Made by a program: the position numbers and the translations under genes | The notes under the pieces: model-generated | Database searches by the model: none | The model's input: the letters and a program-made list of their open reading frames with translations, nothing else | What the model was told of the DNA's origin: nothing | In this document: piece after piece, positions 1-64,000 of the stretch | Layout of the letters: each line of letters begins with the position of its first letter | How positions within the stretch are numbered: position 1 is the stretch's first letter | Source of the DNA: Macrostomum lignano | Lineage: Eukaryota | NCBI GenBank assembly: GCA_002269645.1 | Contig: NIVC01000040.1 | Span: 1,116,001 to 1,180,000, forward strand | DNA length: 64,000 bases | Reading direction: 5' to 3'

Positions 1-1040
1 TTTCGTGATTCTACTCGTATAAACAGCATGAATTTTCGAAGCTATAAAGACCCAAGTTTGTAACTCCACATACGTATAATAATCTCAAAAGCTACTTGTA
101 GTTTCATCACTAAAATGGCTAAAAATTCTTTAAATTTCATGAAAGCTATAGACTCAATGCGAACAGGCTGAACTGCTAATGCAACGACATGGGTTCGAAT
201 TTTAATCATGAAAAATAACTATATAAAAGCCTTTTCAACCAAGCAAAGCAGACTTGACTTGAGAAAAGGAAAAAGAAATTAGAACTCAATCAACTTTCAA
301 TAAACCATTTCGACTTTTGAAGATCGTCCAAGCTTTTAGACACACGGCAGATTTTGTCTGCATTGCATTTTGCCTCTCCATGCTTAGTAAGTCTTATTAC
401 GTTCTGGTGGGTGACTGTATATCAAATTCATTCTTTTATTGCGGGAGAAGTTTTCATTTCTATATACATGCAGGGGTAAAATGTACCCGGTACATACATA
501 AGAATCGGTGAGCTATTAATACATGAATATTCCATGTCGCATTTGTCCCCTACATCTGGGGGGATTGCTGAGATGTCAAGGCTCATAGGGGAATTGCTGA
601 GGTGAGATGAAAGGCTCACGGGGGAATTGGTAAGATGTCACAGAGGCTCACGGGGGAATTGGTAAGATGTCACAGAGGCTCACGGGGGAATTGGTGAATG
701 TCGCATCTTACGGGGTAATTGCTGAGATGTCAAGGCTCATGGGGGAATTGCTGAGATGTCAATAGGCTTACGGGGAAATCGCTGAAATTCTGTGACCCAT
801 GGGTTACTGAGTTGCAAAAGATTAATTGGAGGTTGTTAGTAGCCAAAGCATCAAGGGGGGAGAGGTTTAGGGTTAAGTCATGGCTTTAAAGGGAATTTAG
901 ATTATATTTTAGGCTATACAGGTGGCTTTCAGGTCTTATGCTTTTTTGCTTTAAACATCAGTCTCCTTAGGGAACTAACAATAGTGACCATACAAGGTCA
1001 AAAGCTGCATGTGATGTGATTTATTGATTAAGATTGCTAG
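1..1040 (+). mobile_element. Partial non-autonomous Helitron, plus-strand relative of the element at 29608-32095
   Basis: Shares the tRNA-like cassette (~143-205, GGGTTCGAATT) and the ggggaattgctgagatgtcaaggctca modules (~530-800, reverse complement of 29750-30200) in the same order. Ends AGATTGCTAG|T at 1040, like the 29608 terminus; no clear terminal hairpin. Confidence 0.45.
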
Positions 1041-1955
1041 TCCATATTTTTAAACCACCGTCTAGATTGCAACTCACTGCAAGGTTTCCATACGAGACTA
1101 TATCAATAAATCTTGAATTTTTACACCTATGCCCTAGAGATTCCACTAAAAGCTAACAATTATTAGCTTAAAAAAGCTCTTGAATCATTAAGAGTAAACA
1201 AATTAGATTTTTAAGTAGGCAAAAGCTTAAACAAAGAGTGCATAGTCATATAGGTGTAATATAGCCGATTAAATATGATTTATGGCCAATGAAAGGCACA
1301 GAATCGCCCAATGGTAAAAACACCAAACTAGTACAAAACTGCGCCACTTAGAAGTCACAATACAAAAAAATCGAATGACAGAAAAGGAAACACTGCAGCA
1401 ATGACAAAATAAATCAAACAAGGCAGTTATTAAAATTATCAACTTAGAAATAACAGCAAGCATTATCTATGCAGTTAGTATAACTCTGAAAATTAAAAAG
1501 ACCATGCCAATCAATCTTACAACAATTTTCTTTCAACAACAGCCCTCTTGACTGTTCAGTCTCATAATCGTCCCACAGGATATGCTTCGTAATAGCTAGA
1601 CGAAGCGGAGGTAAACTGAGAGTTTAATTAACCAGTAGCTTAGATTTTCTGTATGACAACCATATCGATATTCACTATTCAGATTGGATGCAACTTACCG
1701 AAGAGGCAAAACTAATAAACATGCAATCATTGATCGATTCGAAAAGACCTGATAATCAATGAACAAAACGACACGAGGGGAAATTAATAACAATATGTTC
1801 AATTCATAAAAAAATTACAAGAATACTTTTGTGTGTGCGGGATTTTACCGAGAGGCATTTAGTTGCAAAGATTGTATTCCATAGAACACAGTTGTTGCAG
1901 TCAATTTGGTAACAACAGCCAGTCAAAATGATTGCGCTAATTTTGTGAAATTATA

Positions 1956-2130
1956 CAGGTTGGTGCATAAGTAGCCGAACGCAATTATAAACACAAAAAT
2001 AAAATGTCTTATAAAGTAAGAAAAAAGTATGCTCATACGCTCGTATGTATTAATTTTTTAATATATTATTATTTGTTTTATGTATTCTTAACAAAACTTA
2101 ACAAAGTTCGGCTACTTATGAAACATTCTG
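1956..2130. mobile_element. Tc1/mariner-type MITE (175 bp)
   Basis: 25-bp imperfect TIRs caggttggtgcataagtagccgaac / cagaatgtttcataagtagccgaac (right end, reverse complement), with TA on both sides. Confidence 0.7.
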
Positions 2131-3335
2131 TATTTTAAATTCCATTGCATTAATCAATAATACATGCATACAGGCAATAAATGACTGACTCGGAACAACG
2201 ATGCACTCTAAATATGACAGTCAACTGTGACTTATAAAAGTACGCAACAGACTTGCAATTTGCGCATTCAGGCGTATACCAAGCAAAGCTGAAAGCGTTA
2301 AACTTGGGTGAACAAGACATAGCGGACAAAAAACCCAGGGCATCGGAGTGCTGTTTAAAAAACAATCGATAAACTTCAGTCTCCAAACAGGCCAACCAAT
2401 CCAATAAGGGAAAGCTAAATTCCGCTTAGGCCAAAGAAATAAAGTTAGCCGTTAGTGGGGGTGGGGGCAAGACAGAAAGCAGGGGAGGAGGAGTGGGGTT
2501 GGTGCAGTGGTGCTGATTGCTGATAAAAAAGGCTGACCCAATTACTCCTACCCTGCCGGCTAAATAGCAATAAAACTTGTTTAAAAGTCTACAAGGAACG
2601 GGGTGGTGGCCGGAGGGGGTGAGGCGTGCCTGTGGGTTAGGGTTAAAAATCGATATCTCGCCTAACGAAACCCACCCTAGAAAACTACGAGACGAGTCTG
2701 GGGCCTGTTCTGTGCGATATAACGCAATAAAATTTTAATTTGTGATGCTTAAAGTCCTATTTAAACACTGCCAAAGCCATATGCACGTCGTTAAAGCATT
2801 TGTAATTAAGTCACACTTTAATTTATTGTCAATTTAATTTTCATCAGCTTTTTACTTGTACAAAATCAAAATTAATTACTAGAAACCCACAATATACCAC
2901 TTTAAGTAGCGAAATACGAATATATTATAACAAAATTTACTATAAAAACAAAACTTTATAATGATAATGATCAACAATGGAGATTAATAGAAATCAATTA
3001 CAAAAGCACCTTATAAGGCTTTGCTTCAGATATCCGATAATATTGAGCTATTGAGCTTATGCTATTATAAGTAGGTAAGTAGGTTGATATACAAGTACAT
3101 TCAAAATATAAACAAAAATGCTTTTCGTAGTAATACAAAATAAAACAAAAACACAGGATCGATGGGGAGAATGAGGAAAAGATAGCAAACGGGAATACAA
3201 GACAATTGACGAACTTACCTAAAATGGCTGAAGCGCCTCATCATCTAATTAAAAAAAAAACTCGCCACTCAGCATGCATAATAAAATGAAAATCAGCGAG
3301 ATTGTTAAAAACAACTAAAATAATTAGCCGCTCAA

Positions 3336-3884
3336 TCAGTCTGATCGGCGTTTTGTTTTTTTGTCGTCATTTTCCGAATTGCTCTCGACGCCTTCGTCGA
3401 CGGGACCAGCCGGGGCGGCAGGTGCGGCGGCTTGTTCAAAAAATGGTCGTTTCGGTCTAACTTTCTCGTAAACAAAGCGCTGCTCGCGCCATTCTAATAA
3501 ATCGGCGCCATCAGGGGCGGAGCCGTCGCCGTGTTTAGTAAAGGCCCGATTTCTTGCATAGTGAAATTGTCGTTTAGCAAAATCGTAGAACTCCTGCTCG
3601 AGCTTCCAGGCCGGGGTTTTCTTTAATTTATCTATTGTCGCCTGCGAAGGCGGCACTTTGTGCGAAGTTCTGCGCAGATGCGATTTCTCCCGACTGCGGT
3701 AAGCCGCCGTTAGGCCGCGAAAAAATCTTGGCAAAGCTGATTCTAATAATATGATAAAATCGCCCAGCTCTTCGGTGATGCCAACTAAGAAATATTTATC
3801 AACAAGGTTGCGCTTCGCCTGCTCCAGGGCCTCCCGGTTGCCAGGCTGCCAGCAGTGAGCGTCGTGGCCGCAGAAAAACGGAAC
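3336..3884 (-). CDS. HS2ST1: Heparan sulfate 2-O-sulfotransferase, exon 3 (last)
   Basis: VPFFCGH...YFLVGITEELGDFIILLESALPRFF...KSHLRRT...WKLEQEFYDFA matches the HS2ST C-terminal half. Acceptor ctaac...ctcaag|GTT, phase 0. Confidence 0.93.
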   Translation of the reverse strand, partial: VPFFCGHDAHCWQPGNREALEQAKRNLVDKYFLVGITEELGDFIILLESALPRFFRGLTAAYRSREKSHLRRTSHKVPPSQATIDKLKKTPAWKLEQEFYDFAKRQFHYARNRAFTKHGDGSAPDGADLLEWREQRFVYEKVRPKRPFFEQAAAPAAPAGPVDEGVESNSENDDKKTKRRSD

Positions 3885-3934
3885 CTTGAGCAACAGGTTA
3901 GGGATTAAAAATATCTGAATTTGTTGTTTTCTAA

Positions 3935-4675
3935 TACCTGAAATACCTGCTTTCCTATCCCTGAAATACCTGCTTTCCTATCCCTGAAATACCTGATTTC
4001 CCACCCATGAAACACCCGATTCCCCATCCATGAAACACCCGATTCCCCATCCATGAAACACCCGATTCCCCATCCATGAAACACCCGATTCCCCATCCAT
4101 GAAACACCCGATTCCCCATCCATGAAACACCCGATGTCCCATCCATGAAACACCCGATTCCCCATCCATGAAACACCCGATTCCCCATCCATGAAACACC
4201 CGATTCCCCATCCATGAAACACCCGATTCCCCATCCATGAAACACCTGATTCCCCATCCATGAAACACCCGATTCCCCATCCATGAAACACCCGATTCCC
4301 CATCCATGAAACACCCGATTCCCCATTCATGAAACACCCGATTCCCCATCCATGAAACACCTGATTTCCCATCCATGAAACACCTGATTTGCCATCTCTG
4401 AAACACCCGATTCCCCATCCATGAAACACCTGATTCCCCATCCATGAAACACCCGATTCCCCATCCATGAAACACCCGATTCCCCATCCATGAAACACCC
4501 GATTCCCCATCCATGAAACACCTGATTTGCCATCTCTGAAACACCCGATTCCCCATCCATGAAACACCTGATTCCCCATCCATGAAACACCCGATTCCCC
4601 ATCCATGAAACACCCGATTCCCCATCCATGAAACACCTGATTTCCCATCTATGAAACACCTGATTCCCATCCCCA
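3935..4675. repeat. 23-bp minisatellite filling HS2ST intron 2
   Basis: Unit atccatgaaacacccgattcccc; explains the 23-aa periodic ORFs in three frames. Confidence 0.95.
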
Positions 4676-4710
4676 AAAACAAAAAATCATTACATAAGAC
4701 CAACTCTTAC

Positions 4711-4924
4711 CTGCAGCCAGAGACTCTTCTCTGAGCAGTCCTTGTGACCCTGCTCAACGCACTGATCGAATGTCATCTGCTGGGTGCGCTTATTTCGCAT
4801 TCGTTTGCGCACCAGATGAGGCCGATAGTCGTCGCCAAAGCGTAGAAAATAAAAATATGATATTAGGCGCTCCAGCGGATCCCGGATGATGTTGATGTGC
4901 AGCGGTTGGAGTGGGGAGCCCAGC
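4711..4924 (-). CDS. HS2ST1: Heparan sulfate 2-O-sulfotransferase, exon 2 (absent from ORF track)
   Basis: Hand translation LGSPLQPLHINIIRDPLERLISYFYFLRFGDDYRPHLVRKR...TFDQCVEQGHKDCSEKSLWLQ contains the 3'-PSB motif RDPLERLISYFYF. Splice sites ctgcag| and |gtaaga; phases fit both neighbouring exons. Confidence 0.93.
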
Positions 4925-4959
4925 CTGCAGCGGGGTCATTAGGAAATGGGATTGTGTTC

Positions 4960-6312
4960 AGATGAGATTCTATTAATAATGGGTGATATTCTATTAATAA
5001 TGGGTGAAATTCTATTCATATTGGATGAGATTCTATTCATATTGGATGAGATTCTATTAATAATGGGTGAGATTCTATTCATAATGGGTGAAATTCTATT
5101 CATATTGGATGAGATTCTATTCATATTGGATGAGATTCTATTAATAATGGGTGAGATTCTATTCATAATGGGTGAAATTCTATTCATATTGGATGAGATT
5201 CTATTCATATTGGATGAGATTCTATTAATAATGGGTGAGATTCTATTCATAATGGGTGAGATTCTATTAATAATGGGTGAGATTATATTCATAATGGGTG
5301 AGATTCTATTCATATTGGATGAGATTCTATTAATAATGGGTGAGATTCTATTCATAATGGGTGAGATTCTATTCATAATAAGTGAGATTCTATTCATATT
5401 GGATGAGATTCTTTTAATAATGGGTGAGATTCTATTCATAATGGGTGAAATTCTATTCATATTGGATGAGATTCTATTCATATTGGATGAGATTCTATTC
5501 ATATTGGATGAGATTCTATTAATAATGGGTGAGATTCTATTCATATTGGATGAGATTCTATTCATATTGGATAAGATTCTATTAATAATGGGTGAGATTC
5601 TATTCATAATGGGTGAGATTCTGTTCGTAATGGGTGAGATTCTATTCATATTGGATGAGATTCTATTCATAATGGATGAGATTCTATTCATAATGGATGA
5701 GATTCTATTCATATTGGATGAGATTCTATTCATATTGGATGAGATTCTATTCATAATGGGTGAGATTCTATTCATATTAAGTGAGATTCTATTCATAATG
5801 GGTGAGATTCGATTCATATTGGACGAGATTCTATTCATAATGGGTGGGATTCTATACTTTTATTGGATGAGATTCTATTCATATTGGGTGACATCTTATA
5901 TTCATATTGGATGAGATTCTATTCATAATGGGTGAGATTCTATTCATAATGGATGAGATTCTATTCATAATGGATGAGATTCTATTCATATTGGATGAGA
6001 TTCTATTCATATTGGATGAGATTCTATTCATATTGAGTGAGATTCTATTCATAATGGGTGAGATTCGATTCATATTGGACGAGATTCTATTCATATTGGA
6101 CGAGATTCTATTCATAATGGGTGGGATTCTATACTTTTATTGGATGAGATTCTATTCATATTGTGTGAGATTCTATACATAATGGGTGAGGTTCCATTTA
6201 TAATGGGTGAGATTCTATTCATATTGAGTGAGATTCTATACATAATGGGTGAGATTCCATTTATAATGGGTGAGATTCTATTCATAATCGATGAGATTCT
6301 ATTCATAATCGA
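4960..6312. repeat. 21-bp minisatellite filling HS2ST intron 1
   Basis: Units gatgagattctattcatattg / ggtgagattctattcataatg; give 7-aa periodic ORFs on both strands. Confidence 0.95.
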
Positions 6313-6332
6313 TGAATGAGCCGACAATTCAC

Positions 6333-6766
6333 CTGCCAAAGTCCAGATATGCCACGTGGCCGTGAACCATCATTGGCTGCATCTCTCGCCAACCAGTGAG
6401 ATTGTGCACCAGAGCCGCCTGATTGGCCAGCGTCAGCACGTGCTGATTACGGCTAGTACTAATGTGAATCACGTGAATCTGGTTCGACCAGCACAGATCG
6501 TACACCATGTTGACGAAACTTGTACTGCCAGTTTTCGGGACCCGATTGTAGACTATTAGACTCGGAATCGAACTTTTTGACTGCTGGATTGGCGAATTGA
6601 AGGTCTGAGCAACTTGATGGGGCTGAGACTGAGGCTGCGACTGAAGCTGCTCATCTAGGCGAGTTCGGCTAAGGGTCACGATGAGCAGCAGACAGAGCAG
6701 GCAGACGGCTGCCACAGGCCAACGCTGCCGCCAAACGAATGAACAGAAACGAACCATAGACGGCAT
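6333..6766 (-). CDS. HS2ST1: Heparan sulfate 2-O-sulfotransferase, exon 1
   Basis: ATG at 6766, type-II membrane anchor, 5'-PSB motif YNRVPKTGSTS, HGHVAYLDF; donor ag|gtgaat. Three exons sum to 1197 nt = 398 aa plus stop. Confidence 0.9.
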
Positions 6767-6959
6767 GACAAATAAGGTGCCCAAATATCTACTTTCAGTG
6801 TTGCAACTGAATAGTAGTAGTATATATAATAACTACTATTTAGCTGTTATTCAACCCATGCAATATTTGTAAGCGACTGTCATTAGTAATAATTAACCAT
6901 GCATTAAGACTGTAAAGGTAATTCTGAGTGCAAATGATATTATAATCCTATATAGGAAT

Positions 6960-8145
6960 AGAATCGGCGCTACAAGCCTACAACTGTCACAGACTGTTGG
7001 ATTCGGCGCTAAAACAGCCACAGACTGTTGAATTCGGCGCTAAAACTATCAGAGACTGTTAGAATCGGTGCTAAAACTGACAGGCCGTTGGAATCGGCGC
7101 TAAAACTATCAGACTCTTGGAATTGGCGCTAAAACTATCAGACTGTTAAAATTGGCGCTAAAACAGCCACACACTGTTGGAATCGGTGCTAAAACTGTCA
7201 GACTGTTGGAATTGGCGCTAAAACAGCCACACACTGTTGGAATCGGTGCTAAAACTATCAGAGACTGTTGGAATCGGCGCTAAAACTACCAGAGACTTGA
7301 ATTCAGAGCTAAAACAGCCATACACTGTTGGAATCGGTGCTAAAACTGTCAGACTGTTGGAATTGGCGCTAAAACAGCCACACACTGTTGGAATCGGTGC
7401 TAAAACAGCCACACACTGTTGGAATCGGTGCTAAAACTGACAGGCCGTTGGAATCGGCGCTAAAACTATCAGACTCTTGGAATCGGCGCTAAAACTATCA
7501 GACTCTTGGAATTGGCGCTAAAACTATCAGACTCTTGGAATTGGCGCTAAAACTATCAGACTCTTGGAATTGGCGCTAAAACTATCAGACTCTTGGAATC
7601 GGCGCTAAAACTATCAGACTCTTGAAATCGGCGCTAAAACTATCAGACTCTTGGAATTGGCGCTAAAACTATCAGACTCTTGGAATTGGCGCTAAAACTA
7701 TCAGACTCTTGGAATCGGCGCTAAAACTATCAGACTCTTGGAATTGGCGCTAAAACTATCAGACTCTTGGAATTGGCGCTAAAACTATCAGACTGTTGGA
7801 ATTGGCGCTAAAACAGCCACACACTGTTGAAATTGGCGCTAAAACTATCAGACTGTTGGAATCGGTGCTAAAACTGACAGGCCGTTGGAATCGGCGCTAA
7901 AACTATCAGACTCTTGAAATTGGCGCTAAAACTATCAGACTGTTAAAATTGGCGCTAAAACAGCCACACACTGTTGGAATCGGTGCTAAAACTATCAGAG
8001 ACTGTTGGAATCGGCGCTAAAACTACCAGAGACTTGAATTCAGCGCTAAAACAGCCACACACTGTTGGAATCGGTGCTAAAACTACCAGAGACTTGAATT
8101 CAGCGCTAAAACAGTCATACACTGTTGGAATCGGTGCTAAAACTG
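6960..8145. repeat. 29-31-bp minisatellite between the SPSB3-like gene and HS2ST
   Basis: Unit ggaattggcgctaaaactatcagactctt and variants. Confidence 0.93.
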
Positions 8146-8463
8146 TTATGAACCGTTGGTTTAGTTTTCTAGACAAAGATTTAAGGTGCTGTAGATTTCT
8201 ATGAAAGTAACAATGGACAAAATAAATGGAACTTGCAGCTAACTGCACTGCTAATATATTAACATGTTGCACTATTTCAACATAAAATTTACAAAGACAA
8301 CAAAGAAACCAGTTGTAGGGATATTTGAAACAGCATCGTGAACAGATTACCACATAGAGCAACTATGCAGAAATAAATATATACAAACAAGCCCGATAGG
8401 AATCACAGAAAACCGTAGCGGCAATCAACATTGTTTGAAGCTAGTCTTAACTCAGTGTCTATG

Positions 8464-8647
8464 CTAAAAAGCTGATCCCGGCCCAGCATCATTATCCTCC
8501 TCATCGCGACTCTCTTCATCAAACCGAAGCTTTAAACGTCGGCGCTTAGGCACCGATGCAGTGCCGGATTCGACGTCAATGTCATCTTCGACATCGTCGT
8601 TGGAATTAGCAGTGGCAGCGGTAGATTTCGAAGTCGGACCATTGTGT
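8464..8647 (-). CDS. SPSB3: SPSB3-like gene, last exon (acidic tail with basic patch)
   Basis: Acceptor ttgcag|a, phase 2. Encodes HNGPTSKST...DDVEDDIDVE...PKRRRLKL...EESRDEEDNDAGPGSAF*, in frame with the previous exon. Confidence 0.7.
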
Positions 8648-8689
8648 CTGCAAGTTAAAGCACAGACGATGAATTATTATAAACTAATA

Positions 8690-9900
8690 CCCAATCCACC
8701 CCACCGATAGCTTAGCTACCCAATCCACCCCACCGATAGCTTAGCTTACCCAATCCACCCCACCGATAGCTTAGCTACCCAATCCACCCCACCGATAGCT
8801 TAGCTACCCAATCCACCCACCGATAGCTTAGCTACCCAATCCACCCCACCGATAGCTTAGCTACCCAATCCACCCACCGATAGCTTAGCTACCCAATCCA
8901 CCCCACCGATAGCTTAGCTACCCAATCCACCCCACCGATAGCTTAGCTACCCAATCCACCCCACCGATAGCTTAGCTACCCAATCCACCCCACCGATAGC
9001 TTAGCTATCCAATCCACCCGACCGATAGCTTAGCTATCCAATCCACCCGACCGATAACTTAGCTTACCCAATCCACCCACCGATAGCTTAGCTACCCAAT
9101 CCACCCACCGATAGCTTAGCTACCCAATCCACCCACCGATAGCTTAGCTACCCAATCCACCCACCGATAGCTTAGCTACCCAATCCACCCCACCGATAGC
9201 TTAGCTACCCAATCCACCCCACCGATAGCTTAGCTACTCAATCCACCCAACCGACAGCTTAGCTACCCAATCCACCCCACCGATAGCTTAGCTATCCAAT
9301 CCACCCGACCGATAGCTTAGCTACCCAATCCACCCCACCGATAACTTAGCTACCCAATCCACCCCACCGATAACTCAGCTATCCAATCCACTCCACTGAT
9401 AACTTAGCTACTCGACCGATAGCTTAGCTACCCAATCCACTCCACTGATAACTTAGCTACCCAATCCACCCCACCAATAGCTTAGCTACCCAATCCACCT
9501 CATAGCTGCCCCATAGCTACCCCATCCACCTCATAGCTATCCCATCCACCCCATAGCTACCCCATCCACTCAATAGCTACCTCATCCTCCCCATAGCTAC
9601 CCCATCCACCCCATAGCTACCCCATCCACCTCATAGCTACCCCTAATCCTCCCCATAGCTACCCCATCCACCCCATAGCTACCCTTAATCCTCCCCATAA
9701 CTTCCCAATCCACCCCATAGCTACCCCATCCACCCCATAGCTACCCCATCCACCCCATAGCTACCCCATCCACCCCATAGCTACCCCATCCACCTCATAG
9801 CTACCCCTAATCCTCCCATAGCTACCCCTTCCACCCCATAGCTACCCCTAATCCTCCCCATAACTTCCCAATCCACCCCATAGCCACCTCAACCACCCCA
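8690..9900. repeat. Compound 29-bp then 20-bp minisatellite filling an SPSB3-like intron
   Basis: accccaccgatagcttagctacccaatcc (29 bp) grading at ~9500 into ctaccccatccaccccatag (20 bp). Confidence 0.95.
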
Positions 9901-9908
9901 TTGCTCAC

Positions 9909-10256
9909 CTGTACGCAGGCCATATAAGGTAGGGCAGGTTGTTAGTAAGCAGGCTGACCAAGCCCGGCGGTAGTGTCAAGGCCTCTGTAACGCAGAGCCT
10001 ATCCGGTATGAGATGTCGCAGAGCCCTGCAGCTAAGCGCCTGCAAAGTGATTGGCAGGCTTAGCGCCCGGATTAGTTTAACGCCACTCTTAGCCGCCGTG
10101 CTGCACACAGCCGGATACATTGGCGCCTTGAGACCGCGAGCGGCCACGCCAAGACACTGGCGATTTAGAAAATAGGTAAGGGTGCCGTGCCAGAGGTCCA
10201 GCAGGAGGCCAACAATGGCGCCTTGGCCGAATGGTCTGCAGAATTCGCGTTTCTGC
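9909..10256 (-). CDS. SPSB3: SPSB3-like gene, SPRY C-terminal half plus SOCS box exon
   Basis: FGQGAIVGLLLDLWHGTLTYFLNRQCLGVAA...YPAVCSTAAKS...TLQALSCRALR...LTLPPGL. Splice sites ctcag| and |gtgagc; phase 2 at both ends. Confidence 0.88.
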
Positions 10257-10344
10257 CTGAGGGCAGTTTTAAGATGATCGGGGCGTTTTTTATTTGTTTT
10301 GAGGCACAAAACTGGATTTTGAATACTTGGACACGTGCATATAT

Positions 10345-11520
10345 GGCGCCAAAATGAGTACCAGAGAGCTGCCAAAATAAGTACTAGGGAGGCGCCAAAA
10401 TGAGTACTAGGGAGGCGCCAAAATGAGTATAAGAGAGGCGCCAAAATGAGTACCAGAGAGGCACCAAAATGAGTACTAGGGAGGCGCCAAAATGAGTACC
10501 AGAGAGGCGCCAAAATGAGTACCAGAGAGGTGCCAAAATGAGTATCAGAGAGGCACCAAAAGGAGTATCAGAGAGGCACCAAAATGAGTATCAGAGAGGC
10601 ACCAAAATGAGTACCAGAGAGGCACCAAAAGGAGTACCAGGGAGGCGCCAAAATGAGTACCAGGGAGCTGCCAAAATGAGTACAGGGAGGCGCCAAAATG
10701 AGTACTAGGGAGGCGCCAAAATGAGTACCAGAGAGGCGCCAAAATGAGTATCAGAGAGGCGCCAAAATGAGTACCAGGGAGCTGCCAAAATGAGTACAGG
10801 GAGGCGCCAAAATGAGTACTAGGGAGGCGCCAAAATGAGTATCAGAGAGGCACCAAAATGAGTACCAGGGAGGCGCCAAAAGGAGTACCAGAAGGGCACT
10901 AAAATGAGTACCAGAGAGGCGCCAAAATAAGTACCAGAGAGGCACCAAAATGAGTACCAGAGAGGCGCCAAAATGAGTACCAGAGAGGCGCCAAAATGAG
11001 TACCAGAGAGGCGCCAAAATTAGTAACAGAGGGGCACCAAAAGGAGTATCAGAGAGGCACCAAAATGAGTAACAGAGGGGCACCAAAAGGAGTATCAGAG
11101 AGGCACCAAAAGGAGTATCAGAGAGGCACCAAAAGGAGTATCAGAGAGGCACCAAAAGGAGTATCAGAGAGGCACCAAAAGGAGTATCAGAGAGGCGCCA
11201 AAATGAGTACCAGAGAGGCGCCAAAATGAGTACCAGAGAGGCGCCAAAATGAGTAACAGAGGGGCACCAAAAGGAGTATCAGAGAGGCACCAAAATGAGT
11301 AACAGAGGGGCACCAAAAGGAGTATCAGAGAGGCACCAAAAGGAGTATCAGAGAGGCACCAAAAGGAGTATCAGAGAGGCACCAAAAGGAGTATCAGAGA
11401 GGCACCAAAATGAGTACCAGAGAGGCACCAAAATGAGTACCAGGGAGCTGCCAAAATGAGTACAGGGAGGCGCCAAAATGAGTACCAGGGAGCTGCCAAA
11501 ATGAGTACCAGGGAGGCGCC
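10345..11520. repeat. 23-bp minisatellite filling an SPSB3-like intron
   Basis: Unit gaggcgccaaaatgagtaccaga and variants. Confidence 0.95.
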
Positions 11521-11672
11521 AAGCTTGGTACTAGACACAAAATATCGCCTGCAAAACATTATAAACTGTATATAAATGACTATTTTTTAGTATTTAACTT
11601 AGGAATGAGACAAGCTAGACACACACGCTCTGACACAATTAATTATATAATAAAAGAAAAACAAATCCTCAC

Positions 11673-12391
11673 TGATTCTGTTGAAAGTAGCCATTATAAG
11701 ACAGTCCCATCGAGTCGGGTCCCAATCCCAGTAGGGATACGAATGCGCTATGATGACTGCGAGGCTCGAATCCAGTCGAGCAGACGCCAGCCATAATATC
11801 GGTGCCATAAACCGGGCTGACAAATTTCAATTCCCAATAGTGCAAGCCGTCTATTAGTGGCCGATTGCCAACCGCCGCCGCGGTGCCTCGGCTAAACAGC
11901 GGATGAAAGCTGACGATGCGGCCGCAGCTGGACAGGGCGCAGTCGGCGGCCTCCGGTTCTGCCCAGGACCAATCGGCGTCGCTGTTATCCTGCCGACTAC
12001 CGCCGTCACCAGTTGTCGATGCCGACAACTCTTCGCCGCAGGCGCAATGAATCCAAGTCAAAGATCTGGCACCGCCGCCGTTGGCTCGGGGACAGTTGCA
12101 GAACGACTCGGTGTCCCTGCGCGGTTTGTACAGTTCAGACAGGCCGCCGCCTTGGGCGCTGATGGCTGCTCGGCGATGCTGTTGAAGATGATGACGGAGT
12201 CTGGGATGGTGCCGAGGCGACTCACCACTGTTGCTGCTTCTGTCATCATCGTCTAGAAGGGTGAGCCTCAGCTGCTCGCCAGCGGCCGACTGCTGAGGCT
12301 GATGATCAGCGCCAGTGTAGCCATCGCTGCTGCTGCTGCTACTGCTGCTGTTACTACTGTCAGCAGTAGTGCTGTTGTCTGGTGCTGTTGC
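11673..12391 (-). CDS. SPSB3: SPSB3-like gene, exon with Ser-rich N-region and SPRY N-terminal half
   Basis: Open frame from acceptor tttcag| (12391) through ESFCNC...CACGEE...VSFHPLFSRGTAA...HYWELKFVSPVYGTDIMAGV...SLLG...SMGLSYNG to donor |gtgagg. No in-frame ATG, so an upstream exon is required. Confidence 0.88.
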
Positions 12392-12789
12392 CTGAAATTA
12401 TTTTAGTCATTTTCTAACTAATGTATTAGTAAATTGATATAAAATAAAACCAATTACTTTAAGGGGTTACTTTAAGAGGGTAGCCTCTCTATCGGGCTCT
12501 CGGGTCCTCTGGAACTTCACAACAGCAAACTGGCCTAAGACATGTCTTAAGGTTTATGACACTTCTCTGCTCTCTACTCTCTGATCTCATATCTTCTCTC
12601 CTCTCCCTTCTCTTTTTTCCTCTCTTAACATATTTTATCTCTTCTCTCCTCTTGTCTCCTATCTTCTCTTTAATTCCTTTGCCTCATTTCTCTATCTCTC
12701 TTCCCTTGATATCTCTCCTTGTTCCCTTCTCTGACCCGCAGTCATGCGCTGGATTCTCTATCTGGCCCTTGAGGTAAAAAACGTTTTTT

Positions 12790-12960
12790 GCCACCCACTG
12801 GGTTAAAGCATCGGACTGATAACTCAAAGGTCGGTGGTTCGATTCCCAATCCCACTAGAGCAGTTTGTATACTTGAGCCAAAAACTCTGCATTGCTTCAG
12901 TTCACTCAGCTATAACTGAGGGTGTGCATGGCAACCTTCCAGACCTCAGACTGAACAGCT
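12790..12960 (+). mobile_element. tRNA-derived SINE-like fragment
   Basis: tgggttaaagcatcggactgataactcaaaggtcggtggttcgattccc (A-box-like start, B box GGTTCGATTCC), followed by ttgcttcagttcactcagct, which resembles conserved SINE central domains. Confidence 0.55.
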
Positions 12961-14801
12961 ATAGGCAGCCTTCAGATGCGCCACGCAATAGCTGAGGCTG
13001 AGCTGACAGTTGTACATCTGGCTTAATTAGGGCCAATCTAGATATACTAAATCTATATACTAATTTTTTATATATTGTTTAAATAGTAAGAAGCCACAGT
13101 TTTGTATTTTGACTAATTATGCTATGGATAAACCCTTAATATGGCAAAACAATAAAAATGTATTGATACATTAATAAAATAACAAAATTAAGAGCCTTTT
13201 CTTTAGGAGAAGAGATATTCTCATATTTTCTATATCAACATTTTTTTTTAGAAAAAAATATTTTTTTATTATTTAGAAGTTATCATATTATATTATATAT
13301 TTGAGGCTTAGAATGACTTTTTAGACTTTGCTACAAAGTTTTTTTGGCTATTTTGGTTATATTTTTAATTTATTTATTAGCAGTCTATACCCCCTATTAG
13401 GAAGACAACAAAGAAATAAATATATATTTTCAAAAACAATATATATACCTATATATCTACCTATAAAAACGAGCTATCTAGCCTAAAATATCAATATTCT
13501 CTGTGAGATTTAACATCAAAATTTCCTTTTTAAGCCAAAAATTAAGCCTAACTTACTTTTTGATTTTGATCCATATTCGGCTTGGCTTATAAACAATTTC
13601 CAATTGATTAGGGCCTATAATTAGTATTTCAATAAACCCTAGAAAACTTAGCATCTTAGCAATTCCCTCCTCCTCTTCCTAAGCTTTGAAAATATATCAA
13701 AGCATTGCTTTATCCCATTCTAAACATTGATAATATAGTAATTCCTAAATAAATATTTAATGTTTAATAAGGCAATTATTCTATGGTTTAATCCTAACCC
13801 TGCTGAAAGTCACAACATTTTAGCTAATCCCCTAATAAGATAAAGCATGCCAGCTATTCCCAATGAGCCTCAAGCCACAAAAACTTAGATATTCCCCTTA
13901 TGTGCCCTAACAATTCAATAGTTGTGCATTTTTGCAAAACCCTTTAATGATTTTAATAATTCCTTGTGATACAATTTAGCCAACAAACCAATAATTAATA
14001 AAAAGCCTATTGTGACATAATATTCTTAAAAGAAAAAACAGAGTCAGCTTTTGCTTTATAATGATCACTATTCATTTTATAAAAAATTTTTTGACCTTTA
14101 GCTTTGCAAAAAAGCATGTTTTTTATATAAAACCTAATCTCCTTAGCAATTAAAATTGCACTTTATAAGGCCTATCTACAATAACACATTTTTGATGCAA
14201 ATTACATTATCTATAGTATAGTTAAGATATAGGTCATAATGTACTGATTCTAGAAAAGTTCTAATTCAACAATAAAAATCTTTCAAAAATTGATAGCCAT
14301 TGCATTTTTATGAAATCAATTAAATAGACATAGATCATGGATAGGCTTTAAGCAAATTATTTATTATGGTATAATTAATTGATTATACTATATCTAGGCT
14401 AGGCCTAGTTCGTTAGCTGGTTAAATAAGACTATCCTTCAGTTTTGTTCATTTAATTATTTTCAGAGTCTTATATTATTTTTTACCCCTTTTTCAGCATG
14501 GCGGGTTGCCCATCTGCTCCGACGACGATTGTCCCACTGGCTGAGGTCACCTATGCGATCTTCCATTCATGAAGATGCGTGACCTTGCTATCCTGACTGC
14601 CGACACGCAATCTGTGATGCGCTGGCTGGCGAAGTACCGGCTGCTGCCCAACGAGCACCAGTGCCACAATGACAACTGCCCTATGACACCCCAAATGCAG
14701 CTTCAACATTGTCAAGGTGATCCTTACATTGATGGCTAGGCCTGGGCCTGCAAGGACTGCCGCACTCAGGAGTCTATCAGGAAGGGCTCATTCTTTGAGC
14801 G

Positions 14802-15080
14802 CCTGATTGCAGCGCATGGGCATTTTGGCGGACGGCGTCTGGCGCGGATCTAATATGGCGCGGCGCGGCGCGTATGGCGCGCAGCAATTAGTACGGCGCG
14901 GCGCGGTACTAATTAGATGCCGAGGCATTTAGGCTTGATAAGACAGTCATAGTTACTCCTGCCGTTTACCCAAAACTGCGTTAATTTTGGTTTAGGGTTT
15001 CTTTCACAGGTAAGTCATTTCACAGCGTGGCGCAGGTTGTGTAGGCGTCTGGCGTACTTAAGCCATGCGCTGCAATAGGG
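14802..15080. mobile_element. 279-bp MITE with 8-bp TSD
   Basis: TIR cctgattgcagcgcatgg / ccatgcgctgcaataggg; exact TSD tttgagcg (14794-14801, 15081-15088). Confidence 0.8.
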
Positions 15081-15140
15081 TTTGAGCGTAGCCACCTGCT
15101 GCTAACCCAACTGGTGGACTCCTGTACTGGTGGTCCCACC

Positions 15141-15592
15141 CCATAGCTGGGAAGGTGGCAGTTTTTGGTGAATCTTCCGGCGCAAATTGGCCCTTTTTGG
15201 CATACACAGCGCACACAGCGTACAAGGAAAAATTGGAAATGCTCTGGTGGCGCACATGGCACATGGCGCTGAAAAAATGTATAGTTAGGCCTACACTTCA
15301 TTATACTTTGCAAAATATATAGTGTCAGGCCTAATTCCATAATTCGTAAAATAAAATTATGTAAATTACATAAATTACGTAAATCACGATATAAAATACG
15401 TAAATGAAATTCAAATTTGTCTACCGTAAATTCCTTATAGTAGAATAAATACCTTACCTTACCTTACCTTAGGCTTACCTTATCATGACGCGCTATGGCG
15501 CACAAAATCTTTTCTTCTTGGCGCACGGTGCATAGTGCTCAAAAGCCATCAAAATAGTTCTGGCACACACTGTGCCACCTTCCTGACTATGG
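15141..15592. mobile_element. 452-bp MITE with 8-bp TSD
   Basis: TIR ccatagctgggaaggtggca / tgccaccttcctgactatgg; exact TSD gtcccacc (15133-15140, 15593-15600). Confidence 0.8.
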
Positions 15593-18500
15593 GTCCCACC
15601 TGCAGGAATACCTGTGGCGCCGGCTGTACCCAGACGGGCAACACTTCGGCAACTTCCTGTAGGGTGAGCCACTACTACCCTGCCTGAACACTCTTCGCGG
15701 CTAGTGTATAGTAATTGTACCTGAACAATAAAACGGCCCTTTTCAGGGCCACCAAATAATTTGATAGTCCTATTTTGTGTTGCGACAATCGTTGTGGGAG
15801 CAGAATAATATAGGCGACCCGCCATGCTGAAAAAGGGGTAAAAAATAATATAAGACTCTGAAAATAATTAAACAAACAAAACTGAAGGATAGCCATTAAA
15901 TAATAATAGGCCCCCCTAGTAGGCTAACAATAGGCTTTTTAGAAAGAACCAATTAAAAAGGTGATAGATTAAAAAGGCAATAATTAAAAGAATAGCAATA
16001 ATATTAATTACAAAATCACATGTATTAGATTTGTATTTGTCAAAAATGTATATTTTTTAATTGATTTTACTAAAATGTACAAGTAGTTAAAATGTAGATA
16101 TATTAGGCTTATATTGGTATTCTATCTATACATGTATCATTTATGTATACATTAATGGACCAAGTCAAGGTCTCAAGGACTACTCATGTATCAAAGGAAA
16201 GGAAATCTCATTTCTTAAAAAATTTTACTAGGCAAGTTTTCCAAAAGATATACTAGTAATTAGGCCCTAGTAATTAGAAGAATAAGCATTGGCAAATACT
16301 TGCTTCGTTTATATTTGATAACCAATATGCTAATCAAACATTGTCCATTGCATGAAAATTGATAAATAATAAATAATAAATCAACAAATTAAAGAAACAA
16401 ACACAGTAGCAGTAATAAGATCAAAGTGTACAGATACAGATACACTTTTCAGAAGCGCGGCTACTGGCCTGGGTCGTTCTCAAAGCTAGGTCACAACTTT
16501 TTGTTATTGCAAAAAAAGTTTATACATCGACCAATAATCGTACAAAAAAAATTCTTTCGACAATTTCTGTAAGAAGCTGCTACTAAAACCACAAGAAAAC
16601 TTGAAATTGACAAGAAATCAAGGCTATTTGTTATTCTTTGTTGCGGAAAATAAACGACAAAAATATTAAAGAGAAAATAAAATTTTCTTCTATTTTTATT
16701 TTAAATATGCAGTTAAATTTCTTTTGCAAAAATAAAAGAACAAGAAATTGACAAAGGAAATGTTTTTGAGCACAGCATTTTGTTACTCTGCTCTAAATCC
16801 CAGACATTTAAAATTATCGTGTGCGAAAAAGTGCGAAATTATTATAGCATGCACTCGAAAGGACTTCGATCAGTTTAACTAATCACTGAATTAAGAAGTC
16901 TAAATAAGTCTTGAAAGGTTGAATTAAAAATCAAGTTTTCACTATGTATCTTTTCAAAGTTAAGATGATTCGACAAATAAAGAATGTTCATTTTTATGGT
17001 GAATAGAATTGTTTTCATTTTTACATTAAATATAATAAAATCTAACTAATAATAGAAAAAGTCAGGGAACTATCCTTGAACACCAAAAAGCACATTGTGG
17101 ATTTAATATCGACTGCATGTTCCTTAATAAAGGAATTCGGATACTAGTATATATTTGATTATTTGTAGCATAATTTCTGAAAACTATAACTTGCTTGATT
17201 TTACTTTAAGTACTTACTACATTAATACTTATACCAAAGCTACATGTACTTAAAACAAAAAATTATAGTTACTTATTAGACATTTTACTCCAATTAACTT
17301 AAAATAATTCAAATTTATTTTAATTTATTTATTTTTTGAAACTTTTTGGAAAATAGACAAAATTGAATTATTAAATTACCAAAAACCTACTAGCTTAACT
17401 AAAATAGCAATTAGTCTTTAAGAAAAGATTTCACTTGTTAATTGAGAAAAATGAGGATGTGCGAGGTGTAAAAATGCGAAAGAGCATGCAGGAAACAGAG
17501 ACAAACAAAAATGTAGGTAAAAGACACTGCACATGCACATAATATGATAACCAGACATAATGCGCACACTGAAACACCAGTAGCAATGACGCCCAAGCTT
17601 TTGATGATCACAAGCGAAAAGGCAAAACCCAGCCATCTAATCAAAGAAGTAGACTATAGCACGCATATTGAGTGCATCACGCATTTTTTGCAGAGAAGCT
17701 CGAAAATTAACATTGTATTCTGTGCACAACCACCAACTGCGACAGGGTCTGCCGGGGGATTTGTGGGCACGCGGTCGCGGATACAAATCGGAGGAGTCGC
17801 TGACCATTCTGAAATTACAAGCTAGTACATGTAATTTTGTGTATTAATATATTTAGCCCGCTTTATTTCTATGCTCTCGTCCGCCTCTCGTTAATGCATC
17901 CCCAGACTCATGCAAAAATTAAACTTATGATCGAACTATGCATGGCTTCCGTCCCTCGCTTTGAGTCTCTCACCTCCCCATAGTTCCATCAACCTTACCG
18001 TAGTGGCTTCCTATGCAAAAATCATCCCTCCGCATCTTACACAGGCTACTTCAGGCTGTAGACTGTACTACACTATTAATTAGTTGCGCTAAGGAATCTA
18101 CATGTATTTTGCTCGCAGCGCAGCGCGCTGCTCAAAGAAGTTTAGATCTATCTAGATATTCTAGTAATTTCAGGTTTGTCCATAGACTAGAGCTCATGAG
18201 ATGAGAATTCCATTAACTAGTACATTTAATATGAATGAACTGCGTGTGTGTGAGTGCTGTGCATACATATGTATAATATACGAGTAGTTTATGGGCCAAA
18301 TTATTGTGTGGCACAATTCTTGGCATCACTCAGCAGGCACAAGATGCAGTTAAGCAGCGCACGAAAATTCTACAAAAGAAATTGAGCCTGGTTGAGGTGA
18401 TGCGAGGAGGCAGATCCACACAATCTCAGTGAATACACCAGACTGCACCAGATACGAGTCCAGTCGAATGTGCGCACTGGTCTAAGCAGCACACGCATGT

Positions 18501-20470
18501 CCTTCTGACAATGACGGCACCTAGCTTCGTCCAAGCCTTTGCCAGCGTCACTGACAGCGTCAATACTACCATGCAGTGCCACCTGCAGCACCGACAACGG
18601 CAATTCCTCCAGTTAGCCCACAACAGTGGCTAAACTGAGGGACAGGGAACCTACCCACAGAAGACACACACATACACACACAGCACCGGCAGCAGCACTC
18701 TGACAGCATAACCTAAAGCTCCATGAGCTCAGTTTTCAAGCATTGAAGAAGCAGAAGCAGTCATCTTGGATCCAGGGATCAGGAAGAGTGTTGCATGTCC
18801 GACATGTGCTGTTTCCGTGGAAAAAGGTGATGGAGCAAATTAATCAACACTTACTATCTAGCTCGTATTAAGACTAAAAAACTGAGGCAAGCTGGGATTA
18901 AACTAAAGAAAATTTTTTACTATACTTTTTTACCATACTTTTACTATACTTCTATAGTATAGTAGAGAGGTACTCTATTTAAATGCAGTAAGAAGTGAAA
19001 CAAATTTATATATATAATTATTAAATTAAAATAATTCAAGGTAAATAACTAATTTAACCAATTTATTAGGAGTACATGTATTTATTATAATAAATTGATT
19101 TTTATACCTTACACGAAATAAGCTCTACATTCATTTCTTAGCTTGGGGCCCATCTGTATAAGGTCAGTTTCTTCAAAATGCTGATTAATTAATTAAGGCC
19201 TGTTGTCTTTACTTAAATTTATAAGGGCATCTTAGAAGTTAATATTACTATATAATACATGTATAATATTATTACTATATTATAATAATATAGTTGCAAT
19301 TTTAATGACTATTGAATAAGTCTAAATGCTTCCCCTATTGACTCTAAATATATGGTACCTTTCCCTTCAGAAAAAATTAGCATAGAATGACTTGATGAAA
19401 ACAAAAAAAATCATTTCGAGATACACATTTGCTGATCATTCAGGTCAAATTTCAAGGTCCAGTTTTGCACATGTTTCTCTGTAGCTTGGTTACAAGGATT
19501 TTAATAAAAATATAATAAATATGTCCAATGAACTAACTGATACATAGCCAAATTGAAGTATTTTCAAAAACAAAAAAAATCATTTGCTCAGTTTACTTTA
19601 CTGGATATCTGTGTAAAATTTCAGCTCAAAAGGTGCTCCATGGAGAATGCTAGTGTGGTTACAGGATATTTATTTTGTGCTTCAAAGTAGGAGTTTATTG
19701 CGATGCATGGTTGCTTTTAATTATTTTTATCAACAATAGTGCTCTATTTCATAACAATTTTTTACAAAAAGATAATAAGACATGTTTTTCTAATTATCTG
19801 CATCAAAATGTATCATTTTAAGCGCACATTCTAGACGTCAGCTGAAAAATACATTTTGTGAGACGCAAAGAGGCTATCCCACCGGAAATGCTAGGCGTCC
19901 AGTTTAGCGTCTATAAAATCATTTATAGTGCAGTTTATTGAGCTTTAAAAAATTCTTAAATTAAATTTATATAAGCTTTCATTTTAAATGTAATATAGCA
20001 AGGTTTCAACACAACAACAACTTGTTTTAGCTACAGACATCTTGTAGTATCAAAAATTAACATCGGTGAAATGATTGAATTTGAATTTTTTCATCGCTAA
20101 TTATCGCTTAATACCGCCAGATGATTAAAAACACTTTTTCATGATAAAGTTCAACCCAAAAATTATCTTTATTCACAGATAAAAGTGTCCTATTATTTTG
20201 AATATGGCAGTAACAATAGTAAATGTTCGGAAAATTGTTAAAATTTTTGCTCCTCCTAGAATTTGCGAACGACCCGCCTACTGCTGGCACAACAAATTTA
20301 AAAAAAGTATAGAATTTTAAATAATATTATTTAACAGACTAGTTCTCTGAAACCTTTTTTTAAACAAAATTTTACATACAAAACTGATACCTTAAAGTTT
20401 AACTCTTAGTAGAACACTTTTTAATTATTTTTATCAATTTTTAAATATTTCACAGTAAAATAATAGATTT

Positions 20471-22743
20471 AAGAACAACTTAAAACGATGTATATGAAGA
20501 ATGCGACACTTGAAATTTATAGAAGGCCACTTTTCGCCGAAAACTACACTTCAGATAAAAGACTTCTCATTTTTCAGCACAAAAATTGTTATTGCTTTCG
20601 ATAGGAGGCAGACCCAATGTTCATCTTATAATATTGTGATGGGTTCGACCTTCCGGCCCCCTTGTGGGGAAGCCTTCGGGCCTCAGGTCTCAGAAATAAA
20701 TCAATTAGAGTCCTGGCCCCCCTCTCCTGTCAGATGGTCAGCCCCATGGTAGCTTGATCGTGTGGTGAGCAGTCTAGGTCCTATAGCTAAGAGAGGGATA
20801 GCGAGAGACAAGCAGGGAGAATTTTGATGGTAGAAATTAGTTAATCCGCAGATTAGCTAACTCGCTGCCACCAGCCCGTACGCCCTGGCTCACCACACCG
20901 GGACTCTCGAAATCGGGCTTCCGACTAGAAGGGGCTTTGCACTTACCTGCCAACTAGTGTCTTTTTGCTTGTCTATCTCGAAGTCATAGCCGATGATAAG
21001 GGACACTGCTGGGACTAGATCGCATTGGCCATGCAGGTACAGAGGGGACTTGTGCAGGGGATTCTTGCAGTGGCGAGACTATGGGGTAGCTACATGTACT
21101 ATTACATTGCTAAATACGAAGATATGTACTTTTGGCCTTCAACGCGCCAACTAGCCTCTCATAGCGCTGATGATAGACTAACTTGAACTTCAGAGACCGC
21201 ATGATTCATTACCCGAGCCGCTTGGCTAACCTAGAGTGCACAAAGTAAATCTGTGGCGCCGATTCTGCACTCCTGGCAGCTTCGCTAACTGATTTGATAG
21301 ATTGATCGACTGAGAACTGCCTTGCCATTGGTCCACTGTGACCGGCGCCTACTAGTTTAGCTACTCATCTGAGCCATCGGCGAACAAAGAAATAAAACCG
21401 ATAAAAATAACTGTCAGATTTAACCTTCTCCTTGAATTACTTCACACTTCAGATTAAATTGGAGCTTCAGACTATACTAGTAGTATTATTGAATGACTTC
21501 TGCCTCAGTAACAGCACTACTGAACAAAATGAGCAAAAGTGTGCGCCTAATCCAGCTACTGAAACAGGGGACAGATAAGGGATCACCCAGTCAAGCAAGT
21601 CTAGGTAGCCTCTCACCCAACCAATCAGAAACTCAACAGCCGGAGACCAGGTAATCCACAGTGACCGAATCGGCTATGCTTCGCAGCTGTAGACTCGGGA
21701 TGATGCTGTCACAGTCTTCGCAGATGGCTAGCAGGTGATGGTCTTAACTTTGATGTTCGCTGCTGGTGACCGGGGGACTCGTCCTTGACGATGAGGGGGG
21801 AAGTCGCAATCCGGGGATCAAGAAACGATGGTCGCGCTCCGGGATGTCTCAAGCTTGATGGCCTGTCAAAATGATGAGAAAAAAGCTGCCGCCCGCATCC
21901 TCTCAGACCATCTGGCGCTCGCCTCAACACTGAGTGAGGCGCAGGTGGCTGTCAGACCAGCTTCGAAAGCGATGATTTATGACCCAAAAAGCTGCGCCTA
22001 TGTTATTATGACTACTAGTATGACCAAACATTATATCTAGTATAGATTCTATGACAATTCGCAGAAAAAGGATAAAAATGCCCATAGCCTGCTGTTAGTA
22101 GGCTAGTAAGTTTAGAGCCCATGTGCTAGCGTGGGGTTTGGAAAAAAGTGCGTCCTCATCAATATGTTAGTGCCTTTATATTAAATTGTAGCTCGATATA
22201 TATATTGATACATGTATTTTAGTATTTATAAAGTTTTTTTGGTCAGAAAATGAGGATTCTTTGTTAATTTTTGATTCTACGTACAATTAAATATGCCCTG
22301 TGTCTAAAAACCATTAAAATGGCACGGCTCAGCTCATTGGTTTTATGAATCTATTTTGCCATTATACACATGTAGCTGCATGACTGTTAACTAATTACAA
22401 TATGTACATGTGACAATAATTGATTCATAAAACTAAAGATTCGAGCTGTGCCATGCATTTTTGTATTTTTTAGGTACAGGAATGTACGTAGAATAAAAAA
22501 TTAAGCATAGAATCCTCATTTTCCGACTGAAAGCTTTATGCACATCAATAGAACTATAATTACAAAGGCAAAACATATCAAAATATGAAAATTGGGTCTG
22601 CCTTCCTATCGAAAGCAATAACAATTTTTGTGCTGAAAATGTAAACTTCCAAACCCCGTAGTGTATTTTTCCGGTGAAAAGTGGCCTTTTAAACATTTTC
22701 CATAGATTTCGAGTGTTGCTTCTTTCTACTTAAGTAGTTCTGG
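20471..22743. mobile_element. Old P-like foldback element with a ~1.55-kb internal insertion
   Basis: Long imperfect inverted repeats (core ttttcagcacaaaaattgttattgctttcgatagga at ~20570 and, inverted, ~22605). Right end (reverse complement) ccagaactacttaagtagaaagaagcaacactcg resembles the TIR at 41833. No TSD recognisable. Confidence 0.45.
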
Positions 22744-22989
22744 TTGTTGTTAATTGTACGTGCCTGTACGTGTCAAATGATAGAGGCAGAGTAAAATGTA
22801 AGTGAGAGAAAGATGGAAACATTACATGTCCAGAAGTGCACTCTGTCCTCAAGTTTTTTTTTCAAATAGTAATTAATCAATTAATTAATAGATTCAAAAG
22901 CTGAAAAAGTAAGCCTGACTGTTAATACTGTTTTTACCTGACAGTCGCTTAGGACATGTGTAATTTAAGTTAATCCGTATACGTTTTAT

Positions 22990-25230
22990 ACAGAGATTTA
23001 TGTGTAAGAAACAGTGCAAAAATATACAAGTTTGCGCATTGACTTAGCTGCGGGGGGGGCATTGACCAGCGGATTGACGAAGAGGCGGAGGAGACCGCCC
23101 ATGAATTCCGCAAGCTCCAGAGAAAGGGCACTGAGGAAGGCATTCATGCCTTTAAAGCGAGTAGAGGGTGGAGCGTTCATAGTCATGCGCGGCAAGCTCG
23201 GTCCTGGACTCTATATATATAGACTCATTTTAGAGCATCGAGGTTATTCTTGCCGCTCAGTTCGCACGCGGAAGCGCTTTAGCTCTACCGAGAGCAGGCG
23301 CCAAAGCACCAGTCCTTCAAGGAGCAGTGGTGATCGCAACATACAGGGAGGAGGCGAGAGATCTTCCGCGTCTTAGCAGTCGGAGAGGTCATTGGGGGGT
23401 CAAGATCCTGAAGGCCGTAGCTTAGCTTCGAACCAAAAGACGGCCCAATCGTCATTCCTGACGTTCCGGCTCTAAATGACCTTTGAACTCTTGCCTCAGC
23501 TGGCTGATTTTGGCGGTGCGGACCGCTTCAGCTGCTCGCTGGAACAAGCCGCGCCGTCTGGTGCTGCGTGCTTGGCGTCGGTCCTCTCCGCCCTCAGCAG
23601 CGCGCTCAGGCTTGCCGCGTGGCTATACTGCCGGGCTTTCGTATTCAGGCGGCCAACAGCTCAAGGATGGTTGTGAAGCCGGTGCCGTCTGTCATACATC
23701 ACTAGGCGGCCCGCGGCAGGGAGCTTTCGCTTGACTGCAAACAGTCCTTTCCAGAGCTAGTCAGCAGAGGTAACGACGCTCCTGGCCGGAACCCAGATTT
23801 TATGAATGTTAGTTCGGGGGCACTCATCCTCTCTGCAGAAGGCTAAGTTGAGGTCCCAGCTCTGCTCGAGCAGCAGCTCAGGGAATCGCCATAACGAGTC
23901 AACATCACCGGGTCAAATAAGAATTCGCGAGTCCCTCTTCGCAATTCGAGTGATCTGTTCAGAGGCGTGCCGTGCCTTCAGAGTGAGCTTCTACCTAGAG
24001 GCAATCAACAGTGCGGCTCGCCTGCTTCAGCTGATCGGAGGACAGGCGCGCGTCCTTCCACATGATGACCACCGCCGGTTGATTCTTTGCCGCTTCAGCG
24101 TAGGAGGCTCGGGGTTTAGTGTGGAGCCTTCATCGGGTGGGCTGTCCAACCCTTTTGGCTGCATCAGCTTCCCTATTGATGGGCAGCTCCAGGTGTGCTA
24201 CTCAGCTGCCTCTTGGTAGCTGGAGTGGCGGGTGTCTTCTTGGAGAGTTTGTTCCACGGGTCTCGCCGGGACGTCCCCGATGGTAACGGATGTGTTAAGT
24301 TGTGCAATCGTGCCCTTTTTCGCTCTCGCGCCCAGCCTCAACCCTCCCTCGGTCCAGTTTTCTCAATCAGCGCGAACGTTGATCACGCCATCTCGCACCT
24401 AGTGGGTTAGCCGCCATCCACCCTTTTGGTCCTATCGTTGGCTGCCTTCAAAACAAAACTTGTCTACCATAGCAAGTGCACGGCGAACTGCATCGGCTAT
24501 AGTGCATAAGTCGGCTATGGTGCGTGAGTGCGTAGGTCGCGGGACGGGACCTCCGACTGGGGACCTGGGGGTTGCAGCTTCCCAACTGGTTAGTCTGTAG
24601 GCGTTGCTCCAGAGGAAGGGGCTCACAAAAGATGGTATGGCCGTGGAGTCCACGGTTCTGGTCGAGGACTGAGGCACTGCATGTCATCCGCTGCCGGCAA
24701 ATTACGCTTGTACTTCGGCTATTTTCTGAAATTAAAAGGTGGGACTTCCTGCAGAACACAGGCAAAGAGTTAAGGCCGCAACCCCAAACCAAGCGGAAGG
24801 TCCCGCAAAAAAGAAAATGCCACGCTGCAGGGGGGAGGACCCAAAAGCCCAGGGGAACCGTTAGCAACCAGACTACTCCCTGGCCAAGCGTCCATCAGCA
24901 CGGAGTTGCACTGGGACCTAAGAGGGTGAGTTTATCGTCACCAGGACATCGGCACCAACGAATCAACTCGGCAAGACCCAAGAGGCCTGCCTTAGCACCC
25001 ACGGGACGAGTACCCTTCGAGTGCGCTTTGCAAGGTGAAAAGAAATCGAGCTATCATCCCACCAGAGGAGGCAGGTGTAAGTGTCACTGGCTAAGAAAGA
25101 GGCCAAACCAGGCTCATGCTGCACAGATGGTTCTCCACGCCTTTCTATGTAGTACCCAGGGTACTGAGGGCAACAGCCTCGAAACTGGTATGTTTAATGT
25201 CGAAAGATCCATTCATAGTTCTTTTTAAAA
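22990..25230 (-). mobile_element. Decayed non-LTR retrotransposon (R1/LOA-like) remnant
   Basis: GC-rich block. Minus-strand RASYAEAAKNQPAVVIMWKDARLSSDQ (~24000-24110) resembles ORF1 of these clades; degenerate (K)SPGP near 23210. Many stops. Confidence 0.35.
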
Positions 25231-25359
25231 AATTCCTTTCCTTTTTGCCTCCCCATGCAACGGGCAAAATTGGGCAAAATTGTTAGTATATTACTGAAAC
25301 TTTAAGTGAATGAAACATCAGACCGATTGCAATAATTGTGAAGAAAAAAGTATTGAAAC

Positions 25360-26555
25360 TTAACTCAATTCAATTATCGCTAAAAATTCAAGAATAAAGT
25401 TTCTGGAATTCACTTTCAAAGGAATGCGCCACGTGGCGCAGCCAAGCGATCCCGGAACCTCAGCATAAAATGGTTCAGCAAATGCCCCAAACAGCCAACC
25501 AAAGTCAGGCCCGACCTGTTCAACATTCACTCTGCAGGCATTCAGCATGCGGCTTCTTCTGTTCGTTTCGGTCTTCATTCTGGCAGCTTCCGGGATCTCC
25601 GGGGCTGAGCTGGGTGAGTTTGAGATGCGTCTCACCTGAGCTGGGTGAGTTTGAGATGCGCCTCACCTGAGCTGGGAGCGTTTGAGATGCGTCTCACCTG
25701 AGCTGGGTGAGTTTGAGATGCGTCTCACCTGAGCTGGGTGAGTTTGAGATGCGTCTCACCTGAGCTGGGTGAGTTTGAGATGCGTCTCACCTGAGCTGGG
25801 AGCGTTTGAGATGCGTCTCACCTGAGCTGGGAGCGTTTGAGATGCGTCTCACCTGAGCTGGGTGAGTTTGAGATGCGCCTCACCTGAGCTGGGAGCGTTT
25901 GAGATGCGTCTCACCTGAGCTGGGTGAGTTTGAGATGCGCCTCACCTGAGCTGGGTGAGTTTGAGATGCGCCTCACCTGAGCTGGGTGAGTTTGAGATGC
26001 GCCTCACCTGAGCTGGGTGAGTTTCAGATGCGCCTCACCTGAGCTGGGTGAGTTTGAGATGCGCCTCACCTGAGCTGGGTGAGTTTCAGATGCGCCTCAT
26101 CTGAGCTGGGTGAGTTTGAGCAAATGAGCAAAGACACAGCATCACAGATGAAAAGTCTCACTTTAACTGTGTTTGTGAAAACTCCTCCTTCAAGAATACG
26201 CATCCGTCTATCAGTGGAATTTCTCAGAAGATTAATTGTCGATGCTACTCGTAAATTTGTGATTTGCGAGACTACTGAAGTTATTTCTGACCTTAGTTCA
26301 TTAGTGCTTTGAACAAACTGTACATAAAGCTTATCACTTTCATTCTTTTGCTTGGCTACTTTTATGCGGAGATCTTCTATGTTTATCTGTAGCTGGTGCC
26401 TTGATCGCTCTAATTGTTTCAGTCTGTTTTTATTCAGTTTGATCTCTGGGATCTCTTCGTCGCTGTTGATATATCGCATGTCAAGGATGGATATTTGAGC
26501 TGATGTAAAGAGCGCTGTTGCCAGGAATGGATTCACCTGCAAAATTAATAGACAT
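25360..26555 (-). pseudogene. Polinton-associated coiled-coil/fiber-like ORF split by a 31-bp array
   Basis: MSINFAGESIPG...(fs)MRYINSDEEIPEIKLNKNRLKQL...ICSNSPSS joins in frame to APEIPEAAR...FLAIIELS* once 496 nt of repeat is removed. Function is a guess. Confidence 0.5.
25605..26120. repeat. 31-bp tandem array (16 units plus 20 bp)
   Basis: Unit ctgagctgggtgagtttgagatgcgtctcac; 516 bp = 16x31 + 20. Confidence 0.95.
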
Positions 26556-26571
26556 CTTTTAATAGCAAATT

Positions 26572-27055
26572 TTAAATTACACTTCTTTTTTCTTTGTTGA
26601 TCATGACAAACTGATAGGGTTGGTTCCAATTTTCGTAGCAGAGGTTAACGAATTCCTCCTGTGAAATCTTTCTGTTTGAGTTTTTTGTTGGATTTATAAA
26701 ATAGGCAGGCGCAATGACCTCATTGTAGAATCTTTTTAGCCTGTCCTGTGGAATGATTGGAAACAGGAGAATCAGATTGCAGTTCCACCGAATTGTTTTG
26801 TTCGGGAGCTCGAACCAGTTCTGAGCAATGTAAATTACATTACAATTGTTATGTCGTCCTCTTGTAATTTTTTCTATCTGCTTCTGTGGGCCTGTAATAC
26901 AATCATCAAAGACGCATGTTAAAGACTCTGAATGTTTTACCTGAACCTGATGAACCAACAACAATGCATCTGAAGTGACTCGGGATTGACTCGTGATGAG
27001 AAAACTTAATCTGATTACGCTTCCAGTGAGGATTGAAGTCGTTTGAAAAGTCCAT
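26572..27055 (-). pseudogene. A32/FtsK-like genome-packaging ATPase (Polinton type), internally deleted
   Basis: ATG at 27055; HFRCIVVGSSGSGKT (Walker A, 26933-26956). In another frame: CVFDD (Walker B), TRGRHNNCNVIYIAQNWFELPNKTIRWNCNLILLF. Confidence 0.85.
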
Positions 27056-27084
27056 TTTTTCTATGATGAAAAAATTTTTTTAGT

Positions 27085-27285
27085 AATAAATGTGTCATGT
27101 GTCATTAGATGTGTCATTAAATGTGTCATTAGAAGATGTGTCATTTTGGGACTTAAATGTGTCATTATGGGACTTAGATGTGTCATTAAATGTGTCATTA
27201 GAAGATGTGTCATTTTGGGACTTAAATGTGTCATTATGGGACTTAGATGTGTCATTTTGGGACTTAGATGTGTCATTTCGGGACT
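27085..27285. repeat. Compound 12/21-bp minisatellite between viral ORFs
   Basis: gatgtgtcatta and aatgtgtcattttgggactta units. Confidence 0.9.
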
Positions 27286-27328
27286 AGTCTTATACTCTTA
27301 CATGTCTTGTACCCTCGGAAAGTACCCT

Positions 27329-27723
27329 TTAGTCCAATTTGAAACCACTTCCTTTTTTAATTCTAGCTCTCATCTTCTCATAGACTGCAGGGTTCACACT
27401 GTCTGGTCTGGATTTGGGGCCAGCGGTGCCAGTGGAGCCAGTGGAGGTTGAATCTCTTGTTTAGGTGTTACAGTATCCTTTATCGTTTTGGCTGCTGTGG
27501 CTACACTGCCAGCCGCTTCGGCAACGTTCTTGATGTTCTCTTTGTTCTCTCCAATGATCTTAAAAATCTTGGCCCCCTGAGCGATCAAATCAGCAAGGCC
27601 ATTCCCAGAGCGTTCTTTTCTTGGATAGTGGCCTGCAGGGAAAAGTCCAGATCCGCGTTTAATGAGATTAAGTTCCTCTTTGTCATAGTATTTGTCAATG
27701 TCTTTTTCGAAAATAAGTGGCAT
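27329..27723 (-). pseudogene. Small Polinton/adintovirus core-like protein with GxG motifs
   Basis: ATG at 27723; LIKRGSGLFP, ERSGNGLADLIAQGAKIFKII (amphipathic). After a frameshift near 27395 it ends VYEKMRARIKKGSGFKLD*. Confidence 0.55.
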
Positions 27724-27739
27724 TTTTACTTGAAATAAA

Positions 27740-28804
27740 TTATTTTTTGTTGAACCGCGAAAGCAGAAGCTCTCTCGCCCTCTTATCGATGTATTTTCTC
27801 TCAAGCATTTTATTGAGGATGTGAACGAACTCTTTTCTATTCTCATCTTTCATTCCGGTCTTTGCTGCACCTAGGAGAACAACTAGCCGCTTGTAGACTT
27901 CAGGCACGCCTTTTCCGGAAGAGCTTGGCGGTGATTCGAATTATTGCTCAGAGGAGGATGTTCCTGGTGAGGGTTGCTGTAGCCTAGGTGTGAATACTCT
28001 GTCATTGATTCGCTTCATTCGTTCTGGGGAGAGCTGCTCTAATTGTCGCCAAGCATCAGGGTGTCTATCTTTGTACTGCGAAACATGAATCGGTTCTGCA
28101 GCGTCAAGTTGATCAAGTACTTGTTCAGCCTGGATTTTTTGTTGCTGTGGAGGCGGAGGTTGTTGTGGTTGTTGCTGCTGTTGTGGTTGCTGTGGTTGCG
28201 GTTGTTGTTGTGGTTGTTGTTGTGGTTGTTGTTGTAGTTGTTTGTGGTGGTTGTGGTTGTTGTGGTTGTTGTCTTATGACCTCTTCTTGATCCGGCAAAC
28301 CAAACCATTTTTTAAAGTATTTGTATTTTTTAAACCTGTTCAAGACAATCCTGTTTTCATGTAAAAATTTTCAAAACACCCTGGTTCTTGAGCATATTTA
28401 TGTCCCTATCAAGAGCAAAGATAACAAGATCTTTGTAATTTTCGAGCTGCTTTTTAGACGTTGTATCTAGATTTTGAAATCTTTTCCTTTGTCACTTCAA
28501 TGTTGTAATCCGCCGGTTCCCCGGTAATATATTTTCGCCAGGCGCTAAATCCAAATATATATTTTCCATCATCCACTACGGGGCCAAAAAAGTTATCCGT
28601 CACTTTCATCTGCACCGGTTTTGCTTCTGGTTGTCCTGGTTCCTGAGCCTGGGGTTGCCCCGGTGAAGATGGGATTTTACCCAATGTGTTTTGCAACTGG
28701 CTCTCTTGAATATCACCAATTGCTTCTTTCACAGTGTCGATGTTTTTCTTCGCTTCTGTGTATCCGGGTTTGTGAAATTCGGTGGCTGCTTGGACGAATT
28801 CCAA
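27740..28804 (-). pseudogene. Polinton PZ-like protein (frameshifted, Q/P-rich linker)
   Basis: C-terminus SGKGVPEVYKRLVVLLGAAKTGMKDENRKEFVHILNKMLERKYIDK resembles the RLxLLxxxxxAG...E...I...L motif recalled for Polinton PZ. Stops and frameshifts present. Confidence 0.55.
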
Positions 28805-28813
28805 CTAATTTGA

Positions 28814-29607
28814 ACTAATCTAGGTCCAGGTCAGACACTGACTTTCACATACAATGATTGCTCGTCATTGGTCAGTGTCCACAGTCTAAGAAGTGGATTC
28901 TACATTACTTTCCAATTCAAGACACAAGGTGGAGATGATGCTGCTCATGCCAATGACGATAAGCACAATGCAAATGTGGCATTGATCAGTAACTTCTGGG
29001 CGTACATGTTCAAAGAGTTTAGCGTGTCGAATGGAAGCACAGAGTTGGAAAGAATAGCAAACTTTGTTGTGGTCTATGATACCCAGCGCTTGATTGAGAA
29101 CCCGCATTTTATCCAGTTGGGAAGTGGAGCTGGCTTTATCCCCAATGAGTGGAAAGTTAGGGGATGTGGATGACCCCGGTTACAAAAAGAGAAAGGAGAG
29201 ATAGAACTATGCTCTTGCTGGTGCGAACAATGCTGCTAAGAATCCGCTGTTTAGGTCTGTAGATATTTTTGTACCTTTGAGGTTTATGAGTGGTTTCTGT
29301 AATAGTTTCAATCGGTTGACAAGCAACTTTAGCTACACATTTAGGTTGACTAGAGATGATCGAGATCGAGGAATTTGGACAGGAGCTGACCATACAATGA
29401 TGGAGGTAAAACTTGCTGGTGTGGAGCTGTATTTTGAAACCAATTAAGCGAAAACACTTTGAGACACCGGATCCAAGTAGACCAGAGAACAAACTGTTTC
29501 CTGCTAAACTATCCCATGATCTCACTGTGATGAGAGTTGTCTTGCAAGTTCATAAAGATGCTGAGATTGAGTTTAAAAAACACATGGTACAGAGAGTTAG
29601 GTTTTGA
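28814..29607 (+). pseudogene. Polinton-type double jelly-roll major capsid protein, N-terminal part
   Basis: NLGPGQTLTFTYND...LISNFWAYMFKEFSVSNGSTELE...(fs)DPGYKKRK...VPLRFMSGFCNSFNRL...FRLTRD matches recalled MCP motifs (NN..FLF..I..ELNG; IPL..FGFC; LTR). Cut by a Helitron at 29608. Confidence 0.75.
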
Positions 29608-32055
29608 CTAGCAATCTACGCCCCCCGTTGGGGAGCCAAAGAAATGCAATACACGTTTTTTTAATAAGCTACATGTATCCTTGAAATCTTAAAAAATCTC
29701 CTGTCAAACCTTGTAAGCCTTGACATGTCAGGAATTCCCCCCACAAGCTTTAACATATTAACTTCCCCCCTTGACATCTCAGCAATGCCCCCAATAAGCC
29801 TTGGAAATCTAAAAACATCTGTCAACCTTCTAACCCTACCCTAGCCTACCCTAACCCTAACCCTAAACCTAACCTAACCCTAAAGCATTGAAATTTCCGT
29901 AATTCTCTCTAAGAGTCATTATAGCACTACTACAGCATTATAGCGATTTCCTGTAAGCCTCGACATCGTAGGGATTCCCAAATGAATCTCTTAACTTCGA
30001 CATGAAGCTTCTTTTATTTTTTACATTACGCTTTTTTTATCAGCGATCCCTCCCCTGAGGAGGCATCAAATAATGTAATAAAAAGTTTTCAATAAACTAC
30101 ATGTAGCTTCTGACTTTAGCCTTGAAATCTCATTTATACCCCCGTGAGCCTTGACATCTCAGCTATTCCCCCCGTAAGCCTTAACATGTCAACGATGGCC
30201 CCCATAAACCTTGAAATCTAAAAATCCCCTGTTAACCTTGAAACCCGATAAAATATAACCCTCAACCCACACCTGACCTAAACCTAACTTTAACCCAACC
30301 TAAAGCCTTGAAATCTCAGCAATTCTTCTCCCCTAAGCCTTGACATTTTAGTGATTCCTTCTTTAAGAATCACAGCACTATAACGATTTCCACCAAGCTT
30401 TGACATCGTAGCGATTCCCAAATAAATCTTTTAACTGCGACATGACTTTCCTTTTATGTATACGTAGTGCTACTTTTATTTTTTACATGACTCTTCTTCT
30501 ATCAGCGCCCCCCCCCGTGGCGAGCCAACAAAGAATGCAATAAAAAATTGAGTAAAGTACATGAACTTTGAAGTAGCTTCTGACTTTTGCTTTGACATCT
30601 CAGAACCCCACCCCCCGTAATCTCAGTTATTTTCTGAGAGCCTTTATGTCTCAGTTTTTCTCCCCAGCACAGCATTATAGCTGCATTTAATTTTTACATG
30701 ACACCCTTCATGTCTGACATGAAGCTTCTTTTATTCTACCATGATGCTTCTTAATTTTTTAAATGACACTTTCATTAGTTTTTAAATGAGGCCTCTATGA
30801 TTTTTTATATGAAGCTTCTATGATTGTTTATATGACGCTTCTATGATTGTTTACATGACGCTTCTATAATTGTTTACATGACCCTTCTCTGATTTTTTAC
30901 ATGACGCTTCTATGATTTTTTAAATGACGCTTCTATGATTTTTATATGACGCTTCTACGATTTTTTACATGACGCTTCTATGATTGTTTACATGACGCTT
31001 CTATGATTGTTTACATGACGCTTCTATGATTTTTTACATGACGCTTCTATGATTTTTATATGACGCTTCTACGATTTTTTACATGACGCTTCTATGATTT
31101 TTTACATGACGCTTCTATGATTTTTTACATGACGCTTCTATGCTTTTTACATGACGCTTCTATGATTTTTTACATGACGCTTCTATGATTGTTTATATGA
31201 CGCTTCTATGATTGTTTACATGACGCTTCTATGATTTTTTAAATGACGCTTCTATGATTGTTTACATGACGCTTCTATGATTGTTTACATGACGCTTCTA
31301 TGATTTTTTACATGACGCTTCAATGATTTTTACATGACGCTTCTATGATTTTTTAAATGACGCTTCTACGATTTTTACATGACGCTTCTATGATTGTTTA
31401 TATGACGCTTCTATGATTTTTTACATGACGCTTCTATGAATGTTTACATGACCCTTCTCTGATTTTTTACATGACGCTTCTTTTATAAAAGTCTTTTAGT
31501 TTTCCTGACGTTGAAAAGCTTTAATTAAAAAAATTATAATTTATGAAAATTCGAACCATCGTCGCTGCATTTAGCAGTTCAGTTTGTTCACCTTTAGGCT
31601 AGCTCTCATCGTTTTGATAACATCAAATTTTGCACTTATATAATTCAACACTTGAAAACTCCAAGCATAGAGTAAATCACACGAAGCAGTTATGACATAA
31701 TCAGTTTCTCAGTCAGTCAGTATCAGTTAACAATATGGTTACGCAATTTAAATCAAGTCTGGTGCTACGCTTCCACACTGCATTTTCAATTCAAGTCGGA
31801 GTTACAATTCAGTTATGATGCAATCTATTTCAGAATCAGAATTCAACCAGTCAGTTTTTTCTCTAGCATTCTTACAATGCATTTCAAGTCGAAAAGTTTG
31901 CTTGACCTTTGCAAAAAAGCATGTTTTTCGAATATTTAATGCCTTTAGCATCGAAAAATTTCTTAGCCACGATGCATGTACAGTCACGGGAAAATTTCTG
32001 ATCGAACAGTGCAAGTCTCATGAAAATCGGTTAAGCCACTTTTTCTCTAATCTAT

Positions 32056-32095
<40 letters not shown>
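29608..32095 (-). mobile_element. Non-autonomous Helitron, subfamily A0
   Basis: Minus-strand 3' end: GC hairpin then agattgCTAG|T. Contains a 23-bp satellite (30790-31480, atgacgcttctatgattttttac) and the shared ~400-bp 5' core. Confidence 0.65.
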
Positions 32096-32096
<1 letters not shown>

Positions 32097-32099
32097 ATC

Positions 32100-34484
32100 T
32101 GGCATGCTGGCTAGCATGTCTATAAAGCATGTCCATAAACATATAGACATGCTGGCTTTTTACTGTTAGACATGGTGGTTCTTCTATGTTTGACATGGTG
32201 GCTCTTTAATGTTCGACATGTTGGCTTTTTACTGTTAGACATGGTGGTTCTTCTATGTTTGACATGGTGGCTCTTTAATGTTCGACATGTTGGCTTTTTA
32301 CTGTTAGACATGGTGGTTCTTCTATGTTTGACATGGTGGCATTTTAATGTTCGACATGGTGGCTCTTTAATGTTAGACATGGTGGCTCTTCTATGTTTGA
32401 CATGGTGGCTCTTCTATTTTTGACATGGTGGCTCTTTAATGATCGACATGGTGGTTCTTTCATGTTCGAAATGGTGGTTCTTTAATGTTCGAAATGGTGG
32501 CTCTTAAATATTCTACATGGTGGCTCTTTTATGTTCGACATTGTGGCTCTTTAAAGTTCGATATGGTGGCTCTTTTATGTTAGACATGGTGGTTCTTTAA
32601 TGTTCGACATAGTGGCTCTTTAATGTTTGAAATATTGGCTCTTTAATGTTCGACATGGTGGCTCTTTTAGGTTTGACATAATGGCTCTTTAATGTTTGAC
32701 ATAGTGGCTCTTTAATGTTCGATATGGTGGCTCTTTTATGTTAGACATGGTGGCTCTTTTAGGTTTGACATGATGGCACTTTTATGTTTTGACATGGCGG
32801 CTCTTTAATGTTGGATATGGTGGCTCTTTAGTGTTTTACATGGTGGCTCTTTAATGTTCGACATTTTGGCTCTTTAATGTTCGACATGGTGGCTCTTTTA
32901 CCAGTATGTTCGAAATGGTGGCTCTTTAATGTTTGACATAAACTCACAGATATGTTTGACATATTGGCTCTTAAATTTTTGACATGGTGGGTCTTTTATG
33001 TTCGGCATGGTGGCTCTTTTTAATATCTGACATGGTGGCTCTTTTATGTTCGACATGGTGGCTCTTTTAGGTTTGACATGGTGGCTCTTAATTGTTTGAC
33101 ATGGTGGCTCTTTAATGTTCGAAATGGTGGCTCTTTAATGTTTGAAATGGTGGCTCTTTAAAATTCTACATGGTGGCTCTTTAATGTTCGACATGGTGGT
33201 TCTTTAATGTTCTTCATTATATAGCTCTTTTATGTTACACATGGTGGCTCTTTAATGTTCGACATGGTGGCTCTTCTATGTTTGACATAAAGTCACATAT
33301 ATGTTCGACATGGTGGTTCTTTAATGTTCTTCATTATATAGCTCTTTAATGTTCGACATGGTGGCTCTTTAATGTTCGACATGGTGGCTCTTCTATGTTT
33401 GACATAAAGTCACATATATGTTTGACATGGTGGCTCTTTAATGTTCGACATGGTGGATCTTTTTTGTTCTACATGGTAACTCTTTTATGTTAGATACAGT
33501 GGCTTTTTAATGTCTGACATGTTGGCTCTTTTATGTTTGACATGGTGGCTCTTTAATGTTCGACATGGTGGCTCTTTAATGTTGGCATAAAGTCACATAT
33601 ATGTTTGACATGGTGGCTCCTAAATGTTCGACATGGTGGCTCTTTAATGTTGGCATAAAGTCACATATATGTTTGACATGGTGGCTCCTAAATGTTTGAC
33701 ATGGTGGCTCTTTATGTTTGACATGGTGGCTCTTTAATGTTCGACATAGTGGCTCTTTAATGTTTGAAATGGTGGCTCTTTAAATGTTTGACATGGTGAG
33801 TCTTTTATGTTCGACATGGTGGCTCTTTTATGTTTGACATGGTAACTCTTTTATGTTCGATATGTTGGCTCTTCTATGTTTGACATTGCGCTTCTTTGAT
33901 GTTTAGCAATTTTATTGTGTTTTTAAGGTGTTTTAATAAAAAAATCTTTTTGCACTACTAGGATTTGAACCCAGGTCGCTACATTAGCATTCCAGTCTGT
34001 TCGCATCAGGGCTATCTCTTTTCAATTGGAGAACATGAATTGTGGCCCTTATAATTCAATTTTTACAGCAAGTCAATTGGAGTAAAAAGTTATGACATAA
34101 TCAATTTCTCAGTCAGCCAGTATCAGTCTCAATTCAAGTTAGCAATATGGTTACGCAATTTAGATCAAGTCGTGTGTGCATTTTTCGGCACTGTTTTCAA
34201 CTTGTTGTGATGCAATCTTTATCACAATCGGAATTCAGTCAGTCAGTTTTTTCTCTAGCATTCTTACAATGCATTTCAAGTCGAAAATTTGGCTTGACCT
34301 TTGCAAAAAAGCATGTTTTTCGAATATTTAATCCCTTTAACATTGAGCAATTTCTTAGCCAAGATGCATCTACCGTCCCAGGAAAATTTCTGATCGAATG
34401 GTGCAAGTTTGAAGAAAATCGGTTGAGCCAATTTTTCTGAAATCTATCGCATAGCTACAGACATTTCATTTTTAGTATATTGGA
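32100..34484 (-). mobile_element. Helitron subfamily A unit, 3' end missing
   Basis: 5' end TCCAATATACTAAAAATG at 34484, ~400-bp core, tRNA-like cassette, 23-bp satellite gacatggtggctctttaatgttc. Confidence 0.7.
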
Positions 34485-37400
34485 CTAGCAATCTTCGCCC
34501 CCCGATGGGGGACATCTAGATAGAATCTCTGTTCTCTACAAGTATCAAAAGGATGGCCAAACAAAGCCTTCACATAGTCAATAGAAAAACTGCTCAGATG
34601 AAGTGCAATGCAAAAAGAAAACATCCTAAGACAGCAAGCATCCCCCCAGATAGCAAGCACCCCCAGATAGCAAGCACCCCCAGATAGCAGGCATCCCCAG
34701 TTAGCAAGCACCCCCCAGATGGCAAGCACCCCCAGATAGCAGGCACCCCCAGATAGCAGGCACCCCCAGATAGCAAGCATCCCCCAGATAGCAAGCACCC
34801 GAGATAGCAAGCACCCCCAGATAGCAGGCACCCCCAGATAGCAGGCACCCCCAGATAGCAAGCACCCCAGATAGCAAGCACCCCCAGATAGCAAGCACCC
34901 CAGATAGCAAGCACCCCAGATAGCAAGCACCCCCAGATAGCAGGCACCCCAGATAGCAGGCACCCCCAGATAGCAAGCACCCCAGATAGCAAGCACCCCC
35001 AGATAGCAAGCACCCCAGATAGCAAGCACCCCAGATAGCAAGCAGCCCCAGATAGCAGGCACCCCCAGATAGCAGGCACCCCCAGATAGCAAGCACCCCA
35101 GATAGCAAGCACCCCCAGATAGCAAGCACCCCAGATAGCAAGCACCCCCAGATAGCAAGCAGCCCCAGATAGCAGACACCCCCAGATAGCAAGCACCCCC
35201 AGATAGCAAGCACCCCCAGATAGCAAGCACCCCCAGATAGCAAGCACCCCAGATAGCAAGCAACCAATTGATAGCAAGTATTGATCTTTAAATAGCAAGC
35301 ATCCACCGGACAATAAGTAGCAAGTGCAACAATTTCCTTAGCTTTATAATGGCTCCTTTGTGATTGGCATGACGCTTCTTTTTACGTTTAAAATTGCGTC
35401 TCCTATGTTCGACATGGCGCCTTTTTACTGTTAGACAGGTGGCTCTTCTATTTTTGACATGGTGGCTCTTTAATGTTCGACATGGTGGATCTTTAATGTT
35501 TGACATGGTGGCTCTTTAATGTTTGACATAGTGGCTCTTTAATGTTCTACATGGTGGCCCTTTATTGTTCGACATGGTGGATCTTCTATGTTTGACATGG
35601 TGGCTCTTCTATTTTTGACATGGTGGCTCTTTAATGTTCGACATGGTGGCACTTTAATGTTCTACATGGTGGCTCTTTAATGTTTGACATAAAGTCACAT
35701 ATATGTTTGACATGGTGGCTCTTTAATGTTCGACATGGTGGCTCTTTTTAATATCTGACATGGTGGCTCTTCTATGTTTGGCATGGTGGCTCTTAAATGT
35801 TTAACCTGGTGGCTCTTTTATGTTTGACACAGTGGCTCTTTAATGTTCGACAAAGTGGATATTTAATGTTTGACAAGGTGGCTTTTAAATGTTTGACATG
35901 GTGGCTCCTTAATGATCGAAATGGTGGCTCTTTAATGTTTGACATAAAGACACATAAATAATTGACATGGTGGCTCTTAAATTTTTGACATGGTGGCTCT
36001 TTAATGTTTTACATGGTGGCTCTTTAATGTTTGACATGGTGGCTCTTTAATGTTTGACATAAATTCACTTGTATGTTCGAAATGGTGGCCCTTTAATATT
36101 TTACATTGTGACTCTTAAGTGTTCGACATGGTGGCTCTTTTAGGTTTGACATGATGGCTCTTTTAGGTTTTACATGGTGGCTCTTTTAGGTTTAACATGG
36201 TGGCTCTTAAATGTTTGACATAAAGTCACTTATATGGTTGACATGGTGGCTCTTTTATATTCTACATTTTGGCTCTTAAATTTTCGACATGGTGGCTCTT
36301 TTAGGTTTGACATGGTGGCTCTTTTATGCTTGATATGGTGGCTCTTTAATGTTTAACATAGTGACTTTTAATGTTTGACATGGTGGCTCTTTAATGTTCG
36401 ACATGGTGGCTCTTTAATATTCGACATGGTGGCTCTTTAATGTTCGACATGGTGGCTCTTTAATGTTTGAAATGGTGGCTCTTTAATGTTTTACATGGTG
36501 GCTCTTTTATGTTCGACATGGTGGCTCTTTAATATTCTTCATGTTTTAGCTCCTTCATGTTTGACATGGTGGCTCTTTAATGTTCGAAATGGTCTTTAAT
36601 GTTTGACATAAAGTCACATATATGTTGGACATGGTGGCTCTTAAATGTTTGACATGGTGGCTCTTTATGTTTGACATGTTGGCTCTTTTATGTTTGACAT
36701 GTTGGCTCTTTTATGTTTGACATGGTGGCTCTTTAATGTTCGAAATGGTGGCTCTTTTTTGTTCTACATGGTAACTCTTTTATATTTGATACGGTGGCTT
36801 TTTAATGTCTGACATGTTGGCTCTTTTATGTTTGACATGGTGGCTCTTTAATGTTCGAAAAAAGTGGCTCCTAAATGTTTGACATAGTGGCTCTTTGATG
36901 TTAGAAATAGTGGCTGTTCTATGGTCAACATGGTGGCTCTTTAATGTTCGAAATGGTGGCTCTTTGATGTTCCAAATGGTGCCTCTTGAATATTAGACAT
37001 GGTGGCTCGTTTAGGTTTGACATGGTGGCTCTTTTATGTTTGACATGGTAACTCTTTTATGTTCGACATGTTTAGCAGTTTTGTGTTTTAAAGGTGTTTT
37101 AATAAAAAAAATCTTTTTTGCACTACTAAGATTCGAACCCAGGTCGCTACATTAGCATTCCAGTCTGTTCGCATCAGGGCTATCTTTTTTCAATTGGAGA
37201 ACATGAATTGTGGCCCTTATAATTCAATTCTTACAGCAAGTCAATTGGAGTAAAAAGTTATGACATAATCAATTTCTCAGTCAGCCAGAATCAGTCTCAA
37301 TTTAAGTTGGCAATATGGTTACGCAATTTCATTCAAGTCGTGTGTGCATTGCTTTGACACTGTTTTCAACTTGTTGTGATGCAATCTTTAGCACATTCGG

Positions 37401-37654
37401 AATTCAGTCAGTCAGTTTTTTCTCTAGCATTCTTACAATGCATTTCAAGTCGAAAATTTTGCTTGACCTTTGCAAAAAAGCATGTTTTTCGAATATTTTA
37501 TCCCTTTAACATTGAGCAATTTCTTAGCCAGGATGCATGTACCGTGCCAGGAAAATTTCTGATCGAATGGTGCAAGTTTGAAGAAAATCGGTTGAGCCAT
37601 TTTTTTCTGAAATCTATCGCATACCGACAGACAACTCATTTTTAGTATATAGGA
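34485..37654 (-). mobile_element. Complete 3.17-kb Helitron subfamily A unit
   Basis: 5' TCCTATATACTAAAAATGAG; core; tRNA-like cassette; 23-bp satellite; 17-18-bp satellite cagatagcaagcaccccc; C/G-run hairpin then agattgCTAG 3' end abutting the next TC. Confidence 0.8.
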
Positions 37655-40600
37655 CTAGCAATCTTCGCCCCCCGATTGGGGACATCTGGATAGAATCCTT
37701 GTTCTTTACAAATAACAAATAGACAGCGAAATAAAGCCTTCATAAAAAAACAACAGACATTCCCTCTAAAAACAAAACATCACAAGACAGCATTCAAGCA
37801 TCGATCCCCAAATAGTGAAATCCTCCAGACTGCAAGCATCCCCCCGATAGCAAGCAACCCCAGATAGCAAGCATCCCCCAGATAGCAAGCATCCCCCAGA
37901 CCTCAGATAGTAAGCATCCCCCAGACTGCAAGCAACCCCAGATAGCAAGCATCACCCAGACCGCAAGCAACCCCAGATAGCAAGCATTAACCTGGATACA
38001 AAGAGACCTTATAGATATCTAGCAACCCCCTCTTAGATAGCAAGTACCCTCCACCCCCCAAGAGCAAGCATCTCCCAATAGCAAGTTACCCCAGTAGCAA
38101 GCATCCTTCCGATAGCAAGTATCCATCCTTAAATAGCAAGCATCCACCAGAGAAAGTAGCTAGTGCAACAATTTCCTTAGATTTATAGTGGCTCCATTTT
38201 GTTTGGCATGACACTTCTTTTATGTTTGAAACGGTGTCTCTTTTATGCTTAAAAAGGTGGCTCTTTAATGTTGACATAGTGGCTCTTCTATGTTTACCAT
38301 GGCGGCCCTTTTACGTTTGAAATGTTGTCTCTGTTATGTTTGACATGGTGGCTCTTCTATGTTTCACATGGGTCTCTTCTTTGTTTGACATGGTGGCTTA
38401 GTTGTTTGACATGGTGGCTCTTTTATGTTTGACATGCAGTCACATATATGTTTGACATGATGGCGCTTTAATGTTTGACATGGAGTCACGTATATGTTTG
38501 GCATGGTGGCTCTTTTATGTTTAACATGGTGGCTCTTTAATGTTCGACATGGTGGCTCTTTAATGTTTGACATTGAGTCACGTAAATGTTTGACATGATG
38601 GCTCTTTTATATTTTACATGGTGGCTCTTTATGTTTGACATGGTGTCTCTTCTATGTTTCACATGGTGGCTCTTTAATGTTCGCCATGGTGGCTATTTTA
38701 TGTTTGACATGGTGGCTCTTCTATGTTTGACATGCAGTCACATATATGTTTGACATGATGGCGCTTTAATGTTTGACATGGAGTCACGTATATGTTTAAA
38801 ATGGTGGCTCTTTTATGTTCGACATGGTGGCTCTCTAATGTTCGACATGGAGGCTCCTTAAGTTTTGACATTAAGTCACGTATATGTGGCTGTTTTATGT
38901 TTGACATGATGGCTTTTGTATATTTGACGTGGTGGCTGTTTAATGTTTGACATGGTGGCTCTTTAATGTTTGTCATGGTGGCTCTTTAATGTTTGACATG
39001 GTGGCTCTTAAATGTTCGACATGGTGGCTCTTTTATGTTTGACATGGTGTCTCTTTTATGTTTGACATGTAGTCACGTATATGTTTGACATGGTGGCTCT
39101 TTTATGTTTGACATGGTGGCTATTTAATATTCGACATACAAAAAAACCTATAAAAAGAAAACCGACAAACTGCTCAAATGAAGTGCAATGCAAAAAGAAA
39201 TCATCCCAAGACAGCAAGCATCACCCAGAGAGAAAGCATCCCCCAGATAGCAAGTACCCCCCCCCCCAGATAGCAAGCATCACCCAGATAGCAAGCACCC
39301 CCAGATAGCAAGCATCCCCCAGATAACAAGCACCCCCCAGATAGCAAGCATCCCCAAGATAGCAAGCATCCCCAGATAGCAAGCATCCCCCAGATAGCAA
39401 GTACCCCCCCCCCAGATAGCAAGCATCCCCCAGATAGCAAGCATCCCCTCGATAGCAAGCATTCCCCAGATAGCAAGCATCCCCCAGATAGCAAGCACCC
39501 CCAGATAGCAAGCACCCCCCAGATAGCAAGCATCCCCAGATAGCAAGCATCCCCCAGAAAGCAAGCACCCCCAGATAGCAAGCATCCCCCAGATAGCAAG
39601 CATCCACCATACAATAAGTAGCTAGTGCGAAAATTTCCTTAGCTTTATAGTGGCTCCTTTAAAATTGGCATGATTTAAAATTGGCATTGGCTGGCAATAC
39701 TTTTACGTTTGAAATTGTGTATATTTTATGCTTGACATGGTGGCTCTATTATGTTAACATGGTGCCTCTTTTATGTTTAACATAGTGGCTCATTTATGTT
39801 TGACATGGTGGCTCTTTATTGTTTGACATGGTGGCTCTTTAATGTTCGAAATGGTGGTTCTTTAATGTTCGAAATGGTTGTTCTTTAATGTTTGACATAA
39901 AAACACCTATATGTTTGACATAAAGTCACATTTACGTTGGACATAGTGGCTCTTTAATGTTTGACATGGTGGCTCTTTAATGTTTGACATGGTGGCTCTT
40001 TAATATTCTACATGGTGGCTCTTTAATGTTCGACATGGTGGCTTTTTAATGTTCGACATGGTGGCTCTTTTATGTTTGACATGGTGGCTCTTTAATGTTC
40101 GAAATAGTTGGTTCTTTAGTGTTTGACACGGTGGCTTTTTAATGTTCGACATAGTGGCTCTTTAATATTCTACATTGTGGCTCTTCTATGTTCGAAATGG
40201 TGATTCTTTAATTTTATTCACGGTGGCTCTTTAATATTCGAAATGGTGGCTCTTTTATGTTCGACATGGTGGCTCTTTAATGTTCGACATAGTGGCTCTT
40301 TTATGTTTGCCATGGTGGCTCTTTAATGTTCTTCACGGTGGCTCTTTTACGTTTGACATGGTGGCACTTTAATGTTCGACGTGGTGGCTCTTTAATGTTC
40401 GAAATGGTGACTCTTTTATGTTTTACATGGTGGCTCTTTAATTTTTGACATAAAGTCACGTATATGTTTTACATGGTGCCCATGTAATGTTTGACATGGT
40501 GCCTCTTTTATGTTTGACATTGTGCTTTTTTATGTTTAGCAGTTTCGTGTTTTCAAGGTGTTTTAATAAAAAAATTATTTTGCACTACTAAGATTCGAAC

Positions 40601-41088
40601 CCAGGTCGCTACGTTGGCAGTCCAGTCTGTTCGTATCTAGGCTATCTCTTTTCAATTGGTGTACATGAATTGTGGCCCTTATAATTCAATTCTTACAGCA
40701 AGTCAATTAAAGTAAAAAGTTATGACATAATCAATTTCTCAGTCAGCCAGTATCAGTCTCAGTTCAAGTTAGCAATATTGGTTACGCAATTTAAATCAAG
40801 TCGTGTGTGCATTTCTTCGACACTGTTTTCAACTTGTTGTGATGCAATCTTTATCAGAATTGAAATTCAGTCAGTCAGTTTTTTCTCTAGCATCCTTACA
40901 ATGCATTTCAGGTCGAAAGAGCTGCTTGACCTTTGCAAAAAAGCATGTTTTTCGAATATTTAATCCCTTTAACATTGAGCAATTTCTTAGCCAAGATGCA
41001 TCTACCGTCCCAGGAAAATTTCTGATCGAATGGTGCAAGTTTGAAGAAAATCGGTTGAGCCAATTTTTCTAAAATCTATCGCATACCG
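37655..41088 (-). mobile_element. Composite Helitron subfamily A unit, 5' tip missing
   Basis: Hairpin-CTAG end at 37655; two blocks of each satellite; the core ends at gcataccg and runs into the next satellite. Confidence 0.7.
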
Positions 41089-42716
41089 CATTCTTAATGG
41101 TGTCTGTTTTATGTTTGACATGGTGGCTCTTTAATTTTTAACATGGTAACTCTTTTATGTTCGATATGGTGGCTCTTTTATGTTCGAAATGGTGGCCCTT
41201 TAATGTTCGACATGGTGGCTCTTTTATGTTCGAAATGGTGGCTCTTTAATGTTCGACATGGTGGCTCCTTTAGGTTTGAAATGGTGGCTCTTTAATGTTT
41301 GACATTGTGGCTCTTTAATATTTGACAAGGTGGCTCTTTAATGTTCGACATGGTGGCTCCTTAATTTTCGAAATGGTGGCTCCTTAATTTTCGAAATGGT
41401 GGCTCCTTAATTTTCGAAATGGTGGCTGTTTTATGTTTGACATGGTGGCTCTTTAATGTTTGACATGGTGGCTCTTTAATGTTCGACATGGTGGCTCTTT
41501 AATGTTTGACATGGTGGCTCTTTAATGTTTGACATGGTGGCTCTTTAATGTTCGACATGGTGGCTCTTTTATGTTCGACATGGTGGCTCTTTTATGTTCT
41601 ACATGGCTGCTCTTTTATGTTCGACATGGTGGCTCTTTAATGTTTGACATGGTGGCTCTTTTAGATTTGAAATGGTGGGTCTTTAATGCTTGACAATGTG
41701 GCTCTTTAATGTTTGACATGGTAACTCTTTTATGTTTGATATGGTGGCTCTTTTATGTTCGACATGGTGGCTCTTTAATGTTCTACATGGTAACTCTTTT
41801 ATGTTTGATACGGTGGCTTTTTAATGTCTGACCACGGACTACTTAAGTAGAAGGACGCGACACGCGCAAAACGTGCAAATTTTATTGGAGGCTGAATATT
41901 CAATTTTATGTAGCTCGACTCCAGAAACTCGCCGAAGTGTAGTTTTTTCACATGATACAAATAATTTAGTCCTTGTTCATGTAACATACGTAATGCATGA
42001 TTAAAACGATGCAGAAACCTTAGAAATTAGTTTCAAGCGACGAAAACTAACTTTTTCTGGTGAGTTTCGAGTCTCGACGTGCGGCATTTGTAGCACAAAA
42101 TATAGCTCTTCATTTTGATATAGCACTTATTTTAAGTGATTCTTTTAGCTGTTCATTGTTACTGTGAAGCGGACCTTTTTGACCTGGTCATAAGAAAACC
42201 TATCGCAAGATGTACAGACATATAACAGATACCACTGATTCTGCGCCAATCGTATCGGATAAATAGAGTCAAGACGAACTAAGACGAAAGATTTTAAGAA
42301 CACGAATTTTGAGTCTTAGTAGCCATTCAATATTTTTATGCCATATTAATATTATTGGCCTTTTTAAAATGTATGCAAAAAGTATATATCAAAGTGGTAT
42401 AAGATAGCTAGCAGGTTTCTTGTAGAAAGCAAATGCGAAAACATGCAGTTTAAACAGTATCCAACAAAAGCGTACAACGAAATATTTTACAACAAAATGA
42501 TCTATTGTATCAAGACAACTTGCTATAACATTGCATCAAAAAAACTAACAGTACGCAGTTCTGGCAAGGCACCACTCATAGTGATCTTCATCATGCAAAG
42601 CCAGCTGAATGAAATGCATGTAGTCAATAAGAATAACAAATAGAAATGAGGATAAAGTGCACAATCTTGCACCTGGACACGAGTTGGTGGCAAATGATCA
42701 GGTGTAGTAGGTAAAT

Positions 42717-42872
42717 ATAGACTAAAGTCTTGGACAAACTATAGAGGTCCATGATCATCTGGACAGTAGCTATACAAAAGAACTGAACTCCATGCTGCAG
42801 GAGAAGCATTACAATAGCCACCTGGCTGATGAAGTTAAAAGCTTTGCAGAAATCTATACAGACAATTGACAC
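42717..42872 (-). pseudogene. LINE reverse-transcriptase fragment
   Basis: IVCIDFCKAFNFISQ...LLQHGV...IMDLY resembles the FIDFxKAFDSV...L..YG...I..LY RT motif. Confidence 0.55.
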
Positions 42873-43035
42873 CTCCTTTTAGAGAGTCTCGCAGGTGCCA
42901 TATGGACTAGCTACTTGTTGTAACAGCAGTACAGTGACAGTTGTAACAGCTCAGCCTTGGACACTTCATTGTCACAACAGTTCTGGAGCATCCTCCTTAA
43001 GATGTGTGTACACTTGTTTGTGAGGAAGCCAACCA

Positions 43036-43131
43036 CTCGAGTATTTGTTCCATGTATACAAAATAGCAACCTCCATGGCCTTGCCTATAGATAGAGAATT
43101 CTTTCTCCAGACCATCCAATTGAAAGTCACC
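43036..43131 (-). pseudogene. P-element/THAP9-like transposase fragment
   Basis: FQLDGLEKEFSIYRQGHGGCYFVYMEQILE resembles the catalytic-Glu motif (F)QxDxLE..F..YRQ..GG; preceded by an acceptor ttttcag. Confidence 0.6.
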
Positions 43132-44602
43132 TGAAAAGGATAAGGAAAATAGCTGCATAGCATGAATACTTAATGATACACAACCTAAATAAAACAAGTT
43201 AATACTTATAATATTATTCATACCTAGCATGACATTTAAATTGGAAGTGAGATAAATTGAATTTATTAATTAAGTGAGTTAAATTGAAAGTGGATAGGCC
43301 TATATTGTGACATCTGAATACAATACTTCCATGGGTGACCATCTAACTGCTGCCCCCCCCCCCTTAACCAGAGATACTGTGCCGCCATTGAATTTCTATA
43401 TATTAACAGAAAAACTGATTAAAACAATTTAGGCCCTATATGCCTCTGAAAGAATATAAGATGAGTAGGCCTAAGTTCTTAAAAACATAAATATCTATAA
43501 GTTCTATAGCAAAAATATTAATGCAGTATATATTTTTGAAGCATGGGGCTATAATTATAAATAGACTGACATCAGTCATAAAAAATATATAGGTTTACCA
43601 GTAAAATGATTAATAAGAATAGAATACTTAAAGTTAAATACTTATATTAATAGGCCTATATTTTATAAATTATCTTAGTCTAAGCCTAGCTAAGTCAATA
43701 ATAGATAGAAGAGATAGCTTATAGGTTTACCAAGAATACCAACTAATGCCAATGGTAATGATATACAATAGTTAGCTAGGCCCTATACCTAGATAATGTA
43801 TATATAGGCCTATGCCTAATAGTTTAATAATGAAATACTGCAGGCCCCTATGCTGTAATAACAAATAGCTACATTATATTTTATCATCGCCAGGGTAGTA
43901 GCAGTGGGCCCTGACTAGCAAATGTTGATAAATTTCCAAAAAGTATACTTGCATAGATGGCCTATGCCTCCTATGGTCTACATACAAATTCTAATTTAAA
44001 TTAGGTTAGGCTAGCTATGTATAAACGATACATTTCTAAACAGTACTAAGCTAGACGGAAATTATGTATTGATAAAAAATGGGACAAAAACAAAAAACAC
44101 TCTAAAAACTAAAAAGATCTGCATTCTATGATAAAAACATTTCAATGCCCTGCTAAATCTATAGTATACGCTAAGGGAAATTCAGCCTCCAAAAAAAATT
44201 ACACGAATCGTGCGTGTTGCGTCCTATATAAACGACAATTAAGTAGTCCGTGTGTCTGACATGTTGTCTCTTTTATGTTTGACATGGTGGCTCTTTAGTG
44301 TTCGACAAAGTGGCTCTTTTATGTTTGACATGCTGGCTTTTAATTGTTTGACATGGTGGCTCTTTAATGTTCGAAATGGTGGCTCTTCAATGTTTGAAAT
44401 GGTGGCTCTTTAATGTTCGAAATGGTGGCTCTTTAATGTTCGAAATGGTGGCTCTTTTATGTTTGACATGGTGGCTCTTTTATGTTTGACATGGTGGCTC
44501 TTTAATGTTCGACATGGTGGCTCTTCTATGTTTGACATTGCGCTTCTTTGATGTTTAGCAGTTTCATTGTGTTTTTAAGGTGTTTTAATAAAAAAAATCT
44601 TT

Positions 44603-44673
44603 TTGTACTACTAAGATTCGAACCCAGGTCGCTACATTAGCATTCCAGTCTGTTCGCATCAGGGCTATCTCTT
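44603..44673 (-). other. tRNA-like Pol III cassette inside Helitron (also ~33950, ~37122, ~40580, ~31545 and plus-strand ~143)
   Basis: gatagccctgatgcgaacagactggaatgctaatgtagcgacctgggttcgaatc: B box, weak A box, downstream T-run. No full cloverleaf. Confidence 0.45.
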
Positions 44674-45138
44674 TTCAATTGGAGAACATGAATTGTGGCC
44701 CTTATAATTCAATTCTTACAGCAAGTCAATTGGAGTAAAAAGTTATGACATAATCAATTTCTCAGTCAGCCAGTATCAGTCTCAATTTAAGTTAGCAATA
44801 TGGTTACGCAATTTAAATCAAGTCGTGTGTGCATTTCTTCGGTACTGTTTTCAACTTGTTGTGATGCAATCTTTAGCACAATCGGAATTCAGTCAGTCAG
44901 TTTTTTCTCTAGCATTCTTACAATGCATTTCAAGTCGAAAATTTGGCTTGACCTTTGCAAAAAAGCATGTTTTTCGAATATTTAATCCCCTTAACATTGA
45001 GCAATTTCTTAGCCAAGATGCATGTACCGTCCCAGGAAAATTTCTGATCGAATGGTGCAAGTTTGAAGAAAATCGGTTGAGCCAATTTTTCTGAAATCTA
45101 TCGCATACCCACAGACAACTCATTTTTAGTATATAGGA

Positions 45139-47555
45139 CGAGTGGAACTCCTCCTTCGGAGGAGAAAGGGGAAGTACTCCCATCACCGGAATTCCATTCC
45201 CTGAATTATCCATCAACTGAAATTCCATGTCTTGAACCCCATCTTCCAAATCGTCTCCAAATTCTTTACAAACCTTTCAAAGACCATAGCTCAAAGACTC
45301 TTACGTCTCTCATATCTACTCTCTCCTCTCTTCGCTATTATCGTGACTCGCTTCTCTCTCCTCTCTCTCATCTCATCTCTACCCCTACTCTCTTTTTTAT
45401 CTCTACTCCCTTATTTATCTCTTCTCCCTCGTCTTTCGTCTGTACCCTCTCCTGTCTACTCTCCTATCTTCTCTATTATCTCTCCCCTTTTCTCTCCTCT
45501 CTCATATCTCATCTCTACTTACTTATCTATTGTCTCCGCTCTACTTTCTCTCTTCTCTCTGCTCTCATTTCTCGTATCTCTTATACGCTCTCACCCTCTC
45601 CTTTCTTATCTACCATCTTTCTTCCCTTTCTACTGCATCACCTGTCTCCTCTCCTCTCTTTTCTCTCCTCTCCATACTCTCTTCTCTCCTCTCATCTCCC
45701 CTCATCTCTTCTCTAATCTCGAATCTCTCCTCTCTCATATCTCTTCTCTACTCACTTATCTATTCTCTCTCCTCTGCTCCCCTTTTACACTTTCCTATAT
45801 GCTCTCACTCTCACCCTCTCCTTTCTTATCTCCTGTTTTTTACACTCCTTTTTACCACCTGTCTCCTCTCGTTTCTCTCCTCTCTGCACTCTCATCTTTA
45901 CCCTCTTCTTTCTCCTCACTACTTTCTTCTCTTAAATCTCTGATCTCTGATCTTTCATCTCTCTCCTCTCACCTCTCACCTCTCTCCTCTCTTTCCTCTC
46001 TTCTATTGCCTCTGTACGCTCTTATCCCTCCTTTCTTCTCTCTCCTGTCTCCTCTCTGCTATCTCATATCTCCTCTCTCATATCCTCTCCCTTCATCTCC
46101 TGTCTCCTCTTCTCTTCTCTCTCCTTCGTTCCCGCCTTACTCCCCTCTTCTCTCCCATCTGTCATGTCTAATCTCTCCACTCATTTCTACTCTGTTTTCT
46201 ATCATCTCATCTCTCTTCTCTTTTCATTCTTCTCTTTACTCTCTTCTCTGACTGATTGAAGATGCCAAATCCATCAAGATCCTCTCCGCGAAGCAGAAAA
46301 TCCTGTCCGTGCAACTGAAAACCATTGAAATCCTCTCCTTGAAACTTAAATCCATCAAAATCGTCTCCATAAAACAGAAATCAATCATAAATTATCTCCG
46401 CGAAACAGAAATACTCTCCGTGAAACTGAACACCATCGAAATCCTCTCCACGAAAAACAGAAATCCTCTCCGTCAAAATTAAAACATTGAAATCGTCTCC
46501 GCTAAACTGGACTTAATCGAATTTTTTCCGTCAAACAACTCAACTCTCCGGATTCATTGGTTAGGGTTAGGGTTAGGGTTAGGGTTAGAAGAACTACGCA
46601 CAGCTTCGTGTTAAAAGGCACTGATAAAAATACTGAACTAATTGAATCAATTCATTGCGCAACCGATTTCACAGTCAGTCAGTATCAGTCTCAGTTAAAG
46701 TTAACAAAAACATTGCGCAATCTAAATCAACCCTCCAATACACAGCAGCAGTGAGAAGTTGAACCCTCCCCCCAACTTTATCTATTACGTCTCGCAAAAC
46801 TGAGTACAATCTTTGCAGAAAGTTAAAAGTATGGAAATAGTTTTTCCAATGCTGTGCTTTTTATTTTCATATTTAAAGCAAACAACTTATATCCTCGAAC
46901 TCAGCGTTGCAAGATCTTTCCAGCAATATAAGTCTCTCCTCTCAAAGTTTAAAACTCGAGGAACAGTTAGCGTTTGAAATTTACCGATTTCCCGACTGCT
47001 TGCTAGAGAAGCTCGCAATTCATTGAATTTCACTGCCAAACTAATACACAGGGCTGCCTATGGAGAAAAAAAGGCGCCAATAATAAAACCAATTGAATCT
47101 CGACACAGTCTATCTATTTACACTGTACAACTGCTATGTACACTCAGCCCAAGCCCAACCCCCGTTCTGGGGGAAGCATTAAATTTAACTCAACCCCCCA
47201 ACACGCGGCGGGGTTTTATTTGCATTGAACCCAGAACACGCGCACCCACCACCCCTCAATACACAGCGGCCCGCGGGCGGAGGTTGGGGTGGCTATTTTT
47301 ACAAACTGGCTGAAGCCCCAGGCAGAGTAGCCAAAGAAGGTTATTGGGGGTTAAAAAAATCAGTTTTCTGCTTTTTTGAAGCACTTAAAATTGAAATTTG
47401 AAAATGAATTTTAAATTGTAGCATCGTCGGGACATTTGACATGTTTAAATACCGGTTTGAAAGTTGAGTTGCAAGAATCCTAGGAGGAGATCGTCGACAA
47501 ACCCGGCCCACCGGCCCACCCTACCACCGGACCACGACGTCAGCTTTAGTATATA
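45139..47555 (-). mobile_element. Helitron subfamily B unit
   Basis: 3' hairpin ctcctcc-ttc-ggaggag then CTCG|T; ~950-bp CT-rich tract; (TTAGGG)4; core partly homologous to subfamily A (cagtcagtcagtatcagtctca); 5' end TATATACTAAAGC. Confidence 0.65.
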
Positions 47556-48580
47556 CGAGTGGAACTCCTCCGTTGGAGGAGAAATCCGCTGAATTGAAAT
47601 CCCCGGAATCCTATGGTTGGAATGTTGAATCTGCAGAACTCCATATCGTAACCCTAACCCTAGCTCTTGGGCCAGCGAAATTGAGCTACTGAAACGATCG
47701 CCTGCCCCCGTTGATGCATATGCATTGCGCCATCACTGTCGCAGCCCGGTTCTCACAAATGTACACTGCATTTAGCCGAATTTATTCATTTATGTCGGCC
47801 TTGTTACTTGCAAGCGTACAGTAAAGATCTACAGTACAGTCTATAGCCCATGCACCTCCCCAAATGCACAGGGAGAGTCTAGGCTTGTGCATTGCACAGT
47901 CAGAATTGAAATTAATGAAACCCCTCCCCAGCCACTTAACATTTTCACAATTGAAATCAAGAAAATTTCTATGACAAATTGCTCTGATGCAGTTGAGATT
48001 TCGGAACAGAAAATTATACCATTCTGTTCAGTTTTTCAAACTCTTTCCAACGGTGTGATTCACTTTTCTGTAGCTTGAAAATTAAAAGCAGAAATTAAGG
48101 TGCAAGTTTTCCCGTTTCTTACTTGCAGAGCGCAATGTACACTCTGTGATGAGTTAAAAAATCAAGCCATCCATTCTCGCGCAGTGTGCACCTCCACCCC
48201 TTTTTAACACTGAGCAAGTAGGCCGCCAATTCTCAAGTGCCGGCGACCCTCCCCCAGCTGAAATGAAATACACTGCAGAGATAGGAGAAAAGTTGTGGCG
48301 CAACCATACAAAATAGCGTCAAGTGGGAAGGAAGTCCATGGAATGCGATATATAGACATCTGGCTGTCTGGTTTGTGCTGTTTTCTGCTTTTTTGAAGCA
48401 CTTAAAATTGAAATTTGAAAATGAATTTTAAATTGTAGCATCGTCGGGACATTTGACATGTTTTGGTACCGGTTTGAAAGTTGAGTTGCAAGAATCCTAG
48501 GAGGAGATCGTCGACAAACCCGGCCCACCGGCCCACCCTACCACCGGACCACGACGTCAGCTTTAGTATATAGAGAGAGA
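47556..48580 (-). mobile_element. Short Helitron subfamily B unit
   Basis: Same hairpin-CTCG 3' end and TCTCTCTCTATATACTAAAGC 5' end; different interior. Confidence 0.6.
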
Positions 48581-50676
48581 CGAGTGGAACTCCTCCTTCG
48601 GAGGAGAAAGGGGAAGAACTCCCATCACCGGAATTCTATTCCCTGAAATATCCATCAACTGAAATTCCATGTCTTGAACCCTATCTTCCAAATCGTCTGC
48701 AAATTATTTACAAACCTTTCAAAGACCATAGCTCAAAGACTCTCACGTCTCTCATATCTCCTCTCTCTTCTATTCGCTATTATCGTGACTCTCTTCTCTC
48801 TCCTCTCTCTCATCTCATCTCTTACCCCTACTCCCTTATTTATCTCTTCTCCCTCGTCTTTCGTTTGTACCCTCTCCTGTCTCTTGTCTCCTCTCTTCTC
48901 TCATATCTCTCCTCTTCACTTCTGTCTCCTGTCTCCTCTCTTCTCTCTTATCTCTCCCTCTTCTCTCCTCTCTCATATGTCATCTCTCCTTACTTATCTA
49001 TCGTCTCTCTTAACCCTCTCTCTCTTCTCTTTTCTCTCCTATCTGCTTCTTATTTCTCATATCTCATATACGCTCTCACAATCTACTTTCTTGTCTCCCA
49101 TCTTTCTTTCCTCCTTACCACTATCCCCTGTCTCTTCTCTTCTCTCTTTTCTATCCTCTCCATTCTCTCTTCTCTCCTCTCCTTTCTCCTTTCATATTTT
49201 CCCCTCTCTTCTCTAATCTCTAATCTCTTCTCTCTTATGTTCTCACTCATCTCTTCTCATCGCATCACTCATCTCTCCTCTCCTCACTACTTTCCTTCTC
49301 TTAACTCTCTTATCTCTGATCTTTCATCTCTTTCCTCTCTCCTCTCTCTCTTCTCCTCTCGCTTATCTCTCTCCTCTCTCTCTTCTCATCTATACTACCT
49401 TATTTATATCTTCTCCCTGGTCTTTCGTCTCTACTCTCTCCTGTCTTATTTCTCCCCTCTTTTCTCCTCTCTTCTCTCTCCCCTCCTCTCTCATCTCTCA
49501 TCCCTCATCTCACTCCTTCTTTCTCCTCTACCCTCCCCTCTTTTCTATTACCTCTGTATGCTCTTATCCCTCATCTCTATTCTCTTTCCTATCATCTCTC
49601 TTGTCTCCCTCTGCTATCTCATATCTCCCCTCTCGTCTCCTCTCTCCTCTACCTTTCTCTCTCCTTCGTTCCCGCCTTACTCCCCTCTTCTCTCCCATCT
49701 GTCATGTCTAATCTCTCGTCTCATTTCTACTCTGTTTTCTATCATCTCATCTCATCTCTCTTCTCTTTTCATTCTTCTCTTTACTCTCTTCTCTGACTGA
49801 TTGAAGATGCCAAATCCATCAAGATCCTCTCCGCGAAACAGAAATCCTCTCCGTGAAACTGAGCACCATCGAAATCCTCTCCACGAAACAGAAATCCTCT
49901 CTGTCTTAAAATTAAAACATTGAAATCGTCTCCGCTAAACTGGACTTAATCGAATTTTTTCCGTCAAACAACTCAACTCTCCGGATTCATTGGTTAGGGT
50001 TAGGGTTAGGGTTAGGGTTAGAAGAACTACGCACAGCTTCGTGTTAAAAGGCACTGATAAAAATACTGAACTAATTGAATCAATTCATTGCGCAACCGAT
50101 TTCACAGTCAGTCAGTATCAGTCTCAGTTAAAGTTAACAAAAACATTGCGCAATCTAAATCAACCCTCCAATACACAGCAGCAGTGAGAAGTTGAACCCT
50201 CCCCCCAACTTTATCTATTACGTCTCGCAAAACTGAGTACAATCTTTGCAGAAAGTTAAAAGTATGGAAATAGTTTTTCCAATGCTGTGCTTTTTCTTTT
50301 CATATTTAAAGCAAACAACTTATATCCCCGAACTCAACGTTGCAAGATCTTTCCAGTAATATAAGTCTCTCCTCTCAAAGTTCAAAATTCGAGGAACAGT
50401 TAGCGTTTGAAATTTACCGATTTCCTGACTGCTTGCGAGAGAAGCTCGCAAGTTTGTTCATTGAATTTCATTGCCAAGCTAATACACAGGCCGATAAAAA
50501 AAACCAATTGAATCTCGACACAGTCTATCTGTTTACACTGTACAACTGCTATGTACACTCAGCCCAAGCCCAACCCCCCCCCCGTTCCGGGGGAATCATT
50601 AAATTTAACTCAACCCCTCAACTCGCGGGGGGTTTTATTTGCATTGAACGCAGAACACGCGCACCCACCACCCGAA
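48581..50676 (-). mobile_element. Helitron subfamily B unit, 5' truncated; near-duplicate of 45139-47555
   Basis: Shared hairpin, CT-rich tract, (TTAGGG)4 at 49994-50017 and core. Confidence 0.65.
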
Positions 50677-51325
50677 CTGTAAGTTCATCATCAATCCACA
50701 CTTGTAACTATAATTTATTTGTGGTATTTAAGCGCAAACGCTTTACTCAAGCTTTTGAATGTTCGGTAAATCTACACTGGTGTTGGGACAATGGCAGAAA
50801 CGGATCTCGCTCTCACTCCTAAATTGACCCAATGAGCGTCAGAGCAAGAGCTCAAGGTACCTTCGGTCCTCTGGCCGGACCCACTTCCAACTCTGAGCGG
50901 AAGATCGCGTCTTCGTTGGGATCGACCCGTCCCCAGGCAGACACAGTACAGTACGAATCTTCAGCCTTCTAAGAAATAACGCAGCTCACTCAACATGCTC
51001 TTGGATTCCACGAGTCCGACAGGCAAGCGAGCGACAGGCTTGGTTGCACGGAGCGCTGAGTAGTATCGTAGTTGACTGACTCAGCTGAGTGAGCTCTCGA
51101 TCGTCTGAGTTTATCTAAGTATCTGAGTCTGAGTAGACTCTGCGCACCCTTATGCCGTCAACCTCCACTTAAAAATCATACAAATATTGTGCACTGCTTC
51201 ACCCTTGGTGCACCGACCCCGACTACAACTGACAATGCGATTAGCGACTGTAGCTCCCTTTTACTTTACTTGTCCATGAGTTTGAGCATAAGCAGTGCTC
51301 TTTTTTATTTGCATTACAATTTCAG

Positions 51326-51622
51326 TTAAACTGCAAGGTTGCTACGTTCACGTCTATAAGGAAGTTGAGAATCTAAAATACCGCATATCAACCAGTGAGT
51401 CAATGACAATTGAGAGCTGCCAAAAGGACTGCAGTCGCTATACCTTCCGCTACTTTGGAGTCGCTAGAACAGAATGCTTCTGCGGTGATTCAAAAATTGC
51501 TCACAAAATATCTTTGAACAGATGTAATTACAGGTGTCCGGGAAACCCAAAGCAGATTTGCGGTGGTATTAACTCGATGGTTGTGTACGAGCAGCCCGCT
51601 ACACTTGTTACAGCCTCTGCCG
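51326..51622 (+). CDS. Isolated exon encoding one WSC domain
   Basis: GCY...MTIESCQKDC...YFG...ECFCG...C...CPG...CGG...VY cysteine pattern. tttcag| acceptor and |gtaaga donor; 297 nt, phase 1-1. Confidence 0.8.
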
Positions 51623-52137
51623 GTAAGAATGCCCTAATTTATTACGTTCAACTGTTCATTTATGAATGGTGTCATTGTCTCATTTCCTCGCTCGCTTATA
51701 GAGGGTAGTCTCTAGCTCACTCCTCGTCGGATTCTTAGTAAAAGAAAAAAGTGGAAGAAATTGTCGTCGACTTTATTCTTATCTATTGCAGAGAGTATGT
51801 TGTCTGACAGGTGAAACTAACAATCTCCTTTCACGTACAGACGCTTCCCGTCAATAACTTTGCTACTTCCGAGATCGTAATCTGTGCAGTTAGTGCACAG
51901 AAATTTCATTGTGTGCCATTGTACTGAACTAAAAACTGCTTCTGAGCAGCTGCAAGTTTGACAGTGGATGCGAAAACGAGGCTCGTTTGGGTAAAAAATA
52001 ACCCACTTTCAGCACTGCCTTCTCGACGTATGTTTATACCCGGTAGTATTTACTGTTTGCCGATCTTCGATAAAGAATTGATAAAGATTTCGATAACAAA
52101 TTGCTAGTCATTCCCTCCACTGCAGGGCGGTTCTCTC

Positions 52138-52527
52138 AATGGAAGAAGTAAATGTGAGGCTAGGAGCCCGCTGTGCCGCAGCGTGCTTCGTAAAGACAGT
52201 TCAGATGGGTCTCTAATAGCATACGCAAATTATACGGGTCCTGGTAGAATCTGGTTGAGAACTTTGCTAATAAGAGCCTAGCAGTTCTCCCATTACCCAT
52301 TACTCCTATTACGCTAAAAAGGTAATAGGAGTAAATGTGAGAATGGAAGAAGTAAATGTGAGGCTAGGAGCCCGCTGTGCCGCAGCGTGCTTCGTAAAGA
52401 CAGTTCAGATGGGTCTCTAATAGCATACGCAAATTATACGGGTCCTGGTAGAATCTGGTTGAGAACTTTGCTAATAAGAGCCTAGCAGTTCTCCCATTAC
52501 CCATTACTCCTATTACGCTAAAAAGGT
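52138..52527. repeat. 186-bp direct duplication with an 18-bp junction (period 204)
   Basis: 52138-52323 repeated at 52342-52527. Confidence 0.9.
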
Positions 52528-52749
52528 GGATGATGGGAAACTTCTATTGAAGGCGGGCTCCTATCAGTATACAGCATCGCGCAGATTTAACGGTTCATTT
52601 CTGTCTCGAGTTAATTTTACCACTGCCATTTGATATTTTTTTAGGATATCAAATATACATACTAGCACCTGGTGGCTTGAAATGCTTAATTCTATACGAT
52701 CCCGCATTTGGAAGCAGTCCTCTGCACACGCGTGTGTGAACTTGTCTAA

Positions 52750-54520
52750 CCAAGGAATTCTAAACCTAGCAATTCCAGCACTTGCTAGGTTTAGGATTCC
52801 TTGGTCTAACTAACCATTCACCAACCGTGTCAAATAATTCCATCGTATCAAACACATGCTTTGTCACACTCCTTAAATTGGTGGGGACCATACAGGACCC
52901 GGGTTTTGTTGCTTTTACTGCTTCCTTCCACATTAACGCTGCCTCCATCTCCTCAATATTTACTCAAGGACCACTAGAAGTTACCGTTGTCCTGGTGTTT
53001 ACTATGCCAGTCGGGCTAGATGTGTGTGAAAAAAGCAAGGCTGATGGGGGGAAGGATTTCACGTTCGTATATTCACCTTTGGTGGGATTAGGGATAACAC
53101 GACTCTGGACGGTCTGCAGGTGGGGGGAAACAGTCGACGAGCAACTTGGAGAGAAAAGCAGCAAAACTTTGCTGCTTAAACGCTTCCTGAAGAATACAGG
53201 GACGATGTTGTCGGGACCCGGCGATTTGAACGCTTTGAACGTATCGGTGCCAGCTGGAGCAGCTGGAGGGCGCACTGCTGGTAAAGCAGGCGATCGCTGC
53301 ATAGGTCTGTGGTCATCGACCACACACTCAGGATTATGAACCTGCGGAACGCATGTGGAGAAGAGTAGATTTAGCGAGCTTTCGGGCCTGGTAGTATAGT
53401 TATAATCCCGGTGACCGGTGTCGTGAATGAGAACTGACCAGCCGAGCTGTAAGGTGCTGCCTCTCAAGACTGGCGCAGTAGGCCTTCCAGGTGATCTTCC
53501 TGGCCTTTCGGATGCTACTTTTGAAGGTCCTCAGAAAAGAGTGACAGTTCTCCAGTTCCTCCGGGATGTTCGATTCACTCGCAAGGCTCGCCCTGCCGGT
53601 GCGGAGGGTATTCTTCTTCATCCGAGTGAGCTCAGGACTCCACCAGAGAGAGTATTTGCTGCTAGAATTAAAATTAGGTGCGTTGGTGTGATGACTTAGC
53701 TCGGCCGTGCTGTTCCTTGCCATCTATACCGAATGAGTTTGGTTTGTTGCACGCAATGTGTCACTTCTATGTACTCTTGCGTTCTCTCTATCAACTGCTC
53801 AGCCTTCACGTTGTACCTTGTTCGCTTAAGCATACGCAACGTGCATTCCCTTCGGCTCTACTATAAATACATGGTATTGAGAGACGCTAGCTCTCTATCT
53901 TGGTTCTAACTAAAACATAGTCTACAATAGTTGGTGCGAATTGCGGCGTTTAAGGTCTCAAACAAAGGTATTACATTGGTGTTCGATGCCCACTGAGGTC
54001 CTCGTCGGAGTCTGATCTCACGATCTCCGAACTCGCCTCTAGCTTGCTACAGAGTTGGGAACGGCATTAAAGTGCCGCCTGAGGATCTCGAGCTTGAGGA
54101 CTCACCTCAACATCGATTGCCGACAGGGCAGCGCCTGGGCATCAGGAGGAAGACAACCTTTCACGCACCGTCGCACTTCGTCAGAGCGTCCTCTTACTCA
54201 GTGAATAAACACATGTACAGGGTTTTGCAAGGATTTGCCATCGCTGATCTTGAAGTTTGGCTTCGCCGTCACATTGGCGTACGTACCGGCACTTGCCTTC
54301 TTGGGCGTCTTAGGATCCAGCGAGAGGTCGGTGCGCTGGTCTGCCCGTTGCCTTTTGCGCTCAAGGCCAGCCGAAGTTTTATCATCTCACTTGCGACGGA
54401 TGACTACCTGAAAGCCGTCGTTTTTAGACACACCCAACAGTGGGGGTGTAGGCCGAGGTGCGAGGGTTTCCGCTGGGTTCGCGGTGAGGTCAACCTTCAT
54501 GTTGAAGGGTTGGGGGATTG
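52750..54520 (-). mobile_element. Decayed LINE (R1/LOA/Jockey-like): ORF1 and ORF2 fragments
   Basis: [11 protein letters not shown]...[21 protein letters not shown] and FKAFKSPGPDNI (pre-RT region); KRQR...TPKK...TYANV ORF1-like segment at ~54200-54400. Confidence 0.6.
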
Positions 54521-54607
54521 ACGGACCCCCAGCCGCGTGAAGTTTCGGCTCCTGAGCTGTTTTTGTACGCTTTATTTATCTATGAAGCGTAGGCTGGAAT
54601 AAAGAAG

Positions 54608-55645
54608 CTAAGATCTAGAAAATGGGGCGGTTAACCGTGCGGGGGTGGATATACCTCCAGCAAGCTCCGGAGAATCCATCATGCAGCTGCTTTCGCTTCT
54701 TGTGCTATCCTTTTGTTTTTCAAACTTTTCAAGGACATTGATTGTGAATTCGGTCATAAGATCCTCTATTTTAAAACTCTGGTTCAATGACTTGGGTGTA
54801 TTCAGTTTCAATGGCTTGAGCATATTGTCTGCGGACCTGAGTAGGCTGTCTTGGGAAAGGAGGACTTCTTTGTTGTCGATAAGGTACGAAAGCATTTCCT
54901 TGTCTGTTCTGTTGTAATGACCAATTCTTCCACAGGTGTAGCAAGTGGGTGGCGGAGCGTATCTCTGTCGCTGTAGCATGATCACAGAAGTTTGGTGTTG
55001 CTGCATAAGTTTGCTCAATGTCGTATCACTACTACGAGTAGTCAATAGTGGGGCACTTGCTTCCCATTGCATGCCGCAACGAATTAATTGTTTCTCTGTC
55101 TCAATAGTTTCTCCTACCAATCTGTCTCGCAGAGAAGGTTGAGCATTAATAATGACTTGGAGGGTTAGGCTTTGTTCTTGATCAGTAAGGCGTTGTCTTT
55201 CTCGTGCAGCTACATGTAATTCTGCTGGTCCGATAGGTTGAGCTCCTGGGTTAGGTGGTGGTGGCTGGTGCAACGCTTTAATAATTTTGCGGACATCATC
55301 GACGAAGGTCAGGAAGGATTCCGTCAGACTCATTTTTCGGATATGAAGTTTGTGTAGAAGCACGGATCGATTGGTTCCACATCTGGCGAATTGTGTTCTT
55401 AGTTGTGTATCTAAAGTATGATAGTCTTGCTGAGCAGCAGCATTTAGTTTTCCATAAATTTCTCTGGCAGTACCTTCTAGCAGTGGAGGAAGAATAAGTG
55501 CCTTTTCTGGATTTTGTAGTCCATATTCGCAAGTTTCAAGGTCAAAGTGTTCAATGAATGTATTGAAATCCTTATCCATAGTATACATTCCAACAGTTTC
55601 CTTAACATCGCAATGCACTGTAGGGTTTCTTCAACTCGAGCCATA
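54608..55645 (-). pseudogene. Ty3/Gypsy-like gag
   Basis: F.EHF...LPPLLEGTAREIY...Y..L...L...F retrotransposon gag pattern; CYTCGRIGH zinc knuckle lacking its last Cys; probable frameshift near the 5' end. Confidence 0.7.
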
Positions 55646-55997
55646 TGTTCAAATGGAAACGGTAAAAGGACCAAATCGGGAACAATTTCCAAAGGGTTTC
55701 CAGATTGAATTTTCAAGGTGGTGAAAAAGTGCGTGCGTGTGCGTGTGTGTGTGTGTGCAAGCTCTTGTTTACTTAGGAAGAAAGGAAAAGTGGCACGGGG
55801 AGAAACTTTCTGTGTTGCCTTTACAAAAGGAAAGTAATTGAGTTAGGGTATTCCTGAATTTAACAAAAGTATAAACCGGTATGCAAAGGATCAAAGGGTC
55901 TATATGCAAACAATGGCAGTTTGGTAAAAAGTTCAAAAAAATTCAATAAAATGGACTTTGTTTCAAAGTGCTTTCAGCGATCTAGCCTGGTATATGT

Positions 55998-56635
55998 CTG
56001 GGCGAGATCACCAGTTGAATAATTGAAGAGTGATGATCAGTCACTCAAAAACTCCCAATTCTATACACTGGGGAACAAGTGCCTAGGTATAGGTAAAGTC
56101 AAATAGCTCTTACTGCTGCGGATCCTTTAGTGGCTTGTAGACGTCTTGGTTTGGCTTAGGTGACTCGTTACCTCCGGGAGTCCTTGACTTTTATCTGTAG
56201 GTCGACCAAAGACGAGAGCGAATCAGAAATCCTTGACGGTCCTCGAGCTCGGAATTAACAATAGAACGCCCTAATGAACAATCGAATTCTCTAAGAACGT
56301 AAACGCTTACAAATTGGACAAGTGTGGTCCCTCAGAGATTAGTCTTCTTCTTTGTTCCTTCGGAGTCTTCTTAGAGACCGCTCTGAGTCTAAATTTTTGA
56401 CTCGGATTTTCACTTATATTTATAGCAAAATTTTGGAGAAAACCGGTTTGGGATCCGATATTTACTTGGGTCATTCATGTTTGATTAAGCTGTCACGTAT
56501 GCTTGAGCATTACCATATATGGGGTTAAGCAAATACAGCTGTTGGAATCCGGTTCCTTGATCAAACAATGTTGGTCTCACGTGGGGTTCTAAATCACTCT
56601 GTTGGCGCGTGATTCCTAAAAATAGATATGACTCA
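55998..56635 (-). mobile_element. Candidate PBS and 5' LTR for the gag remnant
   Basis: Minus strand ...attattCA ac TGGTGATCTCGCCC, with a TATA-like tataaat upstream; the far LTR boundary is uncertain. Confidence 0.3.
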
Positions 56636-57584
56636 TTCTAGAATAAATTGACTTTCTTAGAATATTACTTTTAGTAGGGCATTACGGTATAGTTCCGGCT
56701 CTCTACAAGGTTCCAGCAGGCCCCAGCCCACGCTCTGCAAGATCAGGGGGCGGGGGGCCAGTGTAAAGGCGCCAGGTCGGGTTGACAGCCAACGCCAGAG
56801 CCCTTCCCCAAAGGAGCGGTCATTGAGAACCCGTGTGGCACCAGCACTAGCCACCTGCCCTGCAAAAGGCTGCAGGGGGTCCGCCCTCCATAGCAGGAGA
56901 CAAGAACGAAGAAGCTCCAAGAAAATGAAGAGCTGGCAGATGTCACGGAGTCCCGCGGTTTAAGTTGCCATTGCAAATATACTTGATGCAATGTAAAAAA
57001 TAAAGAGTTCAACTAATGTCATTTGTGAGTACCCAGAGGGAAATTTTGGGTACGCCTAAGGGTACCCCGACGGCGGCGCCTTTAGTCGGGCGGAGTCCGC
57101 CAGGGCGACTGGCTGTCCAGGCGAAGCGGAGTACATCTGCAGTGCGCTTGGGCGCCGGTAGAGAAGTTTTTTTTCTACTACTAGTAGAATGTTAAGCGCA
57201 TGCATCCTAGAAATTAAATCCAAATTTGCACGGGCAAATTTGCACCTACTGCACGCGGGCAGCACGGGCTTCTAGCTTCGTAGCAGCTCGTCTGCTTACT
57301 AGCTTAATAATGGCTTAATTCTATTATGATTTTCAACGAAGTCCTGAAGTTTTGGCTCGTGTATTGTTCGATATACGATACGAGCGTATTGGCAAATATA
57401 CTTAATTTTGTTTGTGCTTATAAACCGTTCAACAAAATTCAGCATTTCATGGTATTGTTGTTATACAATGCTTAGAGATTAACATATTTACTTGTCTTCC
57501 ATTGAAGTACTCAGAAGAGAGAAGACAATAAATATGAATATGAGCGTAAAAAAGCAAAGATACGGAAAGTCAGTTTTCGTTTCT

Positions 57585-58165
57585 TCAAAAACAATCATCA
57601 TTGCTCGAACTTGAGTCGCACTGCTCCATATTGGTGTCCGAAAGCTCGGAGTCGCTGGATTGCAGCCGAACCACTTTCATGCGTCGCTTAAATGCTCCAA
57701 CGTCACTCCTGCGCTTACGAGCAACTCGACTTGAAGTGAGAGCTTGACAGTCAAAGGCCGTGGCTGCAGTCGCAGTGACTTGCCGCTGCCGAGCACCAGA
57801 AGGCGTTGCAGCTGGGGCTTGGCATGGAGAGGCCGTGGCTGCAGTCGCAGTGACTTGCCGCTGCCGAGCACCAGAAGGCGTTGCAGCTGGGGCTTGGCAT
57901 GGAGAGGCCGTGGCTGCAGTCGCAGTGACTTGCCGCTGCCGAGCACCAGAAGGCGTTGCATCAGAATGGGTGCGGCTAATAATTGATGCAACCGCCGGAT
58001 TGATTGGCGTTAAGGCATCGGGAGCTGCTGCAGTGGATTTGCGGTGCAATCGCTTCTTCAGCCGATCGCTTCCACGCTTGAGCTGCTCACGACAAGCTTC
58101 TGCAACTGCTTTGACCGAAGGCCTGCCGGTGTCCTCGGTTCTGCCGAATAGCTTGGTCATCGCCT
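57585..58165 (-). CDS. DUF4806-like gene, exon 5 (last), with a 75-bp internal repeat
   Basis: ttgacag|ag, phase 1; EAMTKLFG...EACREQLKRGSDRLKKR; 25-aa repeat ATPSGARQRQVTATAATASPCQAPA about 2.7 times. Confidence 0.7.
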
Positions 58166-59134
58166 CTGTCAAAAAATAAATTGCATGGATTTTAGGTATA
58201 GTTAAATGAGTAAAAAGTATAAATGTGCTACTCATGATCAGAACTGATAGTAGTGCTTATAGCATTTATTTCTTTTCTCTGGTTTCGTTTCGTTTGATGT
58301 GTATATATCAAAAAGCTTACATTTATATGTTCTTTCGCTATCATAATTTTTTATGTAATGTATACAGCGGGCAGCCAGGATCGTTGGCCCTTCCGTCAAG
58401 GTGCCCTATAAGTATAACCTTAGCACCCGCCGGGTCACTGGTGGACTTGCCTTTGCACATAAACTTCTCCTAGGTCGTGGCTCCGAAGAGCTTAAACTTC
58501 TCCTTCCATCTCTTATCCAGAAGTCTAGCTATGGCTTTCGTTCAAATAACTGCCTGTATGAATTCACCTTAAAAATTCCCTTCTATGGAACAGAAGTTCG
58601 AAAACGGTCCTTCTCCACAGTACACTGAGATATGGAATTTACTGCCAGCAAGTCAGCAACCCTAGCAGACCCTGGCCTCGGCGCAAAATAGTTCAAGAGC
58701 CAGATCTCCTAGAAGCCACTATGCAAGGACTCCTAAACCTAAGCATCGGTTTAGGAGTCCTGGAGTCCTAAGCATTTAGGAGATGCTTAGGTTTAGGAGT
58801 CCTTGTACTATGAGCACCACAGAGTCCTCCCACCATCTCAATTGCCTTCCACCTCTCTTTCTTCAACATTTCTTTTGTCATTCTTATCTCTCTCTTCATC
58901 AGTTTCTCTGTAGCCATGGGGAACCCTTGTGGTATATTCGTCTCTGACCACTGACCAGTGACCAGTCTTATGGTGAGCTTAGTATAATAATAACAATGAT
59001 TATTATTGTTATTTCTTTATATATTCTCTAACTGGCTCGCAAACTTTTAAGAATCAAACCAGTTGTGATTGTGCGTCAATGATAAACTTCCGATTTAATA
59101 GTCTATGTGTCTATGTGACAAATATGATGCCTAC

Positions 59135-59342
59135 CTTGAATATAAGGCAGAAAAGCCATCTTAAATCCGAGGTCATCAATTGATAGTTGCGTTGAAACTC
59201 CTGCTTTGAGGGCTCGCTCACGCATATCCGTCCCCTTGAAGTTGACCACAGCCTGCATCAGAAGCGATAGGATGTTGTCCAACATATCACGGACCGAGTC
59301 TTGCCACTTAACTCGTCGGAAGAGCCTGAGGTGAGTCCTCAG
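59135..59342 (-). CDS. DUF4806-like gene, exon 4
   Basis: caacag| and |gtaggc; DSVRDMLDNILSLLMQAVVNFKG resembles DUF4806. Confidence 0.7.
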
Positions 59343-59435
59343 CTGTTGAACAGAAAATGCGAACATCATCGTCGGTGGAGAGTCTTAAACCCTTGCCACA
59401 TTAAGCGCAAATAAAATTACATTATGTAAACTCAC

Positions 59436-60353
59436 CGCTGAAAGTCGTTGTTCCGACGCTTCAACAAAGTCAATGTAATCATCCCAAGAATCGATTACTT
59501 CAAAGCCAGACACTTGAGGTGTTTCAGCCTGAGGATGCAAGATGGATGACATTTGATGCATCGCAGCGCGAAGTCCGGTTACGTCTTTCTGCAAGGCCTC
59601 CACCTTGGCCTCAAGCCGAATGCTTGTTACAGTGTACTCGCGAAGGAGGCTGAGCTGCACAAACAAAAGTCCCTCGGAGCTATCAAGTTGGAAGTCGACA
59701 TTATCCTGAATCTGCTGTTTCAATTTTCTTATATATTCCGGGCCGAATCTTGCTGATGCAAGCACTGGAAGATTTGGAGTCGCAGGAGTTGCTGTTGCTG
59801 ATTCAATCACTGCAACTCGTTGTCTAGGCCTTGGCTTTGGCATGGTGGAGGCAATTAGATCAACGGCAGAATCTCCTAGAGCCGCCACTGTCACCGTGTC
59901 AGCTACTCCATCCGTCTCCGCCTCCAGCGCAGCATCCGATTCATCAGCAGTCGCTTCCGCCGCTGCAGCATCCGCGTCATCTACCGCCGCCTCCGCCGCT
60001 GCAGCATCCGCTTCGTCTGCAGCCGCCTCCGCCGATGCGGCATCCGCTTCGTCTGCTGCCGCCTCCGCCGCTACGGCATCCGCTTCGTCTGCTGCCGCCT
60101 CCGCCGCTGCAGCATCCGCTTCATCTGCAGCCGCCTCCGCCGCTTCAGCATCCGCCTCGTGTTCTGTTGCATCAGTCGCAGTGGCTTCCTGCTCCTCAGT
60201 CTCTGGCTCGGAGTCGGGAAGTGGCAGTAACTGAGCGACAGTTTCTGGAGCGTCATGCGTCAGAAGAAGCGCAGCATTCCTCGCAAAGTTCGTCCCTCGC
60301 TCTCTGTCGGAGAAGAACGTTTCGGTATCAGATGCTGAGCCTTGTGACAGGTT
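59436..60353 (-). CDS. DUF4806-like gene, exon 3, with a 33-bp Ala/Asp/Glu repeat
   Basis: tttcag| and |gtgagt; 918 nt, phase 0-0; AAEAAADEADA repeats followed by a coiled coil. Confidence 0.75.
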
Positions 60354-60534
60354 CTGAAAGAGTAGGTTTAGGATAGATATGTAGGTAAAGTCAATCATCA
60401 ATCCTTTTCAAAATTTTTTTTCGACCTCAATTTTCTAACTTTCCCTCCGTCCTCTAACCTCCCCCTAAGCCTGATTGGCATTTTAATTCTTCAATCCTCA
60501 AGCCTAAATGCCATTGCTTGCAGTTCAAACTTAC

Positions 60535-60690
60535 ACCTGTTTGATAATTTCGACGGGCCTGCTTCGCGTCAGATGAGGAGAAAACTCGCGGCTTGACCAG
60601 CTGCATTATGCTACGCAGACGTAGCTTCTTAGCAATAAGAGTGCGTACAAACAAGAAGCTGCCTGGCTGCATTGTATCGTCCAGGATGAC
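60535..60690 (-). CDS. DUF4806-like gene, exon 2
   Basis: acaacag| and |gtaagt; 156 nt, open, phase 0-0. Confidence 0.65.
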
Positions 60691-60812
60691 CTGTTGTAAA
60701 AAGCGGTAGAATTGAAATATCCCAACTTCCGAGGATCAAGACGCAGTAATTATAGAATTGAATGCATATACATGTAAAGAGTGGAGCAAAAATACGAGTA
60801 GCAAAAACTCAC

Positions 60813-60998
60813 CTGAACAATAACTGCTGGGTAATATGTACCATCATATAGTGCCTCGCACATCCATGTCTCATCGGAATCTCTCATTTTCAACCATTCG
60901 GCTTCAGAGAGGGCCTCCAGATTCGGTGACAGCCTTACGTTCTCTCTCGGCGCCTCAATAACTTGTCTGTCCGCTTTAAAAATAACAAGGAACTTCAT
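60813..60998 (-). CDS. DUF4806-like gene, exon 1
   Basis: ATG at 60998, MKFLVIF...; donor cag|gtgagt. Five exons total 2049 nt = 682 aa plus stop. Confidence 0.65.
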
Positions 60999-61568
60999 TT
61001 CCGAAAGATAAAAAATACTATTTTAATTTTCGTCAATGCCACAAGCCAATTCAAGTTTCGGGTAGGAAATTGTTTCCCTTATTATTTTTCTCCTCCATAA
61101 ACTCTAGGAGTGAGCTAGTGACATTACAGGCGCAATCCCATTGGTCCGCCCCTCTTCCCACTGCTAGCGCCGCCCAATTCTCCCTCTCTATCTTGCTGAT
61201 TAATGAGATATTTTAGAAATACAAACTGTAATAAAAATATAGAAAGAAAGGAAAAAGCAAGACAGAAGGCTATAATTCCTGATGCATCCTGATTCCTGAT
61301 TACATGTATATCCCTGATGCAGACCGGATAGCGGATAATCTCCCTCAGGTCAGTTCGAAGAACCCTCAAAGGCGAAGAGGAATTGGTGGAGCTTTGTGTG
61401 TAGAAAGAAGAATGCGAACTATATCATGGATTTCTCTGTTCGATATGTGTCTCACAGATGTCAAATAAGAAAAAGACAGAAAAAATCAAGAGTTTGAACC
61501 TTGGTTCGGTGCGTATAAAGATTCGAAGCCCCATCTTTGTCAGAAAATTCTGTTGCTCAGGGTGCGCC

Positions 61569-61853
61569 GGGGGCGTTTCACATTCTCGAAATATCATATC
61601 ATCGAAATTTCACAACGCCGAAAATTCTGCACTGTTCTTTCACATCCTCGAAATTTCACATTCTCGAAACTTCACATCCTCGAAATATCACTTCCACGAA
61701 ATTTCATAACGTCGAAAGAAGTTAGACGTGATATTCCGAGGATGTGAAAGATGGCTTCTTTCGACGTTATGAAATTTCGAGGTTGTGAAATTTCGAGAAT
61801 GTGAAGTTTTTGGCTTTCTACGTTGTGAAATTTCGAGGAAGTGATAGCTGCCC
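61569..61853. mobile_element. Mutator-like foldback MITE (285 bp)
   Basis: Exact 9-bp TSD gggtgcgcc (61560-61568, 61854-61862); GGG-starting imperfect TIRs; interior of inverted ctcgaaat subrepeats. Confidence 0.7.
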
Positions 61854-61862
61854 GGGTGCGCC

Positions 61863-62073
61863 CACAGACCATATAGTAAATAGATTGCGCATATAGCTAG
61901 GCCGGCATGAGCGTGCAGAGCGTGAGAAAAACACAAAGCAAAAAATGTTACTCCACGGATCGATAGTGGGGAAGCACCTACCTCCCCTACCCACATTTAC
62001 ATATATATATATAAATTATACGCATTATATTTAATCTTTACCCTGTGCCAGTCTTTTTACTATATGGTCTGGG
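61863..62073. mobile_element. 211-bp MITE-like element
   Basis: Inverted ends cacagaccatatagtaaatagattg / cccagaccatatagtaaaaagactg (reverse complement); no TSD found. Confidence 0.5.
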
Positions 62074-62575
62074 TTCACCCCTCATTTTGTTCTGATTGAA
62101 TGCACAAACACAGTTCAGCATTCTTGCCCAACTCCCAATTAAACCACGAGGCTTCACAATGGGCTTGAGAGGTTCCGCAAAGACCAAAGACCAAAAACGG
62201 CACATGAGGCACAACGGAATGAATAGTCTGTATAGAATATGTACAGCAACTAAAAATCGAAAAAAGCCTGGGACGCAGACAGGGAAGCAAACAGTCACAC
62301 AGGCCCTTTTGCTCATTGCTCTGGCTCTTTGCTCTTTGCTGCTCTTTGTCTTCACATCACACTAAAAAGCCCTTTACCTAGTCCTAGCTAGAAGGCATTT
62401 TGCTTGTGGGGCCTGTCTTCTAAGCAAAAGAGAAGAAGGTTGGGGCAGGGACTCCTGAAGCTAACATTCCTAACAACCTTGGCTTGGCTTGCTTTACTAG
62501 TCCCGACTCCCGACTCCCTGGGTGGGGCCAGCAAATTTCCTAATTTTATTGCACAAACTATACCCAAAGAAGCAT

Positions 62576-62837
62576 TGCGAATTGGACTGCCAATCGGCCT
62601 GTGGCTATCTCAGAAACTAAAAGTCACGCGGCGATAGGTCCTTCTCTGCTTGATGGAGCTCGGCATGCCCAATGACTGTGTAAAAATTCAGAACTGTGGG
62701 ATTATCTCAGGCCTCACAAATCGAAGTGGGCTTTTCAGACTTTCCCCATTTCAAAGCATTGCAAATTGGGCAGCTAATCGGCCTGTGGATATCTCAGAAA
62801 CTAAAGTCACGCGGCGATAGGTCCTTCTCTGCTTGAT
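62576..62837. repeat. ~80-bp direct repeat, two copies
   Basis: aatcggcctgtgg.tatctcagaaacta(a)aagtcacgcggcgataggtccttctctgcttgat at ~62596 and ~62777. Confidence 0.8.
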
Positions 62838-64000
62838 ATAGCTCGCATGCCTAATCTTCCCGTGGACCCCACTGAATTTGTTTTGTTCACAATTTATCAC
62901 TCCATTGTTTGCTGAAATTTGGTGTGGTCTCCACGCGACGTATAGGTTTCCATTGGGTACTGTTTCATTCTAAACAAGCATTAGAACTGTTTAGCACTTT
63001 ACAAATGAAAGAAATGTACGCTGAGTACGTGCAAGTTTGCAACATACTGATTATGTGCATGTACAAGCTACATACAGGTTTGCAGTCTGGCTGGCTCCAA
63101 TTAATATGGTTTGGAGTCCTGGACCAAAGCCCAAAACACGATGAGTTGAGGCCCGCTACGCCGCTAGGGCACCCGTTTTCGCGTGAGCTGGGGCCCTCTA
63201 GGCCAGGGCCCGACCGATGGCGTGATAAGTAGGGGTAAGGTAAAAATTGTCCACATGCTTGCACACTTTGCTCTCATGAAAGACTGCCAGAAGTATACTG
63301 TACACTGACAGCATAAAGAATTCTTGCAAAGCAAGTGTTGTCCCATAAAAAATGTACACTCACTCGTCCCTCCTTCCCTCCCCCGGGGTCCGACCAGAAG
63401 AGACCATACTGTTGTGTTCACAGGGAGTTGCAAATTCCCTGCGGGGTCCCCATTATCTATGATTCTATGGGGTCCCCGCGTGGTGGCGCAAGGGACGTGA
63501 GGTTGCTGCTTCCCTCCCCTCAGCTCAAGGACAATGATCAATAAATCTTTAAACGGAGAAGCTTGCGATAGACTTGCAATAACAAAGCTGATGAACCCCT
63601 GTTTGCTTGCAAACATATATTCCACTTGCTGAGTGGACAGAATAGAAAAAACTAGATAATTCCCTCACGCTTCAATGCATGGGTTTTCATCAAGGATTTC
63701 TATACAAACCAAGCCAGCAAGTATATTTTTGCAACACACAGAAAGTAAAGCTAGCTTGTAATTGTAACTCTCCAACAGGCAACCCAATGCTCAGAGCCAG
63801 CTAGGCCATTATTAATATCAATGCTTCTATTCCAACACTAATAGAAAAGCGAGCAGCGAGCCTCGGTATTGATCACCCTCTTTGTCCATAAATGAATGTA
63901 CAAAATAATGAATACATGCACAAAGCCATCTAACAACCATATATTTTAATTTTACCCATTGCATGAACAAAATGAAAGAATATAAAGAATGCAAGACAAA

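What the first reader, a model, noticed from the sequence alone, without database searches (positions are those of the whole stretch)
25360..29607. Endogenous Polinton/adintovirus-like virion module hidden by frameshifts
Seen: five packed intronless ORFs that the ORF track shows only as fragments, including Walker A GSSGSGKT, VFDD, RGRH and IYIAQ, plus jelly-roll-like segments. Established: an A32-like ATPase with a double jelly-roll MCP and PZ is the Polinton/adintovirus morphogenesis set. Inferred: a divergent, possibly undescribed invertebrate lineage, since the proteins keep only the core motifs. No polymerase, integrase, protease or TIR survives here.
Basis: partly seen in the sequence, partly recalled or inferred. 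Interest (0 to 1): 0.8.

Follow-up and report, generated by a model that had tools for sequence, protein, structure and literature searches.

The report
Decayed endogenous Polinton/adintovirus capsid-gene fragment
A 3-kb stretch of this animal genome is the broken remnant of the particle-building genes (packaging ATPase, major capsid protein and two companion proteins) of a Polinton/adintovirus-type DNA virus that once integrated there; such viral fossils are common in animal genomes, so this is an ordinary though correctly spotted find.

Summary
Window 26.57-29.60 kb carries four recognisable virus-derived genes plus a short remnant of a fifth, and all are broken. The + strand gene is 70-82% identical to metagenomic proteins. 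Their intact 423-aa form matches Pfam DJR-like_dom and folds (pLDDT 87.5) into a double jelly-roll. Foldseek matches that model to Sputnik, PBCV-1, mavirus, PRD1, adintovirus and adomavirus capsid proteins (E down to 1e-18). The ATPase pieces are 47% identical (E 1e-28) to a Pox_A32-family ATPase that sits beside the same capsid gene in relatives. Those relatives' contigs carry the full adintovirus/Polinton set: ATPase, penton-position gene, pX-like gene, MCP, clan-CE protease, fibre, PLA2, rve integrase and protein-primed PolB. The window copy has seven frameshifts, two in-frame stops, one large internal deletion and several truncations. Profile searches find no polymerase, integrase, protease, pX or PLA2 anywhere in the window, and no inverted repeats in the 10 kb around it. 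It lies among host minisatellites. It is a dead endogenous fragment and a new member of a known kind. The "undescribed lineage keeping only core motifs" and "PZ" parts are not supported. Interest is low.

The parts
25605..26120 (.). 31-bp minisatellite (16.6 copies). It is the left neighbour and boundary, not part of the element's genes.
   Evidence: Tandem Repeats Finder.
26069..26644 (-). Unassigned 192-codon coiled-coil reading frame. It overlaps the 3' end of the ATPase gene and runs into the minisatellite. It may be an element gene cut off by the repeat, but this is not shown.
   Evidence: ORF. No Pfam, PHROG or relative match. hhalign probability against the p426 family is 0.3%.
26572..27055 (-). 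Broken A32-like (FtsK/HerA-type) genome-packaging ATPase gene. It has 1 frameshift and 1 internal deletion of about 99 codons. Both Walker motifs and the RGRH...IYIAQ block are kept.
   Evidence: Motifs. Pfam Pox_A32 E 0.0045 on the Walker A piece. BLASTP to the L006 ATPase gives E 1e-12 and 1e-6. 47% identity to the L013 ATPase, E 1e-28. Profile hits E 1e-25 and 1e-12. Break counts.
27087..27285 (.). Minisatellite (periods 12/21/69) lying between the ATPase and the next gene.
27332..27723 (-). Broken homologue of a conserved roughly 130-aa virion-module protein (family starts 'MPIIF..D.DKY'). Full length is covered, with 1 frameshift. Its function is unknown.
   Evidence: 61-62% identity to the L001 130-aa protein over residues 1-130, E 6e-40. 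The family is conserved next to the MCP in L005, L006, L007 and L012.
27746..28801 (-). Broken homologue of a conserved 290-426-aa coiled-coil protein ('p426' family), which follows the ATPase in L006 and L013. It has 3 frameshifts and 1 in-frame stop, and lacks its first 56 codons. A (GTT)n microsatellite has expanded inside it.
   Evidence: 46-48% identity to the L001 protein, residues 57-420, E 4e-34. Profile hits E 5e-19 to 8e-6. Family membership. Microsatellite.
28814..29441 (+). Broken double jelly-roll major capsid protein gene. Only residues 39-244 of 423 are present, roughly the first jelly roll. It has 2 frameshifts and 1 in-frame stop, and is truncated at both the 5' and 3' ends.
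   Evidence: E 1e-53 to P0001. 71% identity to P0004. P0004 and relatives pass Pfam PF21738 DJR-like_dom. AlphaFold2 model of P0004 has pLDDT 87.5. Foldseek matches DJR capsid proteins at E 4e-18 and below.
29485..29601 (+). Remnant of about 40 codons of the gene that follows the MCP in the closest relative (L004). That gene occupies the penton (minor capsid) position in relatives.
   Evidence: It is the only hit of a two-sequence profile of the 261-aa family in a six-frame search of the whole window, E 2e-4. BLASTP to the L005 192-aa protein gives E 9e-5. The L004 gene after the MCP belongs to the same family.

Best explanation
This is a dead, truncated germline insertion of an adintovirus/Polinton (Maverick)-type double-stranded DNA virus. 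Only part of the virion (morphogenesis) module survives.

In the living ancestor, the double jelly-roll protein would have formed the trimeric capsomers of an icosahedral shell, and the neighbouring penton-position gene the vertices. The A32-like ATPase would have pumped the linear genome into the shell. The two conserved companion proteins (the 130-aa and 290-426-aa families) would have been further virion or assembly components. These roles are inferred from homology and are not shown here.

In this window none of this can work. Every recognisable gene is interrupted or truncated, and the replication and integration genes and the element ends are gone. The remnant sits between host minisatellites and decays as neutral DNA.
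For: **Homology of each surviving gene**
- MCP.
- ATPase.
- 130-aa and p426 families.

**Gene neighbourhood**
- The same genes lie together in relatives' contigs. Those contigs also carry an Adeno_PX-like gene, PLA2, collagen-repeat fibre, rve integrase and DNA_pol_B_2 (E 6e-30).
- A protease family in those contigs matches ASFV S273R (E 6.5e-4) and weakly adenain.
- The divergent p426/MCP arrangement, followed by the penton-position gene, matches L001 and L004.

**Decay**
- 7 frameshifts, 2 in-frame stops, 1 internal deletion of about 99 codons, and truncated gene ends.
- Minisatellite and microsatellite growth inside the fragment.
- No profile hits for PolB, integrase, protease, pX, PLA2, TM protein or fibre anywhere in the 64 kb.
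- No inverted repeats and no second copy in the window.

**Host context**
- The window has eukaryotic host features: a split sulfotransferase gene, a WSC-domain ORF and a histone 3' stem-loop.

**Literature**
- Degraded adintovirus sequences are endogenised in many animal germlines (PMC8502044).
Against: - The host species is unknown, so 'germline' rests on the flanking repeats and host-like genes in a single assembly.
- The ATPase and the unassigned ORF are separated from the capsid block by a minisatellite, and their order differs from L001, L006 and L013. The remnant may therefore be rearranged, or made of two fragments.
- The penton remnant is weak (E 2e-4), and the fold of that family was not tested.
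- PolB and integrase profiles were built from one or two relatives only, so very decayed traces could be missed.
Confidence: 0.9

Rival explanations
1. The remnant is a mosaic. The ATPase plus coiled-coil ORF (26.07-27.06 kb) and the capsid block (27.33-29.60 kb) come from two different element copies or from a rearrangement, not from one collinear insertion.
For: Gene order differs from every relative. In L006 and L013 the ATPase is followed by the p426-family gene. In L001 the 130-aa gene is followed by a convergent pX-like gene that the window lacks. A minisatellite sits at the junction.
Against: The ATPase-to-L013 identity (47%) equals the MCP-to-L013/L012 identity (46.5%). This is as expected if both window genes belong to one lineage. 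All pieces are packed within 3 kb, and no second copy lies in the window. No complete genome of the closest sublineage (L001/L004) is available to define its native order.
Confidence: 0.2
2. The fragment derives from a protist-type Polinton-like virus or virophage rather than from an animal adintovirus/Polinton.
For: The best single structural matches of the MCP model are virophage capsid proteins: Sputnik at E 4e-18 and Qinghai Lake virophage at E 2e-18. Most relatives come from metagenomes of unknown host.
Against: Relatives encode rve integrase with protein-primed PolB (PF03175), an Adeno_PX-like gene and a parvovirus-type PLA2. PMC8502044 describes these accessory genes as typical of animal adintoviruses. 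Adintovirus, MELD-virus and adomavirus proteins lie in the same Foldseek E-value range. A scan of IMG/VR found no relative.
Confidence: 0.05
3. The sequence is an exogenous virus or contaminant joined to host DNA by misassembly, or the frameshifts are sequencing errors in an intact element.
For: Close relatives with intact reading frames exist in other datasets.
Against: Damage is not limited to single-base shifts. There is an internal deletion of about 99 codons, 5' and 3' gene ends are missing, and repeat expansions have occurred inside the fragment. No other element genes are present. Host-type minisatellites flank it on both sides and also occur inside it.
Confidence: 0.03
4. One or more pieces have been co-opted by the host, for example the intact coiled-coil ORF or a capsid fragment, and are expressed as a host gene.
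For: The 192-codon frame at 26069-26644 is uninterrupted.
Against: That frame has no detectable relatives and ends inside a minisatellite. All recognisable viral genes are broken.
Confidence: 0.02

Closest known systems
Adintoviruses (proposed Adintoviridae; Starrett et al. 2021, PMC8502044) and their endogenised, degraded copies in animal genomes
   Same: Relatives of the window genes carry a DJR capsid gene, A32/FtsK-type ATPase, clan-CE protease, rve integrase, PF03175-type protein-primed PolB, a pX-like gene and a parvovirus-type PLA2. An 'Adintovirus sp.' protein and a 'MELD virus sp.' protein are among the top structural matches. Degraded germline copies are described as widespread.
   Different: In relatives the pX-like gene and the PLA2 gene are separate, whereas the paper describes a fused PLA2X. 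No formal placement in the Alpha or Beta classes was made. The window copy keeps only part of the virion module.
Polintons/Mavericks ('polintoviruses'; Krupovic, Bamford and Koonin 2014, PMC4028283)
   Same: [quoted passage not shown] It matches the gene content and order of L005, L006, L012 and L013.
   Different: The window lacks pPolB, integrase, protease and terminal inverted repeats. It is a fragment, not an element. Sequence-level comparison with the published PY/PX proteins was not run (see referred steps).
Virophage and Nucleocytoviricota DJR capsid proteins (Sputnik 3j26, mavirus 6g44, PBCV-1 Vp54, SGIV MCP) and PRD1 P3
   Same: The model shares the double jelly-roll fold: Foldseek E 4e-18 to 2e-13, TM 0.42-0.63.
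   Different: Sequence identity is only 8-11%. These viruses have different genome plans, so the match shows fold-level kinship only.
Adenovirus virion components (pX/mu core protein, adenain)
   Same: Relatives carry a gene that passes Pfam Adeno_PX (27-28 bits against a cutoff of 25). They also carry a protease family with a weak adenain match.
   Different: Neither gene survives in the window. The capsid protein is much smaller than hexon.

Membership tests
Polinton/Maverick-adintovirus lineage | Double jelly-roll major capsid protein (PY/hexon-like) | tested here: met
   The window gene 28814-29441 is 71% identical to P0004. P0004 and relatives pass PF21738. The AlphaFold2 model has pLDDT 87.5. 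DJR capsid matches reach E 4e-18. The window keeps only about the first jelly roll.
Polinton/Maverick-adintovirus lineage | A32-like / FtsK-HerA genome-packaging ATPase | tested here: met
   Walker A, Walker B and the RGRH..Q block are present. The window gene is 47% identical to the L013 ATPase, E 1e-28. The L006 and L013 ATPases pass Pfam Pox_A32 at 44.8 and 32.7 bits against a cutoff of 22.8. On its own the window gene reaches only E 0.0045, below the cutoff.
Polinton/Maverick-adintovirus lineage | Single jelly-roll penton (PX) encoded near the MCP | tested here: inconclusive
   A remnant of about 40 codons matches the 261-aa family at E 2e-4, in the syntenic position after the MCP.
Polinton/Maverick-adintovirus lineage | Adenain-like (clan CE) cysteine protease | tested here: not met
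   Absent from the window: the profile of relatives' proteases finds nothing. It is present in relatives L005, L006, L010 and L012. Their profile hits ASFV S273R at E 6.5e-4 and adenain at E 0.43. The lineage therefore has it and this copy has lost it.
Polinton/Maverick-adintovirus lineage | Protein-primed family B DNA polymerase | tested here: not met
   Absent from the window (the profile came from a single relative, so sensitivity is limited). Present in relative L012: PF03175 E 6e-30.
Polinton/Maverick-adintovirus lineage | Retrovirus-like (rve) integrase | tested here: not met
   Absent from the window. Present in relatives L005 (36.1 bits) and L012 (43.1 bits), cutoff 32.6.
Polinton/Maverick-adintovirus lineage | Terminal inverted repeats and 6-bp target-site duplication | tested here: not met
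   No inverted repeat of 25 bases or more lies in 23-33 kb. Both ends of the fragment abut minisatellites, so the original termini are lost and a target-site duplication cannot be looked for.
Adintovirus virion accessory set (PMC8502044) | pX-like domain and parvovirus-type PLA2 | tested here: not met
   Absent from the window. Present in relatives as separate genes: Adeno_PX at 27.3-28.5 bits and Phospholip_A2_4 at 45.6 bits.
Endogenous viral element (degraded germline copy) | Viral genes disrupted and embedded in host sequence | tested here: met
   There are 7 frameshifts, 2 stops, 1 internal deletion and truncated gene ends. Host minisatellites flank the fragment and occur inside it. Host-type genes lie elsewhere in the window. 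Germline status as such cannot be tested with these tools.

The most novel reading that the evidence does not exclude
The fragment and its close relatives form a distinct, still unnamed adintovirus sublineage. The closest are 72-82% identical MCPs with intact frames in several metagenomes and sequencing runs. Its features would be a divergently transcribed p426/MCP gene pair and separate pX and PLA2 genes. It may still circulate in, or have recently entered, the host group of this genome. The capsid family is small: only 41 representatives at E <= 0.001 among 1.84 billion.
Probability: 0.25. Interest if true: 0.35.

Novelty: new member of a known kind. Interest (0 to 1): 0.2.

Why it matters
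This adds one more dated-by-decay record of adintovirus/Polinton invasion of an animal germline. It also links a rarely sampled capsid family to the standard adintovirus gene plan. That family has 41 representatives among 1.84 billion proteins and was not found in a close-relative scan of IMG/VR. The link is useful for annotating the same family in other assemblies and for masking it as repeat-derived sequence. It opens no new biological question, because the copy is inert and the phenomenon is well described.

Tried and rejected
- **Direct family scans of the window pieces.** Pfam, PHROGs and PDB sequences gave only a sub-threshold Pox_A32 hit on the Walker A piece.
- **Word-index homology search with the ATPase piece.** It found nothing.
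- **First AlphaFold2 run.** It used a shallow five-row alignment and failed, with pLDDT 32. It was replaced by a 33-row alignment headed by a natural intact relative.
- **Profile of the capsid family against PDB sequences.** No hit. Only the fold comparison worked.
- **Public contig scans.** The IMG/VR scan with P0004 found no relatives. The alignment A2 was too diverse for pattern scanning. The JGI metagenome scan returned one 1-kb contig.
- **Coiled-coil ORF 26069-26644.** No match to Pfam, PHROGs, any ORF of 16 related loci, or the p426 profile. It is left unassigned.
- **p426 family against PDB.** Nothing meaningful.
- **Host identification.** Rfam gave only a histone stem-loop. Cluster look-ups gave no names or accessions. 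A literature search for the sample identifiers found nothing relevant.
- **Chance ORFs, a cellular ATPase and a retroelement** were considered and rejected on the homology evidence above. The Gag-like ORF at 54.6 kb is separate and unrelated.
Full report
**What is in the sequence**

The window is eukaryotic, about 42% G+C and crowded with 17-31-bp minisatellites. It also holds a split sulfotransferase gene, a WSC-domain ORF and a histone 3' stem-loop.

Between 26.07 and 29.60 kb the mechanical ORF lists show many short, tightly packed reading-frame pieces on both strands.

**The + strand gene is a double jelly-roll capsid gene**

- The longest + strand piece found three database proteins at E 1e-53 to 6e-15 and 75-83% identity.
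- An exhaustive HMMER search with a profile of these and the window pieces, each piece as its own row, found 41 proteins among 1.84 billion representatives. They include full-length forms of 423-622 aa.
- Seven of ten full-length members pass Pfam PF21738 'double jelly roll-like domain'.
- A shallow first structure prediction failed (pLDDT 32).
- A second prediction took the natural intact relative P0004 (423 aa) with a 33-row alignment and gave pLDDT 87.5 and pTM 0.88.
- Foldseek matched that model to Sputnik (E 4e-18), PBCV-1 Vp54, SGIV, mavirus and PRD1 P3 capsid proteins. In BFVD it matched virophage, 'Adintovirus sp.', adomavirus LO7 and 'MELD virus sp.' proteins.
- The window copy aligns to residues 39-244 of P0004 at 71% identity. 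That is roughly the first jelly roll only.

**The ATPase is A32-like and belongs with the capsid gene**

- On its own the window ATPase reaches only a sub-threshold Pox_A32 hit (E 0.0045). It had no word-index relatives.
- Contigs that encode relatives of the capsid protein carry an ATPase nearby: L006, L007, L010 and L013.
- The L006 and L013 ATPases pass Pfam Pox_A32 at 44.8 and 32.7 bits against a cutoff of 22.8.
- The window pieces align to them: E 1e-12 and 1e-6 to L006, and 47% identity at E 1e-28 to L013.
- The window-to-L013 identity is the same for ATPase (47%) and MCP (46.5%). This fits one lineage for both window genes.

**The other genes**

- Contig L001 holds an intact, syntenic version of the middle of the fragment. 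It has a 426-aa coiled-coil protein and a 130-aa protein on one strand, with the capsid gene diverging from the first.
- The window carries both. The 130-aa gene is at 27332-27723, with 62% identity and full length. The 426-aa gene is at 27746-28801, with 46% identity over residues 57-420.
- Both families recur beside the MCP in more distant relatives. In L006 and L013 the larger one directly follows the ATPase.
- In L004, the closest intact relative, the gene after the MCP belongs to a 261-aa family that sits in the penton position in L005, L006 and L012.
- A profile of that family finds a single hit in a six-frame search of the whole window. The hit lies directly after the capsid remnant on the same strand (29485-29601, E 2e-4). 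This is a plausible but weak penton-gene remnant, and the family's fold was not tested.
- The uninterrupted 192-codon coiled-coil frame at 26069-26644 overlaps the ATPase 3' end and runs into the minisatellite. It matches nothing and stays unassigned.

**What kind of element**

Contigs L012 and L013 together show this order: ATPase, p426-family gene, 261-aa gene, Adeno_PX-like gene, 130-aa gene, MCP, protease-like gene, collagen-repeat fibre, a transmembrane protein, a parvovirus-type PLA2, rve integrase, and a PF03175 protein-primed PolB (E 6e-30). L005 has the same core with an rve integrase.

The protease family matches the ASFV clan-CE protease S273R (E 6.5e-4) and weakly adenain.

This is the gene plan published for Polintons/Mavericks (PMC4028283) and for adintoviruses, including the pX-like and PLA2 accessory genes (PMC8502044). 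The same paper states that degraded adintovirus sequences are endogenised in many animal germlines.

**State of the window copy**

A frameshift-aware protein-to-DNA alignment against natural relatives gave the counts below.

| Gene | Frameshifts | In-frame stops | Deletions and truncations |
|---|---|---|---|
| ATPase | 1 | 0 | 1 internal deletion of about 99 codons |
| 130-aa gene | 1 | 0 | none |
| p426 gene | 3 | 1 | first 56 codons lost |
| MCP | 2 | 1 | first 38 and last ~179 codons lost |
| penton-position gene | not counted | not counted | all but ~40 codons lost |

- The totals are seven frameshifts, two in-frame stops and one large internal deletion, plus truncated gene ends.
- A minisatellite (27087-27285) and a (GTT)n run inside the p426 gene have grown within the fragment.
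- Profiles built from relatives' protease, integrase, PolB, pX, PLA2, transmembrane and fibre genes find nothing in the 64 kb.
- There are no inverted repeats of 25 bases or more in 23-33 kb.
- No second copy lies in the window.
- CpG observed/expected is 0.59 in the fragment against 0.69 window-wide. This is compatible with long residence but not decisive.

**Interpretation**

The best explanation is a dead, truncated endogenous fragment of the virion module of an adintovirus/Polinton-type virus (confidence 0.9). The ancestral roles of the genes (capsid shell, vertex, genome packaging, further virion components) are inferred from homology only.

- The gene order around the ATPase differs from all relatives, so a rearrangement or a two-fragment mosaic remains possible (0.2, not exclusive with the main reading).
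- Origin from a protist Polinton-like virus or virophage is unlikely, given the accessory genes of the relatives.
- Assembly artefact and host co-option are both unlikely.

The identification is right and both of its refutation tests were passed. Three points were not borne out:
- 'Keep only the core motifs': identities to public relatives are 46-82%.
- 'Possibly undescribed invertebrate lineage': neither the host group nor formal placement could be established.
- 'PZ': no such protein was identified. The published set is ATPase, PY, PX and protease.

**Novelty and interest**

This is a new member of a known kind. The capsid family is rare in public data: 41 representatives, 19 clusters in the word-index search, no close relative in the IMG/VR scan, and one small JGI contig. 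A modest chance therefore remains that it marks a distinct adintovirus sublineage with intact relatives still present in some datasets. Interest is 0.2.

Noticed in passing
window 3336-3893 and 6329-6784 (minus strand): Two large exons of a sulfotransferase-like host gene (Pfam Sulfotransfer_2, 22.1 bits on the upstream exon). They are separated by 21-23-bp minisatellites lying in the intron.
   Followed up: partly
window 15730-15776 (+): A histone 3' UTR stem-loop (Rfam RF00032, 36.3 bits). No recognisable histone reading frame appears upstream in the ORF list, so it may belong to a decayed or unusual histone gene.
   Followed up: partly
window 29830-29884: A short interstitial telomere-like (CCCTAA)n run lies just right of the viral fragment. 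Further minisatellites follow at 30118-33886.
   Followed up: no
window 54608-55618 (minus strand): A 336-aa ORF with a weak CCHC zinc-knuckle hit, likely a Gag-like remnant of a retroelement. It is unrelated to the finding.
   Followed up: no
window 51295-51708 (+): An ORF with a clear WSC domain (Pfam PF01822, E 3e-16), presumably an exon of a host gene.
   Followed up: no
window 32146-44556 (several arrays): One 23-bp satellite family (consensus contains GACATGGTGGCTCTTTAATGTTC) recurs in at least seven arrays over 12 kb. It is interleaved with 17-18-bp arrays. Minisatellites occupy a large share of the window.
   Followed up: no
L016 (ENA ERZ25039524 contig_35272, 73.7 kb; locus coordinates about 3000-12000): A distant relative of the capsid gene (P0029, 192 aa) lies among many short ORFs on a long contig. 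It looks like another degraded endogenous copy in a different genome.
   Followed up: no
L012/L013 (ENA ERZ21818093/4), also L014/L015 (Logan ERR12380052, ERR13065126): Near-identical contigs from several datasets carry uninterrupted reading frames for the whole virion module plus PLA2, integrase and PolB. This suggests that a related element is intact, or recently active, in some sampled organism.
   Followed up: partly
L001 317-733 (+), L005 674-1111 (+), L012 1652-2032 (+): The pX-like gene is a small stand-alone gene in these relatives, separate from the PLA2 gene. The adintovirus paper describes a fused PLA2X instead.
   Followed up: partly
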